Below are positions 1 through 64,000 of a DNA stretch of 64,000 nucleotides, one piece after another. Below the pieces are notes generated by a model. That model did no database searches. It was not told the origin of the DNA and worked only from the letters and a program-made list of their open reading frames with translations. The DNA lies in IMG/VR virus record IMGVR_UViG_3300009788_000106, positions 1 to 64,000 of that record; one strand, written 5' to 3'. This stretch comes from a virus. Both the position numbers and the translations under genes were made by a program. Every line of letters begins with the position of its first letter. Within the stretch, counting starts at the first letter, position 1.

Positions 1-464
1 CCAGCTACCTGCAGGAATCCACCCGCTACTGCAACTATGGCGGCACCGGTCTCACGTTCATCGAACCGCCTTGGGTGAACATCCATGACCCACTCGCGCC
101 GGGCCTGTTCACCCGCAATGATTTCAAAGTTGACTGCCGTACACAGGAAGCCGTGTACTTGCGCTGGCTGAACTGGGGCTGGAAGCCTCAGCAGGCCCGG
201 TACTTCCTGCCCAATGGGATCAAGACCGAGATCGCCGCCACAATGAATCTCGGGGGCTGGCACAACTTTTTCGACAAGCGGGCCGACGCTGCAGCACACC
301 CACAGATGAGGCAATTGGCCGTCCCACTGCTCCGGTACTTCAAGGAGCGGCTCCCAATGTTCTATGAGGACATCGAGCTTCCCCTGTTGCCATACCCGGA
401 GGCAGAACTGATCGAGAACTTTGGGTATGGCACGGTCCCGGTGACTGTGGTGTACAAGGACTAA
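1..464 (+). CDS. hypothetical protein, 5'-truncated at window edge; shares a W-GWKP motif with the downstream radical SAM protein
   Basis: Frame 3 is open from position 3 to the stop at 462-464, and the listed ORF 75..464 has no in-frame stop upstream. Contains motif WLNWGWKPQQARYF, similar to VERWGWKPSTRRF in the 706..1554 product. Confidence 0.45.
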   Translation, partial: SYLQESTRYCNYGGTGLTFIEPPWVNIHDPLAPGLFTRNDFKVDCRTQEAVYLRWLNWGWKPQQARYFLPNGIKTEIAATMNLGGWHNFFDKRADAAAHPQMRQLAVPLLRYFKERLPMFYEDIELPLLPYPEAELIENFGYGTVPVTVVYKD

Positions 465-467
465 ACT

Positions 468-704
468 ATGAACAACGCAAGCAGCACGACCATTAGCTTC
501 ATGCCGGCAAACATCACCCGGCGAATGATGCACGGCCTCAGCGCTAACTCCGACTTGGACCCATCGGTCGAGGGATACCGGCGTGGACTTGAAGAACCCA
601 AAGTCTATAAAGAAAGCAGAGCGGCAAAGAAGCTGCGTCTTGCCTATGAGGAGTGCGAACGCCTCAATAAGGAATGGGCCGAGCAGCAAGCCGCGGGAGG
701 GTAG
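468..704 (+). CDS. hypothetical small protein (78 aa)
   Basis: ATG ORF tightly packed between flanking genes; its stop (702-704) lies within the RBS of the next gene. No recognisable motifs. Confidence 0.35.
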   Translation: MNNASSTTISFMPANITRRMMHGLSANSDLDPSVEGYRRGLEEPKVYKESRAAKKLRLAYEECERLNKEWAEQQAAGG

Positions 705-705
705 T

Positions 706-1554
706 ATGAGCAATTCAACGTGGCGGTGGCCTGTGGTACCCATCGGGGGCCCTCAGAGCCTCGACTTGACCGGCAGCGACGTGATCCTGTCTCGTGGTCT
801 GCCAACATTCAGAACGTGCGACACTAACCGGTCTCGCATTGCTTGCCGGTTCCCAGAGTACTTCGTTGAACGCTGGGGCTGGAAGCCGTCCACCCGTCGG
901 TTCGTTGCCCAGCTTTACGGGTGCCACCTTGATTGCGCCTACTGTTCGATCCATCTTGAAGGCGTATGGGGGCGGCACACCGGCTACAGTACCGCTGGGC
1001 TGATAACTGAGTTCACCTGCATCCAGGACTTCAACTGGGCGCACCAGGACACCATTGACACGCTGGACACCTTCCACCTGAGCGGTGGTGCACCCGAACT
1101 GTACATGGGAATGTGGCCTGCCCTGATCGAAAGCCTCAAGGAGAACGCCAGGGAACAAACCGCGTTCCACTCGGACCTGACCCTATCGGCGCACCGGTAC
1201 CAGTCAAACACGTTGAACCAACTGCAAACCCTCAAGCGGAACTGCATGTTTGCCGTGAACGTCAAGGGCTGGTCCCCAGATGAGTACTTCCGCCTGACCC
1301 GCAAGAAACAGTTTAACCCGGCCCTCATGCTTGACAACTTAGAGGCGCTGCTTGGATGGGGCATCCCACTGTACATCACATACACCGGTATGGCCGAGGA
1401 CTCCATCGACCGGTTCGAGCAGGCCGCTGCGAAGCGCGTAGAGGGCTGGGGTGAGCACATTAACCGCTGGCGCATACCCATCCACGCATACAACGCCATG
1501 AACGTCACCAGCACCGCCCAATGGGGCACAGAGTTCGTGCCAGGCAGCGGGTAA
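706..1554 (+). CDS. radical SAM domain protein (GC-x3-C-x-YC cluster, SplB/COG1533-like spacing)
   Basis: ATG at 706 is preceded by GGGAGGG. The product contains YGCHLDCAYCSI, the CxxxCxxC radical-SAM 4Fe-4S motif, about 75 residues from the N-terminus. Confidence 0.6.
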   Translation: MSNSTWRWPVVPIGGPQSLDLTGSDVILSRGLPTFRTCDTNRSRIACRFPEYFVERWGWKPSTRRFVAQLYGCHLDCAYCSIHLEGVWGRHTGYSTAGLITEFTCIQDFNWAHQDTIDTLDTFHLSGGAPELYMGMWPALIESLKENAREQTAFHSDLTLSAHRYQSNTLNQLQTLKRNCMFAVNVKGWSPDEYFRLTRKKQFNPALMLDNLEALLGWGIPLYITYTGMAEDSIDRFEQAAAKRVEGWGEHINRWRIPIHAYNAMNVTSTAQWGTEFVPGSG

Positions 1555-1665
1555 CACCCGCCCCAACTCCCGGCACGGGTCGGGGAGCGGAGGAGACGTC
1601 ACCTAGCACGCAGCAAAATGCCCCGGTCCAGCCAACCGGGGCATTGCTGTTTTTGAATTTGCGGA

Positions 1666-1687
1666 GGCGGGGGCTTGCGCCCCCCGC
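1666..1687. terminator. GC-rich 9-bp perfect hairpin between convergent genes (GGCGGGGGC-ttgc-GCCCCCGCC)
   Basis: Perfect inverted repeat seen directly. It lacks a canonical downstream U-tract on either strand, so it may be a factor-dependent or bidirectional stop. Confidence 0.3.
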
Positions 1688-1699
1688 CAACTCCCAGGT

Positions 1700-3772
1700 C
1701 TACTTCCAGATCCCACCAGCCAGTTCAACGGCTTCCTGCCCGAGCTGGGTCCGGTACTTGGTGACCAGCCGCTGACACGCTACTGCCATGGGACCGGTTA
1801 AGGAAACCTTCGAGGCCATCTCATGCCCGAACACTACATCCCAGCGGTTGAACCCGGCTCCGTCCAACTCCCTGGCACCGTCACACATGCCCGCTAGCCG
1901 CCTCATCGCATTGTGCACTGCGTCGATCTGGGCCGGCGTAATGGTGAGGCGGGCCAATTCCTTTTTCTCGTCCTTGGTGAGTTCCGCCTTCTGCCGGAGT
2001 ACTTCCGCCCGCTTCTCCGGTCCTAGCACCGTGGTGAGCTTGCTAGGCACGTTTACCGGTACCGCTACGGTCTCCCGCGGAGTACCTTGGATGTCTAGGA
2101 TGCGGTCCTGCACGTTTTGCTTCGAGACTAGGATGTGGGCCATGCGGCACTGTACTGAACCCTCGACTACGAAGTGCTCAACGAAAACCGAGTCGGTCTG
2201 GCCGATGCGGTGGCACCTGTCCTCACACTGAGTGACGTTGCCCGGTACCCAATCCAGTTCGGCAAAGACAACGTGGCTTGCGGCGGTAAGGGTTAGCCCG
2301 GTACCCGCGGCGATGATGTTGCCCACGAACAAGGTGACTGCCGGGTCATTCTGGAACCGGTCAACCGACATGTGCTTGTTCGCTGAGGTAGTCCCTCCGA
2401 TTACCAGGACTGCCCGGTCGGAGAACTTGGCATAGATGGCCTTGGCAATGTCGCGGTGGTGGCAGAAGCAAACCACCTTGTGACCCGGAGTGCTGAGCAC
2501 ATTCTCAAGGTGCTCAAGGACCGACGGTAGCATCCGCTGGGCAACTGCGTGCCGCGTCTTGGACATGGTCTCGAAGGCCAGTTCCATGAGGTTCTCCAGT
2601 TTGGCCACAGCCGTTTTGTACTCTTCCTCATGTGTGTCCGGGTCCAAGTCCTTCAGTTCGCTGTTCACCGCGGCCACCTTGGCAAAGGCTTCTTCCGCCC
2701 CGGCTTCATCGTCGCCCAGCAGATCCGAGATCAGTTCCTTGGGAAGCTCGACCACTTTGCGGAGCTTGGCCGGCAGTTCCTTGAGCACGTCAATCTTCAG
2801 GCGCCGGATCATCACCGTCTCCCGCAGATACCGTTGCAGTTCGGCCTCATTGCTGCTGCCGTCAAACTTCCACCCATACTGAGTCTTGATGGCTCCGCAG
2901 TACCGGTTAACGAATCTCCACCAATTCTTGAAGATACCCAAGGACCAGAGGATGCCGAAGGCCTCGACTGGTTTGTTCGGGATCGGGGTTCCGGTAAGGT
3001 ACACGCGCTTGCGGGTGTTGAGACCGGAGATGGGTTCCTTGCCAATGGCAAAGTCCTTGCGGCTGCTGTCCCAGCGGCCCCACCAGCCCAGTACTGCCTG
3101 CGACCGCTTGGCCTCAGGACTCTTCAGGAAGTGGGCTTCGTCACACACGACCATGTCCCACTGAACCGACCGGAGCCAGCCAGCGTGCCGGTCTGCCAGT
3201 TCGTAGTTCATGATGACCACGTCGGTGCTCGGCAGGCTGTCACCATTGGTAATGCCGATGGTAAGGTTGACCACCAGCCAGCGTACCAGTTCCTGCAGCC
3301 AGTTGAGCTTGAGATGCGCCGGGCACATAATGAGGATCTTGCGGAGGGTTTTGTCGAAGTTGATTGCCCCGGCGACTTGGATGGTCTTGCCCAGCCCCAT
3401 CTCATCGGCCAGCAGAGTGCAGGCCCGGCTTACGATCCACCAAATCCCGGCAAGCTGGAAGGGGAAGTACTTGAAACCTTTGGGCGCGTCAACCTTGATG
3501 CTAGCGTCGGTGGCCCGGCTCGCCTCGGTTGCGGCGTTCTTGGCTTCGATCTTTTTGTTGTGGGTCTCGACCGCCTTGGCAGGGTCCTTGGTAAGGTTTG
3601 CTGCCTTGGCACTGTCATCGGTCCACCAGACTTTCCGTCCGGGGTTGCCCGGGAACCGTTTCCATGTGAAGCCGGCCGCTTTCGGATATGCCCGGAAGTC
3701 ATAGCCGCCTTGAAAAACATAGATGTCCTTGCCGCCGACTGCCTCTTTGATTACTGACCATGTTTGTTCCAT
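1700..3772 (-). CDS. SNF2/RAD54-family DNA-dependent ATPase/helicase
   Basis: Motifs LGKTIQ (Walker A-like), VVCDEAHFLK (DEAH), LTGTPIPN and a C-terminal helicase domain. The ATG at 3772 sits 5 nt after a -10 element, so the transcript is leaderless (the ORF track extends to a GTG at 3787). Confidence 0.85.
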   Translation of the reverse strand: MEQTWSVIKEAVGGKDIYVFQGGYDFRAYPKAAGFTWKRFPGNPGRKVWWTDDSAKAANLTKDPAKAVETHNKKIEAKNAATEASRATDASIKVDAPKGFKYFPFQLAGIWWIVSRACTLLADEMGLGKTIQVAGAINFDKTLRKILIMCPAHLKLNWLQELVRWLVVNLTIGITNGDSLPSTDVVIMNYELADRHAGWLRSVQWDMVVCDEAHFLKSPEAKRSQAVLGWWGRWDSSRKDFAIGKEPISGLNTRKRVYLTGTPIPNKPVEAFGILWSLGIFKNWWRFVNRYCGAIKTQYGWKFDGSSNEAELQRYLRETVMIRRLKIDVLKELPAKLRKVVELPKELISDLLGDDEAGAEEAFAKVAAVNSELKDLDPDTHEEEYKTAVAKLENLMELAFETMSKTRHAVAQRMLPSVLEHLENVLSTPGHKVVCFCHHRDIAKAIYAKFSDRAVLVIGGTTSANKHMSVDRFQNDPAVTLFVGNIIAAGTGLTLTAASHVVFAELDWVPGNVTQCEDRCHRIGQTDSVFVEHFVVEGSVQCRMAHILVSKQNVQDRILDIQGTPRETVAVPVNVPSKLTTVLGPEKRAEVLRQKAELTKDEKKELARLTITPAQIDAVHNAMRRLAGMCDGARELDGAGFNRWDVVFGHEMASKVSLTGPMAVACQRLVTKYRTQLGQEAVELAGGIWK

Positions 3773-3777
3773 GACTA

Positions 3778-3806
3778 AAAATACCACGGTTTTGCCTGGC
3801 CGTCAA
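3778..3806 (-). promoter_or_regulatory. class I promoter: TTGACG-N17(GCCAGGCAAAACCGTGG)-TATTTT, then tagtc-ATG (leaderless)
   Basis: On the minus strand: TTGACGGCCAGGCAAAACCGTGGTATTTTtagtcATG. One member of a family of about 10 near-identical copies. Confidence 0.5.
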
Positions 3807-3812
3807 GTGTTT

Positions 3813-3845
3813 AGGCAAAAAAATACCCACCGCCTGCGCAGTGGG
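3813..3845 (-). terminator. intrinsic terminator for the 3860..4132 gene (hairpin CCCACcgcctgcgcaGTGGG plus U-tract on the minus strand)
   Basis: Stem CCCAC/GTGGG at 3826-3845; the following plus-strand AAAAAAATA (3813-3822) reads as a U-tract on the minus-strand RNA. Confidence 0.4.
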
Positions 3846-3859
3846 TTGTGGGGTCCTGC

Positions 3860-4132
3860 CTAGCGCAGGACTGGCTGCCGGTACCAGCCCGGCCCCGAAA
3901 GGGTCTCAGTCTCTCTGGCTTCCCGTGCGTGCCAGCAGGTCCACTCGGCTACGATCCGCCAGCCGCCCCAATCGTACTTTGCCTTGGCAGCCATGAGTTC
4001 CTCCGGCGTGCGGACGAAGTACACATAAATCTTCCAGCGGTTCGTCTCCAGGATTGAGCCGGGGTTTGCGGCTTGGACTTTCTTTGCCTCTGCCTTGGCT
4101 TGCTTGTTGGTTTGGGGTTTGCGCCGTTCCAT
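3860..4132 (-). CDS. hypothetical protein (90 aa), leaderless
   Basis: ATG at 4132-4130 lies 5 nt downstream of the -10 element CACTAT of a class I promoter. The ORF track extends to an upstream GTG. Confidence 0.45.
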   Translation of the reverse strand: MERRKPQTNKQAKAEAKKVQAANPGSILETNRWKIYVYFVRTPEELMAAKAKYDWGGWRIVAEWTCWHAREARETETLSGPGWYRQPVLR

Positions 4133-4137
4133 GACCC

Positions 4138-4166
4138 ATAGTGACACGGTTTTGCCTGGCTGTCAA
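4138..4166 (-). promoter_or_regulatory. class I promoter: TTGACA-N17(GCCAGGCAAAACCGTGT)-CACTAT, then gggtc-ATG
   Basis: Reverse complement of 4138-4166 read directly from the sequence. Confidence 0.5.
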
Positions 4167-4190
4167 CAGAAAAAGACATGCCGGCGATTT

Positions 4191-4212
4191 CTAGTTGACT
4201 TTAGTCAACTAG
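4191..4212. promoter_or_regulatory. perfect 9-bp inverted repeat CTAGTTGAC-ttta-GTCAACTAG upstream of the terminase gene
   Basis: Palindrome seen directly. It contains two opposed TTGAC hexamers and is followed 8 nt later by cgTACCATGTAcc, a class-II-like element. Confidence 0.4.
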
Positions 4213-4296
4213 CTGTGCGTACCATGTACCAGTAGCGAGATTCACGGTAACGCGCTTCCAGTGGGAGCACCTGGCAACTCTGATGGTGCCCTATCT

Positions 4297-5688
4297 ATGG
4301 AAATGCGCAGACAACAGTACGACGCCGGTGTTATGGCCGGGTATGAATCCCAACTGCAAGCGCAGGAGGATGCCGGCGTTAACTGGGCGGCGAACCTCAT
4401 TCCCCGAATGTCCAAGTACTGCCCGCACATCGCCACCGAACGCCAGACCTGTGCGCTGCTCCTGAATGATTATCTGGAGCTATTCTTCGGTGGGGCGGCT
4501 GGCGGTGGCAAGTCCGACTACCTGCTGATGGCAGCACTCCAGTACATCGACGTGCCAGGTTACAACGCACTGATCCTCCGCCGCACGTTTAGCCAATTGA
4601 ACATGGCCGACTCGATCCTACACCGTGCGCACCAGTGGCTGCAGGCAACCGATGCTCAGTGGGAAGGCAAACACAATCGGTATGTATTCCCAGCCGGGTC
4701 CTCGATCCAGTTTGGGTACCTGCAACACGAGAACGACAAGTATCAGTACGATTCTGCTGCCTTCCAGTTCATTGGGTTTGACGAGCTGTCCCAGTTCCTT
4801 GAGTCCCAGTACACATTCCTGTTCGGTCGCCTCCGCAAACCCGTCGGCTTCCCGGTACCACTACGCATGCGCGGAGCCTCGAACCCTGGCGGCGTGGGCC
4901 ACCTATGGTCCAAGAAACGGTTTATCGAGAAGAGCACCGTTCGCGGCAAGAGCATTTTTATCCCGTCGCTGCTAGAGGACAACCCTCATATCGATCAGGT
5001 GGCGTACGAGGAATCTCTATCGATGCTCGACCCCATCACGCGGGCGCAGAGACGCTGGGGCGACTGGAACGCCAGTCTCGAAGGTGCCCTGTTCAAGTTC
5101 GAATGGTTCCAAAACTACTGCGACATCGCGGCCGTTCCCTTTGAGTGCAGCCGCATGCGCTTCTGGGATCTTGCCGGCACGGAGGCCAAGAAGAAGTCCA
5201 CGAACCCTGACTGGACTGTCGGCGTTCGTGTGGCCATGGCGCCGAACGGTATTTGGTACATCGAGGACGTGCGCCGCGACCGCCTGTCTCCCCTCCGGGT
5301 TGAAGAACTGGTCTCGGCTACAGCCAAGCTGGACGGGCGGAATTGTCGTATCAGGATGGAGCAGGAACCCGGCGCCTCAGGCAAAACGGTTATCGCCCAG
5401 TACCTGCGGCAATTGGTAGGGTATGACTTTGCGGGTATCTGCGCCAGCGGCCCGAAGTATGTACGCTGGAGGCCCTTTGCGGCGCAGGCCGAAGGTGGCA
5501 ACGTCACACTAGTGAATGGACCTTGGAACCACGAATGGCTGCAGGAGATCTGTTCGGTTACACAGACCATGGAGCACGAACACGACGATCAGGCGGATGC
5601 CACGTCGGGTGCGTTCAACACATTGGCACTTGAGCCGGCCGTCGAATACGGCGTGTCCCGGCTAGGTGGCGGAAGGCGACAACGATGA
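4297..5688 (+). CDS. terL: terminase large subunit
   Basis: Walker A region LFFGGAAGGGKSDYLL, with ATPase and nuclease-domain architecture typical of TerL. The start is uncertain (ATG at 4297 or 4303; the ORF track begins at a GTG at 4261). Confidence 0.8.
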   Translation: MEMRRQQYDAGVMAGYESQLQAQEDAGVNWAANLIPRMSKYCPHIATERQTCALLLNDYLELFFGGAAGGGKSDYLLMAALQYIDVPGYNALILRRTFSQLNMADSILHRAHQWLQATDAQWEGKHNRYVFPAGSSIQFGYLQHENDKYQYDSAAFQFIGFDELSQFLESQYTFLFGRLRKPVGFPVPLRMRGASNPGGVGHLWSKKRFIEKSTVRGKSIFIPSLLEDNPHIDQVAYEESLSMLDPITRAQRRWGDWNASLEGALFKFEWFQNYCDIAAVPFECSRMRFWDLAGTEAKKKSTNPDWTVGVRVAMAPNGIWYIEDVRRDRLSPLRVEELVSATAKLDGRNCRIRMEQEPGASGKTVIAQYLRQLVGYDFAGICASGPKYVRWRPFAAQAEGGNVTLVNGPWNHEWLQEICSVTQTMEHEHDDQADATSGAFNTLALEPAVEYGVSRLGGGRRQR

Positions 5689-6302
5689 AATTTCAAAGAG
5701 CGGAGCGACCCATTGAAGTGAAGAAGGACGGTGACAGCTACGTCCCGGCAGGCAGGTGCCAGGTGCAGGAGGTACTATACGAAGGCCAAAACATAATGCC
5801 TTTGGTGCTGAGCATTGTTAAGCAGATCCCCATTCCACCAGACATTCGGGTGGACCACGATGCAGTCGTGGCGGAGGCCCTGTTTGGACTGAGCAAAGCA
5901 ATCCCCCTGTTTGATGGCACCCGTGGAGCCAAGTTTAGCACGTTCGCCTTCACCCGGATTCGTGGTGCCATCCTGGACATGATCCAAAGGGAACGCAAGT
6001 ACACGACCCGGTTTCAGCTTGAGCACCCTGCCGACTTCGATCTTCAAGAAAGCACAACGGACTTGGAAGCCGAGATCGATAAGCGCACACTGTTCCTCAA
6101 AGTGTCCAAGGTCCTCGAAGAGCGTGTACCGGTTCTAGAGGCGACTGTGATCATTCGGTCGTTCCTTGAAGGCCGCTCCGATGAGGAGATTGGGGCCGAA
6201 CTTGGGATGGACGAGTTCGACGTCCCCGATATCCGGTCACGGGGTTTGGCCATGGTCCGGGAACACTTCCCGGGCTGTCTCGCGATTATTAACAGGCAGT
6301 AA
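5685..6302 (+). CDS. sigma-70 family RNA polymerase sigma factor (regions 2 and 4)
   Basis: Region 2: DAVVAEALFGLSKAIPLFDGTRGAKFSTFAFTRIRGAILDMI. Region 4-like C-terminus: SDEEIGAELGMDEFDVPDIRSRGLAMVREH. The ATG overlaps the terL stop (ATGA). Confidence 0.7.
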   Translation: MKFQRAERPIEVKKDGDSYVPAGRCQVQEVLYEGQNIMPLVLSIVKQIPIPPDIRVDHDAVVAEALFGLSKAIPLFDGTRGAKFSTFAFTRIRGAILDMIQRERKYTTRFQLEHPADFDLQESTTDLEAEIDKRTLFLKVSKVLEERVPVLEATVIIRSFLEGRSDEEIGAELGMDEFDVPDIRSRGLAMVREHFPGCLAIINRQ

Positions 6303-6316
6303 GGGAGACTGCGCTT

Positions 6317-7672
6317 ATGAACTTTGTTACAGGTATCCAGAACTTTTTTGGCATGAAGGGCTCAGGCCCGCAAGCACTAGGGCACGTCTCCCTGATGTTC
6401 CAGTCAGGCACTAGCGGTGGTCTGTTTGGTGGCAAAGGGAACTTCACGTACAAGCAGGCGGTGACCGAAGGCTACAAGCAGCTGGTCTGGGTCTACCGCT
6501 GTAACCGGTCCATCGGTGAGGCGGTGGCGTCCGTCCCGTGGAAGGCCTACAAGAAAGCGGCCGATGGCACGGAGACACCACTGCCGGGTCACCCGCTCGA
6601 ACTGCTGATGGAGAAGCCAAACCCGTTCTACAGCCGCAAGGAATTCTTCGAGAACTGGGCAACGAACCTTGGCTTGGCAGGCGAGTGCTTCTGGGAAATC
6701 GTGTACGTCGGCCGGCCGGCTGTACCTTTCCAGTTGTTCCCCCTGCGCCCGGATTGGATGACGGTGAAGCCACACCCGACCAACTATATCGACCGGTACG
6801 AACTCGACACGGGGCAGGGCAAACCGATCAAGTACAAACCGGTCAACATCATCCACATGAAGTACATGGACCCGCTGAATGAGTACCGCGGGCAATCGCC
6901 TTTGACCGCAGCGGCCAGGACAGTGCAGACCGAGAACGCAGCCGTCAAGTGGAACAAAGCAATCCTTGACAATTCAGCGGTGCCCGGTGGATTCCTCAAG
7001 GTGCCAGCGCAGGTCCTTCAACAGCAACAGAAGTCCGAGATCGAGGACAGCCTTGAAGATGGGTTCTCCGGTGACAACGTGCACCGCCCGATGGTCCTAT
7101 GGGGCGGCATGGAATGGCACCAGATGGGGATGAACCAAAAGGAAATGGAATTCCTTGCGCAGCGCAACGTGAACAAGTATGAGATCTGCGCCATCTACGG
7201 GGTGCCACCTCAGATCGTTGGTGCGCAGGAGGACCCGACGTACAGCAACTACTCTGTTGCCCGCCTGTCGTTCTGGGAGGACAGCATCATGGGACTGCTG
7301 GATTGGCTACAGTCCAGAGTCAATACCAGACTTGCCCCGTTCTGGGGTGACGACATTGTCATGCGTTACGATCTGTCGGAAGTCCCGGCAATGCGCCAGG
7401 CCTTCGGGGAGAAGATGGAGCAGGCGGAACGTCTGGTGAAAATGGGATACCCGATCAATGCCGTGAACGAACGGCTACACCTTGGTCTCCCGAATGTGGA
7501 ATGGGGTGACGTGGCTTGGATGCCCGCTACCCTTCAGCCTATCAGTACCGCTGAGGCACCAGCCCCTGCCGACATAGTCCCGGTAGCCGATGACGACGAT
7601 GAGCCAGTCGAGGAGCCGGAAGTCGATGATGATGAAGGTGTCGATGACCCGGTCGAGGACGGCGACGCCTAA
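6317..7672 (+). CDS. portal protein
   Basis: 451 aa in the portal position, with an acidic C-terminal tail (DDDDEPVEEPEVDDDEGVDDPVEDGDA) and an RBS GGGAG upstream. Confidence 0.75.
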   Translation: MNFVTGIQNFFGMKGSGPQALGHVSLMFQSGTSGGLFGGKGNFTYKQAVTEGYKQLVWVYRCNRSIGEAVASVPWKAYKKAADGTETPLPGHPLELLMEKPNPFYSRKEFFENWATNLGLAGECFWEIVYVGRPAVPFQLFPLRPDWMTVKPHPTNYIDRYELDTGQGKPIKYKPVNIIHMKYMDPLNEYRGQSPLTAAARTVQTENAAVKWNKAILDNSAVPGGFLKVPAQVLQQQQKSEIEDSLEDGFSGDNVHRPMVLWGGMEWHQMGMNQKEMEFLAQRNVNKYEICAIYGVPPQIVGAQEDPTYSNYSVARLSFWEDSIMGLLDWLQSRVNTRLAPFWGDDIVMRYDLSEVPAMRQAFGEKMEQAERLVKMGYPINAVNERLHLGLPNVEWGDVAWMPATLQPISTAEAPAPADIVPVADDDDEPVEEPEVDDDEGVDDPVEDGDA

Positions 7673-7680
7673 GGAACCCC

Positions 7681-7764
7681 TATGACTTACTTGAAGCACA
7701 TTCAACCAAGGTGGTACGCTGTTCTAATCGTTCTGGTCGTAGCGAACCTCTGGTTGCGATTCTA
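7681..7764 (+). CDS. possible 27-aa hydrophobic micro-protein (MTYLKHIQPRWYAVLIVLVVANLWLRF)
   Basis: Short ORF in the 140-nt portal/morphogenesis intergenic region with an AAGGAAC-like RBS and a single predicted TM helix. Speculative. Confidence 0.2.
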
Positions 7765-7820
7765 ACGGTTCGGGGCGGGTAACTCCATCCCGAACCCTAC
7801 CTGTCCGTGTGGGAGCGTCT

Positions 7821-9668
7821 ATGAGCAAGCAAAGCCTAAGTGGCAAGCCCCGGTCGGTGGCCGAGTACGTTCGCGGCGCGTTTGCGCCCTTGGCCTACCT
7901 TCACCCTCCGTTGAACGAGCTGTACCCACTGGATGAGGACGACTATGACCCGCACGTGGCAAGTGTGCTAATGGAGTTCAAGGCCATCGAGAAGCAGCGA
8001 CGGGCCTTCGAGGCCACCTTCATTCGCCGCATGATTCCAATTCTGGCACGGGCAAGGTCTGCCGCCCTGGCTGACTATCGTGCCGGGTCAACCCCATTAC
8101 ACATTGGCCGGGCGGCCGAGCGAGAACTGAAGAAGCTTGCCTCGGTGATTCGGAGTCTGTACGATACCGTCGGACTCCACTTTGCCAAGCGGGCGCGTGC
8201 GCAGGTCAAAGACGAGTTCGATGCCGTCGAACTGAACGACATGCCCGAGTTGGTCCAGTACAACAAAACCACCACCGCCGCCAAGGTCACCGCCATTTCA
8301 ACGGCCACGCGAGACGGGATTCGGAGGTCACTGGACCGGGCCCTCCGGGATGGTACCTCATCGGACATTGTTGCCCGGGACCTAAAGGACAGCTACAAGT
8401 TCTCAAGCCGCAGGGCCAAGCTCATCGTACAGACCGAGATCGTGGCGGCCAGTAACGCTGGCACGCATTTCAGTCTCAACAAATTCCTGCGGGCCGACAA
8501 CATGACGAAGGCGTGGCTGCACGCCGGTGACCTCCGGGTCCGGCACTCGCACATCATTGCCGGCACCACGCAGAAGAAGGTTGACTTCGACAAGCCCTTT
8601 GAAGTGGGCGGCGCGAAGCTCATGTTTCCCGGTGACAGTTCACTAGGTGCACCGCCACGGGAGACCATCTCCTGCCGGTGTACCGTGACGTACAAGCGCA
8701 AGTCCTCCCGGCGCCCCTTGTCTCAGATCCAGACGGACCCGACGATTGGAGACGTGGCACGTGTGGTCAGTGTCGTGAAGCCCAAACCAAAGCCCAAGCC
8801 GAAGCCCAAGCCCAAGCCCACAGGCTACGCAACCGAGGCGGAACGGAATGCCGCCTTCAAGAAGCTCAAAAAGGATTACGCCAAGTTCAAGAAGTCACTG
8901 GCTGCCCGGAAGAAGGCGCTAAATGTAAAGTTGGTCCAAACCCATAAGGACTTGATAAAGGTCGGCGACGATCTGGTGAAGGCGCAGCGCGCACTGCTCC
9001 GGGACCCCGCCAAGATCCGGGCCCTTGAGAGCCAGTTTCGCAAACTCCAGTTTGATGCAGGGCGCTGGTCAAGGTCCTTGCGCAAGCTGGACACTGCGGA
9101 GCGTGGGTTCTTTGCCAAGAACTTTTCGCAGGGCGTTAACAAGCTGGTCCTCGAAGCCTCCTCCTCAGCACAAGGCGGGATGATTGGTTCCAAGACCGTC
9201 AAGGAAGCACAGACGTGGTTGCGCAAAATTGCAGGCAAACAGTTCAAGCACGCCCCACGTGGTACAGTGCAGGTGAAAACAATCGGGCAGGGACGTCGGG
9301 CGTACGAACTGGATGGGCGGGTTTTTATTGCCCCGGAGGATCGTACTGAAATCCTTATCCATGAGCTTGGTCACACCTTCGAGTCCCGGAACAAGGGAGC
9401 CCGAGACGCAGCAAACGCATTCCTAAAGAAGCGCACCGTCGGCGACCGGAAGGTACGGCTGTACCCGGACAATCCAGACCTTGCCGATGAGTTCTACAAG
9501 GAAGACGAGTGGGTAGGGAAGGGGCACAGCAAATACGCAGGCAAGATCTACAGTCACAAAGGCACTGAGATTACGTCCATGGGGCTTCAGCGGCTGTACA
9601 AAAAGCCGGGCAATTTCCTGGAACAAGATGAAGAGTTCGTGCGGTACCTGTGGGACCTGTTCAACTAG
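7821..9668 (+). CDS. head morphogenesis protein (Mu F / SPP1 gp7-like) with a C-terminal extension containing a (KP)7 repeat
   Basis: Mu-F family hallmarks: AASNAGTHF, DLRVRHSH, MFPGD, ISCRCTV. KPKPKPKPKPKPKP lies at 8778-8819. The ATG at 7821 follows GGGAG. Confidence 0.7.
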   Translation: MSKQSLSGKPRSVAEYVRGAFAPLAYLHPPLNELYPLDEDDYDPHVASVLMEFKAIEKQRRAFEATFIRRMIPILARARSAALADYRAGSTPLHIGRAAERELKKLASVIRSLYDTVGLHFAKRARAQVKDEFDAVELNDMPELVQYNKTTTAAKVTAISTATRDGIRRSLDRALRDGTSSDIVARDLKDSYKFSSRRAKLIVQTEIVAASNAGTHFSLNKFLRADNMTKAWLHAGDLRVRHSHIIAGTTQKKVDFDKPFEVGGAKLMFPGDSSLGAPPRETISCRCTVTYKRKSSRRPLSQIQTDPTIGDVARVVSVVKPKPKPKPKPKPKPTGYATEAERNAAFKKLKKDYAKFKKSLAARKKALNVKLVQTHKDLIKVGDDLVKAQRALLRDPAKIRALESQFRKLQFDAGRWSRSLRKLDTAERGFFAKNFSQGVNKLVLEASSSAQGGMIGSKTVKEAQTWLRKIAGKQFKHAPRGTVQVKTIGQGRRAYELDGRVFIAPEDRTEILIHELGHTFESRNKGARDAANAFLKKRTVGDRKVRLYPDNPDLADEFYKEDEWVGKGHSKYAGKIYSHKGTEITSMGLQRLYKKPGNFLEQDEEFVRYLWDLFN

Positions 9669-9930
9669 TACTTGCGCCCCGAGCGGTGGCCGGGGTCGTT
9701 CGGTTCCGTGACCGTTAGCACGGCCATGGGGCTGACCCATTCCGCAGCAAACTCCCACAGTGCTTGTTCCTGATCTGGATGGTGCTCGACTATCTCCGCC
9801 ACGGCGTCCATGATGGACGCCATCGGCTTCATCACAGCACTGATGAACTTGTTGCGTGTGGTGAACTCCTTGCCCTTTAACCTCAGTACCCAAGTCCCAC
9901 CGCCATATTGTACCGTGCCTTTGATCATGC
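9665..9930 (-). CDS. hypothetical protein (88 aa) encoded antisense inside the head-gene module
   Basis: ATG preceded by GGGAGAAAAAGC. The protein-like sequence MIKGTVQYGGGTWVLRLKGKEFTTRNKFISAVMKPMASIMDAVAEIVEHHPDQEQALWEF... shares a CTAG overlapping stop with the convergent morphogenesis gene. Confidence 0.4.
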
Positions 9931-10021
9931 TTTTTCTCCCTGTCCCTACGGTACAGCAGCTTGGCAACCCTGTCAAGCCCCTGCCGCCACACCGATAATT
10001 AAACCAGAAGGAGACCGCAGC

Positions 10022-10747
10022 ATGTTCAGAAAACTTATTGCACCGGAAATGGCAAAACTGAAAATCGTCAAGGACGAGGACAACCCGGACTCAGGCGGTG
10101 GCTTCATCGAGGGATACGCCAGCGTTTTCGGCAACCTTGACCATGGCCGGGACATTGTCGAGAAGGGCGCCTTCCGCAAGACTCTGAAGGAGCGAATGCC
10201 GAAGGGGCAAGTTCTCCTGTTCGACTCCCATCGTATCTATGACGGCACGTCTGCCGTGATTGGGAAAGTCGAGGAGGCGAAGGAGGACGACCACGGCCTA
10301 TGGTTCAAGGCCCGGTTCTCTGCGGTCCAGCTTGCGCAGGACATTCGCACCAAGGTTCAGGAAGGCATCCTGGACGCCCTGTCGTTCGGCTTCGATGTGG
10401 TCAAGTACTCCATCGACGAGAACGAGAAGGTGCGCTCCCTGAAGGAGTTGAAGCTGTACGAAATCTCGGTCGTGCCGTGGGGCATGAATCCGAAGGCGCT
10501 GATAGCGGCAGTCAAGGGGCTTAACACGGAGGAGGAAACCCCGTGGTACGAGACCGAACAGTACAAGTCCCTCTTCGTTGAGCCTACTCCCGAAGGTGAA
10601 GGCGAAGGGGAAGGCGCCGGTGCTGGGGAACCTGTGGTCGAGGAACCGACTGCCGCTGAACTGGAGTTGTTTGCCTCAATGAAGGCCGCGGCTCAAGGTA
10701 TGGAATTCGACAAGATGCTTGCGTCGATGAAGGCGCTAACACGGTAA
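10022..10747 (+). CDS. HK97-family prohead protease (peptidase U35) with a Gly/Glu-rich C-terminal segment
   Basis: GYASVFGNLDHGRDIVEKGAFRKTL and GQVLLFDSHR motifs; RBS AAGGAGA; C-terminal EGEGEGEGAGAGE. Confidence 0.8.
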   Translation: MFRKLIAPEMAKLKIVKDEDNPDSGGGFIEGYASVFGNLDHGRDIVEKGAFRKTLKERMPKGQVLLFDSHRIYDGTSAVIGKVEEAKEDDHGLWFKARFSAVQLAQDIRTKVQEGILDALSFGFDVVKYSIDENEKVRSLKELKLYEISVVPWGMNPKALIAAVKGLNTEEETPWYETEQYKSLFVEPTPEGEGEGEGAGAGEPVVEEPTAAELELFASMKAAAQGMEFDKMLASMKALTR

Positions 10748-10986
10748 CAAGTTCTGCTGCGGTTGCCACATCGCCGGGGTCTGGGGGTCACTCAGTCCTC
10801 GGCATTTTTTTGCCTGGCAAACCTTCTTGCGATAAGTAACAGTGAGAGGCGTTACCCGCACTTCAATGTCTCACTCGCCCACGTTGGTTAGAGCCGAGAC
10901 GAAGCCGCCCGATGCAGTCCTCTTAGAAGCAGCAACATTATCGGGTGGTTTCCTTTAACCCACTCACAACTGAAAAGGAGAAGCCA

Positions 10987-12246
10987 ATGACGGAAGAACA
11001 GATCCGCGAGATGAATGAGACCTTCGTCGCCTTCAAGGCGTCTAACGACTCGCTTCAAGCGGAAGTCAAAAAGTACGGTACCAGCAACGGCGAATACAAG
11101 GAGCACGTGGAGAAGTTGAACACGGCCCTTGAAGGCATGGAAGAGAAGATCACTGCCGAAGCCGCCGCCCGCGAAGCCGCCGAGACTGGCGCCACGGAGC
11201 TGAAAGATCGAATCAACGAACTCGAAGCCAAGCTGGAACGCAAGGGCGGCCAGATTGTCTCCGGTGACGAAGCCGTTGCCGAACTGGCCGAACGGAAGAG
11301 TCTGTTTTTCAAGGCCCTGAAGTCCGGTGTCGATCCTGAGCAGGCCGTCGGCATGGGTATCCTGACCGCCGAGCAGTTCAAGTCGATGACCCTGGCTGAC
11401 AATGAGACCGGTGGCTACCTTGCCCCGGCAGAGTATGTGGCCGAGATCCTTACCACGGTGACCGAGTGGTCGCAGATTCGTGGTATCGCCCGCCTGCGCA
11501 CCACCAGCCGCACTGCGGTTCAGGTGCCGAAAAAGACTCAGTCCGCTGCCGCCGCGTGGGTTTCGGAAATCGACACCCGCACTGAGACCCAGAATCCCAA
11601 GTGGGGTCTGGACACTCTGGTTGCGCACGAGATGTACGCCCTCGCCAAGGTGAGCAAGCAGGACCTCGAAGACACCATCTTCGACATTGAAGGGTTCCTG
11701 CGGGAAGAGTTTGCCGAGCAGTTTGGCGTGACCGAAGGTACCGCGTTCGTGGTCGGCAACGCCGACGGCCAGCCCGAAGGGTTCATGACCAATACGGAGA
11801 TTGGCAACGTGGTTTCCGAGGACGCCACGCTGATCACCGGCGATGGTCTGATCAACCTGTACTACGAGTTGAAGGAAGCCTACCTGGCGAATAGCCAGTG
11901 GGTCCTGAACCGAGCCACTCTCAAGGAGATTCGGAAGCTCAAGGACGGGAACAATCAGTATCTCTGGGCACCTGGCATCAAGTCCGACGCCCGGCCCGCT
12001 TCCATCCTGGACCGCCCGTACACCACCGCCCCGGACATGCCGGACATTGGTGCCGGTCTCTACCCGGTTGCCTTTGGCGACTTCCGGCGTGGTTACACCA
12101 TTCTGGATCGTGTTGCCATGGAACTCATGCGTGACCCGTTCTCGTCCAAGTCGACCGGTATGGTCGAAATCTCGGCGCGGCGTCGTGTTGGTGGCAAGGT
12201 CATGATTCCCGAGGCCTTGAAGAAGTTGAAGATCTCGGCTAGCTAG
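10987..12246 (+). CDS. major capsid protein, HK97 fold, with an N-terminal coiled-coil delta/scaffold domain
   Basis: Sits immediately downstream of the protease. An N-terminal charged coiled coil of about 110 aa is followed by a region of about 300 aa typical of HK97-like MCPs. RBS GGAG. Confidence 0.75.
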   Translation: MTEEQIREMNETFVAFKASNDSLQAEVKKYGTSNGEYKEHVEKLNTALEGMEEKITAEAAAREAAETGATELKDRINELEAKLERKGGQIVSGDEAVAELAERKSLFFKALKSGVDPEQAVGMGILTAEQFKSMTLADNETGGYLAPAEYVAEILTTVTEWSQIRGIARLRTTSRTAVQVPKKTQSAAAAWVSEIDTRTETQNPKWGLDTLVAHEMYALAKVSKQDLEDTIFDIEGFLREEFAEQFGVTEGTAFVVGNADGQPEGFMTNTEIGNVVSEDATLITGDGLINLYYELKEAYLANSQWVLNRATLKEIRKLKDGNNQYLWAPGIKSDARPASILDRPYTTAPDMPDIGAGLYPVAFGDFRRGYTILDRVAMELMRDPFSSKSTGMVEISARRRVGGKVMIPEALKKLKISAS

Positions 12247-12282
12247 GCTGCCTGATCATCCATAGGAAAGGAGAACAAAACA

Positions 12283-12708
12283 ATGTCGTTTTTCACTCGT
12301 GATCTCATGTCTCTGTTCAATGCGGTTGAAGCCCTGGCGCAGGTGCAACTCACAGCCACGGCTAACGGTGTGGTCGTGGACACCCATGATTACAACACGG
12401 TGGCCTTCCTGGTTCAGCTTGGTGACATCGCAACTGCGGATGCTTCGCACTACTTCACCATCACTGCTGAAGAAGGTGATGCAGCCAACTTGTCGGACGC
12501 GGTTGCTATCCCGACTGCCCGTCGGCTTGGTCCTGCTCTGGTAATCAACCTGACGTCTCAGGCCAACAGCGTCCTGGAGACTGGTTATGCCAAGGGCACC
12601 AAGCGCTATATGCGGCTGGTGTTCACGGAGACCGGTACCGCTGACGCTGACGTGTCCGCCTTGGCTCTGCTCGGTGGCAATGATACTAGCTGGTCGCCGC
12701 GGTCGTAA
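12283..12708 (+). CDS. hypothetical virion-associated protein (141 aa)
   Basis: Position between MCP and connector, with RBS AAAGGAGAA. No motif recognised. Confidence 0.4.
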   Translation: MSFFTRDLMSLFNAVEALAQVQLTATANGVVVDTHDYNTVAFLVQLGDIATADASHYFTITAEEGDAANLSDAVAIPTARRLGPALVINLTSQANSVLETGYAKGTKRYMRLVFTETGTADADVSALALLGGNDTSWSPRS

Positions 12709-12801
12709 GCTGACACAGTTCGTCCAGTTCGTAACGTTGACGGAAGGGCTCCACGGGTCGATCGCCCTTGGAGCCTTTCTTACTTTGTAAGGGAGGGCAG
12801 T

Positions 12802-13458
12802 ATGGCAAGATTGAAGGAAGGTTTCCAACTACTACGCACAGTCGATTCCGTGGCTGAACCAATCACCGCCACTGAGTTCAAGACCCATGCCAAGATCACG
12901 CAAACGTCCAGTGCCCTCGATGCCCAGATTGCCAGGTTGCTACCAGCGGCAAGGCGGCAAATCGAGAAGTTCATTAACAAGACCATCATTCAGCAAACGT
13001 GGACCCAGACCCATGACAACGTCGGGGCAAAGATCAGGCTGCGGCAAGGCCCGGTACCCGCGCTTGGGATTACCACTGTCAAGACGATCAACAGCTTCAC
13101 CCTTGGTGTTGACTGGGACACCTTGGATGCCGACAATTACTTCCTTGCCGGCAAGTGGCTTGTGCCCCGTGACACCTGGCCGGTACACCGTGGGTTCCAG
13201 AGTTTCGAGATCACCTACACCACAGGCTACGTTGCTTTGGCTGTAGGAGCCGACCAGTCAACGATAGATGAGGCGGTGGCCTCCGTGTCGGAAGATCTGA
13301 AGGAAGCCTGCCTTGAGCTTGCTACGCACTACCTAGGCGACCCTCTGGGCGAAGGCGCAGAGCAGAAGTACCAAGCCACGGTAGAGAAGCTGGGACCAAT
13401 CCCTGCCGGCATCCAAGGCATGCTGCAAGGCTACATCGATTGGAGCCTGAAAGGATGA
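12802..13458 (+). CDS. head-tail connector (gp6-like) protein
   Basis: The N-terminal segment ITATEFKTHAKITQTSSALDAQIARLLPAARRQIE resembles Phage_connect_1 family N-termini. Gene order supports the call. Confidence 0.55.
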   Translation: MARLKEGFQLLRTVDSVAEPITATEFKTHAKITQTSSALDAQIARLLPAARRQIEKFINKTIIQQTWTQTHDNVGAKIRLRQGPVPALGITTVKTINSFTLGVDWDTLDADNYFLAGKWLVPRDTWPVHRGFQSFEITYTTGYVALAVGADQSTIDEAVASVSEDLKEACLELATHYLGDPLGEGAEQKYQATVEKLGPIPAGIQGMLQGYIDWSLKG

Positions 13459-13820
13459 GGCGACGTAAAAGCAGGAACTCAGATCTGGGACAGTACACCC
13501 AATTCGTCACCTTCCAGTCCATGACCCTTACGCCTGATGGCGGAGGCGGCAACTCCAGAGTCGAGGCAGATGAGTCGACGGCGTGGTGCCGCATTATGCC
13601 GAAGGCTGCCGTCTCCGAATTCATACATGGCCAGCTTAAGGCGAACACCACTCACGTGATTGAGCTGCGGTACCAAACTGGTTTCAAGGCTTCGTGGCGT
13701 GTCAAGTTCGAAACCTCCGAAGGCATCCGGTACTTTGCCATCGAGGGCGTGCGTGACATAGACGAGGAGAACCGGAAGATCGTACTGTTCTGCCAGGAAG
13801 AGCTCGATAAAGAAGACTGA
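13455..13820 (+). CDS. head closure / head-tail joining protein
   Basis: Size, position and residue pattern (W..I.P......E......H.IELRY, FCQEE) resemble SPP1 gp16/Phage_H_T_join proteins. Confidence 0.5.
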   Translation: MRRRKSRNSDLGQYTQFVTFQSMTLTPDGGGGNSRVEADESTAWCRIMPKAAVSEFIHGQLKANTTHVIELRYQTGFKASWRVKFETSEGIRYFAIEGVRDIDEENRKIVLFCQEELDKED

Positions 13821-13826
13821 GGATAA

Positions 13827-14285
13827 ATGGCCAAAAGCAAAGTGAAGGTGACACTCGTCGGCAAGGAGGTACTCCGCCAGAAGATCCGCCTACTGGACTT
13901 CCACGCGAAGGCCGAAGTACGCGATGCCGTCAACGAGTCGGCCCTCAATATTCAGCGCCAGGCAAAAGAGCTATGCCCTGTCCGTAAGAAGGGCAAAATC
14001 CTCGGCGGTCGCCTGCGGTCCTCAATCAAACTTGAGTTCTTGAACAACGGGATGACCGGGGAAGTTGGAACGAATGTGGACTATGCACAATTCGTGGAAT
14101 TTGGTACGGGCAGGCGTGGCAGCAGCAGCCAGCACCCACCACTTCCATCGGGGTACGTGCATGGTAGCCGGGCGGGCATGTTGGCCCAGCCCTTCCTATA
14201 CCCTGCGTGGGACCGGGAGCGAAACCCGTTCAACCGCAAAATACGCAGGGCAATGAAAGCAGCGGCACGGAGGTCAACGTCATGA
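13827..14285 (+). CDS. HK97 gp10-like tail component
   Basis: VDYAQFVEFGTG and PFLYPAW motifs characteristic of HK97_gp10 family proteins. Confidence 0.6.
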   Translation: MAKSKVKVTLVGKEVLRQKIRLLDFHAKAEVRDAVNESALNIQRQAKELCPVRKKGKILGGRLRSSIKLEFLNNGMTGEVGTNVDYAQFVEFGTGRRGSSSQHPPLPSGYVHGSRAGMLAQPFLYPAWDRERNPFNRKIRRAMKAAARRSTS

Positions 14286-14695
14286 GTGGTTCTTCATTAT
14301 GGGATTTGCAAGTAGGCATTTTCAGCATCCTTGAAGGGGACGTGGCACTTGGTTTGCTTACGAATGGCGTGTACGACGGGGAAGTTCCCCCTGAGGATGA
14401 AGTACGAACTCCATACGTTCGGCTTGGGGAATGGAACGAGGTAGCTGACAACCTGCACACGCGGCTCGGCCGCGAGGTTACAGTCACCATCCATGTCTAC
14501 TCCGACTACCGCGGCTTCAAAGAAGCCAAGTTGATCGGCAACAGGGTTATCCAGCTTTTGGAGCACCAGCCGATCAGCGGGACAGATTGGAGAATCATAG
14601 TATGTCAATTCGAGAGCGCACAAACGATCATGGACCCGGAGCGGATCAGGCACAACGTCCTGGTCTTCAGACTCAAAACAGGACCGATAGTGTAG
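14282..14695 (+). CDS. tail completion/terminator-like protein (DUF3168-like)
   Basis: ATG overlaps the upstream stop (TCATGA). Size and position are typical; family assignment is tentative. Confidence 0.45.
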   Translation: MSGSSLWDLQVGIFSILEGDVALGLLTNGVYDGEVPPEDEVRTPYVRLGEWNEVADNLHTRLGREVTVTIHVYSDYRGFKEAKLIGNRVIQLLEHQPISGTDWRIIVCQFESAQTIMDPERIRHNVLVFRLKTGPIV

Positions 14696-14964
14696 AGGTC
14701 CAGCAGTTCATTGCCAGGGCCGAGGGCGCCCCTATCCAAAAGGGCCGGGACTTCACATACAACCCGAAGGGCTGGCACGGCCGGAAGCAGTGGCACTGCC
14801 GCCACTGCGCCTTTGATACCCTTGATGGGGTTACACTCATGAAGCAGCATGTGTACGCACAGCACCTTCTCCCAGTGGCAGCACAGCTGGCCCAGACCCG
14901 TCCCATCGAGGCGGAGTTGTATGATCCCAGCGGGCAGCAAATCTTCGAGGTCCCAGGCCAATGA
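14602..14964 (+). CDS. hypothetical protein with a C2H2-like zinc-finger motif paralogous to the N-terminus of the downstream glycosyltransferase
   Basis: WHCRHCAFDTLDGVTLMKQHVYAQH matches CSACPFDIPDLLSMKQHISYMH in the next gene. The start is uncertain because the frame overlaps the upstream gene by about 95 nt. Confidence 0.3.
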   Translation: MSIRERTNDHGPGADQAQRPGLQTQNRTDSVEVQQFIARAEGAPIQKGRDFTYNPKGWHGRKQWHCRHCAFDTLDGVTLMKQHVYAQHLLPVAAQLAQTRPIEAELYDPSGQQIFEVPGQ

Positions 14965-16604
14965 GACCTCCCCAATTCATAACCAAGGTAGTTCGCAATA
15001 TACCGTGGTACTTCTGTTCGGCGTGTCCTTTTGACATACCGGACCTGCTGTCCATGAAACAGCACATTTCCTACATGCACAGCCCGGCCGACTGGAAGAA
15101 GCGGCACCCGCTGGTCGCGTGCATACTGGTGACGTCGGAGAAGCGCAAGGAGTTCTGGCCGGAGGCTGTGGCCGACTTCATGGCGCAGGACTGGCCACAC
15201 AAGGAGCTGGTGGTCGTCACGGAAAGCGTTGACGGTTTCCGCAGTTACTTGCCAGACGACACCAATGCTGTCCGGCTCATTAAGTGTGACCCGGACACGA
15301 CCATCGGCGAACGGCGCAACATGGCTGTACGTGCCAGCAAGGCAATTCACTTCGCTATCTGGGATGACGACGACCGCCAGGCACCATACGCCCTGTCCGA
15401 GAAACTAAAGCTGTTCAAGGGAGCGACACATGTCGTTGCTTGTTCAGAGCCTTGGTACTACGACGTGGATGAGGACCGCAGCTACCACTTCAAACACGGG
15501 GACCGCACCATCCTGGTCGGTGGCACAATGCTGTTCCATCGTGACGCCTGGCGCAACTACCCATTCCCGGATCGGTCACGGGCCGAAGACCAAATGTTCA
15601 TTAGGCGTATTGGCATGCACCGGCGTGCCACCTGTACACCTGAGCTAACCGTCGTGGGTATCCACAGCCGTAACACCTCCCGCAAGACTAGGACTGACGA
15701 CTGGGAACGTATGGGGGATAACATTGCTGCCGAGTTCTACTGCAAGGGCAGGCGCCGCGTGGCCCTGGCAAGCCTGTCGTGGGAGATGGGGCAAGTCACC
15801 ATTGACGGGATCGAAGCTCTGGTCCTTGAGGCGGCAAGACTCCAGAAGTTCAGGCGGGTTATCCCTGAGGTCATCATCGTGGACAATGGTTCAACCGACG
15901 GCACCCAGAAACTTATTGCCCTTCACCTTGACCGCTGGCGGAAGACCTGCCCGGTCCACATCATTTTCAACACCGAGAACAAGGGTAACTCGATCGCCCG
16001 AAACCAGATGCTTGACTTGGCGGTGGGGCTTGGCATGGATCACATCCTGTTCACCGACTGTGACCTCGAAGTCATCCCTCACTCAGTAGGCGGAATGGTA
16101 GACCACTTAGAGCAGCACCCAGAAGTCGGGTGCATCGGCATGTGGTCCGGTGGACATGCCAAGCAACGGCGACTCACTACCAAGCGCCTGCTAAGTCTGG
16201 AGGAGTTCCCAATCTTCAAGGATAGCAAGCAGGACGTCGCGTGGACACAGTATGGCTTGTTCCGCATGCAGCCCTTCGCCGACGGTATACGCTTCGAGAC
16301 AGGCGGTCCCTTTGGTGGCCCTGGCTGGGGACTGGAGGACAACGACATGCGCTACCAGCTTGAGTGCGCTGGCTGGCGTACAAACCACATGGAAGGCGCA
16401 ACGTACCTTCACCGCGCCCGCAGTTCCTCAGTCCGCATTCTAGAGAGCCAAGGGTTCAACCATAAACAAGCGTTTGAGGACCGCACCGAATTCCAGCGGC
16501 GCAAGTGGGCGGGTGTCGACGTGCCGATAATTAACAACAGATGGAAGCAGCAGAAAAAAGGTGGCCGGGTCACCGAACAGACTGAGAGGAGTTCAACAGC
16601 ATGA
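14961..16604 (+). CDS. bifunctional glycosyltransferase: N-terminal zinc finger plus two GT2 (GT-A fold) domains
   Basis: Domain 1: ILVTSEKRKEFW...AIWDDDD (DxD). Domain 2: VIIVDNGSTDGT...ILFTDCDLE. It lies inside the tail structural operon. Confidence 0.7.
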   Translation: MRPPQFITKVVRNIPWYFCSACPFDIPDLLSMKQHISYMHSPADWKKRHPLVACILVTSEKRKEFWPEAVADFMAQDWPHKELVVVTESVDGFRSYLPDDTNAVRLIKCDPDTTIGERRNMAVRASKAIHFAIWDDDDRQAPYALSEKLKLFKGATHVVACSEPWYYDVDEDRSYHFKHGDRTILVGGTMLFHRDAWRNYPFPDRSRAEDQMFIRRIGMHRRATCTPELTVVGIHSRNTSRKTRTDDWERMGDNIAAEFYCKGRRRVALASLSWEMGQVTIDGIEALVLEAARLQKFRRVIPEVIIVDNGSTDGTQKLIALHLDRWRKTCPVHIIFNTENKGNSIARNQMLDLAVGLGMDHILFTDCDLEVIPHSVGGMVDHLEQHPEVGCIGMWSGGHAKQRRLTTKRLLSLEEFPIFKDSKQDVAWTQYGLFRMQPFADGIRFETGGPFGGPGWGLEDNDMRYQLECAGWRTNHMEGATYLHRARSSSVRILESQGFNHKQAFEDRTEFQRRKWAGVDVPIINNRWKQQKKGGRVTEQTERSSTA

Positions 16605-17041
16605 GTACCTTAGCAATTAGCGCGTTTCAAACCTATCTCAAAGTCGGTGACGGTGAGTCTCCCGAAGTCTACACGACCATCGCCGAACTTCGCAATGTGT
16701 CCGGCCCCAGCATCTCGGCCGATGCCTTGGACGTCACCGTGCATAACACCGCGACGCCCTGGCGCAAGTTCATCAGTGGCCTGCTTGATGGCGGCGAGGT
16801 GAGTCTGGACATCAACTTCGTCCCGACCAATGCCACGCACACGGCTGCGACCGCTGGCGGCCTTGTCAAGACCATGACCGACCGGAGCGAACTGAACTAC
16901 AAAATCGTGTTCCCGGACACCGGCACAACCGAATGGATTTTCCCTGGGATCATCACTGCGTTCGAGCCGAGCTCTGATCCGGCCGACGTGCTACAGGCAT
17001 CCGTCACCATCAAGGTGTCTGGGCCTCCGACGCTAGCCTAA
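16601..17041 (+). CDS. major tail protein (tube)
   Basis: YLKVGDGESPEVYTTIAELRNVSGP...DVTVHN, typical of the N-terminus of siphovirus major tail proteins. Followed by a strong terminator. Confidence 0.7.
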   Translation: MSTLAISAFQTYLKVGDGESPEVYTTIAELRNVSGPSISADALDVTVHNTATPWRKFISGLLDGGEVSLDINFVPTNATHTAATAGGLVKTMTDRSELNYKIVFPDTGTTEWIFPGIITAFEPSSDPADVLQASVTIKVSGPPTLA

Positions 17042-17082
17042 AGCTGGCCAGTGTAACCGACGTCCTACGCGGTCTGTCCAGT

Positions 17083-17134
17083 GGGGAGGGTCAATGGGTA
17101 CCTTCCCCGCCCGGCGTGTAGGGCGTTTTGTTTG
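17083..17134 (+). terminator. tandem hairpins plus U-tract downstream of the major tail protein gene
   Basis: GGGGAGGGTcaatgggtACCTTCCCC, then GCCCggcgtgtaGGGC followed by GTTTTGTTTG. Confidence 0.45.
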
Positions 17135-17162
17135 ACCCTGAAAAAACGAGAGGTAAGACAGT

Positions 17163-17540
17163 ATGAACGAGATCGTGAATCCCGTTGTTTCGATCCAGTT
17201 GGATCGACCCCGCAACCTTCGCATTACCTTCAACACCTTGGTTGAGATTGAACAGGAAACCGGCAAGAGCATTATGGACCGGGCAACCTGGCTAGAGCTC
17301 GGTGTCAGGGACCTTCGCATTATCCTGTGGGCTGCACTCAAACACGAAGACCCCTCCCTGACGATTGACGACGTGGGCCGAATGCTCGGGCCGCAAAACA
17401 TGGAGGACGTGGCAAACGCCATCGGCAAGGCCTTCGAGGTAAGCATGGCAAGGAGTGAGCAGGGCCCTTTAGCCCCGAAGGAGGAGAAGGAACCGACCAG
17501 CAAAGCAGCGGAATTGAAGGCAGTCGCGGCCGCTGGTTAA
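17163..17540 (+). CDS. tail assembly chaperone (gpG-like)
   Basis: LRITFNTLVEIEQETGKSI is typical of tail assembly chaperones; it sits immediately upstream of the tape measure gene. Confidence 0.65.
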   Translation: MNEIVNPVVSIQLDRPRNLRITFNTLVEIEQETGKSIMDRATWLELGVRDLRIILWAALKHEDPSLTIDDVGRMLGPQNMEDVANAIGKAFEVSMARSEQGPLAPKEEKEPTSKAAELKAVAAAG

Positions 17541-17893
17541 GTCTGTGGTCCATTGCTCGCATCCACCTTGGCTACAATTCGGATGCCGAGTTCTGGGACT
17601 CTGTACCCCGCACGTTCTACGACCGGTTCGACGTGTGGCAACAGTCGGAGAAGAATAAGGATGCACGAGCCGGTCAAATTGCGGCAGCAGTAGCAAACTC
17701 GGTTCGAGACGGTAAGAAGCAGAAGAAGCCGATTGAACCCTGGGACTTTTTCCCCAGTTTGAAACCGAAGCCCAAGGCAACCGACAAGCCCCACTGGCAG
17801 GGGATGTTGGACTTGGTTAAGCAAATGAATGCCAGACTTGGTGGCCGTGTAATACCTAAGAGGGAGAAGCACAATGGGGATGAAACTTGCTGA
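17163..17893 (+). CDS. tail assembly chaperone G-T fusion via a programmed -1 frameshift at CCCTTTA (17465-17471)
   Basis: The -1 frame is open from 17459 to 17893. The heptamer C_CCT_TTA is in register with the G frame. The T-extension contains FWDSVPRTFYDRFDVW and ends overlapping the TMP start. Confidence 0.5.
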
Positions 17894-20800
17894 TCTGTTC
17901 GTCCGAATTGGGGCTGATATTAGCGGATTCTCGCGTGGCCTCCAGAAGGCGCAGAAGTCACTAGCAACAGTAGGGGCCGACATGCAACGGGCCGGTATGG
18001 CCATGTCGCTTGCTATCACTGTACCTATGGTAGCCGCGGCCGCTGCCGGCCTAAAGCTTGCTGGTGACTTCGAAGCTGGGATGAACAAGGTTGCCGCAGT
18101 GTCTGGGGCAACTGGTGCTGAGTTTGAAGCCCTTGAAAAACAAGCTCGGGACCTTGGCAAGACCACCAAGTTCACCGCAGGGGAAGCCGCTGACGCGATG
18201 GGTTTCCTTGCCATGGCCGGCATGGAAACTACCGACATCATGGGGTCCATGACGGATACCTTGAACTTAGCAGCCGCAGCAAACATTGGGCTGGCTGAAT
18301 CAGCCGACGTCATTACCAACATTCTCAAAGGCTACGGTTTGGAAGTCGAGGACTTGGCCGCCGCCACTGATACCCTTGCTACCATCATGTCCTCGGCAAA
18401 TACGGACCTGACCCAGCTTGGTACAGCGTTCAAGTTTGTCGGCCCCGTTGCTGCAGGTGTTGGCCTACGCTTCAATGAGATGGCAGCCGCGATCGGTCTA
18501 CTTGGTAACGCCGGCATCCAAGGTTCCATGGCAGGTACCAGTCTCCGCAAGATCATCACGAGCCTACTTGGTCCCTCAAAAGAGGGTGCCAATATCATGA
18601 AGAAGTACGGTATCAACGTGCTCGACGCCGCTGGTAACATGCTGCCAATGGCGGCCATCACTGAACAGTTCGCCGCGGGGTTTGAAAAGGTAGGCAGCAG
18701 CGCCGAGCACTCAGCTGATATGATGGAGTTGATTGGTCTGCGTGGTGGGCCAGCAATGATTTCAATCATTGATCAAGGCGCAGATGCAATGCGCAACCTT
18801 GAAGAGAAGGCTGATAAAGCCGCGGGGTCTGTTGGGCGTATGGCCGAGACCATGATGAAGGGTCTCAAGGGCAGCATGACCAAGATGAGGTCGGCGTTAC
18901 AGGATGCCGGTATTTCCTTGGGTCAGATCCTCGCCCCGCATATGGAGCGGTTGGTCAAGCTGACTACTAAACTGGCAAACAAGTTCTCCGAACTGGCTAC
19001 CAAGTTCAAGGAGTTGCCGGCGCCTATCCAAGCGACTGCACTCGCCTTTGCAGCCTTCGTCACAGCACTGGGACCGGTCCTCATGGTGACCGGAATACTC
19101 CTTCAGCAGGTCGCATCATTCAAATTGCTAGTACCAGCGCTTGCCAAGGTGGGCGGAGGGTTCACGAAGTTTGGTGGCGTGCTGGCAAAGCTGGCCATGA
19201 CGATCAAGGGTATTGGGTTCGCTGCCATGTGGGCGTCCATTAAAGCTGGCGTGGTGGCCGTTATCTCCACTCTGACAGCCTTGTCGGGTGGAACGCTGGC
19301 CATTGTTATTGCCGCGATTGTGGCGCTCGGGGCGGCCTTGTTCGTGGTCATCAAACACTGGCACAACGTGAAGGACGTGATTGAGTCCTTCGGCCGGGAC
19401 CTAGCCAGAATGTTCCTAAAAGTGGTCGGTGTCATTGCCGACTTCGGTAAGAACGTAGCGCAGGTATTCACTGCTATCGGCAACTGGATCGTGAAGTGGG
19501 TCGTTCGGATCTTCGGCCAGGAGTTCTTCGACCGCATCAAGAAAATCTGGGGCGGCATTGTCAACTTCTTCAAAAGCGCGTGGGCCAAGATTACCAAGTT
19601 TTTCGAAGGAGGGTTCGGCAAGATCGTTGCGATGGCAGGTAATCTGGCCCGCAAGCTGGGGCTTGAGGAAACCGCGGACGCCTTCGCCCGCTGGAAACTT
19701 GAACTGGACCTGGCGGCCGAGGGGGCCCACGACTTCATTGGACCGCTGGTACACATGGGTCCTCTCGCGCAGGACGTTGTAAAGCAAGTCAAGCTACTCC
19801 CATTCGCCATCCATGAGGCAACCGAAGAGGCAACCGAGTTCGCACGTGCCATGTTTGAGGCCGGCACCGAAACCGAACGGGTGCTTGACGAAATCCCGAA
19901 GACCTTTGATGAATTGATTGAAGCTGTCAAGAAGGCAGAGCGCAAGCTCCTACCCTTCTGGCAAAGTGCATCCGACATGGCTGAGGGGCACCGCCAGGCC
20001 GTCGAGGAGCAGCTAAAGGTATACGACAAGCTTGGCGTCACGGCCGGCCCAGCAATCGACGCTCTGCGCCGGGAGCTGGTGCGGCTGGACGGAGTCATGG
20101 CCCAGATCACGCAGCACAGTTTGGACGATGAGTTCAAGGCGCTACAGGTGGCCGTGCAGTCTGGAGTTGTCAAGAGCATCAAGGAGCTCTCTACCGAATT
20201 GGAAGTGGCGGGCGGTCTCCTCGACACCCTAGCTCAGGAGTCGCTCACGGCCGTCACTGAAGGCATGGTCGCGGCCGACAAGGCAATGAAGGCTTACGGC
20301 GTCACCAGTGTCCATGAGATCGAGAAAATGATTGCGGCTCATGAGGACAACCGGGAAGCCATACTGAAGACTTGGGAAGATGGCACCGATAGCGCCGGTG
20401 ACTACTGGCGTGTGGTCATCAAGTCCTTGGAGAAACAGATTGACCTGACACGGCAACTCGGGCACGATACCAAGGGGCTGGAGAAGGAGTTAGACGCAGC
20501 CGGGGATGCTCTAAAGGAAACGGGTGTTGGCTGGGACAAGGTATCAAAGAAGGCGGGTGAAGCCGGCTTCGTTATGAAGCAGGTGTCAACCATCGTCACT
20601 GACCTGTCGAAGGGTATTGCCGACGCCATCCTTGAGGGCAAGAACTTCGGGGAAGTTGTCGTGAACGTGTTTGAGCAGGCGGGCAAAGCCGTCCTCCGGT
20701 TCGCAATTGAAACCATTGCCAAGACCCTGATGAATTCCTTGCTGAATGCACAAGGCGCTGTAGCGGGCCTTAGCAAGGCGTTCGACGGCCTGATGAAAGG

Positions 20801-22277
20801 CATTGACAAGCTCGTCGGCGGGGGCGCAGCCGGGGCCGCTGGTGGTGGTGGCGGAGCCATGGGCGCGCTGGCAATGGGTCCTCTCGGTATGTTGGGTACG
20901 CTGGGCACCATGGTTTCCAGCATCATCGGAAATTTCCAGAACGCCAAGATGGAAAAGACCATGAACGCCATCGAGGAGAACACGCGGTTCATTAAGATCT
21001 GGACCGGGGAGCAGGAGTTCTCCATCAGGAACAACACGGCCAAGACCCGCGAAGGTATTGGGTACCTGAACGCCAGCGCCGACACCATCAAAACGACCCT
21101 TCGGGAAATTGCCGAGACCCTTAACAACGGCATCTTTGTACAGGACTCCGAACTGGAGAAGACGGTTCGGGAAGCGAAGGAGGAAGCCAAGGTAACCGCC
21201 GAAGTCGCCACGTCCGAAATGACCGACGTGACCAAGGAAGTTGTCGCGGCCACAAACACTGTCGCCGAAGCCACGTACCAGACCCAGCGGAGCATCGACA
21301 CCCAGACGGACCATATCGATTACGGGTTTGATGAACTCAAGTCTGTACAGGAACGCGGGGCCGAGATCCTGCAGGAGCTGGGAAGCAATGTGGACAATTG
21401 GGGCAGCGTGATGGATGAGGTCGCCTCCGGGATGATTACCGTGGCAAACGCGGTGAGCACCCAGACCCGGAGTCTCAATGCGCTCATGGGCGGCGGCAAC
21501 ATTACACCGACCACGCACCTGCCTGACGCCGCCATTCAGGCAAAGCAGTTGTACTATCTCAGGTTCCTAGAGAACTTGGATGTACCGCTGTCAAATGCCT
21601 TGGCGTTCATGGAACGGTCACTGGTGAGTGTGGGCCAGCAGTTCAGCCAGTTCGAGCCGCTGGACAAGAAGAACGTGGATGAGTACGAAAGCCTACAAAA
21701 GGAACTGGTCACCCTTCAGAAGAAGGAGCGTAAGACCCAGAAGGAGCAACTGCGAATTCTCGAGATTGAGGACAAGCTGCTGAAGCTGGAAGCACGGAAC
21801 CTAGACAACCGCGAGGACCTGCGTAACGACGAGGTTACCTCAGCAAACCAGTATGGCCGCGACCTTGGCACTGCTGCGACCGCGGTGACCTCCGGGTCGA
21901 ATAGATTGCGCCAGGCCGGTACAGCAGCCGGGGTGGCCATTAACGACTCGTTCGGTAGCGTGACCAAGGCTGTCCAAGCCGGGGTCTCCAAGCTGGCGTC
22001 CGGGGCCGTGGCAACTGTCGGCAAAATCACGTCTGTGTACGCAGGTGGTTTGCAGGATGTTGCTCGGTCACCCTTCGTGCCAGCGCCTCCGGGCGGCGGT
22101 GGTGGACAACAGGCGGGCATTACGAATACTGGAATCTGGGGAATGAATGCGGCTCCTCAGTTCTACACCAAGCCGCCGCAAGTGGTCAATCTTTTCGTGG
22201 ACGTGAACAATGCGGACGCAAAGAAAGTAGCGGATGAAATGGTCGGCACCTGGCGCAGCGCCGGTGTGGACATCTAA
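17874..22277 (+). CDS. tape measure protein (1467 aa)
   Basis: Very long, Ala/Gly-rich, with TM-like segments and coiled-coil regions, downstream of G/T. Confidence 0.85.
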   Translation: MGMKLADLFVRIGADISGFSRGLQKAQKSLATVGADMQRAGMAMSLAITVPMVAAAAAGLKLAGDFEAGMNKVAAVSGATGAEFEALEKQARDLGKTTKFTAGEAADAMGFLAMAGMETTDIMGSMTDTLNLAAAANIGLAESADVITNILKGYGLEVEDLAAATDTLATIMSSANTDLTQLGTAFKFVGPVAAGVGLRFNEMAAAIGLLGNAGIQGSMAGTSLRKIITSLLGPSKEGANIMKKYGINVLDAAGNMLPMAAITEQFAAGFEKVGSSAEHSADMMELIGLRGGPAMISIIDQGADAMRNLEEKADKAAGSVGRMAETMMKGLKGSMTKMRSALQDAGISLGQILAPHMERLVKLTTKLANKFSELATKFKELPAPIQATALAFAAFVTALGPVLMVTGILLQQVASFKLLVPALAKVGGGFTKFGGVLAKLAMTIKGIGFAAMWASIKAGVVAVISTLTALSGGTLAIVIAAIVALGAALFVVIKHWHNVKDVIESFGRDLARMFLKVVGVIADFGKNVAQVFTAIGNWIVKWVVRIFGQEFFDRIKKIWGGIVNFFKSAWAKITKFFEGGFGKIVAMAGNLARKLGLEETADAFARWKLELDLAAEGAHDFIGPLVHMGPLAQDVVKQVKLLPFAIHEATEEATEFARAMFEAGTETERVLDEIPKTFDELIEAVKKAERKLLPFWQSASDMAEGHRQAVEEQLKVYDKLGVTAGPAIDALRRELVRLDGVMAQITQHSLDDEFKALQVAVQSGVVKSIKELSTELEVAGGLLDTLAQESLTAVTEGMVAADKAMKAYGVTSVHEIEKMIAAHEDNREAILKTWEDGTDSAGDYWRVVIKSLEKQIDLTRQLGHDTKGLEKELDAAGDALKETGVGWDKVSKKAGEAGFVMKQVSTIVTDLSKGIADAILEGKNFGEVVVNVFEQAGKAVLRFAIETIAKTLMNSLLNAQGAVAGLSKAFDGLMKGIDKLVGGGAAGAAGGGGGAMGALAMGPLGMLGTLGTMVSSIIGNFQNAKMEKTMNAIEENTRFIKIWTGEQEFSIRNNTAKTREGIGYLNASADTIKTTLREIAETLNNGIFVQDSELEKTVREAKEEAKVTAEVATSEMTDVTKEVVAATNTVAEATYQTQRSIDTQTDHIDYGFDELKSVQERGAEILQELGSNVDNWGSVMDEVASGMITVANAVSTQTRSLNALMGGGNITPTTHLPDAAIQAKQLYYLRFLENLDVPLSNALAFMERSLVSVGQQFSQFEPLDKKNVDEYESLQKELVTLQKKERKTQKEQLRILEIEDKLLKLEARNLDNREDLRNDEVTSANQYGRDLGTAATAVTSGSNRLRQAGTAAGVAINDSFGSVTKAVQAGVSKLASGAVATVGKITSVYAGGLQDVARSPFVPAPPGGGGGQQAGITNTGIWGMNAAPQFYTKPPQVVNLFVDVNNADAKKVADEMVGTWRSAGVDI

Positions 22278-22301
22278 CGATAACTAACACTGGAGGACAA
22301 C

Positions 22302-22712
22302 ATGAGTTCATTTCTGTACGACAAAGGGCGGAACGCCTTTCTTGAAGGTGACCTTGCATGGGACACTGATGACATCCGATGCATTTTTGTGGATTCGGCG
22401 GACTACACCGTTGACCAGAATGCCGACGACTTCCTTGATGACATCCCGGCCGGCGCTCGCGTGGCGGTAAGTGCCGCTTCCCTGGCAAACAAGACATCGG
22501 TGGATGGCATTGCTGATGCTGATGACCTCACGATCAACTCCGTGAGTGGTGACCAGTTCGAGGCCCTCGTGCTTTACTTGCACACTGGCGCCGAAGGCAC
22601 CAGCCAGCTGATCGCATACATTGACGATTACACTGGCCTGCCGACCACGCCGAACGGTGGCAACATTACCGTGTCCTGGCCGAACGGTAGCAACAAGATC
22701 TTCAAGCTCTAA
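22302..22712 (+). CDS. hypothetical minor tail protein (136 aa)
   Basis: Position immediately after TMP; RBS GGAGGA. Confidence 0.35.
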   Translation: MSSFLYDKGRNAFLEGDLAWDTDDIRCIFVDSADYTVDQNADDFLDDIPAGARVAVSAASLANKTSVDGIADADDLTINSVSGDQFEALVLYLHTGAEGTSQLIAYIDDYTGLPTTPNGGNITVSWPNGSNKIFKL

Positions 22713-22723
22713 GGGAGGGTGTT

Positions 22724-23803
22724 ATGGCGGTCATTCTATTCACAGGTTTCGACCTGACGGACGACGCTGACCAGTTCCCGTTCCTGACCTCGAACTCAGG
22801 TCTCAGCACCGTGGCTACGACGCTGACGAGGTACAACTATGGGAGGTGCTTGTCCATCAGCACTGCGACGCCCGGGAACATTGATCTCGGGTCTGCCTAC
22901 GACGAGGTGATCGTTGAATTCGATATGCGTTTCGACACCATCGAGACCGGGGCTGGCACACCGGCCGGGGCCATGATTCAGTTTATGGATGAGGACGGCA
23001 ATGGCATCGGCGCCATTTGCCAGTCGAGCAGTTCGGGCGCCAATGTGAACATCCAATGGCGTGATTGGGGTGGCACTATTCGTGGCAGCGCCTCCACAGG
23101 GTATCCTCTCCCTCAAAGCACTTGGTTCCATATTGGCATTCGTGTCAAGGTCCACGCGACGCTAGGTGAGATCGAGGTTTGGACTGATGCCAGTGGTTCG
23201 CAGGTAAAAATCCTGGACGTCACCGGCGTGGACACCGAGTACATCGGTGGCAAGACGATTCAGTATGTGAATGGCCGGCGCGCCCTGTTCTCGGGTAGCT
23301 TCCGTCTGGACAACTTTATTGCCATGGACTTGACTGGGGCCAAGGACAACACGTTCAAGGGGCCGTCCCGAGTGTACTTCGGCAACCCCGCCAGCGATGG
23401 GGACCTCACTGACTTCGCACCAAATGCCAGTACTAACGTATCTCAGGTGGACGAAAACCCGCCAGACGAGGACAGCACTTTCAATGAGTCTTCGACTTCC
23501 GGGCATAAGGATTGCTTTAACTTCCCGACATGGACCGGTGTGATCGATGGCGGGTTAGACATTGCGGCTGTTGCTGTGACCGCGCTTGCCCGGAAGACCG
23601 ATGCCTCAGCTATCAGCCTCGCGGCTATGGGCAGGAAATCCGCAGTGAGCTATGAAGGGACGGCCGTGCCGCTCAAGGACAGCTTCACAGTCCGGGCTGA
23701 CTCAGACTTCCCGCTTGAGATTTGGACCGAGGACCCGGCAACGGCTTCCGACTGGGACCTCGCCGCACTGAACGCATTTCAGTGGGGATACGCAATTCCA
23801 TAA
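22724..23803 (+). CDS. minor tail protein (possible distal tail protein)
   Basis: Gene order after TMP; RBS GGGAGGG; 359 aa. Confidence 0.4.
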   Translation: MAVILFTGFDLTDDADQFPFLTSNSGLSTVATTLTRYNYGRCLSISTATPGNIDLGSAYDEVIVEFDMRFDTIETGAGTPAGAMIQFMDEDGNGIGAICQSSSSGANVNIQWRDWGGTIRGSASTGYPLPQSTWFHIGIRVKVHATLGEIEVWTDASGSQVKILDVTGVDTEYIGGKTIQYVNGRRALFSGSFRLDNFIAMDLTGAKDNTFKGPSRVYFGNPASDGDLTDFAPNASTNVSQVDENPPDEDSTFNESSTSGHKDCFNFPTWTGVIDGGLDIAAVAVTALARKTDASAISLAAMGRKSAVSYEGTAVPLKDSFTVRADSDFPLEIWTEDPATASDWDLAALNAFQWGYAIP

Positions 23804-23814
23804 TTGGAGGCTAA

Positions 23815-26493
23815 ATGGCTGGAAGAGTTACAACTGTTGGTGTAGAAGTCTTCGTAACAGGTGGCGTCCCGGGGGCGCGGGTTACCACTGTCGGCGTCGA
23901 GGCCTTCGTACCCGGTGGAACACCGGGAGCCCGAGTCACGGCCGTCGGCGTCGAGGTCTTCCAGCCCCTTACTCCGAGCACTCCGCCCGAACAAGACATC
24001 GACGCTTCGGCCCAGAATGGTATTGCCTCCGGTGAAGCCTTGGGGACCGCTGGTTATGTCTATGAGTACCTCATTGAAGGTGTGACCGGTATCGCCTCCG
24101 AGGAGGCCTTCGACATTGGCACCATTACCCTTGATCTACTAATCGACGGGTCTGCCCTGGCCGGCATCGCCAGCGGTGAGGACTTCCCCCTTGGTTCCTT
24201 GACCGGCCCGATCACAGGCGTGGCCGGCATTGTCTCTGCTGAGGCCTTCGAGTCCGCAGGGTCCATTAGCAACAACACGATCATCGGCGTAGGGTTCTCC
24301 ATTGCCAGTCTAGAAGCCTTCGGCGCTGGGGATCTGTCCTTCGAGGGCGGTCCCATTGAAGGCGTAACGGGTATCCCCTCGGCAGAAGCCTTCCCGCTTG
24401 GCATCGTGGCTGGCCCGATTGTAGGCGTGGCTGGTATTGCCAGTGCTGAGACGATGGGGGATGGTGCGGTCGCTGCCGTGGGTACACTGATCACGGGCGT
24501 GAGTGGTATTGCGAGTCTTGAGTTCTTCAGCCCGAACGGCACGCTTCAAGGCGGTCCCATTGGCCTGCTAGGTATTGCCTCCGGTGAAGTGTTTGGGCCT
24601 GGCACTGTACTGCGTGTTGACGATGAGTTCCTTGAGAACTCGAACTACCTTGTCTACGTGGATGGAGACCCGATTAACGACTACCTTCGGGAGTCCTCTG
24701 TCTCCGGCGACTTCCAGCTAAACTTCAACGGCACTTGCTCATTCATGACAGTTGACGAGACCGGCGCGTGGGAGCCCGAAGTGGGGCAGGAAATTGTCAT
24801 CATGCGGTATGTGGCCGCAACCGACTCATGGGACCGGGCCTTCGGTGGCTCAGTACAGAACGTACAGATCACACGGAATCCCGGAAGCACGACCACGTTC
24901 CACCAAGTCTCGGGCGTGGACTATGGACACTTCGCCGGGCGGCGCGTGCTGAAGAAAAAGTTTAACAAGGATGAGTATGGGACGCTCACCAGCATCCTGC
25001 AATTCATTAACGACACCATCCTTGTAGATGAGGGCATCACGTGGGTTAACCGTGGAGACCCTGGCACGACCATTGACACCATCGAGTTCAACTACATCTA
25101 CTTGAACCAAGTGTTTGACCAGCTAAAGGAAATCACCGGCTGGGACTGGGCAACGGACAGGTGGCGCAACTTCTACATGTATAACCGACCGGCCGAAACG
25201 ATTGCGGCCCCGTTCCAGATCCGGGACGACACGACCGGGCAGTATGCAGAAATCCATCGTGACGCGCGTGTCACCCGGGATCGCGGCCTATACAGAAACG
25301 TTCAGCATGTCAAGGCAAACATCCCGACGCTGGGTGATCCCGACGGTGCTGGTAGTGGTTCTGGTTACTACTGGTCCACAGCAGGTGGCGTGGTGACAGA
25401 GACCTATGATGTGGGCCTGAACGATGGCCTGCGGTACTTCGATGGCAAACTACTTGAGGACCACAGGTACGACGGGCTGGTAAACAATATCATTTCATTC
25501 TCAATCAACGGCTCGCCCGCAACCGTATGGCCGGTCAACATCGATGGCACGTGGGGCAACGCCCCTGGCGGCTGGGACTTCAAGGCCATTTGGCCGCGGG
25601 AGATTTCCTACATTTGGGATATTGCCGGGCGCTGGGACGAAGCACCACAGGCAGGCGACTCTGTTACTATCACATTCAGTTCCGAAGCTGGTGGCACGGC
25701 ACCGCCTGTAATCTCGACTGATGTAACCGACCCGGCAGTGATAGGCGAGATCACCGTGCGGGCCGAGATCGAACCGGGCTCGGGTATCTACGAGAACGTT
25801 TATGACGCTGGCACCATTGACGACCCGGCACTACTAGAGACCATTGCTACGGAACTTCTGTCCCAGTTCGGGGAGATGGGGCTGGAAGTTGAGATCGAAA
25901 CGCACAGGGACGGCCTATGGCCGGGGCAAACCCTGCGTGTGGACTTGCCCGGACAGGGCGTTGACGAAGAGGACTTGATCATTGAGCAGGTGTCATTCCA
26001 AGAGGAGCAGAAGACCAAGTTGCTTTACAGGGTCAAGGCGTCCAACAAGATCCAGCAGCGGGATGCTCAGGCAGCAATTGCCCGGCTGATCCGTCGGATC
26101 AACAAGGCGCCGAAGGTGACCGGCAACTCGTTCTTGTTTGAGCTCGCCCCATCACAGCAAGGGTTCGTGAACCAAGGTATTCAGGTCGGGACCGATGTGG
26201 TACCGCACGCGCAAACGTTCCAGAACTTCACGTGCTCACAAATCATCGTTATGCCGAAGAACCCACCGACCGGGTCCTCTGCCACGTTCAATCTCAAGGC
26301 GGACGGTGCGACCATCCTGTCTGGTGGCGAACTGGAAATCCCGGCAGGGTCTGGCGAGTTCACCACGGCTGCATTAAGTGTACCGGCACTAACGATTCCG
26401 GCCGGTGCAACCTTGACAGTAGACGTGCTCACCGTGGGTTCCACTTCGCCGGGTTCGGACATTTCGATTCAACTGGTAGGGTTCTTCGGATGA
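23815..26493 (+). CDS. tail fibre / central tail protein with N-terminal 3x repeat and about 10 tandem G-[IV]-x-G-I-[AV]-S-x-E-[AT]-[FLM] repeats
   Basis: VTTVGVEVFV(T/P)GG(V/T)PGAR occurs 3 times at the N-terminus. Repeats GIASGEALG, GIASEEAFD, GIASGEDFP, GIVSAEAFE, SIASLEAFG, GIPSAEAFP, GIASAETMG, GIASLEFFS, GIASGEVFG follow. 892 aa. Confidence 0.5.
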   Translation: MAGRVTTVGVEVFVTGGVPGARVTTVGVEAFVPGGTPGARVTAVGVEVFQPLTPSTPPEQDIDASAQNGIASGEALGTAGYVYEYLIEGVTGIASEEAFDIGTITLDLLIDGSALAGIASGEDFPLGSLTGPITGVAGIVSAEAFESAGSISNNTIIGVGFSIASLEAFGAGDLSFEGGPIEGVTGIPSAEAFPLGIVAGPIVGVAGIASAETMGDGAVAAVGTLITGVSGIASLEFFSPNGTLQGGPIGLLGIASGEVFGPGTVLRVDDEFLENSNYLVYVDGDPINDYLRESSVSGDFQLNFNGTCSFMTVDETGAWEPEVGQEIVIMRYVAATDSWDRAFGGSVQNVQITRNPGSTTTFHQVSGVDYGHFAGRRVLKKKFNKDEYGTLTSILQFINDTILVDEGITWVNRGDPGTTIDTIEFNYIYLNQVFDQLKEITGWDWATDRWRNFYMYNRPAETIAAPFQIRDDTTGQYAEIHRDARVTRDRGLYRNVQHVKANIPTLGDPDGAGSGSGYYWSTAGGVVTETYDVGLNDGLRYFDGKLLEDHRYDGLVNNIISFSINGSPATVWPVNIDGTWGNAPGGWDFKAIWPREISYIWDIAGRWDEAPQAGDSVTITFSSEAGGTAPPVISTDVTDPAVIGEITVRAEIEPGSGIYENVYDAGTIDDPALLETIATELLSQFGEMGLEVEIETHRDGLWPGQTLRVDLPGQGVDEEDLIIEQVSFQEEQKTKLLYRVKASNKIQQRDAQAAIARLIRRINKAPKVTGNSFLFELAPSQQGFVNQGIQVGTDVVPHAQTFQNFTCSQIIVMPKNPPTGSSATFNLKADGATILSGGELEIPAGSGEFTTAALSVPALTIPAGATLTVDVLTVGSTSPGSDISIQLVGFFG
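24000..24620 (+). repeat. about 10 tandem, imperfect 27-33-nt coding repeats (GIASGEAFG units) in the tail fibre gene
   Basis: Repeated ggtattgcctccggtgaagc-like units; peptide repeats listed under the CDS. Confidence 0.5.
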
Positions 26494-27719
26494 CGTATGA
26501 TATGCTTGACGCCGGCACTATGTCGGGGCGCAGGGTGAACCTCTATCACTACACCGACGGGGGCGCCATTGGCGTTACACTGGAACAGTCCAGCAGCCCA
26601 CACACGAACGAGTGTACCTATCCTCGCGGGTTCAACACACGGGCGCACATGAACACAGGGTTCGGCAACAACTCGGTTCTAAGACCATTCAGAGAAGGCC
26701 CGGCAGGCAACCCAATTGGTATCTCTCAGTCTGAGTTTCGGGTGTCCTGTTACATGAAATGGTTTACGAACGTCACTTCGGATGGCTTCGTTGGAGACTC
26801 CGACTGCTTCCTAATCGGATCTGAGGAACCCGGTGACAATACCTTCCAGCCGGATATCAAGGTAGCAAGCTGGGGCGACAGACTTGGTGAGGAGAAAAAC
26901 AACCTTCAAATCTGGTCATCGGATGATGACAACGAGGGAAGTTTCCAGGGCACCTTCCTGGCCGGGTCTGCCAATGGCATTCTGGTCGAGGATGAATGGT
27001 ACCACATGGAATTCGTCGTCAGTGGTGGCACGCTCACGGTATACCAGGACGGCGTGAACGTCGTGAGTGCTGCCTGTGGTGGTGGTGCCATGTGCGGCTT
27101 TGGTTGGCAGCGGTTCGGGTTCAAGGGTTATGAGTTTCGCGAAGTTGCCATCCAGATCGGCAGCGGCCATGGCAGACTAGCTGATCACAAGGTTACTGCC
27201 AACTACCCACTCGCGGACTTCGGCCCGAACGAGTGGGAACTGCAGTCCAGTGGCCTTCCACCAGACAGCAACGCTGATGCGCTCCGGCAGATCGGGACGT
27301 CGTGGTTGACTGGAGACTCAGGCATAGAACTGTACAGCATTGAATGGTGCCCCTATGTTAAGGACATTCTTGCCGTCTCGCCACGGGTGTCGTGCAAGTC
27401 GAACGACTCCGTCAACCCGTTAACCACTGGTGCGATCAAGCTCATCGCCTACCATGTACCATCCACGACGTACTACTTCAGCGCACCGTGGACGGTACCC
27501 GCCTACAACGACATTGCCAGCGCCGAGGGGCGGCACTTCTGGAACGTCTGGTCCCAGAACCCAAACACCAGCGCCCCATGGTCGGCAGAGGAGTTCTACG
27601 ACTGGCGATTCGGGTTTCAGAACACAGGTGGGATTGACCTGTATGTATCGGAGTTTAGTGTAGAAGTACTTGGTGCGGCAAGTCTCGGATACGCACCAAA
27701 CCACACGCAAGTCATCTAG
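26490..27719 (+). CDS. putative receptor-binding tail protein with a concanavalin-A/LamG-like lectin domain
   Basis: EDEWYHMEFVVSGGTLTVYQDGVNVVSA is typical of LamG/ConA-like beta-sandwich domains. The ATG overlaps the upstream stop. Confidence 0.45.
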   Translation: MTYDMLDAGTMSGRRVNLYHYTDGGAIGVTLEQSSSPHTNECTYPRGFNTRAHMNTGFGNNSVLRPFREGPAGNPIGISQSEFRVSCYMKWFTNVTSDGFVGDSDCFLIGSEEPGDNTFQPDIKVASWGDRLGEEKNNLQIWSSDDDNEGSFQGTFLAGSANGILVEDEWYHMEFVVSGGTLTVYQDGVNVVSAACGGGAMCGFGWQRFGFKGYEFREVAIQIGSGHGRLADHKVTANYPLADFGPNEWELQSSGLPPDSNADALRQIGTSWLTGDSGIELYSIEWCPYVKDILAVSPRVSCKSNDSVNPLTTGAIKLIAYHVPSTTYYFSAPWTVPAYNDIASAEGRHFWNVWSQNPNTSAPWSAEEFYDWRFGFQNTGGIDLYVSEFSVEVLGAASLGYAPNHTQVI

Positions 27720-27774
27720 GGCGGGCAAGCGATAATCAACCCTTACTGGATGAAATAGCTAAGGGAGACCCGCA

Positions 27775-28128
27775 ATGGACGGAAAACAAGAACGGGACTG
27801 GTTCAAGGAGTACGTCGAGCGGGAGCTATCCCGCCTTGCCAAGGCGGTCGAGGGGATGCGGGTAGACCTGGCAGCCTTGTCAGTTAAGGTGGCGTCATCC
27901 ACCGAACTCGAAAGGGACCTTCGCGTCGTCGAATTGGACCTGAAAACTGTCGCCAAACAAGCACACGAACCCAAAAGCTGTAATCAAGACCTTGCCCCGC
28001 TCTGGACGAAGGTTAACCACAATGCTGAACGGCTGGCGGCTCTGAAGGCCTCGGCTGTAATGTTCGGGGCCATTGCGGCTGCCGCGTTAAATCTCATCAT
28101 GGCCCTGTTCGGGCTTATCAAAAAGTAG
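27775..28128 (+). CDS. membrane protein with N-terminal coiled coil and a single C-terminal TM helix (holin/spanin-like candidate)
   Basis: C-terminal AVMFGAIAAAALNLIMALFGLIKK; RBS AAGGGAGA. Confidence 0.35.
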   Translation: MDGKQERDWFKEYVERELSRLAKAVEGMRVDLAALSVKVASSTELERDLRVVELDLKTVAKQAHEPKSCNQDLAPLWTKVNHNAERLAALKASAVMFGAIAAAALNLIMALFGLIKK

Positions 28129-28141
28129 TGAAGGAGAAGCC

Positions 28142-28795
28142 ATGGCAAAAATGAGTACAAACATGCGGCAGGCGTTCTACGGCATGGGCCGGGGGGACGT
28201 GATTGCATTTGGTGGTCGCTGTATAACAAGCCGCGGCATCCAGTTGTTCACCACGTCTGAGGTCTCACATGTGGGGATGGTCTACGCCGGTGCGGCAGAG
28301 GACAATCCATACATCATTGAGTCCACCAGCTTAGGGGCGGGGCGTGCCGGAGTAAAGGTCCGGTCCCTTGAGAAGGCCGTTCTCGATTACCCTGGCCGGG
28401 TCTGGTGGTTGCCACTATGTGATCAGGCCGACATGCAAATGAACTGGGAGGCCTGGGAACAGTGGACCGAAGCCCAAGTCGGCAAGGCGTACGACTTCAA
28501 GCAGGTCCTGCTCGGCGTCCCGCTCAGTAGGATTCCCTTAATTGGCAAGTGGCTGGTGGGGCAGGACGACTTCCGCCAGGTGTTTTGCTCAGAACTGGTT
28601 GCCGGGTCGTTCGAGGCAGGAGGGCTTCTCCCATTCAGTACCGACGCTTCACACACCACGCCTGAGGAAGTGTGCGAGTTCCGCCTGTACAAATCCGCGG
28701 TCCAACTTCGCGGTAAACCAAAGAACATATCCAACTTCAGCACAAGACAGATCTTTCATCCCGAGCTAGACAACCTGCCGGGGCAGCCTGTATAA
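28142..28795 (+). CDS. permuted papain-like amidase, peptidase C92 (YiiX/YaeF-like)
   Basis: GDVIAFGG...SHVGMVY...IIES near the N-terminus and VFCSELVAGSFEAGGLL near the C-terminus (His before Cys, the permuted order). Confidence 0.5.
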   Translation: MAKMSTNMRQAFYGMGRGDVIAFGGRCITSRGIQLFTTSEVSHVGMVYAGAAEDNPYIIESTSLGAGRAGVKVRSLEKAVLDYPGRVWWLPLCDQADMQMNWEAWEQWTEAQVGKAYDFKQVLLGVPLSRIPLIGKWLVGQDDFRQVFCSELVAGSFEAGGLLPFSTDASHTTPEEVCEFRLYKSAVQLRGKPKNISNFSTRQIFHPELDNLPGQPV

Positions 28796-28900
28796 CGGTT
28801 TGCCTGCGCAGAAACTAGGGCTGGTGCGACTTCTGGCTCCTCCGGGACCTCCGGGACCACTGAGTCGCACTGATGGCCTTACAGCACCGAAAGGAGACCA

Positions 28901-29464
28901 GTGTCGCAGCCGACACTACTGACTATGTTTGACGACAACGCCATACCAGCAAGGATTGAAGAGCTAGCACAGGTGCACACTCACCCGGACGCCACGGCGC
29001 ACCAGCTAAAACTACTGGCGACGGGGATGCTAAACTTCCCATGGACAGGGCGTGAGACCCTGGTTGAACTCGGTACCGGGCAAGGGTTGACCGCGGTGTT
29101 CCTCGGGCGCGTGGCGAACCTTGTAGGCGTACCATTGCGTATTGTATCTGTAGATGAGCTCACACAACCCTACATGCGACACCTTTGCAATCCTAAGGAC
29201 CCATACACCCAAAATGTCCAGATGTGGGCTCTCACCGAAGTGTGCTTCCTTTGCCAGGGTCACCCAATGAAAGTCACAGTACCCGGCAGAATCGGAATGG
29301 TTATAGTGGACCGCAACTACCGGGACAGTATTGGCCGCTGGGTAGGCAGACTAACAAGGTCTGGTTGCCTGGCCGCGTACTCACCTTCATTAGGCTTCCC
29401 GGGAGAAAACACCATGGTGCCAGCCGGCATGATGGGGCAACTCAGAACATGGACGAAAGGATAA
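28901..29464 (+). CDS. class I SAM-dependent methyltransferase-like protein
   Basis: LVELGTGQGLTAVFLG (motif I-like) and GMVIVDRNY (motif IV-like). GTG start after AAAGGAGA. Confidence 0.35.
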   Translation: MSQPTLLTMFDDNAIPARIEELAQVHTHPDATAHQLKLLATGMLNFPWTGRETLVELGTGQGLTAVFLGRVANLVGVPLRIVSVDELTQPYMRHLCNPKDPYTQNVQMWALTEVCFLCQGHPMKVTVPGRIGMVIVDRNYRDSIGRWVGRLTRSGCLAAYSPSLGFPGENTMVPAGMMGQLRTWTKG

Positions 29465-29467
29465 CAG

Positions 29468-30688
29468 ATGATCAACTTCACATACGAGTTAGTCCAGCTT
29501 GCCAAGGGAAAGATCCGCGGTGAAGGCAAGACATGGACTCCTGGTAAGAAAAACACCGTCGGCGCCCCATGGGTCAGGGACCACTGCGACGTCACCCGGT
29601 ACAGCGCCGACAAGATTTTGGCAGCACTCCGGGACCCGTCCAAGATGCCGGAGAAACCCAAAAAGAAGAACCCGCTGACCGATCTGGAACAGCAGGTCAA
29701 AGAGTTCCTCACCCGGCGCAAGGACAAGGCTGTGGACGTCAATGATATCAGCACCGCAGTTGACCGGTCCGAAGCCTCAGTAGCCGACGCCATCAAGGCT
29801 CTGGCTTCCCACGGGTTCAACGCCAAGATTGTGCGGGGCAGGAAGGCCACCTTGGCATCCGAACCGGCACGAGGGGCCGTGACGCCGATCGTGCACAACC
29901 TCACCGACTACCAAGGCCGCAGGCGCAAGGTGGGCATTTGCTCTGACTGGCACATGTGTAACAAGAACCAGCGGCTCGACGTTCTCAACACGCTGTATGA
30001 TATCTATGAGGACAACGGCATCACCGAAGTGTACGTGGCCGGCAACTGGATCGATGGCGAATGCCGGTTCAACAAGACCGAGCTGTTCGTCGGTGGTATG
30101 GACAACCAGCTAGACTACTGGATTGAGAAGACCCCGCAGAAAAAAGGCATCACCACATACTTCGTCGCCGGCGATGACCATGAGGGCTGGTACCAGCAAC
30201 GCGAAGGCGTGGAGATCGGCAAGTATGGCGAACTCAGGGCGCGTGCTCAGGGTCGCGAGGACATGATCTACATTGGGTACGTCGAGGCCGACATCGAGTT
30301 GAAGGCGGAGGACGGTTCGAGGGTCATGAAGGTGATGCATCCCGGAGGCGGGACCGCGTACGCCATTTCCTACAAGGCCCAGAAAAACGTCGAGGCATTG
30401 CAAGGTGGCGAGAAGCCGTCCATCCTGATTCAAGGCCACTATCACAAGATGAATGTGTGCTACCCGCGCAACGTGTGGGTCCTGGATGCTGGCACCTGTT
30501 GCGACCAGACCATCTGGATGCGCAAGAAGGGGCTTGAGGCGCACGTCGGTGGTGCCATCATCGAGTTCACACAGGCGCCGACCGGTGAGATCATCGAGTT
30601 CGTGCCACGGTACTTCCCGTTCTTCGACAAGGGATTCTACATTGGCAAGCAGCAGTACGCGCTCCAGAGATTGCCGGCGGTTCGATAA
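29468..30688 (+). CDS. calcineurin-like metallophosphoesterase with an N-terminal extension of about 130 aa
   Basis: VGICSDWH, GDDHE, IQGHYHK and related metallophosphatase motifs. Confidence 0.6.
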   Translation: MINFTYELVQLAKGKIRGEGKTWTPGKKNTVGAPWVRDHCDVTRYSADKILAALRDPSKMPEKPKKKNPLTDLEQQVKEFLTRRKDKAVDVNDISTAVDRSEASVADAIKALASHGFNAKIVRGRKATLASEPARGAVTPIVHNLTDYQGRRRKVGICSDWHMCNKNQRLDVLNTLYDIYEDNGITEVYVAGNWIDGECRFNKTELFVGGMDNQLDYWIEKTPQKKGITTYFVAGDDHEGWYQQREGVEIGKYGELRARAQGREDMIYIGYVEADIELKAEDGSRVMKVMHPGGGTAYAISYKAQKNVEALQGGEKPSILIQGHYHKMNVCYPRNVWVLDAGTCCDQTIWMRKKGLEAHVGGAIIEFTQAPTGEIIEFVPRYFPFFDKGFYIGKQQYALQRLPAVR

Positions 30689-30689
30689 C

Positions 30690-31226
30690 GTGCCGGACGT
30701 CGTAAACAAGTTGGTGGACTTCATCCTCAGCATCCTTCGCCTGTTCCAAGCGTGGACAGTGGTGGATCAGTTTGAGGGCGGGGTCCGCCTCCGCCTTGGC
30801 AAGTACAGTGGAGACCTCGAACCGGGCTTCCACCTGATGATCCCGGGATACATCGATCAGGCCCTCACGGCCTCGACTGTCCCGGGCACCTATGGCATGG
30901 AGGAACAGTCCCTCACAACCAAGGACGGTGTAGACATCATATTGTCAGCAGCCGTCCTGTACTGCATCCAGGACCCTGGCAAGTTCTTGCTCACCGTCGA
31001 GGACCTGGGAACGGTATTCCTACCACTGAAGGCCGAGATCAGTAGGCTGGTCCGGGGGAACACATGGGCCCACATTCAGGCCATGGACCTGTCGGATTAC
31101 TTGACGGAGTTTGCCTTGCAGTTTGAGCACGAGCACGGGGTTGAAGTGCTAGACGTGATTTTGGTGGACACGGTCTCGGCCATGTCGCTGAGGTTGTTTA
31201 GCGCCGCAAGCCTTCAGTCCGAGTAA
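30690..31226 (+). CDS. SPFH/band-7 (stomatin/prohibitin-like) domain protein
   Basis: GVRLRLGKYSGDLEPGFHLMIPGYIDQ...TKDGVDIILSAAVLYCIQDP is characteristic of SPFH domains. GTG start at 30690 immediately after the upstream stop. Confidence 0.55.
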   Translation: MPDVVNKLVDFILSILRLFQAWTVVDQFEGGVRLRLGKYSGDLEPGFHLMIPGYIDQALTASTVPGTYGMEEQSLTTKDGVDIILSAAVLYCIQDPGKFLLTVEDLGTVFLPLKAEISRLVRGNTWAHIQAMDLSDYLTEFALQFEHEHGVEVLDVILVDTVSAMSLRLFSAASLQSE

Positions 31227-31318
31227 CGAACTTCCCGCATTGCCCGGAGGATGGCTCCCAGAATGAAGAGTCCTCCTCCGATCTTTCCCACCAGCGCGAT
31301 TAGTGTAATTGGGTCCAT
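31214..31318 (-). CDS. possible 34-aa hydrophobic peptide (MDPITLIALVGKIGGGLFILGAILRAMREVRYSD)
   Basis: ATG preceded by GGAGTAATC; convergent with, and overlapping, the 3' end of the SPFH gene. Below the ORF-track size cutoff. Confidence 0.3.
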   Translation of the reverse strand: MDPITLIALVGKIGGGLFILGAILRAMREVRYSD

Positions 31319-31337
31319 GATTACTCCTACGGTCGGA

Positions 31338-31372
31338 AGGCGGCAAACCTTTAGGCCGCCTGCTACTTTTCT
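31338..31372 (+). terminator. hairpin AGGCGGCaaacctttaGGCCGCCT followed by TTTTCTTC at the end of the rightward structural operon
   Basis: Inverted repeat plus a plus-strand T-tract at the point where gene orientation flips. Confidence 0.35.
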
Positions 31373-31899
31373 TCAATCTTTCCCAAAACGATCTGCGCCG
31401 ACCGCCCGTTCATGATCGCCTTGAGAGCGGTGGACAAGTCATCGCAGAAGCTGCTGGCCGTGGCTCCGGGCGGGAACTGGGCGGTGATCTCCACTTCACA
31501 CTTGAACGTGCGGAGGCCTGCCGGTTTCAAGTTTGGCTTGTTCCGTTGCCACACCCCGAGAGACTCACTGCTGTAGAACTGGCTGGACGCGGGCATAGCT
31601 GGCTCTGTAGGGGCCTCCGGCCTGGCAACCCTCCCAGACATCAAACCGGACGCACTCATGCCACCTGAGGCCCCTAGCCCGCCTAGTGTGGAGTTGTGCA
31701 TGGCAAGTTGCTCCTTCTGCCTTGCCTTCAGGAAAACAACGGAGCAGGAACTCGCGGCCAGGTCCTCGGTCAGGTCCTGCTCGCCCCGGCAGTACTCCTT
31801 GCCATTGGGGTCCAGAATGACCCCGAGGTGGTTGCCGGTCTTGGTGGACACACGCCGCCTGTACACAAACCCGGGAGGTAGTACGTTTTGAATGTTCAC
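31363..31899 (-). CDS. hypothetical protein (178 aa)
   Basis: ORF on the minus strand in the leftward island; no motif recognised. Confidence 0.45.
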   Translation of the reverse strand: MNIQNVLPPGFVYRRRVSTKTGNHLGVILDPNGKEYCRGEQDLTEDLAASSCSVVFLKARQKEQLAMHNSTLGGLGASGGMSASGLMSGRVARPEAPTEPAMPASSQFYSSESLGVWQRNKPNLKPAGLRTFKCEVEITAQFPPGATASSFCDDLSTALKAIMNGRSAQIVLGKIEEK

Positions 31900-31900
31900 C

Positions 31901-32071
31901 CTACAGACCCCGCTCGCTCGGAGTCCAGTCGCCCTCGACCAAAGTCCAGTTAAGAATCTTGAGGTCCCAAGGCATCAGGATTGTACCCCAGCGTTTCTGG
32001 ATGGCTTCGCGGTCGGCCTTGGAAAGCTCCAGCCATGTGCGTGTGATCACGGTGATGAAAGTGTTAAGCAT
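31901..32071 (-). CDS. hypothetical small protein (56 aa)
   Basis: ATG preceded by GGGAGAATGGGAA. Not in the ORF track (below 60 aa). Product MLNTFITVITRTWLELSKADREAIQKRWGTILMPWDLKILNWTLVEGDWTPSERGL. Confidence 0.3.
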   Translation of the reverse strand: MLNTFITVITRTWLELSKADREAIQKRWGTILMPWDLKILNWTLVEGDWTPSERGL

Positions 32072-32099
32072 TTCCCATTCTCCCTTGGTTGCCGGGTAA

Positions 32100-32276
32100 C
32101 TACTTGCTGGCCTGGCCGAGTTTGAAGGCTGCCTGAAGGGCTGCTTCCAAGTTCCAAACCGTCTGGTTGCTGTGGTCCAGCCGATCCGAGTTGCGGGTTT
32201 TGAGGTTCGGCAGTCCGAAGTGGCGGGTGGCGATCTTGTTGATCTGGGTTTTTGTTAGGCCTTTGTTGCTGTCCAT
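32100..32276 (-). CDS. hypothetical small protein (58 aa), leaderless
   Basis: ATG lies 5 nt after the -10 TAGTAT of a class I promoter. Product MDSNKGLTKTQINKIATRHFGLPNLKTRNSDRLDHSNQTVWNLEAALQAAFKLGQASK. Confidence 0.35.
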   Translation of the reverse strand: MDSNKGLTKTQINKIATRHFGLPNLKTRNSDRLDHSNQTVWNLEAALQAAFKLGQASK

Positions 32277-32281
32277 ACCTA

Positions 32282-32310
32282 ATACTACTGCGGTTTTGCC
32301 TGGCCGTCAA
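32282..32310 (-). promoter_or_regulatory. class I promoter TTGACG-N17(GCCAGGCAAAACCGCAG)-TAGTAT, then taggt-ATG
   Basis: Direct reading of the reverse complement. Confidence 0.5.
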
Positions 32311-32371
32311 TAGTTAATTTACCGAAAAGGCAAAATAGTTTGGGACCGGTTGCCCGGCCCCTTGGGATGGT

Positions 32372-32656
32372 CTACCTACTGTTGATCAGATCGAACAAGG
32401 TGGCCGCAGTCCGCACCGCCTTATTGTGTACGTCGACCTGAGCACTGATGGCCCTGGCCCGGCCCTCGAAACCGAATGTGTAGATGGGGTCCTGGTCGTC
32501 GGGGACCGGATCGGAGATGGCGTCGGCCATGCTGTTTAAGTCGAGGGCCAGCTGCTTCATTGCCATCTCAAGTTGGCCGCGGGTCACATTGGCCTTGTCT
32601 CGGCTTCTCTGCCGTGACTCTAGTACTCTCTGGTGTAGTGTGCGGTTGTTTGGCAT
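32372..32656 (-). CDS. hypothetical protein (94 aa), leaderless
   Basis: ATG at 32656 lies 5 nt after the -10-like CACCAT of a class I promoter. Confidence 0.45.
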   Translation of the reverse strand: MPNNRTLHQRVLESRQRSRDKANVTRGQLEMAMKQLALDLNSMADAISDPVPDDQDPIYTFGFEGRARAISAQVDVHNKAVRTAATLFDLINSR

Positions 32657-32661
32657 GTCTC

Positions 32662-32691
32662 ATGGTGCCACGGTTTTGCCTCGGTTGTCAA
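32662..32691 (-). promoter_or_regulatory. class I promoter TTGACA-N18(ACCGAGGCAAAACCGTGG)-CACCAT, then gagac-ATG
   Basis: Direct reading of the reverse complement. Upstream on the minus strand is a hairpin plus U-tract terminator (32692-32740) serving the preceding gene. Confidence 0.45.
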
Positions 32692-32748
32692 GCACCAAGG
32701 CAAAAAAATAGGGGCCGGTGTTCCGACCCCCCATGGTTCACCAGTGGG

Positions 32749-32970
32749 TTACTGGTTCGCCTTGTACTCCAATACGTCGTCCCAGGCGGCGTTTACGGTG
32801 TCAAACTGATCCCAGTACTCAATACCGTCGGAGTGTTCCGCCTCGGCAATGTACTCACGTACAATCTGGGTCATACCATACCGTCGCCCCAAAAGTTGTA
32901 ACTTACCTTTCAGTACCTCCCGGTCAATCCGGTTGTCCATTTCATTTGAGTTGTTAATGTTTTGTACCAT
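32749..32970 (-). CDS. hypothetical protein (73 aa)
   Basis: ATG at 32970. A degenerate class-I-like element (CGGCAAAACCGTGG-TATCCT-taatt-ATG) lies upstream. Confidence 0.4.
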   Translation of the reverse strand: MVQNINNSNEMDNRIDREVLKGKLQLLGRRYGMTQIVREYIAEAEHSDGIEYWDQFDTVNAAWDDVLEYKANQ

Positions 32971-33118
32971 AATTAAGGATACCACGGTTTTGCCGATTTG
33001 TACCTTTTATTTTGCCGAAAACGCAAAATAGTTTGGCCCTAAAAATGTAGCCTTCCCCGACGGCAAACCGGTCAAACCTGCGTACTATGGAACATAGCAC
33101 GCAAGGTGGTGGAAACCT

Positions 33119-34663
33119 ATGAAAACACGAAAGCAAAAGACGAAGGAGCCGACCAGTCAAATCCCGATTGTGACCACGATCCACAACCGATTCGTGACCT
33201 TTGAATGGGACTCATTCGAGGCGGAGGAGCTCCGTCCCTATTTCAGTTATCTAGTTCCAGGCTATTGGTGGATGCCAAAGTTCAAGTCCGGGGTCTGGGA
33301 TGGGAAGATCAGTATGCTAAAACGGAACACTGTTGCGACCGGTGTGTTCCTCAAAATGCTTCCCCAAATGCAGAAGGACGGTATCCCGTTCGACATGACC
33401 GATGAGCGGTCCTCGGTGGCCTTCAAGCATGAGGACCCCAGCCGTATCAAAATCCCTGGCAAAGAGTTGCGCCGGTACCAGCTAGACTGTATTGCCGAGA
33501 TGTGCTTGCAAAGCGACACGGGTGGCCTAATCCTCAATGCGACGGGTACCGGCAAGACCTTGACCGCGGCGGCCTACCTCAGCTTGCTCGAAGGGAGCGC
33601 GGTGTTCGTGGTGGATGAACTCACTCTGCTGGAGCAGGCGAAGGAGGAGTTCGAGGAAGTGTTGGGTGAGGAAGTGGGTACGGTCGGCAAGTCCGTTTTC
33701 GATCCCAAGCGGATCACGGTTGCCACGATCCAAACCCTGCACCTTCACCGGGAGAAGGCGGCCTACAAGGCGTGGACCAAGGACCTGCAGGTAATGATTA
33801 TTGACGAAATCCATGTTGGGTTGAACAACCGGCAGGCAGCAACCATCCTGGCCATCCAGCCTCCGGTCGTGTTTGGTTTGACGGCCACACTGGAAATAGA
33901 GAAGGAGGACATTGCGATGCGGGCGGCCGCCATAGCAGGCCCGGTCATATTCCGGTACGAGTACCAGGACGGGGTCCAGGAACGCCACCTAACGCCTGCC
34001 GTGGTGATTGGGGCCGACATGGTGCGAACCCACTTGCCGTCCACCGAACTGGACTACCATGGCTTGTACCGCAAGTACATTGTGTCCAGCCGAAGTCGCA
34101 ATGACTTTTTGGAGGAGTTGCTGCGGGAGGGACTGGACCGGGGCAAGTACATCATCCTACTGGTCGAGCGGGTCAAGCACTTGGAGAAGCTGTCTGCGCG
34201 CATGGAGGACGTACCACACCGGGTCGTGTACGGCGAAAAGAAGGTGGCGGATCGCATTGCCGCTAAGAAGGATTTTGAGTCTGGGAAGGTGCGTTTACTG
34301 TTGGTCAACAAGGTCTTCAAGAAGGGCGTGAACCTCAAGCGAACCGACGTTATCATTGACGCCGCTGGCATGTACGGGGCCAATGATGCGGTCCAGAAGC
34401 TGGGACGTGGGGTCCGGTTGTGCGACGCCAAGTCCGGCCTAATCTACTTCGACGTCGGGGACCGGCGTCCGGCTGGTGAGAGCCTGAAGTCTAACCGGTT
34501 CCTGAAGGCCACTGAGAACCGTCGGCAAGCCCTGAGGAAATTAGGTGTGACGATGAAAGTGCGCCGGGCCTCGACTGGTGCTGCCGAGTTGTACGATCTG
34601 GCCGAACGGCAACTGAAACGGGTCCTTTCGACCGGCAAACTGAACCCGCAAAACATTCTGTAA
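33119..34663 (+). CDS. superfamily 2 DEAD/DEAH-box DNA helicase
   Basis: LNATGTGKT (Walker A), MIIDEIH (DExH), LTAT (motif III) and a C-terminal RecA-like domain with an arginine finger. Confidence 0.8.
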   Translation: MKTRKQKTKEPTSQIPIVTTIHNRFVTFEWDSFEAEELRPYFSYLVPGYWWMPKFKSGVWDGKISMLKRNTVATGVFLKMLPQMQKDGIPFDMTDERSSVAFKHEDPSRIKIPGKELRRYQLDCIAEMCLQSDTGGLILNATGTGKTLTAAAYLSLLEGSAVFVVDELTLLEQAKEEFEEVLGEEVGTVGKSVFDPKRITVATIQTLHLHREKAAYKAWTKDLQVMIIDEIHVGLNNRQAATILAIQPPVVFGLTATLEIEKEDIAMRAAAIAGPVIFRYEYQDGVQERHLTPAVVIGADMVRTHLPSTELDYHGLYRKYIVSSRSRNDFLEELLREGLDRGKYIILLVERVKHLEKLSARMEDVPHRVVYGEKKVADRIAAKKDFESGKVRLLLVNKVFKKGVNLKRTDVIIDAAGMYGANDAVQKLGRGVRLCDAKSGLIYFDVGDRRPAGESLKSNRFLKATENRRQALRKLGVTMKVRRASTGAAELYDLAERQLKRVLSTGKLNPQNIL

Positions 34664-34969
34664 TATTCGGCATTTGCCGGGTTAAGATTGCATTGAAGGG
34701 GAAAAGGGGTGAAGGCCCCCTAAGGGGCCGGGGGTTATAGGTTTAATAGGTATAGTATAGGGGACTGGGAATACTCGTTATAGCCCTACCATCCCACACT
34801 GCCAAAGAACGGCAGTATGGGAATGGCAGGTCAAGGCCACACGCGGGCGCGCGTGGCACGGCAAGCTCTTCTCACTGGCAAGACACTGAGACCTGTGGGA
34901 CTGAGGGTCGCCCGCCCATCCCAGCCAGACTGAGACCACCGCCACCGCCCATCACCAGTGCCGACCGGG

Positions 34970-34991
34970 TTTTGTTTTTGCCCCGTACCAT
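34970..34991 (+). promoter_or_regulatory. class II motif TTTTGTTTTTGCCCCGTACCAT
   Basis: One of 5 copies of TTTGCCCCGTAC(C/T)AT, all on the plus strand upstream of genes. Confidence 0.35.
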
Positions 34992-35079
34992 GTTCGTGAA
35001 GGACAAGAAAACCAAACTTGACAGCACAAATTCAACGCGGTAGCTTAGGGAAGTCACCTCACGGGAAAGGGGAACAGGA

Positions 35080-35652
35080 TTGGAGCTCTCAGAGAACAGT
35101 CACGTCACAGAGTCAGTCCGGCGCATGAGGCGCAAGGCCATCAACGGTTTCGAGACACTGGCCCACGCATGGCAGCTGAAGATTGAACGGAGCCTCACGG
35201 AAGTCATCCGGGACTTGGACAGCACCACCAGCCAAAAGCCCTTTCGGTTCTTTGCCATGAGCGACGACAACATGGCCCGGCTACTGAACCTCAGGACCCT
35301 ACTGATTGACCAGCACCTAAACCTTGGAGACATCTTGCGGGTCATTCTGTTGAAGTACCGAAAACCAGATAGCGGCAATACACGCCTTGGCCTACGGGTT
35401 GCTAACCTCACTGGACCTGCAGCCCTCAAGGTGGCCATCGCCGCACTAGACACGGGAGACTCGAACGCATGGAAAGTACAAGAACGCCAAAACCAAGTCT
35501 CGGCACTGGTGTCCTTCGGCACACTGGAGTACAACGACCCGACCCAAATCACGGAGGATTACTTCGAGAACTTGGACCGGCTCAAGGCCAAGATGGAACA
35601 GCTATCGACCCGCCTGAGCAGGAGACCTTACCGCTGGAATCCTTGGCTCTAA
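35080..35652 (+). CDS. hypothetical protein (190 aa)
   Basis: TTG start after GGGAAAGGGGAACAGGA. A sigma-70-like TTGACA-N17-TAGCTT lies at 35017-35045 upstream. Confidence 0.45.
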   Translation: MELSENSHVTESVRRMRRKAINGFETLAHAWQLKIERSLTEVIRDLDSTTSQKPFRFFAMSDDNMARLLNLRTLLIDQHLNLGDILRVILLKYRKPDSGNTRLGLRVANLTGPAALKVAIAALDTGDSNAWKVQERQNQVSALVSFGTLEYNDPTQITEDYFENLDRLKAKMEQLSTRLSRRPYRWNPWL

Positions 35653-35691
35653 TGCTCTTGGGGTTACAGTTCCGACAGCTTCAGAGGGAGC

Positions 35692-37092
35692 TTGCAAACC
35701 GTTTTAGGGAGTCCGGTATTGGCTGATAACTCATACTTCGAAGACCCTGAGTTCATGCGCCTGCTGACGAACATGGTGCTAACCGACCGGGCCTTTCTCA
35801 CCAAGTTTGGAGACGTCCTGGGACCGGATGACTTCAAGCCCCGGGATGGCACACGTGACGGGAGTGACGTATGGGCCGCTGCGACCAAGGGGCTTGAGTA
35901 CTGGAAAGAGTTTAGGGAACCGGCGAACACTGAAATCACCGGACTGCTCCGCCAGCACGCCAAGGAAGCCCGCTTAGGTCTACCCCGCAGGAAGGGCTTG
36001 ATCAGGACTGCCAAGGGCATACTAAAGCTCACACCGACGTATAGCTCAATATGTGCTAAGGTGGGTGAGTTCAAGCAGCAGGTGGCCATGGCCGGTGCGG
36101 TCGAGGAACTACTGGACCTTCAAGGCTCGGACGCCCTTACGACTGAACGCTGGCTGGAGATTGCAAAGGACGCCGTGATGATCGACCGGGGCGCCCGCAA
36201 GGCGGTCTCATTCTTTGACGACGACCGACTGGAGGAAAGAATCCTGCGCCGGTCCTCAGCAGGGCCAAACAAGAACCCGGCGCTACTCATGGACCCCTAT
36301 GACATGGAGACCGACACATTTGGCAGGGGCGGCATTGGGCTGGTCCTTGCGCCCTATGGTAAGGGGAAGTCGGCATTCCTCCTATGGATCGCACTGGTGT
36401 CCGTTATTCAGAATCTAAACGTGTTGTACTTCACCCTTGAAGACCCGCTCGAAATCTTCGAGGACCGTATGGACTCCCTCGTCAGTTCCCTGCCTTCACG
36501 GAAGCTGGCCAAGATGCCGAACCGAATGCGCAACCAGTGGCGCAAATTCCAACGCTGGATTCGGGGTCACCTGCGTGTGGTGGATGGGACAACGGATTGG
36601 TGGACCATGCAAATGATCGAGGACATGGTCGTGCAGGAGAAGGACGAAGGGTTCACGCCGGATATGATCATTGTGGACTACGACGCCAAGATCAAACCGC
36701 CCCGCAAGCGCACTGAAGTCCGGCAGGAGTTCGAGGAATTGTACAAGCACATCGAGGTCCTAGCCAGCAAGTATGGCGTCTACTTCTGGACCGCAGCGCA
36801 GGCGAACCGGGAGGCCACTGACTTGAAAAAAGTCACAGGCAAACACGCCGCCGAGGATCAGTTCAAGATGAGGGCCGCGCACCTTTGTCTCGGCATTGGC
36901 AATGGTGAGTGGGGACCGGACTCATTGACCGTGACCGTTGCCAAAAAGAAGCAGGGAGGCCGCAGCGGCTGGAGCTTCAACATCATGACGGACTTTGACC
37001 GGGGCATGTTCTACGACCGGGATGCCACACTCCAAGCCCAGCGACAGACCAAGGAAAGCGAGTACGCCGAGGAAGAGGACGTGGACGTATGA
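35692..37092 (+). CDS. DnaB-like replicative helicase
   Basis: RecA-fold C-terminal domain with Walker A LAPYGKGKSAFLLWIA and Walker B IIVDYDAKI. TTG start after GGGAG. Confidence 0.65.
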   Translation: MQTVLGSPVLADNSYFEDPEFMRLLTNMVLTDRAFLTKFGDVLGPDDFKPRDGTRDGSDVWAAATKGLEYWKEFREPANTEITGLLRQHAKEARLGLPRRKGLIRTAKGILKLTPTYSSICAKVGEFKQQVAMAGAVEELLDLQGSDALTTERWLEIAKDAVMIDRGARKAVSFFDDDRLEERILRRSSAGPNKNPALLMDPYDMETDTFGRGGIGLVLAPYGKGKSAFLLWIALVSVIQNLNVLYFTLEDPLEIFEDRMDSLVSSLPSRKLAKMPNRMRNQWRKFQRWIRGHLRVVDGTTDWWTMQMIEDMVVQEKDEGFTPDMIIVDYDAKIKPPRKRTEVRQEFEELYKHIEVLASKYGVYFWTAAQANREATDLKKVTGKHAAEDQFKMRAAHLCLGIGNGEWGPDSLTVTVAKKKQGGRSGWSFNIMTDFDRGMFYDRDATLQAQRQTKESEYAEEEDVDV

Positions 37093-38009
37093 ACTTTTTG
37101 CAAGCTCTGTCCAGCAAAGGTATTCGGTTCACTCGCCGGGACAAGCCGAACGAGATTTGGATGCAGTGCCCCTTTTGTGGGGACACGGAGTACCGGCTGG
37201 GACTCAACTACCGCAAGGGTCTGGGCCAGTGCTTCAGAGGCAGTTGCTCATGGCGTTCGGCGAATGGGACTCTATCTAAAATCCTCAGGCGACTGGACAT
37301 GGGGGACGTTCAACTGGCGGGGCTGCCTGAGGAAGAGAAGGCCACTGTACGCGCCCCTGAGTTGCCAGAGGACTACACCCTACTACACGACGTCACGGAG
37401 GATGATGACTTGCTGTGGGAGGCGAAGTGCTACCTCACGGACCGAGGCGTTACCATCAACCAGATCCGCAAGTACTACCTTGGTGCAAGCCTGTCCGGCT
37501 GGTACTCCTACCGCATAATCATCCCGGTCATCTTCAAGGGCGAGTTTATGGGCATCGTTGCCCGGGACTGGACCGGGGCCGGCGAACCCAAGTACCTCAA
37601 TAGCACCGGCATGAAGTCCATCTGGGGTCTCAGGAAGGCCGACCCTGACAAGCAAGTGATCCTGGCTGAAGGCTGCTTCAAGGCCATGGCCATCAAGCTC
37701 CACTTGAAGCGACCAGCGGCGGCAATTCTCGGGTCCTCGATCACGGATGGGATCATCGACCAGTTGCGGGTGCTAGGCCACCGCGACATAATTCTCTGGC
37801 CGGACCCGGATAAAGCTGGTATAGTGGGGATGTTGAAAGTCGCGGCACGGCTCGCCGAGGACCAGTTCTCCGTCACCGTGCCATACCCTTTGCCACCAGC
37901 GCAAGCTGATGAGATGACCGCCACGCAACTGAAGGAGACCGAACGTAACTTCCGGCCCCTCACATGGCGTCTGGCGCAACGACTGAAAATTGAGGTATCA
38001 CAATGCTAA
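37089..38009 (+). CDS. DNA primase (zinc-ribbon plus Toprim)
   Basis: CPFCGDTEYRLGLNYRKGLGQCFRGSC zinc ribbon; Toprim elements ILAEGCFKAMAI and ILWPDPDKAG. Confidence 0.7.
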   Translation: MNFLQALSSKGIRFTRRDKPNEIWMQCPFCGDTEYRLGLNYRKGLGQCFRGSCSWRSANGTLSKILRRLDMGDVQLAGLPEEEKATVRAPELPEDYTLLHDVTEDDDLLWEAKCYLTDRGVTINQIRKYYLGASLSGWYSYRIIIPVIFKGEFMGIVARDWTGAGEPKYLNSTGMKSIWGLRKADPDKQVILAEGCFKAMAIKLHLKRPAAAILGSSITDGIIDQLRVLGHRDIILWPDPDKAGIVGMLKVAARLAEDQFSVTVPYPLPPAQADEMTATQLKETERNFRPLTWRLAQRLKIEVSQC

Positions 38010-39028
38010 AAAGGCCGGTGGTCTTGGTAGACGGCAAAAACTTTCTGTTCCGCGCACACTTCCCCAATGCGCAGTTGAAGTCCAAAGCGGGGTTCCCCAC
38101 TTCGGTGCTCCATGCGTTCCCGACCATGCTAACAACGATCCCCAACACAATCCCGGACCCAGACATTGTGATTGTTTGGGAGGGGCTGATGGTGCCAGGC
38201 AAACGGTTCGAGGCTTGGCCACAAAAGGAACGCACCTGGCGTCGGGACTTCTGTTACTCATACAAGGCGAACCGGCACTCAGAACCCAGCGACTCAATTC
38301 TGGACTGCTTCAAACAGATCCCCGAGCTAGTACGCCTGCTACACATTCTCGGGTTCAAGCAGGTGGCCATACCCCGCCTCGAAGCTGATGACGTAATCGG
38401 CATCATTGCCACCTCCCTGTCAACGGATAAGCGGTGCTCAAATGTGTACTGCTTGTCAAACGACCGGGACATGTTCCAATTGCCGGACGGGAAGAAGGTG
38501 TACTGCTTGGTGCCAAAGAACGGCAAGCTAAATGTACTGGACCCGGACGGTGTCAAGGACTCCATCGGTGTCCTGCCAGGGAAGGTGCCCTGGCTCAAAG
38601 CCCTGGCGGGCGACCCCTCGGACAACATCAAAGGGATGGCAGGTATTGGGCCAGTCAAGGCAAAGCAACTGCTTATCGCAGGAGTTAACCCATCCTTGGA
38701 GAACTGGCTGGAGCATCCGCTTGAGGTACGCAGCCAGGCATTCGCACCAAAGGTGTCTAACGCCTGGGACGCGATCAGGCGGGACTACCAACTCACCGTC
38801 ATCCCCCGGACGCCAGATTACCCACTGTTGCCAGAGGGTTCGGAGGCCTACGCGCATGAGGTCATCGACAACGTTCGCCGGTTCCGCAAGCGGCGGATGA
38901 CACAAACCCGGCGTCACTCTCGGCGGCAACGGTTTCAGGAATTCTGCGAGCAGTACGACCTCGACCACGTTAGTTCGCTTCAGTCCGCCTTGTTCAAGGG
39001 CGTCCACATACTAGAGGAGATCAACTGA
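38003..39028 (+). CDS. 5'-3' exonuclease / flap endonuclease (53EXO, PIN-like)
   Basis: VVLVDGKNFLFRAHF near the N-terminus, acidic clusters, and a helix-hairpin-helix-like KALAGDPSDNIKGMAGIGPVKA. Confidence 0.7.
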   Translation: MLKRPVVLVDGKNFLFRAHFPNAQLKSKAGFPTSVLHAFPTMLTTIPNTIPDPDIVIVWEGLMVPGKRFEAWPQKERTWRRDFCYSYKANRHSEPSDSILDCFKQIPELVRLLHILGFKQVAIPRLEADDVIGIIATSLSTDKRCSNVYCLSNDRDMFQLPDGKKVYCLVPKNGKLNVLDPDGVKDSIGVLPGKVPWLKALAGDPSDNIKGMAGIGPVKAKQLLIAGVNPSLENWLEHPLEVRSQAFAPKVSNAWDAIRRDYQLTVIPRTPDYPLLPEGSEAYAHEVIDNVRRFRKRRMTQTRRHSRRQRFQEFCEQYDLDHVSSLQSALFKGVHILEEIN

Positions 39029-39601
39029 ATGGCAACGGCACAACCGATCATTGAAATCAACAAAGTCACCATGGACCGGCTGGCCGGTATGGTCTACAAG
39101 ATATGTGGGGAGGCGTACCAGCAAATGCCGGAGTGCCACAAACGCTGGATCGACCTGGGAGACTTGGTCTCTGAGGCCTGGATCAAGGTGTACCGCAAAT
39201 GGCACCTGCATGACCCGACCCGCGGCAAGGACTCCACTTTCGTGTTCACCGTGGTCCGCAACACAATGCGTGATAGGCTGAAGCAGCTGCGGGTATACAC
39301 ACGGTTTTGTCACGTCGTCAGTCTTGAGGAAGACTCCATCAAAGAACCCGAACGGATTGACGCTGGCTCGGCAGAACAGTCGGAGGCAGAGGATCGTGTC
39401 GGTAAGTTCCTGGGACTGGCTTCCCCAGCCCTTCGCACATTCATGCAAGTCCATTTCTTCCAGCGGCAACCTGGCCGGCCAAACTTTAACAAGTTCCTGC
39501 CGGAGGTCCTCCGCCTCCGTCGGCTAACCGGCTGTTCGGTCCAGGACTTCATGCTGTGCGCAGGCGGAGAGGTGAACGGGGCAAATGCCAAAAGAGTATA
39601 G
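39029..39601 (+). CDS. ECF-like sigma factor (region 2 clearly present)
   Basis: DLVSEAWIKVYRKWHLHDPTRGKDSTFVFTVVRNTMRDRLKQ matches sigma-70 regions 2.1-2.4. Region 4 is less clear. Confidence 0.5.
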   Translation: MATAQPIIEINKVTMDRLAGMVYKICGEAYQQMPECHKRWIDLGDLVSEAWIKVYRKWHLHDPTRGKDSTFVFTVVRNTMRDRLKQLRVYTRFCHVVSLEEDSIKEPERIDAGSAEQSEAEDRVGKFLGLASPALRTFMQVHFFQRQPGRPNFNKFLPEVLRLRRLTGCSVQDFMLCAGGEVNGANAKRV

Positions 39602-40169
39602 CATAGCGAAGACCCTTCTGTGCTTGTCGTGTGCGCGCAAGTTCTCTTTGCTTGACGTGTCCTCCTACCTGTACTTCCCAAAGACTCACACGTGCTTCGA
39701 GTGTTACATCAGGCTTCAGTTGAGACCCGTGGCCGAGTCGTGCTTCGGCCACCAGCCCAGCGACTCAGGTTACACATATGACCCGCAGTGCCCGGAGTGT
39801 TCCATGTTTTGCAGGGACCGGTTCATATGTCCACAGTTCATATCAGGGGAGGCCATCATGGCAAAGGAACTAGCAATGGAGCACAGACAACTGATCCTTG
39901 ATCGGTTCAAGGCCGGCCGCCTCAGATCCGGCGAGGAGAAACGCAAGGCTAAGTGGGCGGAAACACCCTTTGCCAAAGGGTCAATCCTGGAGGCCGTGTT
40001 CAAGAAGTGTGTGGCTGGCACCACATACACCAAGCTCGGGAAGTACTTGGGTGCAATAGGAGTCGCAAACCCGAAGCAGTACCTAACAGCAATGCGCCGG
40101 CAGGACGCGCATGGTCTCAAATGGGAGTTCAAAGATGACGAACAAGGCAACATCGAAATCAACTACTAA
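39585..40169 (+). CDS. Cys-rich hypothetical protein (putative zinc-binding)
   Basis: Multiple CxxC pairs in the N-terminal half (CLSCARK, CFECY, CPECSMFC). Confidence 0.4.
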   Translation: MPKEYSIAKTLLCLSCARKFSLLDVSSYLYFPKTHTCFECYIRLQLRPVAESCFGHQPSDSGYTYDPQCPECSMFCRDRFICPQFISGEAIMAKELAMEHRQLILDRFKAGRLRSGEEKRKAKWAETPFAKGSILEAVFKKCVAGTTYTKLGKYLGAIGVANPKQYLTAMRRQDAHGLKWEFKDDEQGNIEINY

Positions 40170-41133
40170 CGGCAGCGACTGGAAAGGTCCACAGCCCGAC
40201 GACACGTACCCGGTCATTTACTTCTCCGGCTTCCGGCACTACGCCGATGAGGGTATCAGGGAGAAGGAAATTTTCGAGCAAACCAAATGGGATGCCCGGT
40301 GCTTGTCCTACGCCTACTGTGGTGAGGGCTCCGACCTGTACATGAAGATCGCGGCTGAGACCCTCGCCTACTGCCAGGAGAATGACATTCGCATCCTGCT
40401 GGACTCAGGTGCCTTCTCATTCCGGGATACCCTTGCCAGCGACGACCTCGACTTGGTGGACCGGTTCGCAACCACTTACGCCAAGTGGATCAAGACCCGG
40501 CGCCAGGCCTTCGACTTCTACGTCAACCTCGACTACGTGCGCAACGCCTCCGCCTGCTGGAAGATGCAAATGCTTCTGGAGCGTAAAGGCCTCAGGCCGG
40601 TCCCGGTGTTCCATGGTGACAGTTCGATGGACTGGATGCGGAAGTACATCGACCGGGGGCACAAGTTGATTGGCCTTGGTACGCTTGGGTCCGGCTGGTC
40701 CACAGGCGTGAAGTACAAGTTCTACGACCGGTGTTTCAACCTGGCAGAACAGCATGGCGTCTACCTTCATGGCTTCGCCGTCACCGGTTCCAGTATGTTC
40801 CGGTTCCCATGGCACTCGGTGGACTCGGCAAGCTGGCTGAAGGCCGCTGTCTTCGGTGCCATCATCCTTTGCGATCCGTTCAGGGAGCAGGTTACAACAT
40901 GGAAGATTAGCGACCAGCCCACCAAGCGATCCGGCCACCAGCCGGGCGTAATCCAACGGCTGGAAGGTACCGCCCGGGAAGCTGTGATTGAGAAGCTGGA
41001 GGCGCAAGGCTACACATGGGACAGGCTGACTACCTCATCGTGGGAGCGTTCCCGGTTCAACATTCAGCAGTTCCGAGACGCCGTGGCAACGCGCGCCCGC
41101 CCGGTTTACAAAGGCACATGTGACTTGATTTGA
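40135..41133 (+). CDS. dpdA: DpdA-like 7-deazaguanine DNA transglycosylase (queuine tRNA-ribosyltransferase superfamily)
   Basis: ILLDSGAFSF motif and TIM-barrel-like length, immediately upstream of folE. Alternative ATG at 40111. Confidence 0.55.
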   Translation: MTNKATSKSTTNGSDWKGPQPDDTYPVIYFSGFRHYADEGIREKEIFEQTKWDARCLSYAYCGEGSDLYMKIAAETLAYCQENDIRILLDSGAFSFRDTLASDDLDLVDRFATTYAKWIKTRRQAFDFYVNLDYVRNASACWKMQMLLERKGLRPVPVFHGDSSMDWMRKYIDRGHKLIGLGTLGSGWSTGVKYKFYDRCFNLAEQHGVYLHGFAVTGSSMFRFPWHSVDSASWLKAAVFGAIILCDPFREQVTTWKISDQPTKRSGHQPGVIQRLEGTAREAVIEKLEAQGYTWDRLTTSSWERSRFNIQQFRDAVATRARPVYKGTCDLI

Positions 41134-41149
41134 CTTTGCCCCGTACTAT
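41121..41149 (+). promoter_or_regulatory. class II motif TGACTTGATTTGACTTTGCCCCGTACTAT
   Basis: Sequence read directly, 16 nt upstream of the folE ATG. Confidence 0.35.
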
Positions 41150-41165
41150 ACACCAAGGAGATCAA

Positions 41166-41747
41166 ATGGACGACGAGAGATTCACATGGAAGACTCAGTT
41201 ACGCTGTGCGCTGGCAAACATGATCGCGGCCACAAACCTATCCGCAGTGGTGGACCCTTCGCACCTTAAGGACACACCGGACCGGCTTGTCCGCATGTAT
41301 GACGAGATTTTTTGGGGCACCCGCAAGGACCCCGCAGCCGCACTAAACACTTCGTTTGCTGGGGACACCCATGACCAAATGATCATCGTTCAGGATGTGG
41401 AATTCACCAGTTGGTGTTCACATCACTTCTTGCCCTTTTCAGGCAAGTGGCACTTTGCCTATATACCAGGCGACTCCATCGTAGGGCTCTCCAAGATCCC
41501 ACGAATGATCGAAATACTGGCAGCCAGGCCCCAAGTCCAGGAAGGGCTCGCAGAGGACATAGTCGGAACATTCCAACAGACTGTACAGCCACTTGGTTGC
41601 GCAGTCGTCCTCGAAGCTACACACACATGCATGCAGGCCCGTGGCGTTCGCAAGAACGGTACCATGCGAACCACGGCCCTGCGCGGTGTGTTCCGTGACC
41701 CTCGGTCGTCCCACGTCAAGGCCGAATTTTTCACTGCAATCAAGTAA
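41166..41747 (+). CDS. folE: GTP cyclohydrolase I
   Basis: SWCSHHFLPFSGKWHFAYIP, the FolE active-site signature; RBS AAGGAGA. Confidence 0.8.
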   Translation: MDDERFTWKTQLRCALANMIAATNLSAVVDPSHLKDTPDRLVRMYDEIFWGTRKDPAAALNTSFAGDTHDQMIIVQDVEFTSWCSHHFLPFSGKWHFAYIPGDSIVGLSKIPRMIEILAARPQVQEGLAEDIVGTFQQTVQPLGCAVVLEATHTCMQARGVRKNGTMRTTALRGVFRDPRSSHVKAEFFTAIK

Positions 41748-41757
41748 GGGAGAACAC

Positions 41758-42816
41758 ATGAAAATCAAAGTCGATGCCATGAAGGCGGCACTGAAGGTCT
41801 TGAACCTTGTGCCAGTACAATCCGCAGTCAGGTCAACTGAGTTCATTCGGTTCGCCTGTGACGGTTCCAAGGTGAACTTACAGTTGGCCGGCAACGTCCA
41901 TGGCACCGCCGATGTGGTGGTCGAGGACCCCAGCGATCCGTTCGTTGTCTTTGTGGACCGCAAACAGCTATTCTCCTTCGTTGCCCCGGCGAAGCGGGAA
42001 CTGATCATCGAGTTCGACGAGACCTTGAACATTCGGAATGGCAGGCGCCGTGCCAAGATGGTCTCCAGTGAGCCTCTAAAGGGCTACAGCAACGTCGAAC
42101 CCTTGGAAGGGGAAAAGGGACTCAAGATGTCCGACGGGCTCACCAAGGCTCTGAAACTGGCACAGAAGTACGCCACGGAGGAGGCCACACGCCCCGAACT
42201 CAACTCGATCCACATTTCCAAAAAGCACGGCAAGGTGCTGAGCGCCGATGGCCAAGTGCTGTTCGCGGCCGACGTGGAGGGACTAACCCTTCAAACCAGC
42301 CTACCTGTGACCCTGCCGGAACTGATTAGCGACGGGGCCCAGATTAAGGTGAGCAAGCAAGGCGCCCGCATCATTTTCAAGGAGGGACGTATCCTCAGGA
42401 CCTTCAACGAACTGTGGAAAAAGTTTCCTGCCGAAAAGATGGTCGCCTCTATGGCAACCCTGTTGGAGTCCGTGGAAGTGGGTACGGTGTCGGCCCTCGG
42501 TGCCAGCCAGGCAATTGAACGGCTGGTCAGCTACGTGTCATCCCGAACCGGCGAGACTGTTACGGCTACGGTGTCCGGCAGCGCCGGTAGACCCTTGCTG
42601 TCCTTGGTGGTGAAGGAGACCTATGGGACCTTCACCGAGAAGATCAAGCTGGCCGAACCGCCCGACGGGGATATCTCATTCGTGTGTACTCCGCAAACGC
42701 TACTACCCTTCCTGCAGGCATGCACGGAACCGATCACCATTCAAGTCGCCGAGGCCGGACACCTTATCCTAACCTCAGGCGCCTTCACGCTGATCGCCTC
42801 CGCTCCTCAGGAATAG
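41758..42816 (+). CDS. DNA polymerase sliding clamp (beta-clamp-like)
   Basis: 353 aa between folE and polA with a three-domain-like repetition; paired with a clamp loader at 48690. Motif-level support is weak. Confidence 0.45.
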   Translation: MKIKVDAMKAALKVLNLVPVQSAVRSTEFIRFACDGSKVNLQLAGNVHGTADVVVEDPSDPFVVFVDRKQLFSFVAPAKRELIIEFDETLNIRNGRRRAKMVSSEPLKGYSNVEPLEGEKGLKMSDGLTKALKLAQKYATEEATRPELNSIHISKKHGKVLSADGQVLFAADVEGLTLQTSLPVTLPELISDGAQIKVSKQGARIIFKEGRILRTFNELWKKFPAEKMVASMATLLESVEVGTVSALGASQAIERLVSYVSSRTGETVTATVSGSAGRPLLSLVVKETYGTFTEKIKLAEPPDGDISFVCTPQTLLPFLQACTEPITIQVAEAGHLILTSGAFTLIASAPQE

Positions 42817-42817
42817 C

Positions 42818-45499
42818 ATGGTACAGTTTCTTGACCTTCTCGACGGAGGCAAAAAAGAGCTAGGCAAACAAGGGCGGCAGGTCTCCCAAAAGTGGAAGAC
42901 CGGAGGCGGTTGTATCGCCTGCCCATTGGACAGCGCAGACAGACCCAAAATCATCGGTACTGATCGTATCGAGGGTAGACCCGGAATGGTCTGGTCGCTG
43001 ACGCCAGGACGGCCAGAAGTAGAAGAGGGACTAGAACTGGTCGGCCCCAATGGGCGTATGCTATGGGAAGAGATCGAGGCCGCAGGCGGGTCGCGAGACT
43101 TGTTTGACACTCACCACATAGTATGCTGCCGCCCCACAACCCGAGTCGGGGCCACGGTCAAGAACAGGAACCCAAAGGATGTAGAACTTGAAGCGTGCTC
43201 CCACCACACGCGGCGGGCTGTTGGTGCGTCTGGCGGCGCTGCTTCAGTCTACCTGCTGCTTGGGGACAAGGTGGCCGATGCCGTGCTCGGCAAGCAACGC
43301 AAGAAGACAAAGCCGGTACAGTGGTCTAACAAGTACCAAGCTACAATGTTCTCTATTGATCACCCCGCCACGTTCACCCGTGGCGGATATCCTGAGTGGC
43401 GGTTAGAGGAGTGGCGTGAAAAGCTGAAGGCCGCGGTCTGGCTGGCAAAGCATCCCGGTCGCTGGGCGTTCCTGGAGACTGCAGACTTCAAGTATGTGTC
43501 CAAGGTCTCTAGCACGGCAAAGCTGATGGCCAAGCTCAGGCGGTTCGCAGCCAAGGGCCACCGCATTGCTGTTGATATAGAGGACTCGCCTAAGTATGGC
43601 CTGTTGAACGTGGGGTTCTCGTGGGCGCGGGGCAAGGCCCGAACCGTCATCCTATACCATCCAGAGAACCCGAACCCACAGGAGGCCGATGGCTGCTTGT
43701 CGCTGATCAAGGACTTCCTAGAGGACCCCGAGATCGAAAAGTCCTTCCACTGGGGAAGCTCCGACGTCAAGGGCCTCCGTGCCGAAGGCATCAAGGTCCG
43801 CGGGTACACCGGGGACACACACTACAGCAACTTCCTGCGCCGGACATACATGAAGTCGAACGGCCTCGAAGCGATCAGTGACAAGCTGTACCCGCTCTAT
43901 GCCGGGTACAAAGAATACATCAAGCCATACCTCAAGTCACCGATCGACTACGGTGACATCCCGCTGCAGCAGATCGCAAAGTACAACTGCGCCGACGCGG
44001 CCCTGACCTATGAGATCGACGCCGACACCACGCCCCATGTGAACCAGGACTTGTTGAAGGTATACGTCTGGGCCGGCATGACTTTGGATGGCATGCAATC
44101 ACGTGGGCCATGCTTGGATGAACGGTATATGAAGGCCGTGCGCAGGATCGTGCCACCAGCCATTGAGAAGAGCTTAAACGAACTGAGGTTGTTTGCCGAC
44201 AAACCGGCCTTCCGCTGTACGACTGAGGAAGTGGATGATCTACTATTCCGCAAGCTGAAACTAAAGAGGCCTGATGACAGCAAGGGCACGGACAAGAAGG
44301 TCCTCGAACGTATGCAACACGAGACGCCGCACCGGGCTGTGGACCTTGTCCTTGACTGGCGTATGTACAGCAAGATGCAGTCCACCTACATCGACGGGTA
44401 CGCAGAGTCCGCCCGGATACATGGCGGGCAACTCCGAACCAAGTGGGCGCTCGCTGGTGCCGTTACAGGCCGGCTCAGGAGTGGTGGCGGCAAACGGAAT
44501 CCCGGGTTTGTCAACATGCAGAACCTGCACGGCAAGCCCTTCCTTAAGAACTTGCTGGTGAGCGACCCCGACTGGTACCGGGTGCTCGACTGGAAGGGCG
44601 GTGCCATCCCAGAGGAGATCAAGGACCTTGACCTATTCATGGCATACGATTACAGCCAGGTCGAGATCAGGTTTCTTGCCATGGTCGCTCAGGACGAGCT
44701 GCTCATTAAACAGTTCATGCATGCGGCAACACAGGACGAGGGCGACCCAGCCAGTGACATACACTGCATTGTAGGCCACAGCATTAACCCGGAGTGGAGT
44801 CTAGAGTTCATCAAGTCCGACAAGGACACCCGCACGTTCATCAAGAACTGTCACTTCGGCTTGGTCTACGGGCTGTCCGAAGGTGGCCTGTACAACTACC
44901 TCAAAGTCAAAGGCATTAAGAAGACCGAGGAAGAGTCACGCGAGTTCCATCGCGGGTACTTCCGCACGTATAAGGGCGTCGGGCGGTACATCAAGTACAT
45001 GCGCAAGTTCGCCCTCGAACACGGGTACGTCGACACCATCTTTGGATTCCGCAGAGCCATTGGGGATGCCGCCGATGAGGAGCGCAACACGAACCCAGAG
45101 AACCAAGCAGTCAATTCGCCTATCCAAGGGGCCGCGCACCAGATGATCCTAAACGCAATGGCCCTACTACACCGCAAGCCAAAGACGTTCAACTTGCTGC
45201 GCAACCCCATTATGGAAGTCCATGATGCGCTGGTGTTCCGCACCAAGGTCCGGGACATGCAGGAGTGTTTCAAGCAGGGCAAGTACCTCATGGAGACCGC
45301 GGTCCCAGAGTTCACCCATAAGACCTTCGGGCGTAAGTTGGAAGTGCCCCTTGCGGCAGAGGCAGAGGCCGGCTTCCGATATGCCACTATGGTCGGGGAC
45401 TACCGTGGCACCAGCACTGACAAGTTCCTGCGGGACTGGCTCAAGTACAACATGAAGGTGGATGCCGACGTGCGTGACGAGTTCGGGCTTGCAGCTTGA
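42818..45499 (+). CDS. polA: family A DNA polymerase with an N-terminal uracil-DNA-glycosylase family-4-like domain
   Basis: Pol motifs DYSQVEIRFLA (A), RTFIKNCHFGLVYG (B) and VHDALVF (C). N-terminal GCIACPLD...GRPGMVW...VGPNGRMLWE...HHIVCCRP...SIDHPATFTRGG resembles UDG family 4. Confidence 0.8.
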   Translation: MVQFLDLLDGGKKELGKQGRQVSQKWKTGGGCIACPLDSADRPKIIGTDRIEGRPGMVWSLTPGRPEVEEGLELVGPNGRMLWEEIEAAGGSRDLFDTHHIVCCRPTTRVGATVKNRNPKDVELEACSHHTRRAVGASGGAASVYLLLGDKVADAVLGKQRKKTKPVQWSNKYQATMFSIDHPATFTRGGYPEWRLEEWREKLKAAVWLAKHPGRWAFLETADFKYVSKVSSTAKLMAKLRRFAAKGHRIAVDIEDSPKYGLLNVGFSWARGKARTVILYHPENPNPQEADGCLSLIKDFLEDPEIEKSFHWGSSDVKGLRAEGIKVRGYTGDTHYSNFLRRTYMKSNGLEAISDKLYPLYAGYKEYIKPYLKSPIDYGDIPLQQIAKYNCADAALTYEIDADTTPHVNQDLLKVYVWAGMTLDGMQSRGPCLDERYMKAVRRIVPPAIEKSLNELRLFADKPAFRCTTEEVDDLLFRKLKLKRPDDSKGTDKKVLERMQHETPHRAVDLVLDWRMYSKMQSTYIDGYAESARIHGGQLRTKWALAGAVTGRLRSGGGKRNPGFVNMQNLHGKPFLKNLLVSDPDWYRVLDWKGGAIPEEIKDLDLFMAYDYSQVEIRFLAMVAQDELLIKQFMHAATQDEGDPASDIHCIVGHSINPEWSLEFIKSDKDTRTFIKNCHFGLVYGLSEGGLYNYLKVKGIKKTEEESREFHRGYFRTYKGVGRYIKYMRKFALEHGYVDTIFGFRRAIGDAADEERNTNPENQAVNSPIQGAAHQMILNAMALLHRKPKTFNLLRNPIMEVHDALVFRTKVRDMQECFKQGKYLMETAVPEFTHKTFGRKLEVPLAAEAEAGFRYATMVGDYRGTSTDKFLRDWLKYNMKVDADVRDEFGLAA

Positions 45500-45515
45500 T
45501 TATGCCCCGTATAAT
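45495..45515 (+). promoter_or_regulatory. class II motif CTTGATTATGCCCCGTATAAT overlapping the polA stop
   Basis: Sequence read directly. Confidence 0.35.
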
Positions 45516-45531
45516 ACACTGAGGAAACCGA

Positions 45532-46041
45532 ATGGGACTGGACCAAATACTTGCCAAAGACGTTGACGTGGAAGCCTTGCTGAACGCACTGGAATTCTCC
45601 GATGGAGAAGTTGTCTACGCCAGTGCGCAGCAACCCGGTCTTCACGCGATGGCTTCAAGGTACCGGGTCCAGACCATGAGGGCCAGCAAGGACGCCGCTC
45701 TGAAACTAGAGCGCATTGAGGCACGGGCTTCAAAACGGATTAGGAGTGAACTCCGGGGCAGCACTGATAGAGTCACCGAAGCAGAAGTCAGGGCGCGTGT
45801 CGTCCTTGCCAAAGCGGTGATCAAGCAGGCAATCGACCTGGCCGACGCACAGGCCGAGGAGGAGGCTGCACGGCTTCTCCTTGAGTCTTTCCGGCACCGC
45901 AAGGACATGCTCCAAGTGGTTAGCCAAATGATCCGTGCCGAGGAATTTGTATTGCGCGGCCAGAGTCACACCGCGCTGGATGAGATCCGCAAACATGCCA
46001 AGGACAAATACCCTGGCGCAACACTGTCAAAAGGAGATTAA
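45532..46041 (+). CDS. hypothetical protein (169 aa)
   Basis: ORF with RBS GAGGAAA. Confidence 0.45.
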   Translation: MGLDQILAKDVDVEALLNALEFSDGEVVYASAQQPGLHAMASRYRVQTMRASKDAALKLERIEARASKRIRSELRGSTDRVTEAEVRARVVLAKAVIKQAIDLADAQAEEEAARLLLESFRHRKDMLQVVSQMIRAEEFVLRGQSHTALDEIRKHAKDKYPGATLSKGD

Positions 46042-46046
46042 CGAGT

Positions 46047-47246
46047 ATGGCGACAAAAAAACGCAAGACGAAACAGCCGGCGTGGAAGGAAGACGCCCGG
46101 CGCAAGGTTAAGGAACGGTCACAAGGTGGCCGGTTCAAGCTGGTCGAGGGCGACAACATCATTCGCATTCTACCGAACAAGCAGGGCACCAACGAAGCCC
46201 CGTTCCTTGAGTTCCAAGCTCATGGCGACGTCGGCAAGGACAGGAAGTTCCTCACATGTGGCAAGTCCCATGGCGGCAAGTCCTGCTACATTTGCAAAAA
46301 GATCAGCTCTCTCGAACGCAGCGGTAAGGGGGCCAATGTCAAGAAGGCCGCAGCCATGGCAATCAAAGAACAGATGGTCCTACAAGTGGCCGTCGTGGAT
46401 GAGGACACCGGGCGCTGGCGTGGTCCCTACACTTGGTACCTGTCGCTTGGGGGCTCGAAGGCTCTGTCTTCAGCCGTCCTTCGTCTGATCACCACGAAAC
46501 GCCGCAACTACGACCACCCGGTCGAGGGCTTCAACCTTGCGATCAACCGCACCGGCGCCGGCCTCGACACTCGGTATGGTCCGCCCGAACCGGACATGGA
46601 TTCCAGTGAAGTCCCCGAAGACATCCTGGACAAGCTCAAGGAACTCGAAGAAGTGGCCGGCAAGTACGATGCCTCTGCCTGCGAATCCGCCTACACTGGT
46701 CGCGAGATTGCGGCTGATGATGATGAGGATGAGGACGCCGACGAGGAGGACTCGGTCGATGAGGATGAGGAGGATGGCGACGACTCCGATGACTCCGATG
46801 AGGACGAGGAAGAGGAGGAAGCCCCGCCGCCCAAGAAGACCAAAAAGAAGGCGCCGGTAAAGCGCAAGGCCAAGCCTGCACCCGTCGAGGATGAGGAGGA
46901 CGAGGACGAGGATGACGACGATGAGGATGAGGCTCCTCCGCCGCCAAAGAAAAAGCCCCGCAAGAAGGCCAAGCCGGCTCCCGTCGAGGACGAGGATGAA
47001 GACGAGGACGAGGACGAGGATGAGGACGAGGACGAGGACGAGGATGACCCGCCTCCGCCACCAAAGAAAAAGACCCGCAAGCGCAAGCCGGCTCCCGTCG
47101 AGGAAGACGAGGACGAGGACGAGGACGACGACGACCCCGATGATGACGATGAGGACGACGACCCCGATGATGACGATGAGGACGAGGAAGACGACCCGCC
47201 TCCGCCACCGCCTAAGAAGCGCAGGAAGGTGAAGCGCAAGAGTTAG
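46047..47246 (+). CDS. putative zinc-binding ssDNA-binding protein (gp32-like) with a long acidic repeat tail punctuated by KKxKPAPVE modules
   Basis: CGKSHGGKSCYICKK Cys/His cluster in an N-terminal domain of about 200 aa. The C-terminus is about 200 aa of D/E runs with 4 copies of PPPKK..K(K/R)KAKPAPVE. The gene sits between polA and a RecA-like gene. Confidence 0.4.
   Translation: MATKKRKTKQPAWKEDARRKVKERSQGGRFKLVEGDNIIRILPNKQGTNEAPFLEFQAHGDVGKDRKFLTCGKSHGGKSCYICKKISSLERSGKGANVKKAAAMAIKEQMVLQVAVVDEDTGRWRGPYTWYLSLGGSKALSSAVLRLITTKRRNYDHPVEGFNLAINRTGAGLDTRYGPPEPDMDSSEVPEDILDKLKELEEVAGKYDASACESAYTGREIAADDDEDEDADEEDSVDEDEEDGDDSDDSDEDEEEEEAPPPKKTKKKAPVKRKAKPAPVEDEEDEDEDDDDEDEAPPPPKKKPRKKAKPAPVEDEDEDEDEDEDEDEDEDEDDPPPPPKKKTRKRKPAPVEEDEDEDEDDDDPDDDDEDDDPDDDDEDEEDDPPPPPPKKRRKVKRKS
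46690..47235 (+). repeat. low-complexity GAG/GAC (Asp/Glu) coding repeats with periodic K-rich modules
   Basis: Runs of gaggacgag interrupted by 4 copies of cc(g/t)cc(g/a)cc(a/c)aagaa..aagcc(t/g)gc(a/t)cccgtcgag. Confidence 0.6.
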
Positions 47247-47319
47247 CCAGTCCATGCTCACTCCTGGCAGGGGAGGGTCCTTCGGGGTCCTCCCCATCTC
47301 CCTTTAAGGACGGTAAACA

Positions 47320-48234
47320 ATGGCAAAACGCAAACCAACACTAGCATCCATACGGCAACGGCTGAAGCACGCCCCGCAAGACTGGCAACCTCGGTCCTAT
47401 ATTGACTTGGGTGAGCACTTGAATCCTGTGATGGGGCACGCCGACAAAGGGCTCCCCTATGGCTGTATCTGTGAAGTGTCCGGCAAGCCTTCTTGTGGCA
47501 AGTCCGTGTTCTGCGGAGACATAGCCGCGGCCTGCCAGGTACAGGACGGGGCCGATATCATTTGGCTGGACTGTGAAGACAGCTTTGAGCAACCGGCAAC
47601 CGAAGACGAAGGCTACTGGTTCCAGAAGCGCGGGCTGACTTGCCACGAAGGGGCCAAGAACTTCTACCTGATCAAACCCTACATTGGCAAGTTTGGGTCC
47701 ACTGAACGGTTGTCCTGCGCTCAGGACATGACTAAAGAGGCAGAGTCCCTGCTAGAGGCCCTGCACAACTACGACCCGAAGGGTAAGCGTGTCCTTGTCC
47801 TTGACAGTGTTGCTAACCTCATGCCAGCGGCCATGGGCGCGGCTGGGTTCGACCAGTCAATGAACACTGAGCAATCGCTACCGAAGTTCCTCGCGCTGCT
47901 CATGCGGCGCTGGGTGCCACTATTCAGGCAGTACAACACTGTCGGCCTATTCGTTAACCAGCTTCGTGAGAACCCCGGCCAAATGTTCGGGGACAAGACG
48001 TACACACCGGGCGGCAATGCCTTCAAGTTCGGCGCCCACGTCCGGGTTCGGATGCGTAAAATTATGTTGTTACCCTCCGCTAAGGTCAAGGGCAAAATAC
48101 TTGGCATTGGCGGCAGGATCAGGAATGACAAGAACAAGGCGGGTGGACTCGAACGGAGCGAGTGCGATTACAAGATCCTATTTCGTGGCGACTCCAAGTT
48201 CCTACCGGCAGGCACCATCAAGTACAAGAAGTGA
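47320..48234 (+). CDS. RecA-family recombinase/ATPase
   Basis: VSGKPSCGKSVFCGDIAAA (Walker A) and RVLVLDSVANLMPAAM (Walker B / RecA-like). Confidence 0.55.
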   Translation: MAKRKPTLASIRQRLKHAPQDWQPRSYIDLGEHLNPVMGHADKGLPYGCICEVSGKPSCGKSVFCGDIAAACQVQDGADIIWLDCEDSFEQPATEDEGYWFQKRGLTCHEGAKNFYLIKPYIGKFGSTERLSCAQDMTKEAESLLEALHNYDPKGKRVLVLDSVANLMPAAMGAAGFDQSMNTEQSLPKFLALLMRRWVPLFRQYNTVGLFVNQLRENPGQMFGDKTYTPGGNAFKFGAHVRVRMRKIMLLPSAKVKGKILGIGGRIRNDKNKAGGLERSECDYKILFRGDSKFLPAGTIKYKK

Positions 48235-48245
48235 AGGGAGACAAC

Positions 48246-48674
48246 ATGGCGAAGAAGAAGCAAGAGACAGTGGAAGAGACCGCACCGGTCCAGGACCCGA
48301 CCGAGGAAGCCCCGGTCGCAGTGGCAGAAGCAAAGGCATCACCGCGTGCTTGGGCGAGATCCGATGGCAGAGTATTGCCCGGTCACTCAGACCGCAGCAA
48401 ACGACAACTGGCAGGCCATGAGGAAGGCTTACTACAGGAGACCCGCAGAGACCCCGAAGTGGAGATGAACGTCGAGCAATTCCTAACCATGGCCATCATG
48501 GAACTTTGCGCCGGCGACACCACCACAACCAAGGTGAACGACGAACTCCAGTTGCTCTTCCCGGAGTCCATGAACGGCCGCCAGCAGGACCAGCTACTAG
48601 GGCGCATTAAGGCCTACTTGACCCGCATGAGCAAGTCGGCCAGTGACCTTGCCAAAGCAGTACGAATCAAGTAA
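48246..48674 (+). CDS. hypothetical protein (142 aa)
   Basis: ATG after AGGGAGA. Confidence 0.4.
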   Translation: MAKKKQETVEETAPVQDPTEEAPVAVAEAKASPRAWARSDGRVLPGHSDRSKRQLAGHEEGLLQETRRDPEVEMNVEQFLTMAIMELCAGDTTTTKVNDELQLLFPESMNGRQQDQLLGRIKAYLTRMSKSASDLAKAVRIK

Positions 48675-48689
48675 AGGGAGGTACCAGAA

Positions 48690-49694
48690 ATGCAGGAAGT
48701 TCTTGCAAAGGCAGCACGACCAAAGCGGTTATCCAGACTACTAGGGCAGAAGTCCCTAGTAGGGGCCATACGGAAACGGATTGACAGCGGACGCATTCCG
48801 AAGGCATGGTTGTTCTCCGGGGAGACAGGCGCCGGGAAGACTACCATCGCCCGCATCATCGCATTGTCCTTTCAAATGGTCACGGGTGACTTCGGCGAAC
48901 CCGGACCTGACATGTGGTCTGAGTACGAGGGGTTCGACATTCGGGAGATCAACGCATCGGACATTAACGGCGTGGACGACATGCGCCAGCTTGCCCGGGA
49001 CGCTGCCTTCATGCCCCAGCCAGGTTCCCTCAAGAAAATCATCATCTTGGATGAGGCACACCGCCTCACCGCAGCGGCCCAGAACTGCCTGCTGAAACCG
49101 TTCGAGGACACGGCAAAGGACACCGTCTGGATTGTATGTACCACCGAACCCGGCAAGATCATCAAGACTCTTCGGGGCCGGTGCGCTCAGTTCGAAATGA
49201 AGGGCTTAAGGTCTGGTGGTATCAAGATGCTGCTCAAGCGGGCGGCAAAGGCCGTGGCCTACTCGGGTGAGTTAGACACGCTGGTGGATGTCCTGGATGA
49301 GCAGGGCGTGTCCAGCCCGCGGGTCATCCTCGGCATTTTCGAGCACTTCATTGCTGGCGGGGACGCAAATCAAGCTGTACTAGTCGGCGGCAATGAGGTT
49401 GACGGGTACGCATTCTCAAAGCTGGTCTGGGCGCGTGAGTGGGCCGAAGTTGCCCCGGTACTGAAGGAGGCCACTGCGGAGCAAATGCGGAACCTGAGGT
49501 TCTCAGTGGTGGGTTACCTGCGTGCCATACTGCTAAGCACGAACAACAACGCAAAGACTCGCGTGATGGCCGCTGGCGCGATCGACCGGCTCAGTGTGTT
49601 CCCGCCGCCTGAGGACGGCATGTTCCGGGCGTGGTTCCCATCGCAGGTGTACCAGAGCATCCGGTTCATGGCTGGTACGGCGGCCAAAAAGTGA
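48690..49694 (+). CDS. AAA+ clamp loader subunit (DnaX/RFC-like)
   Basis: GETGAGKTTIARIIA (Walker A), IIILDEAHRLT (Walker B), TLRGRCAQF (sensor / SRC-like). Confidence 0.7.
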   Translation: MQEVLAKAARPKRLSRLLGQKSLVGAIRKRIDSGRIPKAWLFSGETGAGKTTIARIIALSFQMVTGDFGEPGPDMWSEYEGFDIREINASDINGVDDMRQLARDAAFMPQPGSLKKIIILDEAHRLTAAAQNCLLKPFEDTAKDTVWIVCTTEPGKIIKTLRGRCAQFEMKGLRSGGIKMLLKRAAKAVAYSGELDTLVDVLDEQGVSSPRVILGIFEHFIAGGDANQAVLVGGNEVDGYAFSKLVWAREWAEVAPVLKEATAEQMRNLRFSVVGYLRAILLSTNNNAKTRVMAAGAIDRLSVFPPPEDGMFRAWFPSQVYQSIRFMAGTAAKK

Positions 49695-52456
49695 AGCCCG
49701 GTCTCCTGTTCACTGGAGACTGGCAAATGTCCTGGAGCAACCTGGCTCAAGTCGAGCAGGCGGTCAAGGACATTCTAACCATTCACCAGACCAAGCGGAA
49801 GCTAGAGGCGGTAGTTCACCTTGGTGACGTCAAGCACATTCTGAACCCTGTGGACCAGCGCGTGTCAAACAAGGCCATCGAGATCGTCAAACGGTTCAAG
49901 GGCCTCGGCATCCGGTTCCTAGTTCTCCTTGGCAATCACGACCGGCTCAGCATGTCCGATGAGTCTCAGGACTGGTTCCCTACCCTGGCAGCAGCCGGGG
50001 CCGAGACCTTCACAGACCCCGACGTCATCCACATCTCTGAGAACGACGTTCGGTTGTTTATGTTGCCATTCCGTCGTGACAAAGCTGCACTCAAGGTGAC
50101 CGCTGCTGAGTTCGGTTCCCTGGCCGACCCGTCAAATGGCATCCTGTGCTTTCATGAGGACGTGTCTGGTGCCAAGTACGATCGACAACGGGGCATCGAG
50201 TCCGGACTGTCACGCAAGGCCCTACACATGGACAAGTACATGTTTGCCGTCGGTGGGCACGTACACTTCCGCCAGAAGATCGGGCCGAACGGCTGGTACG
50301 CTGGCAGCCCCTTTGCGATGGATTGGGGCGAGTGCAACCAGCGCAAGGGATACTTGCTGTACTCTGAAGGGCGTATGTACCGCCTTAGCAGCAGCCTTCC
50401 GGGCTGGTACGACCCAAGTGTCGCCGGGTTCGACAAAGTGGCACCAGCGTCGTTCAAAGGCGCACGGGTCCGTATCAGGGTCAACTACCGCAAGGAGGAC
50501 CCCAACTATCAGCAGAAGCTGGACACCGCCCAGCGGTCGGCCTCGGAGAAGTACCCGGATGCCGAGATCGTTCTCGACCCGCGGCAACTCAAAACCGAGG
50601 TCGAGTCCATTGCAGCCGAAGGGGATGACGGGGACATCATTAAAGCGTTTCTGAAGGCAAACACTCCTAAGCCCTTGCGCGGCCAGGAAGGGGCCCTGCT
50701 GGCCTACTTGACTAACCGACTGGAGTTGACTGGTAAGTCACTGCGCAGGCAAGGTGCCATAGACATCACTCGCGTGGTGGGCCGGAACGCCATGTCGTTC
50801 GAGACCGTGGAAGTGCCAATGCAACCCGGCATCACAGTGGTCACCGGCAAGAACCTCGACTGGGATGGCCGGTCCAACGGGTCCGGGAAGACCTCCTTGC
50901 TCCACTTGATCCCGATTGCGCTAGAGGGGAAGACCCTGAAGGGGCAGAAGCACGATGGATGGGTTCGTGAAGGCAGCACCGGGCCGGCCACGGTAGGCCT
51001 CGAAATGAGGTTGCCCGACGGGTCAACCTTCGAAGTATATAGGCAGCGCCGCCCCACGCGGTTGACTGTGATGCACAATGGTCAGGACATTTCGACCGGC
51101 ATGGGGCAAGCCGACACCCAAAAACGAATCCAGGAACTAACCGGCATGACTTGGGACATCTTGACGAATGCGGTATTTATCGACCAGCTACAGGTGAACG
51201 CTCTGCTACATGGGACGCCCACCGACCGCAAGAAGCTGCTTGCTCAGTTCCTAAACATTGAACGGTTCGAGGACGCGCAACAGGTTATCCGCAATGAGAT
51301 CCGCTCCGCGCAACGGTTCATGGAAGAATGGGATGAAGAAGTCGAAGCATCCCAGGTGGAGATAAGGCGTTACAGGGAGTTCATTAAGGACTTGGTGCTA
51401 CCAGACACCAAGGCGCTGCGCACGCAACTGGCGGGCCTCAAACGGGCGGCAAAGACCCAACAGGAGAACGTCGACCAGTGGCAACAGTACCTTGACGACT
51501 TGCCACCACAGCCGAACCCGGATGACGTGCGAAACTACACGACATCAGTCGGTCGTGTGGCTGGCAGGATTTTTGCCCTTGAGGACCAGATCTCTGAAGC
51601 TGAGGGCCAGCCCGACAAGTGCCCGACGTGTGGACAGAAGCTAAACCAAGTCAAGGTCCCACCACAGGCAAAGGCAAAGGCCGAACTCAAGAAGTGGAGA
51701 GTGACGCACAAGCAACTAAAGGGCGAGCTTGCCAAGGCGCAGCAGGAGAAGGAGGAGTGGGCCGACGACAGGCGGGAGGCCCTGATCAATCTCACAGCGG
51801 CACGGGCAAGGCTCCGAACCACCAAAGCCGAGCAGGCAGCGCCCCTGGCCCTACTGGCAGCAGCAGAGCAGGTTGAGACCAAGCGATCCAAGTACCAGAG
51901 CCTCAAGCGGGTGAACATGGCAAACCTTAAAATCTTCAAGCAAGGCGTCGTGGACATGGGACTAGAGGTCGAGTTCCTCAAGTTCGCGGCAGAGGCCTTT
52001 TCGCGGAACGGTGTGCCGGCATTCATCATGGCCGAGCTATGCCCCCGCCTCACCGCAGCTGCTGACTACTATTCGGACCTGTTCTCCGACGGGGAAATCA
52101 CGGCCACCTTTGCCATGGACAAGTCCGACATCGACGTCCAGATTATCAACCAACATGGCGGCCCCAAGATCGAGGACCAGTCTCGCGGCGAGACCAAAAT
52201 GGCTTCCCTGATCCTGTCCTTCGCCCTGCGGGACGTGACTAACCCGTGCAACATTCTGATCGCTGACGAACCCGGCGACGGGCTGGACGAAGTGAACGCC
52301 CGCCAGTTTGCCCGAGGCCTCAAGAAAGTCAAGCAAAGGTTCCCGGTCATACTGGTATGTACTCATGACCCACACATCCTTGCCGAGTTGTCCGGTGAAC
52401 GGCAAGCGACAATTATTAAGCAGAACGGAGTATCAGAGGTCACATATGGCAGCTAA
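49691..52456 (+). CDS. fused SbcD(Mre11)-SbcC(Rad50) nuclease/ATPase in one polypeptide
   Basis: N-terminal metallophosphatase motifs (LLFTGDWQ, HLGDVKH, LLGNHDR, GGHVH), then ABC ATPase Walker A GRSNGSGKTSL, coiled coil with zinc hook CPTCGQ, and C-terminal ILIADEPGDGLDE (Walker B / D-loop). GTG at 49691 overlaps the upstream stop. Confidence 0.65.
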   Translation: MKPGLLFTGDWQMSWSNLAQVEQAVKDILTIHQTKRKLEAVVHLGDVKHILNPVDQRVSNKAIEIVKRFKGLGIRFLVLLGNHDRLSMSDESQDWFPTLAAAGAETFTDPDVIHISENDVRLFMLPFRRDKAALKVTAAEFGSLADPSNGILCFHEDVSGAKYDRQRGIESGLSRKALHMDKYMFAVGGHVHFRQKIGPNGWYAGSPFAMDWGECNQRKGYLLYSEGRMYRLSSSLPGWYDPSVAGFDKVAPASFKGARVRIRVNYRKEDPNYQQKLDTAQRSASEKYPDAEIVLDPRQLKTEVESIAAEGDDGDIIKAFLKANTPKPLRGQEGALLAYLTNRLELTGKSLRRQGAIDITRVVGRNAMSFETVEVPMQPGITVVTGKNLDWDGRSNGSGKTSLLHLIPIALEGKTLKGQKHDGWVREGSTGPATVGLEMRLPDGSTFEVYRQRRPTRLTVMHNGQDISTGMGQADTQKRIQELTGMTWDILTNAVFIDQLQVNALLHGTPTDRKKLLAQFLNIERFEDAQQVIRNEIRSAQRFMEEWDEEVEASQVEIRRYREFIKDLVLPDTKALRTQLAGLKRAAKTQQENVDQWQQYLDDLPPQPNPDDVRNYTTSVGRVAGRIFALEDQISEAEGQPDKCPTCGQKLNQVKVPPQAKAKAELKKWRVTHKQLKGELAKAQQEKEEWADDRREALINLTAARARLRTTKAEQAAPLALLAAAEQVETKRSKYQSLKRVNMANLKIFKQGVVDMGLEVEFLKFAAEAFSRNGVPAFIMAELCPRLTAAADYYSDLFSDGEITATFAMDKSDIDVQIINQHGGPKIEDQSRGETKMASLILSFALRDVTNPCNILIADEPGDGLDEVNARQFARGLKKVKQRFPVILVCTHDPHILAELSGERQATIIKQNGVSEVTYGS

Positions 52457-52892
52457 GCGAATCGTAATTGTAGGAAGCCGACACCGGGGCTGGAAGGACA
52501 ACGTCTCGGTGCGGTACCAGACAGGGTCTGAGGAAGACCGCAAGTTCGTCACGGAACTACTAAAGGACCGGCGCCTTGCGTGCCCCGATGGGATTCTAAT
52601 TCTGTCCATTGGTTGCGACGCCGGTTTCGGACACATGGTCCGTGCCATCGCACAGGAGCTTGGCATCCCCTTCGTTGAGTACTTCGCCAAGTTCTCCGGC
52701 ACGATCGACAAACTGCAGTACGAATACATCCACCTTGGCCGACATGCGGCCCTTGCCGACACCGGGCAAGAGTTCCATGTGTTCATTACACAGTCCCGAT
52801 TCAGCAACATCGAGGACCTTGTCGTGCGGTTACAGACCAGTGGGGCTGATGTTAAGGTTTACAACGAGGCGTGTCAGGAGATCGATGCCTGA
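52446..52892 (+). CDS. DUF2493/SLOG-like Rossmann-fold protein
   Basis: RIVIVGSRHRGW...GCDAGFGHMVRAIAQELGIP pattern resembles phage DUF2493 proteins; tentative. Confidence 0.35.
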   Translation: MAAKRIVIVGSRHRGWKDNVSVRYQTGSEEDRKFVTELLKDRRLACPDGILILSIGCDAGFGHMVRAIAQELGIPFVEYFAKFSGTIDKLQYEYIHLGRHAALADTGQEFHVFITQSRFSNIEDLVVRLQTSGADVKVYNEACQEIDA

Positions 52893-53151
52893 GACTGAAC
52901 AGGAAGAGATAGCCCGCCTCCGCAAGCGAACCAGCAGCCCAAGCCAGATCGAGGCGCGCAGGCGTGGTGGCCTAGCCCTCGACAAAATCCATGGCAAGGC
53001 TCATAGACGGAAGTTCACCCGGCGCGGTGGACAGACAGTGGTGCTAAAATATGGGAATGAGTACATGCGGCAACTCGGGCGTAAAGGCGGCTTGGCCACA
53101 CAGGCGAAGCTCAGGAAAGAGGCAGCCAGTGGCAAAGAATCCGAAGGGTAG
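52885..53151 (+). CDS. KGG-repeat (stress-protein-like) small basic protein
   Basis: RRRGGLA...RRGGQTV...RKGGLATQAKLRKEAASGKESEG repeats of the KGG motif type. Confidence 0.45.
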   Translation: MPETEQEEIARLRKRTSSPSQIEARRRGGLALDKIHGKAHRRKFTRRGGQTVVLKYGNEYMRQLGRKGGLATQAKLRKEAASGKESEG

Positions 53152-53686
53152 CACATTCGAGAACCAGACAGCCAAAGACGTGATTGCGGCCTTGGCACCC
53201 CAGAACGCCCAGCGGGACGAGATCTTTCGTACACCGCTTTCGGGCGGTCACCCATATGCCCCGTCGGGCGACCTCATTGTTGCCGACCGCCTCCGCCCGT
53301 GGTTCCCCTTCACAGTGGAGTGCAAGAACTGGAAGTCGTGGAAGGCCGGTAGCTTCTGGAATCCGCGGAAGCAGGACATCAGTTGGTTGAACCAGACCAT
53401 GCGCGAGTGCGAGGATGGCCCGGATGGTAACCGGCCCCTACTGGTATGCAAGGGCAACTTGACGGGGTCGTTCGCAATCATCCCCAAGCGAGCATTTGAC
53501 TCGCTCCAGTGGGCAACGCCATTCGTGCCACGGTTTTTGTTCAAGGTAGGCGGCAGAGTCTGGGTCCAGATCGCATGGGAGGACTTCCTCATCGCCCTTG
53601 GTCAACGCGCCACGGCCAACAAGCCATTCTCGCTGGACTGCTACAAGTTTGAGCGCAAGCCACGCAAACGCCGCCTCCGCTTCTAA
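53129..53686 (+). CDS. Hjc-like PD-(D/E)xK nuclease (putative Holliday junction resolvase)
   Basis: KGSTFENQTAKDVIAAL...SGDLIVAD...FTVECKNWK matches the Hjc pattern. GTG start is inferred. Confidence 0.4.
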   Translation: MAKNPKGSTFENQTAKDVIAALAPQNAQRDEIFRTPLSGGHPYAPSGDLIVADRLRPWFPFTVECKNWKSWKAGSFWNPRKQDISWLNQTMRECEDGPDGNRPLLVCKGNLTGSFAIIPKRAFDSLQWATPFVPRFLFKVGGRVWVQIAWEDFLIALGQRATANKPFSLDCYKFERKPRKRRLRF

Positions 53687-53703
53687 GTTTTGCCCCGTAC
53701 CAT
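53686..53703 (+). promoter_or_regulatory. class II motif AGTTTTGCCCCGTACCAT, 5 nt upstream of the queD ATG
   Basis: Sequence read directly. Confidence 0.35.
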
Positions 53704-53708
53704 AGGGC

Positions 53709-54317
53709 ATGAGAATTACGAAAGACTTCAAATTTGAGGCGTCGCATGTTGTTCCGGGGCATCCTGGCAAGTGCCAGAGATTGCACGGCCATTCGTACGT
53801 CCTGCACATCACAGTCCATGGCACTGTACACCCGGCCACCGGGTTCATCGTGGACTTTGGGGACATCAAAGCCATGGTCCAGCCACTGATCGATACCCTC
53901 GACCACCGGCACCTAAACTTCTTCATTGCGAATCCCACCGCCGAGAACATTGCGGCATGGTTCGGCCAGCGCCTATCCCGTATCGTGGATCGCTACGCCA
54001 TCACCGGGCTGGAAGTCACAGTGCTTGAGACGGCCACGTCCAGCGCCACATGGGACTCCCGGCTGGAAGTCGATGCCAAGCACGGGCAGAACCCTTCAAT
54101 CTACGGCACGGGCATTCCAGTGGCCCATGATGGCCTGTCGCCCCAAGCCCAAATCGGCCCGGTCATCATCCCAGCGGCAGAGTACGAATCCTACATGACC
54201 ACCTTCCGGCTAGCCCGCCGAGCCTGCGCCCGGAGGATCAACCTAATCCGCGAGCACGGGCGGGAGTTGCTGCCGGCAAAGTACATGAACCAACTCGGTA
54301 CAGTGAAGGAGCAATAG
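53709..54317 (+). CDS. queD: 6-carboxy-5,6,7,8-tetrahydropterin synthase
   Basis: CQRLHGHSY (Cx3HGH) plus catalytic His/Glu pattern typical of the QueD/PTPS fold. Confidence 0.8.
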   Translation: MRITKDFKFEASHVVPGHPGKCQRLHGHSYVLHITVHGTVHPATGFIVDFGDIKAMVQPLIDTLDHRHLNFFIANPTAENIAAWFGQRLSRIVDRYAITGLEVTVLETATSSATWDSRLEVDAKHGQNPSIYGTGIPVAHDGLSPQAQIGPVIIPAAEYESYMTTFRLARRACARRINLIREHGRELLPAKYMNQLGTVKEQ

Positions 54318-55082
54318 GTGAAATTTCCCATCGCAGAACAGTTCATCTCACTACAAGGCGAAGGCCGGTATACCGGTACACTCATGCAGTTCATCCGCCT
54401 GGCTGGCTGCAACGTCGGCCGACGCACCGGAGTTCGGAGTCCGGCTCTGGCACAGTCATTGGCCCTGCCGGTCTTTCAGCACCATAAGGTGTGCGAGTCC
54501 GCCATCGGGCAAGAGTTCATGTGCGACACGGACTACGGTGCCAAGTTTGACTTGACAGCCCTACAAATGGCAGACCTGATCCGCAAGTCCGGTACCAAGC
54601 ACGTCTGCCTAACAGGCGGTGAACCTCTGCTACACGATGTCCTCATGGTCTCGGCGCTGTGCCAGGAGTTACAGGTCCAGCTTCACATTGAGACGTCTGG
54701 GACCAAGGTAATCCCCGACGAGCTCAGTGCTGACCACGTCGCCTGCTCGCCGAAGGCCGGGTTCCTATTTGAGAATTGGGGGCACGTGGATGAGTACAAG
54801 TTCGTCATCGGCCCCGATGCCGGGACCCCGAGTGACATTGTAGGTAAGCTAACTGGGTTCTTCGCTTTGGGTATTGCCGCCCGGCAGCAGGACGACCCAG
54901 ATCAAGACCAGTTTGCGCCGACTGAGACCCCGGCGAACCCGTTTGCCGATGTGTACGTCCAGCCAGTGAACGGGGTGCGCACAGTGGACGCCTCAAGCAT
55001 GGCAACCTGCCTGGCCGTGGTCCGGCTGCGGCCTCATTGGGCTGTGTCCTTCCAGACTCACAAACTACTTAATCTGCCCTAA
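54318..55082 (+). CDS. queE: 7-carboxy-7-deazaguanine synthase with atypical Cys spacing (C-x27-C-x9-C)
   Basis: N-terminal ISLQGEGRYTGTLMQFIRLAGCN and CDTDYG are QueE hallmarks. A 27-residue insert sits between the first and second cluster cysteines. Confidence 0.65.
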   Translation: MKFPIAEQFISLQGEGRYTGTLMQFIRLAGCNVGRRTGVRSPALAQSLALPVFQHHKVCESAIGQEFMCDTDYGAKFDLTALQMADLIRKSGTKHVCLTGGEPLLHDVLMVSALCQELQVQLHIETSGTKVIPDELSADHVACSPKAGFLFENWGHVDEYKFVIGPDAGTPSDIVGKLTGFFALGIAARQQDDPDQDQFAPTETPANPFADVYVQPVNGVRTVDASSMATCLAVVRLRPHWAVSFQTHKLLNLP

Positions 55083-55096
55083 TCGCAAATGAGTGC

Positions 55097-55125
55097 TTGA
55101 CGTCTCGGCAAAACCGTGTCACTAT
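55097..55125 (+). promoter_or_regulatory. class I promoter TTGACG-N17(TCTCGGCAAAACCGTGT)-CACTAT
   Basis: Sequence read directly, upstream of the vWA gene. Confidence 0.45.
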
Positions 55126-55181
55126 TGGATTGTCACCCGGCAAAACACGGGCAGGCAAAAGGAAAAAGGAAAACACAAACC

Positions 55182-56222
55182 ATGGCACAAGACATTTTTG
55201 ATCTGGACACCTTCGACGCGACTCAGGGCGTCAACAACGACACCGACACCGAGCTGGCCACCACGGTCGGCAGCACCATGGCGGACCTGCATGACAAGAC
55301 CAAGAAGCTGCTGTTTGCCATCGATTGCTCTGGCAGCATGTACGGTGAGATGTACTCTAACGCGCAGCTCCTGGCATCCAACTGGGCGCCGGGTGAGTCG
55401 CTGATCGACGAGAAGATTGCCAGGGCAAACGCCTACATTCAGGCTGCCAGCCAGGGCCACATTGCGCCCGAACCGGCCCCGCGGTATGACGCATGGGACA
55501 ACCTGATCCCGGCACCGAAACCCGAGTTCGATGACGAGTCGGCCTTGTACTGGGCGGGCCTGAAACCGCTGGACTTTGATGCCAGGGTCAACCGCATCAT
55601 CGCCGAGGCCGCATACATGGACGTGGACGGGCTGATCCAGACAAACCAGTGGACCACGACGGGCGTCGTCCGGATTCAGGGTGAAGGCAAATGCAAGATG
55701 GACATTGTGAAGGGGGAAGTGCTCGGGCAGATCGAGGCCCGGTTCTCCAAGCACGCGGACGCTGATGTCGCCGCGGTGGCCTTTGATAACCGTTCCAAGG
55801 ACCTTTACGCCTACTCGCTCAAGTCGCTTCAGCACCGGGTGCCGAACATGGACGCGGGCATGGGCGGAGGCACCAACATTGCCGGTGCCATCTTCACCTG
55901 CCTCCGCATGATCAAGAAGTCCCCTTCGGCCACCAACAACCACCACATCGTCATCGTGTCGGATGGTATGGACAACTCTGTTTCCCACAGCGCCGCCCAG
56001 ATCAAAAAAGAGTTCGAGGACAAGGGCGTCACGATGGACTTCATCCACATCACCGGCCTCGACCAGGACACATACGGGCAGCGGGAAGTGGTCGAACTGA
56101 AGCAGCTCTCCGGTCTCACGGGCGGCGAGTATGTCCGGGTCCGCACCACCGACCAGTTCAAGTCCAAGTTCATCGCCGCGGCAACCCGGCTGGCCCTGCC
56201 GGCTCCCGCATCCGACCAGTAG
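55182..56222 (+). CDS. von Willebrand factor A domain protein
   Basis: MIDAS LLFAIDCSGSM and IVIVSDGMDN. Confidence 0.6.
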   Translation: MAQDIFDLDTFDATQGVNNDTDTELATTVGSTMADLHDKTKKLLFAIDCSGSMYGEMYSNAQLLASNWAPGESLIDEKIARANAYIQAASQGHIAPEPAPRYDAWDNLIPAPKPEFDDESALYWAGLKPLDFDARVNRIIAEAAYMDVDGLIQTNQWTTTGVVRIQGEGKCKMDIVKGEVLGQIEARFSKHADADVAAVAFDNRSKDLYAYSLKSLQHRVPNMDAGMGGGTNIAGAIFTCLRMIKKSPSATNNHHIVIVSDGMDNSVSHSAAQIKKEFEDKGVTMDFIHITGLDQDTYGQREVVELKQLSGLTGGEYVRVRTTDQFKSKFIAAATRLALPAPASDQ

Positions 56223-56235
56223 AAACAACCTGCAG

Positions 56236-56261
56236 GGAGGGGCAAACCACAGCCCCTCCCA
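56236..56261 (+). terminator. hairpin GGGAGGGGcaaaccacaGCCCCTCCC
   Basis: Perfect 8-bp stem directly after the vWA stop; one of a family of GGGAGG...CCTCCC hairpins. No U-tract. Confidence 0.35.
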
Positions 56262-56280
56262 AGCTCAGGCAAAATAGTAG

Positions 56281-56309
56281 TTGACATTTGCCGGTTTGCC
56301 TGGCACTAT
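56281..56309 (+). promoter_or_regulatory. class I promoter TTGACA-N17(TTTGCCGGTTTGCCTGG)-CACTAT
   Basis: Identical over about 45 nt to the copy at 60233. Confidence 0.5.
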
Positions 56310-56325
56310 TGGTTAGAGGTTAAAA

Positions 56326-57399
56326 ATGAAAAAGTCGCAAATCAGAAAGCTCATCCCGAAGGTACCGGACCTAAGACGGGCGCACAAGGCACTCATCACC
56401 GCCGACGTGACCGACAGGGTCATCGCCCTCCGCACGGTCATGGATTGGTTTGATGTGTATACCACCTTGGTTCGATCTCAGGTCATCGCCGCAGGCGGGC
56501 AACGCAAACTGGACCTGGCAGCTAAGATCAAACCTCTGGCAGCGCGGCACGACACTCCGGCATTCGAGGCCGAGACCGCACTGATTCAGGCTATCCGCAT
56601 GTTGGAGTCGGCGCTGGCACCAGCGGTCCCTACCCTCAAGCTACCTCGGATCAATGACGCATGGGCCGAGTACGAATCAAAGAAGATTGCGCTGGAGCAC
56701 AAGGCAGCGAAGGCCATAGTAAAGTTTGCTGCTCTCAAGGCCGGGCTGGACCAGTTCTTCAAACCCTTGGGACTAACCTTTAAGTTTAGCAAGGACCTTC
56801 CCAAGCCCCGGCAGTTCGACGCCACTGGCCGCGTCCTGTACTCCTTCGACTACGCTGGCACCTTGGTGCAAGAGCTCAAGGCCAATGGCTTGGACTCGGT
56901 CCTCATGGGCCAAGCCCCGGCAATCCTCAAGGCGGCTTCGCTTTCAGTCAGCAACGGCAAGCTCTTAATCTCAATGGCCAAGCTCATGGACTTGTTACCG
57001 GGCCTGCTGGTTTCCATCTACGGGCTGGGGGCAAGTAGCAAGAGCACGTCAACGCCCGCTACGGCGCCTCCGGCAACGCCTAAGGCCACACCGACACCGA
57101 ACCCGACCCCAACGACGCCGAAGCCCCCGAAGGCCACACCAGCCCCGCCGATAGGTGGACTGAGTCCTGAGGCTGCCAAGTACTTCCGGGCTGGCACGCA
57201 ACAGCTTTTGTTCGACCGCCTCATCAAGGTAGCAGGCGGGCGCATTTCCATGGCCGACTTGTACGACGGCCTGAGCGCGGGCGACCCCCGCCGCATGATC
57301 CTCAGCATCCACCAGAAGGGCGTGAAGCTCGGACTGTGGGAGGCAAACCGCTACGGCAAAATGGTACACTTTGATTGGACAGGAGGACCGCACGTATGA
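56326..57399 (+). CDS. hypothetical protein with a Pro/Thr-rich linker
   Basis: ORF with RBS GAGGT; a TPATAPPATPKATPTPNPTPTTPKPPKATPAPP linker separates two domains. Confidence 0.45.
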   Translation: MKKSQIRKLIPKVPDLRRAHKALITADVTDRVIALRTVMDWFDVYTTLVRSQVIAAGGQRKLDLAAKIKPLAARHDTPAFEAETALIQAIRMLESALAPAVPTLKLPRINDAWAEYESKKIALEHKAAKAIVKFAALKAGLDQFFKPLGLTFKFSKDLPKPRQFDATGRVLYSFDYAGTLVQELKANGLDSVLMGQAPAILKAASLSVSNGKLLISMAKLMDLLPGLLVSIYGLGASSKSTSTPATAPPATPKATPTPNPTPTTPKPPKATPAPPIGGLSPEAAKYFRAGTQQLLFDRLIKVAGGRISMADLYDGLSAGDPRRMILSIHQKGVKLGLWEANRYGKMVHFDWTGGPHV

Positions 57400-58301
57400 A
57401 AATGTCCGCTGCCGAAATTGCCAAGCTACCCAAAGGTGTCTTGGCAACCGAGAGGTGTGACAGTCAAAGATGCGGCAAGCCGCTGATTGGCCTGCTCATC
57501 TGGCGTTCAAAGGACAGGGCTCACGCCTACTGTTCAAACGCCTGTTTTGAAGAATCCGAACCAGCAAGATCGAGCGGTGGCGAACCCACCAAAAAAGGAG
57601 ACAAAACCATGATTAGCAAAGGCAAGAAACGCAACAAGAAGGCCGCCGCCGCACCCGAGGTGGATGAGGAAGAGGACATGATGGAAGAGGAGGAAATGGA
57701 GGACGAGGACGAGACCCCAGCACCGAAGCAGAAGGCCAAAAAGAAACGCAAGTCGAAGCCGGCCCCGGTCGAGGAGGACGAGGACGAGGACCCGGAGGAC
57801 GAGGAGGACGAGGACGAGGACGAGGAGGACGACCCGGAGGACGACCCGGAGGACGACCCGGAGGACGACCCGGAGGACGACCCGGAGGACGACCCGGAGG
57901 ACGGCGACGACTCCGATGAGGAGGACCCGGAGGATGAGGAGGACCCGGAGGAAGAGACCGTGCCGGTCAAGGTCAAGAAGCCACGGGGCAACCGGGTCAA
58001 ACCTGGCAACCCGACCAAGAAGGTCACCGCCAAGGAACGCAAGGCGAACCTCAAGGCCATGAAGGGCAAGACCAGTCCGTTCCGCGCCGGGACTCGGTGT
58101 GACATGCTGTTTCGGAAGCTGGCCTCGGGCAAACGGTTCAAAAGCATGGATACCCTTGTCAAGGGGATCGACCCGCCGCCCGGAGATCCGCAGCGTATGG
58201 TCAGTATGATCCGCGCCAAGGGTCTTGAGAATGGCCTGTACACCATCGTGAACGACGCTGGTTCCTGGCAGATGACCGAGAACCACTTGGCAACTGACTA
58301 G
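57396..58301 (+). CDS. Cys-cluster protein with a highly acidic repeat core (6x DDPE) and a basic C-terminal domain
   Basis: N-terminus CDSQRCGKP...HAYCSNAC; a KKRKSKPAPVEEDEDED module as in the 46047 product; 12-nt repeat gacgacccggag x6 at about 57829-57900. Confidence 0.45.
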   Translation: MKMSAAEIAKLPKGVLATERCDSQRCGKPLIGLLIWRSKDRAHAYCSNACFEESEPARSSGGEPTKKGDKTMISKGKKRNKKAAAAPEVDEEEDMMEEEEMEDEDETPAPKQKAKKKRKSKPAPVEEDEDEDPEDEEDEDEDEEDDPEDDPEDDPEDDPEDDPEDDPEDGDDSDEEDPEDEEDPEEETVPVKVKKPRGNRVKPGNPTKKVTAKERKANLKAMKGKTSPFRAGTRCDMLFRKLASGKRFKSMDTLVKGIDPPPGDPQRMVSMIRAKGLENGLYTIVNDAGSWQMTENHLATD

Positions 58302-58315
58302 CCAGCCACGCAAGG

Positions 58316-58338
58316 GAGGGTCACCATGGCCCTCCCTG
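58316..58338 (+). terminator. hairpin GGGAGGGtcaccatggCCCTCCC
   Basis: Perfect 7-bp stem 14 nt after the stop; same family as 56236 and 60268. Confidence 0.35.
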
Positions 58339-58454
58339 AGGAGTACTCATGGACACTTATGACAAGCTGCTAATTCGGAACTGGCGTTTACGTTGCGCCC
58401 TACTGATCGGCATTTGCTTGCGCTTGGTGAGCATGGTACTGGAAGGGATCGCAA

Positions 58455-58922
58455 ATGCTTCCTAGAGGCAAACCGGACTTCAAACACCCGCAGCGGATCA
58501 AGTTGCCGCCCCGGCAAGGATGGGTCCAGACTGGTCTACTCATTTTCCTGAGCGGCAACCAGCTTGTCTCAATCGCAGATGAGGTCCTCGAACGTTGCCT
58601 CGGCGAACCACTGGACGGGCGTAAAGTTTGCCTCAAGATCCACTGGAAGCCGCGGCGGATCGCTCTGGTCCTGTGGCCATGGTTCAAGGAGCTTACGGAC
58701 CCTTCTGAGCCAGACACGTTCCACTTATGGCGTCGGTCGCACAGGATGACAAAGCACAGCATGTACTTCAAGGCTCCACACTTGCGGGAGCTACTTGGGA
58801 TTGACAACACGAAGCCAGCAGTGGGCTATCCGCTGCACGCCCTGGCCGGGCGCATCCATGTGAACATCAGGACGCCCATTACGCCGGTGTACAAGAACGG
58901 GAAGGGGAGAATGCAACAATGA
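58455..58922 (+). CDS. hypothetical protein (155 aa)
   Basis: Plus-strand ORF preferred over the overlapping minus-strand ORF on composition grounds. Confidence 0.35.
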   Translation: MLPRGKPDFKHPQRIKLPPRQGWVQTGLLIFLSGNQLVSIADEVLERCLGEPLDGRKVCLKIHWKPRRIALVLWPWFKELTDPSEPDTFHLWRRSHRMTKHSMYFKAPHLRELLGIDNTKPAVGYPLHALAGRIHVNIRTPITPVYKNGKGRMQQ

Positions 58923-59566
58923 CGGAAGGGCAAGTGAGAGAATGGCTATCAAGCATGGTGGACTCCGGGCAATGGACCGGGCATACCGATTGGTGGCAAC
59001 ACGAGCGACTCAAGGTGAGTGTGCACGAAATAGATGGCAAGATCCTACTCATGCGCGGCGATGGCCTACATGTACCAGTGCCACGCAAGTACTCCATCAG
59101 CGGGATCGAAAAGGCCCTGAGGTACTGCCCGCTGTGCAAGGCACATGACGTGGACACATACCAGTTCGGGGAATCCAAGCGGCAGGCCTGTATCCCTTGC
59201 CGGTTTGATGGGATAGCCGAAATACTGGTCGGTGAAGAAGTCAAAGACCGAATCGGCACCCGCGTACAACTGAGGCACGCTGTTGGAGAATTCAAATTCA
59301 TAGGCAAGGGCAAGGTTTACCGGGTCATGGCCACGATGGCAGCTTATGGCAGATTCAATTTGGAGTGCGTAAGGACCGGTGCCAGGCTCACCGCGGATCT
59401 CCACGGCACCGACGGCTCCCGGTATGACTTCCACAAGACCCTCGACTCAGGCAGCCAGCCAGCCATGTACGAACCGCCTGTTCCCGATGTGGACTGGAAG
59501 GACAAGTGGCGGCAAGTCTGGAAAGAGAAACGGGTAATGCACGATGGGACGGAGCTATCATGCTAG
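58919..59566 (+). CDS. hypothetical protein with CxxC...CxxC zinc-ribbon-like motif
   Basis: YCPLCKAHD...ACIPCRFDG. Confidence 0.4.
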   Translation: MTEGQVREWLSSMVDSGQWTGHTDWWQHERLKVSVHEIDGKILLMRGDGLHVPVPRKYSISGIEKALRYCPLCKAHDVDTYQFGESKRQACIPCRFDGIAEILVGEEVKDRIGTRVQLRHAVGEFKFIGKGKVYRVMATMAAYGRFNLECVRTGARLTADLHGTDGSRYDFHKTLDSGSQPAMYEPPVPDVDWKDKWRQVWKEKRVMHDGTELSC

Positions 59567-59775
59567 GCGTGGTCACTGGTATCGCTGTGGTGCTGCTGGT
59601 GCTCTTGCTGATCGCCGCATGGGCACTGAAGCAACACTGGGCCTTCAAACGCCGTATGGACCTTGTACTGCATGTTATCAACGGGTACCCGCCTCTGCCG
59701 GACCCGCTGCCGGACGTGCCAAAGCGGACGAGGGACCAATGGTCAAAGCAAAGAAAGGAACAGCATGCCGATTAA
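59560..59775 (+). CDS. small membrane protein (one TM helix)
   Basis: MLGVVTGIAVVLLVLLLIAAWAL; ATG overlaps the upstream stop. Confidence 0.4.
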   Translation: MLGVVTGIAVVLLVLLLIAAWALKQHWAFKRRMDLVLHVINGYPPLPDPLPDVPKRTRDQWSKQRKEQHAD

Positions 59776-60229
59776 GCAACTACTCACGATTGAAGTTGAG
59801 ACCCCGGATGGCTACCCTCAGGAGTCTCTAACCGCAGACATTGAAGGCCACCTTAAACGCCAGGTCCAACAGCTATGCGAGTTCCAAGCAAGGCGTATCG
59901 GTATGTGTGGGGTCGTGGCCGACTCCGAGACCCCGCCGACATTCCGGCTGGTGGTCGAGGAGCAGTGTGCCTTGGTGCCAGTGACCCGCACGCAGGAACT
60001 CATAAGCCGCTGGGCCATTGACGAGCTGAAGGCAACCGGCACACCGGAGACCCTGCCACTGGTCGAGAATAGCCTACTCATGATGCCGCTTCGCTGGGTG
60101 TGCCAGGCCAAGCTATTCATCGCCCTGATCGAGACGTACCCGGTGCTGAAGAAGCAGCCGGACTGGGTGCGCACGGCAATGACCCTGGCGGGGAAGGTTC
60201 AAACACAGTTCGGTCTCACGGCAAAATAG
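59765..60229 (+). CDS. hypothetical protein (154 aa)
   Basis: ATG at 59765 within the ORF 59663..60229. Confidence 0.4.
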   Translation: MPIKQLLTIEVETPDGYPQESLTADIEGHLKRQVQQLCEFQARRIGMCGVVADSETPPTFRLVVEEQCALVPVTRTQELISRWAIDELKATGTPETLPLVENSLLMMPLRWVCQAKLFIALIETYPVLKKQPDWVRTAMTLAGKVQTQFGLTAK

Positions 60230-60232
60230 TAG

Positions 60233-60261
60233 TTGACATTTGCCGGTTTGCCTGGCACTAT
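60233..60261 (+). promoter_or_regulatory. class I promoter TTGACA-N17(TTTGCCGGTTTGCCTGG)-CACTAT, followed by hairpin GGGAGGcaaaaacaaCCTCCC (60268-60288)
   Basis: Sequence read directly; duplicate of the 56281 copy, including the upstream GGCAAAATAGTAG. Confidence 0.5.
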
Positions 60262-60315
60262 TGGTTTGGGAGGCAAAAACAACCTCCCAGCCGCAAGGCA
60301 AGAAAGGTTAATATC

Positions 60316-60468
60316 ATGAATCCGAAAGACAGACGGAACCAGAAGCGGGCGCGCGTTGCCAAGCACCTTCGGCGTAAGGCGGACAAGTTCCGCTACAAGG
60401 GCGCATCCGACCGGACCGTTGACCGGCTGAACCACGAGCGCCGGGCTACGCACACTCAGGAGGCCTAG
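60316..60468 (+). CDS. small basic protein (50 aa)
   Basis: MNPKDRRNQKRARVAKHLRRKADKFRYKG..., downstream of a class I promoter and hairpin. Confidence 0.3.
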   Translation: MNPKDRRNQKRARVAKHLRRKADKFRYKGASDRTVDRLNHERRATHTQEA

Positions 60469-60469
60469 C

Positions 60470-61372
60470 GTGCCGAAGGTTTGCTACACTACCAAGGCGT
60501 TCAACCCGGTCCACACCGCGGCGATCCAGAACGCAAACGCAATACTTCATGAGTACCAGCAGCAGGGCTTCACCCTGACCCTGCGGCAGCTGTACTACCA
60601 GTTCGTCGCACGGGGCATCCTGGCCAACGACCAGAAGAACTACAAGTGGATCGGGGACGTCCTTGGGGACGCACGGCTGGCCGGGCTGGTTGACTGGCAC
60701 CACCTTGAGGACCGAACCCGCAACCTGCGTGGCAATCAGCACTGGGCTTCACCGGCTCAACTAGTGTCGCACACGGCAAGCTCATTCAAGATCGACAAGT
60801 GGGCGGACCAGCCGTATCGAGTCGAGGTCTGGATCGAGAAGGATGCCTTGCTCGGCGTGCTGGACTCGATCTGCCCTAAGCTGGACGTGGACTACTTCTC
60901 ATGCCGGGGCTACACCAGCCTATCTGAAATGTGGAAGGCCGGGCAACGGCTGAAGCGATCTGCCGAGCAAGGCAAGAAGGTGGTGGTGCTACACTTCGGT
61001 GACCACGACCCCAGCGGCATGGACATGTCCCGGGACATCCTGTCTCGGCTCAGGCTGTTCATGGATGAGACCGGCACGGAGATACGGGTTCTCCGCTGTG
61101 CCTTGAACATGGCCCAGATTGACCGGCTGAACCCTGTGCCGAACCCGGCAAAGCTCTCTGACAGCAGGGCCAAGCGATACATTGCCGAGTATGGCTCAAG
61201 CTCATGGGAACTGGATGCCTTGGACCCGCGGGAACTGGTCCGGTTGATCAAGGCCGGGGTCACCAAGTTCCGGGACGATGAGCGATGGTACGCGGCTCTT
61301 GCCAGGGAACAGGCCGGCAGGCACCAGCTCTCACGGGTCGCCGAGGCCATGGCCGCAGGACAATTTGAATAG
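60470..61372 (+). CDS. Topoisomerase VI subunit A / Spo11-like mini-A protein (winged-helix Tyr plus Toprim)
   Basis: LRQLYYQFVARG (5Y-CAP-like tyrosines); Toprim glutamate VEVWIEKDALLGVL; DxD motif VVLHFGDHDPSGMDM. Confidence 0.5.
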   Translation: MPKVCYTTKAFNPVHTAAIQNANAILHEYQQQGFTLTLRQLYYQFVARGILANDQKNYKWIGDVLGDARLAGLVDWHHLEDRTRNLRGNQHWASPAQLVSHTASSFKIDKWADQPYRVEVWIEKDALLGVLDSICPKLDVDYFSCRGYTSLSEMWKAGQRLKRSAEQGKKVVVLHFGDHDPSGMDMSRDILSRLRLFMDETGTEIRVLRCALNMAQIDRLNPVPNPAKLSDSRAKRYIAEYGSSSWELDALDPRELVRLIKAGVTKFRDDERWYAALAREQAGRHQLSRVAEAMAAGQFE

Positions 61373-61382
61373 GAGGCAACAC

Positions 61383-61763
61383 ATGGGATTAGACTCAGCA
61401 AAAGATCACGAAGGAACTGGCAAGAACTGTTCGCTGGACCACTGGTGCGGCGGGCCTGACGCCCTCCCTTGCATGCCGTGGTCAGAGGCACCAGAGGCAC
61501 CAAACGTGCCACAGGACGACGACGGCAACGAGTGGTCCGATGAGGACCGGCAACTCACTCTGCAGGACAAAGTGCGCATGGTGGCCTCCGACGGCTCACT
61601 GTTCGAGTTACCAATGGAGTCCTTCATAGCCAGTGTCAAGCGCCTGACCCTCGAACTGGACTTGGCAACCGTCGCCAGTCAGCTCGGTGTCGACCTCGGC
61701 GGCAATGACACGGCCTGCGCGTACACCGGCTGCGACTGTGCCAAGGACGACATTGGCATTTAA
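61383..61763 (+). CDS. hypothetical protein (126 aa)
   Basis: ATG after GGAGGCAACAC. Confidence 0.4.
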   Translation: MGLDSAKDHEGTGKNCSLDHWCGGPDALPCMPWSEAPEAPNVPQDDDGNEWSDEDRQLTLQDKVRMVASDGSLFELPMESFIASVKRLTLELDLATVASQLGVDLGGNDTACAYTGCDCAKDDIGI

Positions 61764-61787
61764 GGCAAATCAGGGGAGGTAACACCA

Positions 61788-62009
61788 GTGCCAATAGCAA
61801 GCGAATCAGCACTCAGGACTAAGGCCGGAGTCAGGCAACTACTGCAAGGCGTAAACCGGTCCACCAGACTCAAGATTGTTGCCGACGTCGTGGCAGACCT
61901 TGAATTCAGTCACGCGCATTTGTTGCACGACGAGCTAGTACGGATTGTGACCGGGCAGCACTACCCCGACTACTACCAGAAAGTACCCGACACAAGGTTT
62001 ATCGTGTGA
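61788..62009 (+). CDS. hypothetical protein (73 aa)
   Basis: GTG after GGGGAGGTAACACCA. Confidence 0.35.
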   Translation: MPIASESALRTKAGVRQLLQGVNRSTRLKIVADVVADLEFSHAHLLHDELVRIVTGQHYPDYYQKVPDTRFIV

Positions 62010-62024
62010 TCAGCAAATCAGGGC

Positions 62025-62053
62025 TTGACAGCCAGGCAAAACAGGAGTAACCT
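62025..62053 (+). promoter_or_regulatory. class I promoter TTGACA-N17(GCCAGGCAAAACAGGAG)-TAACCT, then tagtc-ATG (leaderless)
   Basis: Sequence read directly. Same tagtcATG junction as the minus-strand copy at 3772. Confidence 0.45.
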
Positions 62054-62058
62054 TAGTC

Positions 62059-62364
62059 ATGGTCAACAACAGCAACTTCACAATCGAAATCAAAGATGAT
62101 ACCGAACTCGGCATGGCCGTGGTTTTGGTGGACATAGACGAGGCCCCTGGCATCGACGCAACAAGCGAGGTCGTCGGCGTGGTGGGGACTCTGAATGAAG
62201 CCGAACAAGTGATCGGCGACGACTACTTGGCTCGCGTCACCGGTTGCAACGACACCCAGAAGGACGCACCGAGCCAGTATCGGGTGCAAGCAAGAGGCCG
62301 CGGCGGCGAGTACTTTGACCTGCTGACTTGGTCCAGCGAACGGTGCTACGCCGAGTGCATGTAA
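62059..62364 (+). CDS. hypothetical protein (101 aa), leaderless
   Basis: ATG 5 nt after the -10. Confidence 0.4.
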   Translation: MVNNSNFTIEIKDDTELGMAVVLVDIDEAPGIDATSEVVGVVGTLNEAEQVIGDDYLARVTGCNDTQKDAPSQYRVQARGRGGEYFDLLTWSSERCYAECM

Positions 62365-62373
62365 AGGAGATCG

Positions 62374-62688
62374 ATGCCGAAACAAGAACTGAAACTGAAG
62401 CACCCCGAGCGCCTATGGGTGCTGTCTGTTGAATACACCGAAGGTGGTGGCTCTGAGGTCTGGTGGCCAGTCAACAACCCGCCATGGAGACTGTACGAGG
62501 CAGGGGAAGAGTTCGAGATCACCTTTGCCCGCTCCGTTGACGGCAAGGTGGTGCTTATGGAACTGAGGGATGAGCAGGGCCGGCATGCGGGCTGGGACGT
62601 TGACAAGTGCCCCGCCGAACGCTCGGATTCGGACGACTTGTTTGAGCTTTGCCCCGTACCATGTAACAAACCGGAGACCACCGCATGA
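62374..62688 (+). CDS. hypothetical protein (104 aa)
   Basis: RBS AAAGGAGATCG. Its 3' end contains a class II motif (62647-62662). Confidence 0.4.
   Translation: MPKQELKLKHPERLWVLSVEYTEGGGSEVWWPVNNPPWRLYEAGEEFEITFARSVDGKVVLMELRDEQGRHAGWDVDKCPAERSDSDDLFELCPVPCNKPETTA
62647..62662 (+). promoter_or_regulatory. class II motif CTTTGCCCCGTACCAT
   Basis: Sequence read directly. Confidence 0.35.
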
Positions 62689-62915
62689 TCATCATTACGG
62701 AAGACGGCAGAGCACTACAAGGACGGATCAGCCAGACCCTGCTGAGGCCGGAGCAGGCGGCAAAGTCAAATGAGTTCCTGGACAAGTGGTTCGCATGGTA
62801 CGACCGCAAGACGGCCAGCCGGATCAGCAAGGACCCTGAGGTCCTCAAGGCCGCGGACAGGGCAGTCCGGCAAGAGCTTGAAGACTACGACAACGGGAGC
62901 ACAGACGATGTGTAA
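62685..62915 (+). CDS. hypothetical protein (76 aa)
   Basis: RBS GGAGACC. Confidence 0.4.
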   Translation: MIIITEDGRALQGRISQTLLRPEQAAKSNEFLDKWFAWYDRKTASRISKDPEVLKAADRAVRQELEDYDNGSTDDV

Positions 62916-63240
62916 CGAACCAAGGCTTCACCCAGACCGGCACAACACTGGTCATGCCCCTAGTCACGACCGTGGGCAGGACTCGACCGTTGACCGGATC
63001 TCGCACGCCATGCCGTTCGATCTCACACCGGACCCCAAGCCACCACTAACGTTCGAGGAGGCGAAGGCACTGCTTGCCAAGTGGGACAAGGAGTACAAGG
63101 ATGCCAAGGTGCTCATGGACCTGTGCAGACGCATGGCGGAGTTTGCCACGCAGCGACCGCGGGAAGGCCGCCTTACCAGTTACAGGGCCTTTACCGAACC
63201 GCTGAAGGCATTGCTGGACAAGCAAACGCCTGGCACCTAG
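62908..63240 (+). CDS. hypothetical protein (110 aa)
   Basis: ATG overlaps the upstream stop (ATGTGTAA). Confidence 0.35.
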   Translation: MCNEPRLHPDRHNTGHAPSHDRGQDSTVDRISHAMPFDLTPDPKPPLTFEEAKALLAKWDKEYKDAKVLMDLCRRMAEFATQRPREGRLTSYRAFTEPLKALLDKQTPGT

Positions 63241-63280
63241 CCGCTGGATTGCGTTTCCCGCAGGCACAACTCAAGGGGCA

Positions 63281-63465
63281 AAGGGGAAGAGAACCAAGGG
63301 AGAAGGGAAGGCAAAATGAGACGCTAACGGCGATAACCAACTCGGGCAAGACAGGTAGACGGGCGCTGCTCCAGACAATAGGGGCAAGGCGTCTAATACC
63401 TGTTAGGGGCAACACACCGGGGCAGAGGAGACAGAGGACTACAGAGTGACTAGGGAACCAGCAGG
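63281..63465. repeat. five dispersed copies of an AGGGGCAA-like 8-mer (with one degenerate copy) in a 260-nt non-coding region
   Basis: caAGGGGCAAAgg, atAGGGGCAAGg, ttAGGGGCAACa, ccGGGGCAGAgg, gcAGGGGCAAAg. Confidence 0.35.
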
Positions 63466-63502
63466 GGCAAAGCCCTAAACCAAGTAGAAGGAGTACACAG
63501 CC

Positions 63503-64000
63503 ATGATAAAGAAAGCCCAATCGCGGCAGAACCGGCAAAAGGGTAGTAAGGCAAAACCCAAAAAACGATCGGCAGGCGCTGCCTCGACGACCACCAAAAC
63601 ACGGACTACGAGGGTCGGCACGAAATCCAAGGCTTCTGCCGGCAAGCCCATTGCCAAGGCGGCAAAACCGATACATTCAAAGAAGGCAACGGCAAAGAAG
63701 AAGGCACCGGTAAAGTTGAGACCGGTACCGGCAAGGCCAAAGGCAAAGGCAACGGTAAAGAAGAAGGCAAAGAAGTCCAGTATCGGGCCGGTCTCAGCGG
63801 CAAGACTCAAGAAGGCAAATGCCGCCACCAAGGAGGCCACCAAGGGCTTACCGAAGATGCCAGTCGGCAAGAAGTCAGCGGCCGACCAGTTGGCAGAACA
63901 ACAGGCGGCAAACCTCAAACAGAGTGCCAAGCACCGGGACCATCAGGCAAAGCTGGTTGCTCAGGTCAAGGGCGAGTGCGAGGATGTGCCGGTCAAGCGG
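63503..64000 (+). CDS. lysine/alanine-rich histone-H1-like basic protein, 3'-truncated by the window end
   Basis: RBS AGAAGGAG. The frame is open to the window end; the product is rich in KKxAKK/AKPKA. Missing from the ORF track because no stop is reached. Confidence 0.5.
   Translation, partial: MIKKAQSRQNRQKGSKAKPKKRSAGAASTTTKTRTTRVGTKSKASAGKPIAKAAKPIHSKKATAKKKAPVKLRPVPARPKAKATVKKKAKKSSIGPVSAARLKKANAATKEATKGLPKMPVGKKSAADQLAEQQAANLKQSAKHRDHQAKLVAQVKGECEDVPVKR

Follow-up and report, generated by a model that had tools for sequence, protein, structure and literature searches.

Nine promoter-like elements with recurring GGCAAA words in an uncultured tailed phage: a probable family of sigma-A-type promoters, mostly with predicted leaderless starts

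The 64,000-nt stretch of viral DNA analysed here (the window) contains nine promoter-like elements that are best read as one family of strong sigma-70/sigma-A-type promoters. The overall explanation that we favour, with confidence slightly on the positive side of even, is that these are early promoters of the sigma-A type, that most of them would give leaderless transcripts, and that a protein binding the word GGCAAA would coordinate them. The interpretation offered by a first-pass annotation of the same DNA was partly supported by sequence comparison within the window and with its relatives.

Results

The carrier phage

The window makes up most of a ~68-kb genome of an uncultured tailed phage assembled from metagenomes. 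Near-identical contigs were found in JGI 3300028610 and 3300024265 and in ENA ERZ27251120; they come from other samples and, at 99.7-100% identity, are uninformative on conservation. The Ga0209976 sample is a deep-sediment metagenome from Sumatra (bioRxiv 10.1101/2021.07.29.453957). No DNA-level match between the window and cultured phages was returned by megablast.

The structural and packaging genes encode a terminase, a portal, a MuF-like protein, an S78 protease and an HK97-type capsid protein, and a 1467-aa ORF probably encodes the tape measure. Replication and repair are represented by UvsW-like and DnaB-like helicases, a DnaG-like primase, a family A DNA polymerase (PolA) and RecA; further genes encode a clamp-loader-like ATPase, an SMC-like protein, an SNF2 helicase, ThyX and FolE/QueD/radical-SAM proteins. 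Two genes, at 5685-6302 and 39029-39601, belong to the sigma-70 family, the former matching TIGR02937 (E = 1.9e-16) with regions 2 and 4 covered. No RNA families or tRNAs were detected in the window.

By its HK97-type capsid protein and probable tape measure, this marine-sediment phage seems to be siphovirus-like. It looks lytic, and no repressor or integrase gene was found in it. An archaeal virus was considered on the grounds that one source sample, from deep sediment, belonged to a study of Asgard viruses and that the terminase shares 43% identity with its counterpart in Methanobacterium phage psiM2. This was ruled out: no A/T-rich box lies at about -26 from the ATG, and the phage has genes for sigma factors, RecA, a DnaB-like helicase, a DnaG-like primase and PolA. 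The presence of phage sigma factors together with RecA and PolA indicates that the host is bacterial.

Nine elements with a shared architecture

The nine elements lie at the coordinates and on the strands that the first-pass annotation had given, although it had counted about 10. They are listed here with their surroundings and with one related site that is not a promoter.

3778-3806, minus strand: class I promoter 1, TTGACG-17-TATTTT, spacer box GGCAAAACCGTG
ATG 3772, minus strand: SNF2 helicase gene behind promoter 1, 5 nt past the hexamer; public annotation (P0001) uses this start as well
3807-3846, minus strand: upstream part of cassette 1, with an inverted TTTGCC at 3814-3819 (-13 to -8 from TTGAC)
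3825-3846, minus strand: terminator hairpin of cassette 1, tail ATTTTTTTGCC
4138-4166, minus strand: class I promoter 2, TTGACA-17-CACTAT with the box; 90-aa ORFan, ATG 4132
10781-10823, plus strand: non-promoter site, a terminator-like hairpin (10781-10802) after the protease gene, then TTTTTTTGCC-T-GGCAAACC
32282-32323, minus strand: class I promoter 3, TTGACG-17-TAGTAT, box GGCAAAACCGCA, upstream GGTAAA at 32318-32323
Surroundings of promoter 3, minus strand: DUF6900 gene, ATG 32276; upstream hairpin 32342-32361
32662-32730, minus strand: class I promoter 4, TTGACA-18-CACCAT with the box; 94-aa ORFan, ATG 32656
Upstream of promoter 4, minus strand: inverted TTTGCC at 32699-32704; terminator hairpin 32711-32730
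32976-33016, minus strand: class I promoter 5, degenerate -35 GGTACA, box GGCAAAACCGTG, hexamer TATCCT, upstream GGCAAA
ATG 32970, minus strand: 73-aa ORFan behind promoter 5
55084-55181, plus strand: class I promoter 6, upstream CGCAAA, then TTGACG-17-CACTAT with the box at 55097-55125
Leader of promoter 6, plus strand, ~50 nt: two more GGCAAAA and a small hairpin (55136-55151); VWA-domain gene, ATG 55182
56235-56325, plus strand: variant promoter 7, TTGACA + TTTGCCGGTTTGCCTGG + CACTAT at 56281-56309, upstream GGCAAAATAGTAG
Flanks of promoter 7, plus strand: GC-rich hairpin 56235-56260; short leader with AGAGG; ATG 56326 of a gene for a 357-aa protein
60220-60315, plus strand: variant promoter 8, promoter proper at 60233-60261; 60220-60266 identical to promoter 7
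60268-60288, plus strand: 5′-UTR hairpin of promoter 8, GGGAGG-CAAAAACAA-CCTCCC, enclosing another GGCAAAA
ATG 60316, plus strand: 50-aa basic ORF behind promoter 8, followed by a Topo mini-A-like gene
62012-62058, plus strand: class I promoter 9, upstream AGCAAA, then TTGACA-17-TAACCT, box GGCAAAACAGGA; 101-aa ORFan, ATG 62059

The span 60233-60288 that had been flagged at the outset thus comprises promoter 8 and its 5′-UTR hairpin. Each of the nine lies between genes, on the strand of the gene that follows. The -35 hexamer is TTGACA or TTGACG in eight of them and in all five promoters of related phages (copy 5 has GGTACA), the second position (A) and the sixth (T) of the -10 hexamer are invariant, and TGn precedes that hexamer in 7/9 window copies. 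These features bear out the description of the elements as promoter-like; the 17-nt spacer that had been ascribed to them is found in the window copies except copy 4, where it is 18 bp.

Seven copies (at 3806, 4166, 32310, 32691 and 33004 on the minus strand and at 55097 and 62025 on the plus strand) form class I, with the consensus TTGAC-N5/6-GGCAAAACCGTG-N-YAnnnT. The sequence GGCAAAAC was invariant in all seven, which are paralogous, so that counts across copies are not independent. The remaining pair, at 56281 and 60233 on the plus strand, has the -35 and -10 of class I (TTGACA, CACTAT) and a different spacer, TTTGCCGGTTTGCCTGG, in which the word is opposite in orientation. A single conserved spacer, as originally proposed, therefore describes the seven class I copies and not this pair. 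The two variant copies had been noted to be identical over about 45 nt; the repeat finder placed the identity at 47 nt (56268-56314 and 60220-60266).

Chance is excluded for the family by counts far above expectation: the 23-mer TTGACRGCCAGGCAAAACCGTGG with at most three mismatches gave 4 matches vs 0.01 expected, and exact GGCAAAACCG gave 7 vs 0.15. The repeat finder independently recovered the family (D7, D12, D14, I1, I4, I22). No further copies were present in the window or in the 4.1 kb of the contig past its end.

Mean pairwise identity among the class I copies (n = 7) was 0.89 in the 12-nt box, compared with 0.46 in the 5 nt before it, 0.54 across the -10 hexamer together with the 5 nt after it, and 0.38 over codons 2-5. 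The copies are thus not near-identical, as had been stated, but the accompanying claim that the spacer is conserved beyond the needs of sigma-70 recognition agrees with these values.

Predicted leaderless starts

Six copies have an ATG at a distance of 34 nt (35 in one copy), counted from the T of TTGAC. These ATGs, at 3772, 4132, 32276, 32656, 32970 and 62059, each open a real ORF, and public gene callers picked the same starts. In all six the -10 hexamer begins 11 nt and ends 5 nt before the ATG, so that the gap of 5 nt reported in the first-pass annotation was correct and its positions were right. A TANNNT motif ~12 nt upstream of the start codon is a mark of bacterial leaderless genes (PMC3160421). 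With the hexamer this close there is no room for a ribosome-binding site, and the transcript would begin at, or within 1-2 bases of, the start codon. Consistent with this, an SD-like tetramer was absent from five of the six leaderless candidates and present in 45/51 other genes. On the other side, the most frequent -10-to-start distance exceeds this gap of 5 nt by one.

The same geometry does not extend to the whole family. Promoters 6, 7 and 8 (55097, 56281 and 60233) have leaders of ~50, ~10 and ~50 nt with SD-like sequences, and those of promoters 6 and 8 open with a small hairpin. The proposal that the family drives leaderless genes is therefore compatible with the predicted starts of 6/9 copies and fails for these three. 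For the six, we infer leaderless transcript starts from the spacing, and the promoter reading and the leaderless reading, taken together, are very probably right.

An asymmetric word on both sides of the -35 element

The recurring unit within the family is an asymmetric word, GGCAAA(A), which usually occurs twice per promoter, once upstream of the -35 and once in the spacer. GGCAAA or its inverse TTTGCC is present in the spacer of all 14 promoters from four contigs. Upstream, (G/C/A)GCAAA or the inverse TTTGCC occupies -13 to -8 from TTGAC in 12/14, with one more displaced by 1 nt; the gap between the upstream word and the -35 hexamer is 7 bp. Within the window the forward-sense upstream words are GGCAAA, CGCAAA, AGCAAA and GGTAAA, promoters 1 and 4 carry the inverse TTTGCC, and promoter 2 is the only copy that has no upstream word. 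The two words of a promoter are 19-23 bp apart, start to start, and the leaders of promoters 6 and 8 hold extra copies just downstream of the start.

GGCAAAA occurred 35 times vs 6.6 expected, and 19 of the 35 lay in the intergenic 7% of the DNA. The shorter GGCAAA was counted 132 times genome-wide on the A-rich coding strand vs ~29 from a base-composition estimate, an excess that, for so short a word, weakens the signal. In some copies the upstream word overlaps the T-tract of a terminator (TTTTTTTGCC), so the T-run there could stem from the terminator.

The spacer core had been described as palindromic. This is true of a single site and, in part, of the variant pair; the class I block is asymmetric and faces the same way relative to transcription in 7/7 copies. 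The full palindrome TTTGCC-T-GGCAAA occurs only at 10809-10821, just after the terminator-like hairpin. The core-only copy that had been reported at 10809-10825 thus exists, with a span about 2 nt off. As a family member this site was rejected: it is a terminator tail, and its GGCAAACC half is not kept in the relative L260.

The arrangement of the words could also reflect DNA shape, in that the upstream CAAAAT/T-run would serve as an UP-element-like contact for the polymerase alpha subunit and the spacer A-tract, about two turns away, would add in-phase curvature. The proximal UP subsite lies at roughly -46 to -38, about where the upstream word is found, and the 19-23 bp between words is in keeping with such phasing. 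Neither effect needs a fixed orientation, which suits words found both ways round, and the promoters of PeSL cassettes (see Discussion) are likewise AT-rich in a stretch before the -35. We nevertheless regard this account as improbable: the GGC/GCC part of the word is as conserved as its A-run, the three T's of TTTGCC are too short for a classical A-tract, and the extra words in the leaders of promoters 6 and 8 lie downstream of the start.

The word is retained in relatives at other positions and orientations

Three proteins led to relatives of the phage: the sigma protein (77% identity) to L260, the VWA protein to L264 (73%) and L265 (70%), and the C-terminus of the helicase (81%) to L266. 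Aligned DNA segments of these relatives were 69-81% identical to the window. A pattern search (TTGACN6GGCAAAACCGTG) of IMG/VR and of contigs from metagenomes and genomes yielded single matches in coding DNA (for example codons for ...GKTV...), and among the matches listed no contig had more than one. Candidates retrieved through the SNF2 helicase (best match 47%), namely L012, L013, L015, L256, L258 and L259, proved to be unrelated and to lack the promoter family. One of these, L015, has a promoter family of its own with a palindromic TGCGCAnnTGCGCA spacer, which is an analogy only.

The promoters of the relatives belong to the same family, and in them the word is kept while adjacent bases drift. 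When promoter 7 is aligned three ways, conservation covers the hairpin stems, AGGCAAA, GTTGAC, TTTGCC, CCTGGCA and the SD, and the middle of the spacer varies; across the variant pair and the orthologs in L264 and L265, the TTTGCC next to the -35 hexamer is kept. In the L264 ortholog of promoter 6, TTGACG is retained while the spacer reads TCTTTGCCGATCTGCGT against TCTCGGCAAAACCGTGT in the window, that is, with the word inverted. Both L260 promoters have the form CACCAT-TGGTTT-ATG, in which the hexamer starts 12 nt before the ATG. The annotation's suggestion that an operator probably overlaps each promoter is strengthened by these relatives, which keep GGCAAA, in one ortholog inverted, although not as a palindrome.

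Comparison with L260 also points to a probable exchange of genes. Window 1685-4191, which holds the SNF2 gene and the 90-aa gene, corresponds to L260 1491-2655, which holds genes for 170 and 181 aa; each gene of the two segments stands behind a family promoter, and the flanks are conserved (69-78% identical). GC-rich stem-loops lie upstream of 7/14 promoters (copies 1, 3, 4 and 7 and three in relatives), the rest having no clear stem-loop, and in several units the stem-loop or terminator of the previous unit is just upstream of the promoter. The ORFans behind copies 2, 4, 5 and 9 have no family matches.

These observations raise the alternative that the extra conservation is non-regulatory, with recombination or gene conversion keeping the cassettes alike and the shared patch providing homology for the swapping of ORFan modules. 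The apparent replacement of genes behind family promoters between the window and L260 speaks for it, as do the 100% identity of copies 56281 and 60233 over 47 nt and the two L260 promoters, Pa and Pb, which share even their first codons. The combination of stem-loop and promoter also fits the published description of PeSL (PMC2839356, PMC4122927). Conversion, however, would homogenise whole patches, whereas identity here peaks in 8-12 nt and falls to 0.46-0.54 alongside, and survival of the word at another position or orientation in orthologs points to selection on the word and not on the patch. We consider this alternative unlikely as an account of the conservation; it is also compatible with a regulator, and both could hold. 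Cassette recombination explains the spread of the family, and does not explain the identity peak or the word's survival of inversion.

A second promoter family and the sigma factors of the phage

A second family, TTTGCCCCGTACYAT, was found as four exact copies, all on the plus strand, at 34977, 41135 (before FolE), 53689 (before QueD) and 62648, where zero were expected. Looser CGTACYAT sites precede the terminase gene (4218) and the helicase gene (33081), and L266 holds two copies of the family. The invariant stretch abuts the -10 hexamer, no good -35 lies at 17 bp, and a TTTGCC stands 3 nt from the hexamer (TTTGCC-CCG-TACCAT). L264 matches the QueD site base for base, in the form TACCAT + 5 nt + ATG, while the 5 nt between hexamer and ATG differ (AGGGC in the window, TCAGC in L264); from this spacing the QueD promoter would be leaderless too. 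The -10 before the terminase gene is TACCAT in the window and TATAAT in L260 (site GCGTATAAT), which suggests that hexamers of the second-family type are sigma-A-like -10 elements. Given its TTTGCC and weak -35, it is conceivable, as speculation, that one GGCAAA-binding protein serves both promoter families.

A third kind of promoter, at 35018, is sigma-70-like without any box and is conserved in L266. The box is accordingly unnecessary for the polymerase and marks a subset of promoters.

The first-pass annotation had offered a determinant for a phage sigma as an alternative to an operator. On this account a phage sigma, or a phage-modified host polymerase, would read the elements as middle or late promoters with GGCAAAACCGTG as its recognition determinant. 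The phage does have two sigma-70-family genes, the position and direction of the block are fixed in seven copies, and the second family likewise has an invariant stretch abutting the -10 and no good -35. Yet the elements are the genome's best matches to the housekeeping consensus (TTGACA, 17 bp, TGn), and TGn is read by sigma region 3.0, a region absent from ECF-type sigmas. The variant pair and the L264 ortholog of promoter 6 have an inverted TTTGCC in place of the block and an unchanged -35, an inversion that a direction-sensitive polymerase contact would not tolerate. A phage entering the cell needs some promoter for unmodified host polymerase, for which these elements are the obvious candidates, and the exchange of TACCAT for TATAAT before the terminase gene again makes the hexamers look sigma-A-like. 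Recognition by a phage sigma is for these reasons quite unlikely. The block was also examined as an ECF-type -35/-10 pair and rejected, the AAC-to-CGT distance fitting 16-17 bp in no register.

Candidates for the regulator

Besides the two sigma-like proteins, no HTH or RHH protein was detected with Pfam, NCBIfam and PHROGs among ~70 ORFs, about half of which have no family match and could conceal one. The proteins conserved in relatives include the two sigmas, the 357-aa protein at 56326, a 78-aa protein at 468 and a Lys/Ala-rich protein at 63503. The 94-aa early protein was considered as an RHH repressor and rejected: its AlphaFold model consists of two long helices (a helical hairpin; mean pLDDT 77.5).

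Discussion

In the explanation that we favour, host sigma-A-type polymerase would read the nine promoters as early promoters, each heading a short, separately terminated early unit made up mostly of small ORFans and accessory genes. Six copies would yield mRNA starting at or near the ATG and translated without a leader. A sequence-specific protein, of the phage or of the host, would bind the GGCAAA(AY) words that bracket the -35 and coordinate the whole set. Its most likely effect would be to switch the set off once the early phase is over, since the -35 and extended -10 already come close to consensus. The word sets apart a subset of promoters, would function either way round and is under selection of its own, and in this it resembles a protein-binding site and not a polymerase contact; we infer that the GGCAAA words are putative regulator-binding sites. 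The regulator as a component of the explanation is tentative, its probability falling a little short of even.

One specific form of this idea, which we think doubtful, is that a putative regulator outside any detectable HTH family grips both sides of the -35 in any orientation, from sites at -47 and -24 and, in leadered promoters, also at +8, and in this way switches a leaderless early regulon. The same protein would turn the early promoters off and the second-family promoters, which lack a -35, on. Such a switch would be MotA-like, in an unrelated phage lineage with two sigma factors of its own.

Among known systems, the lambda CII sites are direct repeats of TTGC-N6-TTGC flanking the -35 of P-RE, P-I and P-aQ, and CII activates promoters with a poor -35. 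As here, repeated half-sites straddle the -35, and the CII half-site resembles TTGCC; in contrast, the -35 of the present family is near consensus, the spacing is 19-23 bp against 10, and orientation varies.

Mycobacteriophage L5 has 13-bp asymmetric gp71 sites ('stoperators'), one of which overlaps the -35 of P-left, and Streptomyces phage phiC31 has conserved inverted repeats at its early promoters. The likeness lies in a short, asymmetric, repeated site over sigma-A-type promoters, in phage genes that are often leaderless, and in the prospect that one protein would control many promoters at once. Unlike these repressor-carrying actinophages, the present phage looks lytic, with no repressor or integrase gene found, and its putative sites occur at promoters and leaders only, two per promoter and in varying orientation.

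The PeSL cassettes of T4-type phages are repeated units of a stem-loop and a strong early promoter (PMC2839356, PMC4122927). The present family resembles them where a stem-loop or terminator is combined with a sigma-70-like promoter, A/T-rich upstream of the -35, in units that flank small ORFans. Replacement of genes between units among related phages may be a further likeness, for which the window and L260 provide one candidate case, with recombination as the presumed cause. Sequence homology is lacking and the carrier is HK97-type and not a T4-like myovirus, so that the family is an analogue and not a member. It further differs in being mostly leaderless by prediction, in its GGCAAA word on both sides of the -35, and in having a stem-loop upstream of only about half of its copies.

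Leaderless genes are well described in Actinobacteria and Deinococcus-Thermus (PMC3160421, PMC4007540, PMC3898074). There, too, TANNNT lies ~12 nt before the start, no SD is present, and the ATG is the 5′ end of the RNA. In the present phage the arrangement is concentrated in a single promoter family, one whose -35 is strong, and the majority of the remaining genes use an SD.

Repeated phage early promoters, operators inside promoters, leaderless phage genes and promoter/terminator cassettes are each already known, and the promoter family does not overturn current ideas. What is new is the combination of dual GGCAAA words in either orientation with leaderless geometry in a phage with two sigma genes. 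The family provides a readable map of the transcription units of an uncultured phage, and GGCAAA is a short DNA word that could be used to fish out the regulator. The predicted leaderless starts suggest a host that translates leaderless mRNA. The idea of a mobile promoter/terminator cassette would be extended from T4-like phages to a very different one. Finally, two sigma genes, two promoter families and a box-less promoter point to a multi-step programme of transcription that might be rebuilt in vitro.

A second promoter-like family

The sequence TTTGCCCCGTACYAT defined a second promoter-like family (class II), with four exact copies in the window against 0 expected.

34977-34991 (+), class II exact copy, TTTGCCCCGTACYAT
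41135-41149 (+), class II exact copy, TTTGCCCCGTACYAT
53689-53703 (+), class II exact copy, TTTGCCCCGTACYAT
62648-62662 (+), class II exact copy, TTTGCCCCGTACYAT
4218-4225 and 33081-33088, looser class II sites

The units behind these copies included FolE, QueD and two others, and a good -35 at 17 bp was not found for the class II copies. The QueD copy, which was identical at every base in the metagenomic relative L264, had a predicted leaderless layout (TACCAT, 5 nt, then ATG). Two class II copies were present in the relative L266, and in a third relative, L260, the counterpart of the site preceding the terminase gene was GCGTATAAT.

One class II site lay within positions 34664-35079 of the window, a stretch of 416 nt without genes, located 3′ of the helicase gene and without an Rfam match, that also contained a GC-rich hairpin (GGGGTGAAGGCCCCCTAAGGGGCCGGGGG) and, 27 nt beyond the class II site, a sigma-70-like promoter lacking the GGCAAA word (TTGACA-17-TAGCTT). 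Both the class II site and this box-less promoter aligned in L266, where a similar GC-rich hairpin was found upstream of them and an additional leaderless small ORF between the aligned elements.

Sigma-70-family genes and the terminase-flanking region

Two sigma-70-family genes were present in the window.

5685-6302 (+), sigma-70-family gene 1, 205 aa, regions 2 and 4, TIGR02937 E = 1.9e-16
39029-39601 (+), sigma-70-family gene 2

The first was placed between the terminase and portal genes, an order shared by the relatives L260 (sigma 77% identity) and L262 (35%); in L258, a contig of an unrelated phage, a Sigma70_r4 protein was encoded close to the terminase gene. No small-terminase gene was evident upstream of the large terminase gene in the window.

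Cargo was replaced between relatives: window 1685-4191 carried an SNF2 helicase and a 90-aa ORFan, whereas the pair of genes at L260 1491-2655 was unrelated to these, one encoding 170 aa with Y4mA_C and the other 181 aa. In both phages the replaced segment had a conserved convergent terminator on one side (1617-1645 in the window) and the promoter region of the terminase on the other. A perfect 9-bp inverted repeat (4191-4212, CTAGTTGAC-TTTA-GTCAACTAG), with TTGAC present on both strands, lay between two divergent promoters, one for the 90-aa gene and one for terminase. Kept in L260 as TTAGTTGAC-TATT-GTCAACTAA, it could be an operator of another protein.

Other GGCAAA-like or promoter-like sites

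The intergenic stretch 63241-63502 contained about seven GGGGCAA(A/G)-like words within 260 nt, adjoining the 5′ side of a gene (63503-64000+) for a basic, histone-H1-like protein of 325 aa that was rich in Lys and Ala and matched no family. These words may form a site array related to the GGCAAA word, the short conserved box of the family promoters, or a replication/partition site. The top plain sigma-70 consensus match of the window's right half (48061-48089 (-), TTGACC-17-CATAAT, 10/12) was antisense within recA, with TTTGCC immediately upstream, and could represent an antisense promoter or chance.

Further genes

41166-41747, FolE
53709-54317, QueD
54318-55082, QueE-like radical-SAM
75-464, ThyX
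14961-16604, family 2 glycosyltransferase, within the structural module
60470-61372 (+), 300-aa protein, PHROG 6247 'DNA topoisomerase', E = 2e-101
46047-47246 and 57396-58301, proteins with long Asp/Glu-rich repeats

The 300-aa protein may be of the Topo mini-A type; its gene followed a 50-aa very basic ORF, and its predicted promoter was promoter 8, a variant family promoter. Of the two Asp/Glu-rich proteins, the one at 46047-47246 was a gp32-like ssDNA-binding protein whose tail was acidic and repetitive, and the one at 57396-58301 (301 aa) had DDPE repeats; together these repeats dominated the direct-repeat output. The combination of FolE, QueD and QueE-like radical-SAM genes suggests that the phage DNA carries a 7-deazaguanine modification. 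No DpdA/TGT-like gene was recognised in the window.

A parallel in an unrelated phage

The unrelated phage contig L015 (JGI 3300072490) had, at 1798-13967, its own promoter family of about ten intergenic copies with a palindromic spacer (TTGCAA-N-TGCGCAnnTGCGCAA-TACTAT). These predicted promoters would be an independent case of a conserved operator-like spacer within phage promoters.

Follow-up and report, generated by a model that had tools for sequence, protein, structure and literature searches.

A stand-alone Mini-A protein of the type IIB topoisomerase A-subunit family encoded by an uncultured phage

A 300-aa protein encoded in the viral IMG/VR record IMGVR_UViG_3300009788_000106 belongs, as judged by homology and motifs, to Mini-A, a virus-borne subfamily that is the third among type IIB topoisomerase A subunits. 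The stretch of DNA analyzed here (the window) comprises 64,000 nucleotides, positions 1 to 64,000 of that record. The assignment is based on a match to PHROG 6247, named "DNA topoisomerase" (E 2e-101, residues 3-294), on homology to gp49 of Pseudomonas phage NP1 (42% identity, 96% coverage, and E 7e-65 by tblastn), and on the presence of all four signature motifs. Thus, the identity proposed in the preliminary description, a stand-alone mini-A protein resembling Topo VI-A and Spo11, was borne out.

Mini-A was named as a subfamily of type IIB topoisomerases by Takahashi, Da Cunha, Krupovic, Mayer, Forterre, and Gadelle (NAR Genom Bioinform 2019/2020; PMC7671362). Its defining motifs are RxxY/FY (the arginine and the catalytic tyrosine), the Toprim glutamate, and DxDxxG, and the xWELDAL form of the T2BI box sets it apart from Topo VI and Topo VIII. 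Viruses and proviruses encode it without a nearby B subunit, and the NP1 and Listeria proteins serve as exemplars in the published alignment figure (PMC7671362). All of the defining features that can be read from a sequence are found in the window protein. Like the rest of the family, it is about 300 aa long, combines a truncated 5Y-CAP domain with a Toprim domain, carries the four motifs, is viral, and lacks a B subunit. Nothing of substance sets it apart from other Mini-A proteins. No protein in the cultured-phage collection searched is more than 50% identical to it, and its host phage is uncultured and carries a 7-deazaguanine gene set. Since PMC7671362, PHROG 6247, and RefSeq phage records already cover Mini-A, the find is a re-identification of a published, database-annotated family and not a discovery. 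In the literature to mid-2026, no experimental work on any Mini-A was found, and the function was termed unknown or hypothetical.

The gene, its conserved motifs, and its family

The reading frame proved to be real. Its GTG start stands behind the Shine-Dalgarno sequence AGGAGG, its product matches PHROG 6247 as given above, and the 300-aa ORF was called identically by independent gene callers on two independent metagenome contigs (L092 and L093; ENA ERZ27251120 and Logan SRR5210996). Both encode an identical protein, and on both the 50-aa, 300-aa, and 126-aa genes stand in the same row as here (Table 1). The stop codon of the 50-aa ORF and the start of Mini-A are one nucleotide apart, and thus the two genes are probably co-transcribed. 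Further upstream lies a 47-nt element, of which an exact second copy is present at 56268-56314. The pattern within it, TTGACA-N17-CACTAT, has four occurrences in the window, where 0.17 would be expected, and each of them lies just 5' of an ORF. Mini-A probably lies in its own transcription unit, driven by this candidate promoter. The gene is virus encoded, as the window also carries a terminase large subunit, a portal protein, a prohead protease, and a major capsid protein.

Table 1. Features of the window that bear on Mini-A, with the corresponding Top6A motifs
Feature	Position	Strand	Details	Counterpart in Top6A
Terminase large subunit	4261-5688			
DpdA-like transglycosylase	40111-41133			
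FolE	41130-41747			
UvsX-like (UvsX/RecA-like) protein	47320-48234			
SbcD-SbcC	49631-52456		Single fused 941-aa ORF	
RusA	53051-53686			
QueD	53709-54317			
QueE	54318-55082			
47-nt element, candidate promoter of the Mini-A unit	60220..60266	+	TTGACA-N17-CACTAT plus inner hairpin	
Basic 50-aa ORF upstream of Mini-A	60316..60468	+		
Shine-Dalgarno AGGAGG	60458..60463	+	Six nt 5' of the Mini-A GTG	
Mini-A gene	60470..61372	+	300 aa; GTG start; TAG stop included	
N-terminal winged-helix/truncated 5Y-CAP domain	60470..60784	+	About aa 1-105; T37-L-R39-Q-L-Y42-Y43 (TLRQLYY, aa 37-43)	M. mazei TLRELYY, 100-106; Y106 catalytic
R39	60584-60586	+		
Putative catalytic Y43	60596-60598	+		
Toprim domain	60809..61144	+	About aa 114-225	
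Toprim E123	60836-60838	+	In WIEKDA	S. shibatae VVEKDA, E209; M. mazei E202
D178-H-D180-P-S-G183	61001-61018	+	Toprim DxDxxG; GDHDPSG, D178/D180	TDADPYG; TDGDPWS (D254/D256)
T2BI box SWELDAL, Mini-A signature	61202..61222	+	aa 245-251	M. mazei KKAEQQAF, E342
E247	61208-61210	+	Counterpart of the Top6A clasp glutamate, by motif position	
Long C-terminal helix	61277..61354	+	aa 270-295; AF2 pLDDT >90	
126-aa ORF downstream of Mini-A	61383..61763	+	Same orientation; putative product without assigned role	

The three motifs quoted in the preliminary description are all present: LRQLYYQFV at aa 38-46, VEVWIEKDALLG at aa 118-129, and LHFGDHDPSGMDM at aa 174-186. SWELDAL (aa 245-251) is a fourth, which was absent from that list. 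The four motifs were kept in 257 to 267 of the 270 homologues retrieved, with xWELDAL in 257. In a diverse alignment (A2) that took in siphophages of many phyla, Cellulophaga phage phiSM, and the haloarchaeal sphaerolipovirus HCIV-1, the residues R39, Y43, R84, E123, K124, G147, S150, D178, P181, G183, R209, Y237, and E247 were invariant; R39 and Y43 were invariant in a second alignment (A1) as well. The AF2 model of the window protein (pLDDT 81.8) has N-terminal helices at residues 13-31, 38-47, and 55-70, and the protein has the two-domain fold of a winged helix (5Y-CAP) followed by Toprim. Past the helix at aa 270-295, homologues carry variable C-terminal extensions, which by eye comprise acidic tails, Zn ribbons, and basic tails; Pfam scans of these extensions in the longer homologues returned no domain.

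Inteins typically occupy the active-site motifs of important DNA enzymes. Four cluster representatives, each from a different 50%-identity cluster, are 653 to 712 aa long and contain an inserted Hint/LAGLIDADG intein. The insertion site (...RVE|C...HN|CWVEKDA) lies three residues N-terminal to the Toprim glutamate. Inteins at the Toprim motif argue for an enzyme that is active and important.

The family is large. With tblastn, relatives were found in 85 phage records, all at less than 60% identity and many annotated as "DNA topoisomerase." They include Pseudomonas phage NP1, PaMx25-like phages, Chi-like Salmonella phages, Xylella phages Sano and Salvo, Roseobacter phage RDJL Phi 1, Pseudanabaena phage Pam3, Listeria phage LWP01 (46% identity to the window protein), Bacteroidales phages, and the haloarchaeal virus HCIV-1. 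In a word-indexed search, 7999 of 8000 scored candidates had E values of ≤0.001. At E ≤ 1e-3, an exhaustive search returned 11,788 cluster representatives (50% identity), 7683 of them at E ≤ 1e-10, and at least 586 IMG/VR contigs encode Mini-A relatives.

Relation to Topo VI, Spo11, and Topo VIII

The active-site tyrosine, glutamate, and DxD residues of the window protein appear clearly equivalent to those of Top6A at the level of motifs (Table 1). The RxxxY element lies at residues 39-43 here and at residues 102-106 in Top6A of both S. shibatae and M. mazei. The spacings between successive motifs are 84, 55, and 69 residues in the window protein versus 100 to 107, 52, and 88 to 100 in Top6A. 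Compared with Top6A (PDB 1D3Y, 2ZBK, 2Q2E, and 9O0G), the window protein is about 65 to 90 aa shorter and lacks the N-terminal segment that binds Top6B, and no GHKL/transducer partner was found for it.

When the A2 profile was compared by hhalign with a profile of two Top6A sequences, which consisted of the residues printed in PDB alignments, the Toprim half alone was aligned (E 0.024), with both Toprim motifs paired. No Pfam or NCBIfam model reached its threshold for the window protein, which lies below the Pfam thresholds for both PF04406 and PF21180; TP6A_N (PF04406) scored 13.7 bits against a cutoff of 26, over aa 25-45 around the tyrosines. Among 28 diverse family members, 3 touched TP6A_N and 2 touched PF21180, all below threshold. 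Sequence searches of the PDB with the single sequence or with the A1 and A2 profiles gave nothing, or chance matches to tyrosine phenol-lyase. Foldseek against the PDB did match Top6A and Spo11, but only weakly (E ~1e-2) and among generic Rossmann-like folds. In the matches to Top6A and Spo11, 179 to 197 residues were aligned, compared with 137, all in the Toprim half, in those to JetD/MksG. Foldseek against BFVD returned nothing useful.

Two further relatives help to place the protein. Spo11 (PDB 8URU) acts together with partners, Top6BL-like and others, and Mre11-Rad50 removes its covalent ends. The plasmid-borne Topo VIII resembles Mini-A in being encoded by a mobile element, in lacking the N-terminal part of 5Y-CAP, and in having the same cleavage motifs. 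Unlike Mini-A, Topo VIII has a B-type ATPase, either fused or adjacent, and carries RVELNAM as its signature where Mini-A has WELDAL.

Partners and genomic neighborhood

In line with the preliminary description, no B subunit was detected alongside the protein. PHROGs and Pfam searches detected no GHKL protein among the 42 other ORF products of the window (a 1467-aa tape-measure-like ORF was left out). The window is part of a genome, and contig L092 matches its positions 57776-64000 and then continues for 4.1 kb; none of the five ORFs in this extension encodes a GHKL B subunit by HMMs, which a very divergent one could escape. One of the five, a 683-aa ORF, was weighed as a possible hidden B subunit and rejected, as it has a signal peptide, a fiber-like composition, and no Pfam match. 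It looks like a secreted fiber protein.

We then compared 92 Mini-A loci, made up of 80 from IMG/VR, 11 annotated phage loci (L001-L011), and the window, by clustering their 9251 ORFs all against all. No conserved neighbor emerged, and no real neighbor family was present at more than 19 loci; the clusters that ranked higher were shadow ORFs inside the Mini-A gene and were discarded. The neighbors found most often were three helicases, namely SNF2-type (19 of 92 loci), UvrD-like (8), and a further SF2 one (7), together with a PAPS-reductase-like protein (8) and integrases (about 14). No neighbor was common to all of ten annotated phage neighborhoods. Upstream of Mini-A, these phages encode, for example, a DUF2786 protein (Pam3 and RHph_TM26), an endolysin, a DNA polymerase, a kinase, or an "excisionase," and downstream, for example, Sak4, ThyX, or a small terminase subunit. 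The two ORFs that flank Mini-A in the window are no exception: the 50-aa ORF had no homologue near the 91 other loci and no PHROG or PADLOC match, and the 126-aa ORF was not conserved beside Mini-A at those loci. A small upstream ORF occurs in the window, NP1, SPN19, and LWP01 and was considered as a common partner; these ORFs are unrelated to one another, and the candidate was rejected.

The lack of a conserved neighbor at 92 loci argues against a dedicated "Mini-B" encoded alongside Mini-A, and a dedicated partner beside the gene is unlikely at BLAST-level sensitivity. Because the window's neighbors do not recur at other loci, Mini-A is a portable, stand-alone gene. For the same reason, the genomic context says little about its role.

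Within the window, Mini-A follows the replisome, UvsX, SbcDC, and RusA genes and lies at the end of the early replication and recombination region; a full replisome and an exonuclease are encoded in the window. It likewise lies in replication and recombination modules in NP1, Phobos, RDJL Phi 1, PDS1, and LWP01. The preliminary description had set the gene in a context of hypermodified DNA, an SbcDC fusion, and a RecA-like protein. The corresponding genes are indeed present, as DpdA, FolE, QueD, and QueE, the 941-aa ORF, and the UvsX-like ORF, and the DpdA-like transglycosylase together with FolE, QueD, and QueE points to 7-deazaguanine modification of the DNA. As a general rule, the proposed tie to hypermodified DNA, SbcDC, and RecA did not hold, since these neighbors do not recur at the 91 other loci. 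Nipunavirus-like phages, like the window, have both DpdA and Mini-A. A general link between Mini-A and 7-deazaguanine was rejected, as Que genes lie within 10 kb at only about 4 of the 91 other loci, 9g-like phages with DpdA lack Mini-A, and Chi-like phages with Mini-A have no DpdA match.

Proposed role and its alternatives

From the conserved residues and the structure of the related enzymes, we infer a chemistry, a mode of gating, and a biological role for Mini-A. The protein would most likely act as a homodimer, with no ATPase subunit involved. The Toprim residues E123, D178, and D180 would bind the Mg2+ that positions the DNA phosphodiester, and Y43 of the winged helix would attack it. Cleavage would leave a 5'-phosphotyrosyl protein-DNA link and a free 3'-OH, in a break that could be resealed. 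For the M. mazei enzyme, a 2026 cryo-EM study described R102 and E342 as an electrostatic clasp that holds the catalytic tyrosine at a distance from the acidic triad of Toprim; the E342Q mutant was found to hyper-cleave (PMC13040014). As in Topo VI, a salt bridge between R39 and E247 may hold Y43 off the metal site. Since both of these clasp residues are invariant in Mini-A, its cutting is probably gated and not constitutive; DNA geometry, or a host or phage factor, may provide the gate. The outcome would resemble that of HUH rolling-circle Rep proteins, whose tyrosine forms a 5'-phospho-protein link and leaves a 3'-OH primer. This likeness is functional only, as the fold and metal site of HUH Rep are unrelated to those of Mini-A.

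The explanation that we tentatively favor, at somewhat below an even chance, is that Mini-A makes a controlled nick or double-strand break in phage DNA and so starts concatemer-forming replication. This could proceed by two routes: the 3'-OH of the break may prime rolling-circle synthesis, or a double-strand break may be resected and lead to recombination-dependent replication. Skuldviruses have no candidate replication gene other than Mini-A, and the literature proposes that it acts in them as a rolling-circle initiator. An initiator role is favored by this case, by the location of Mini-A in early replication and recombination modules, and by the lack of evident strand passage by an A dimer without an ATPase. 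Counting against this explanation, the full recombination set of the phage could start replication without a dedicated break-maker.

It is doubtful, by comparison, that Mini-A is a minimal ATP-independent topoisomerase, whose dimer would transiently cut and reseal duplex DNA, without any programmed break, and thereby relax supercoils or unlink replicated genomes before packaging. The database name "DNA topoisomerase" already says as much, Mini-A is homologous to the subunit with which a true decatenase cleaves DNA, residues R39 and E247 of the clasp, which are associated with religation, are kept, and the gene is found widely among phages that have a replisome of their own. However, Mini-A has neither an ATPase gate nor the N-terminal part of 5Y-CAP that binds the B subunit, and strand passage by such a two-gate-less A dimer is without precedent. 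Moreover, the phages have host gyrase, Topo I, and Topo IV at their disposal. Because the skuldvirus Mini-A is the sole replication candidate of its virus, it suits an initiator better than a helper.

The preliminary description had proposed that the protein makes breaks as Spo11 does. In this form, which is a special case of the controlled break favored above, Mini-A would make protein-capped double-strand breaks, SbcD-SbcC would uncap them, and UvsX would use the resected ends. Mini-A does have a Spo11-type fold and tyrosine, and the window encodes SbcD-SbcC (a Mre11-Rad50 homologue) along with a UvsX-like recombinase, RusA, and an exonuclease. At the 91 other loci, no SbcDC or RusA and a single UvsX match were found within 10 kb, and the recombination sets of other Mini-A phages differ (Sak4 and Cas4 in NP1; NinB/NinG in PDS1). 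We regard the proposal as quite unlikely. There is, in our judgment, a slim chance that Mini-A is a viral Spo11 counterpart in the full sense, that is, a clasp-gated enzyme without partners that makes programmed capped breaks, which SbcD-SbcC uncaps and from which UvsX launches recombination-dependent replication. A role in the formation of genome ends, also suggested in the preliminary description, is unlikely because the phage encodes a terminase large subunit.

It is improbable, too, that Mini-A is a Toprim nuclease like JetD/MksG or OLD, one that would hydrolyze DNA with no covalent intermediate and either degrade the DNA of the host or of competitors or counter a host defense. The likeness to JetD noted in the preliminary description holds for the Toprim half, which both proteins share, and the matches to JetD/MksG are confined to that half. 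It does not extend to the tyrosine: MksG/JetD has no catalytic tyrosine in the domain equivalent to 5Y-CAP (PMC10123090), whereas R39 and Y43 are invariant in Mini-A. JetD/MksG is a defense nuclease that works with an SMC complex, while Mini-A stands alone in phages. JetD/MksG proteins pair a DUF2399-type Toprim with DUF3322/DUF2220 N-terminal domains; the window protein gave no match to models of this family, and those of some homologues were below threshold and local to Toprim. No JetA, JetB, or JetC (MksB/E/F) gene was found in the window, where the neighbors of Mini-A are small ORFs, and PADLOC returned no match for Mini-A or these neighbors. Finally, it is barely credible that Mini-A merely binds DNA or plays an architectural part and is catalytically inert, as records of Microbacterium and Curtobacterium phages annotated "DNA binding protein" might suggest, given that even very distant members all share the tyrosine, the acidic residues of Toprim, and the glutamate of the clasp and that inteins are inserted at the active-site motif.

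The window adds one further example of Mini-A and no new kind of object. The family itself is among the commonest phage DNA-metabolism genes without an assigned role, with about 11,800 clusters at 50% identity, and it is present in entire groups of phages, namely Chi-like and other Casjensviridae, Nipunavirus, and Xiamenvirus. Cultivable phages with Mini-A are at least as good for testing its function as the window phage. Since the clasp is invariant in Mini-A, a mutant of the E247Q type should trap the reaction. Mini-A also bears on the origin of Topo VI and Spo11. If it were a viral counterpart of Spo11, it would represent a self-contained version, in prokaryotic viruses, of the meiotic break-and-repair pathway, possibly near the ancestral state of type IIB enzymes.

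Variation and split gene records among Mini-A homologues

Among the retrieved homologues of the window Mini-A protein, four (P0166, P0167, P0212, and P0229) were interrupted by Hint/LAGLIDADG inteins of about 350 to 365 aa. The junctions read RVE/C...HN/CWVEKDA (slashes mark the junctions) and lie 3 residues ahead of the Toprim catalytic Glu, at a point corresponding to aa 119/120 of the window protein (nt ~60826). The intein position was identical in all four representatives, each of which came from a separate 50%-identity cluster. Eight other homologues (P0121, P0131, P0137, P0144, P0186, P0232, P0237, and P0270) carried C-terminal extensions of 100 to 160 aa past the long terminal helix. 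These consisted of CxxC zinc-ribbon repeats or of tails that were either acidic or rich in Lys/Arg, and a Pfam search of the extensions gave zero matches. In the haloarchaeal virus homologue HCIV-1 ORF35 (L009:3920-4951), the second Toprim Asp was replaced by Asn (D-F-N, changing DxD to DxN), and the T2BI box, NVELNAL, was nearer to the Topo VIII signature.

Some deposited phage records show Mini-A as a split or truncated gene, due to a frameshift or a sequencing error. For example, in Parabacteroides phage PDS1 it is recorded as gp28 and gp29 (L008:3959-4845), labeled "DNA topoisomerase" and "DNA primase," and in RDJL Phi 1 (L006:5001-5857) the Mini-A match falls into two pieces.

Neighboring genes and extent of the genome

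Elsewhere, the genes most often found no more than 10 kb from Mini-A were helicases, with SNF2 helicases at 19 of the 92 loci, UvrD at 8/92, and SF2 helicases at 7/92. In the window, an SNF2-type helicase gene is located at the left end, on the strand opposite to a radical-SAM gene. In two unrelated phages, homologous DUF2786/DUF7168 proteins of ~335 aa (Pam3 gp40, L001:4953-5981, and RHph_TM26 gp072, L004:3988-4986) are encoded directly upstream of Mini-A, and the ends of their genes overlap the Mini-A start; the window has no counterpart of this gene.

The remaining genes included a 7-deazaguanine DNA-modification set, for which QueC was not recognized in the scanned window ORFs. The SbcD-SbcC fusion is an Mre11-Rad50 analogue on a single chain. 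The 308-aa protein was without a family match; its Asp/Glu-rich tract contains six PEDD repeats, encoded by a 12-nt tandem repeat, and its role may be that of a DNA mimic or histone-like protein.

The phage genome exceeds the window. Positions 57776 to 64000 equal 1 to 6225 of the ENA metagenome contig L092, which runs 4.1 kb beyond the right end and there encodes more small ORFs and a 683-aa fiber-like protein with a signal peptide.

Features of the window outside the Mini-A gene
Position	Strand	Feature	Details
583-1554	+	Radical-SAM protein	Left end of window
1700-3787	-	SNF2-type helicase	695 aa; left end of window
4138-4166	-	TTGACA-N17-CACTAT	Further site
14961-16604		Family-2 glycosyltransferase	547 aa; within head/tail structural module
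40111-41747		DpdA-like transglycosylase and FolE	7-Deazaguanine DNA-modification set
49631-52456		SbcD-SbcC fusion	941 aa, one ORF; SbcD-like aa 55-244, SbcC-like aa 333-939
53709-55082		QueD and QueE	7-Deazaguanine DNA-modification set
55097-55125	+	TTGACA-N17-CACTAT	Further site
56268-56314		47-nt direct repeat	Exact copy
57375-58301		308-aa protein	Cys-rich N-terminal motif; long Asp/Glu-rich tract; basic C-terminus
57825-57912		12-nt tandem repeat	Within 308-aa protein gene
60220-60266		47-nt direct repeat	Exact copy

A repeated TTGACA-N17-CACTAT element

The two exact copies of a 47-nt direct repeat each hold the pattern TTGACA-N17-CACTAT and an inner hairpin (TGCCGGTTTGCCTGGCA). With the two further sites, the pattern was observed 4 times in the whole window versus an expected 0.17. 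An ORF start was found shortly downstream of every site (4/4); the SNF2-type helicase gene follows one site, and the Mini-A unit has one copy ahead of it. These sites probably represent a family of phage promoters or operators.
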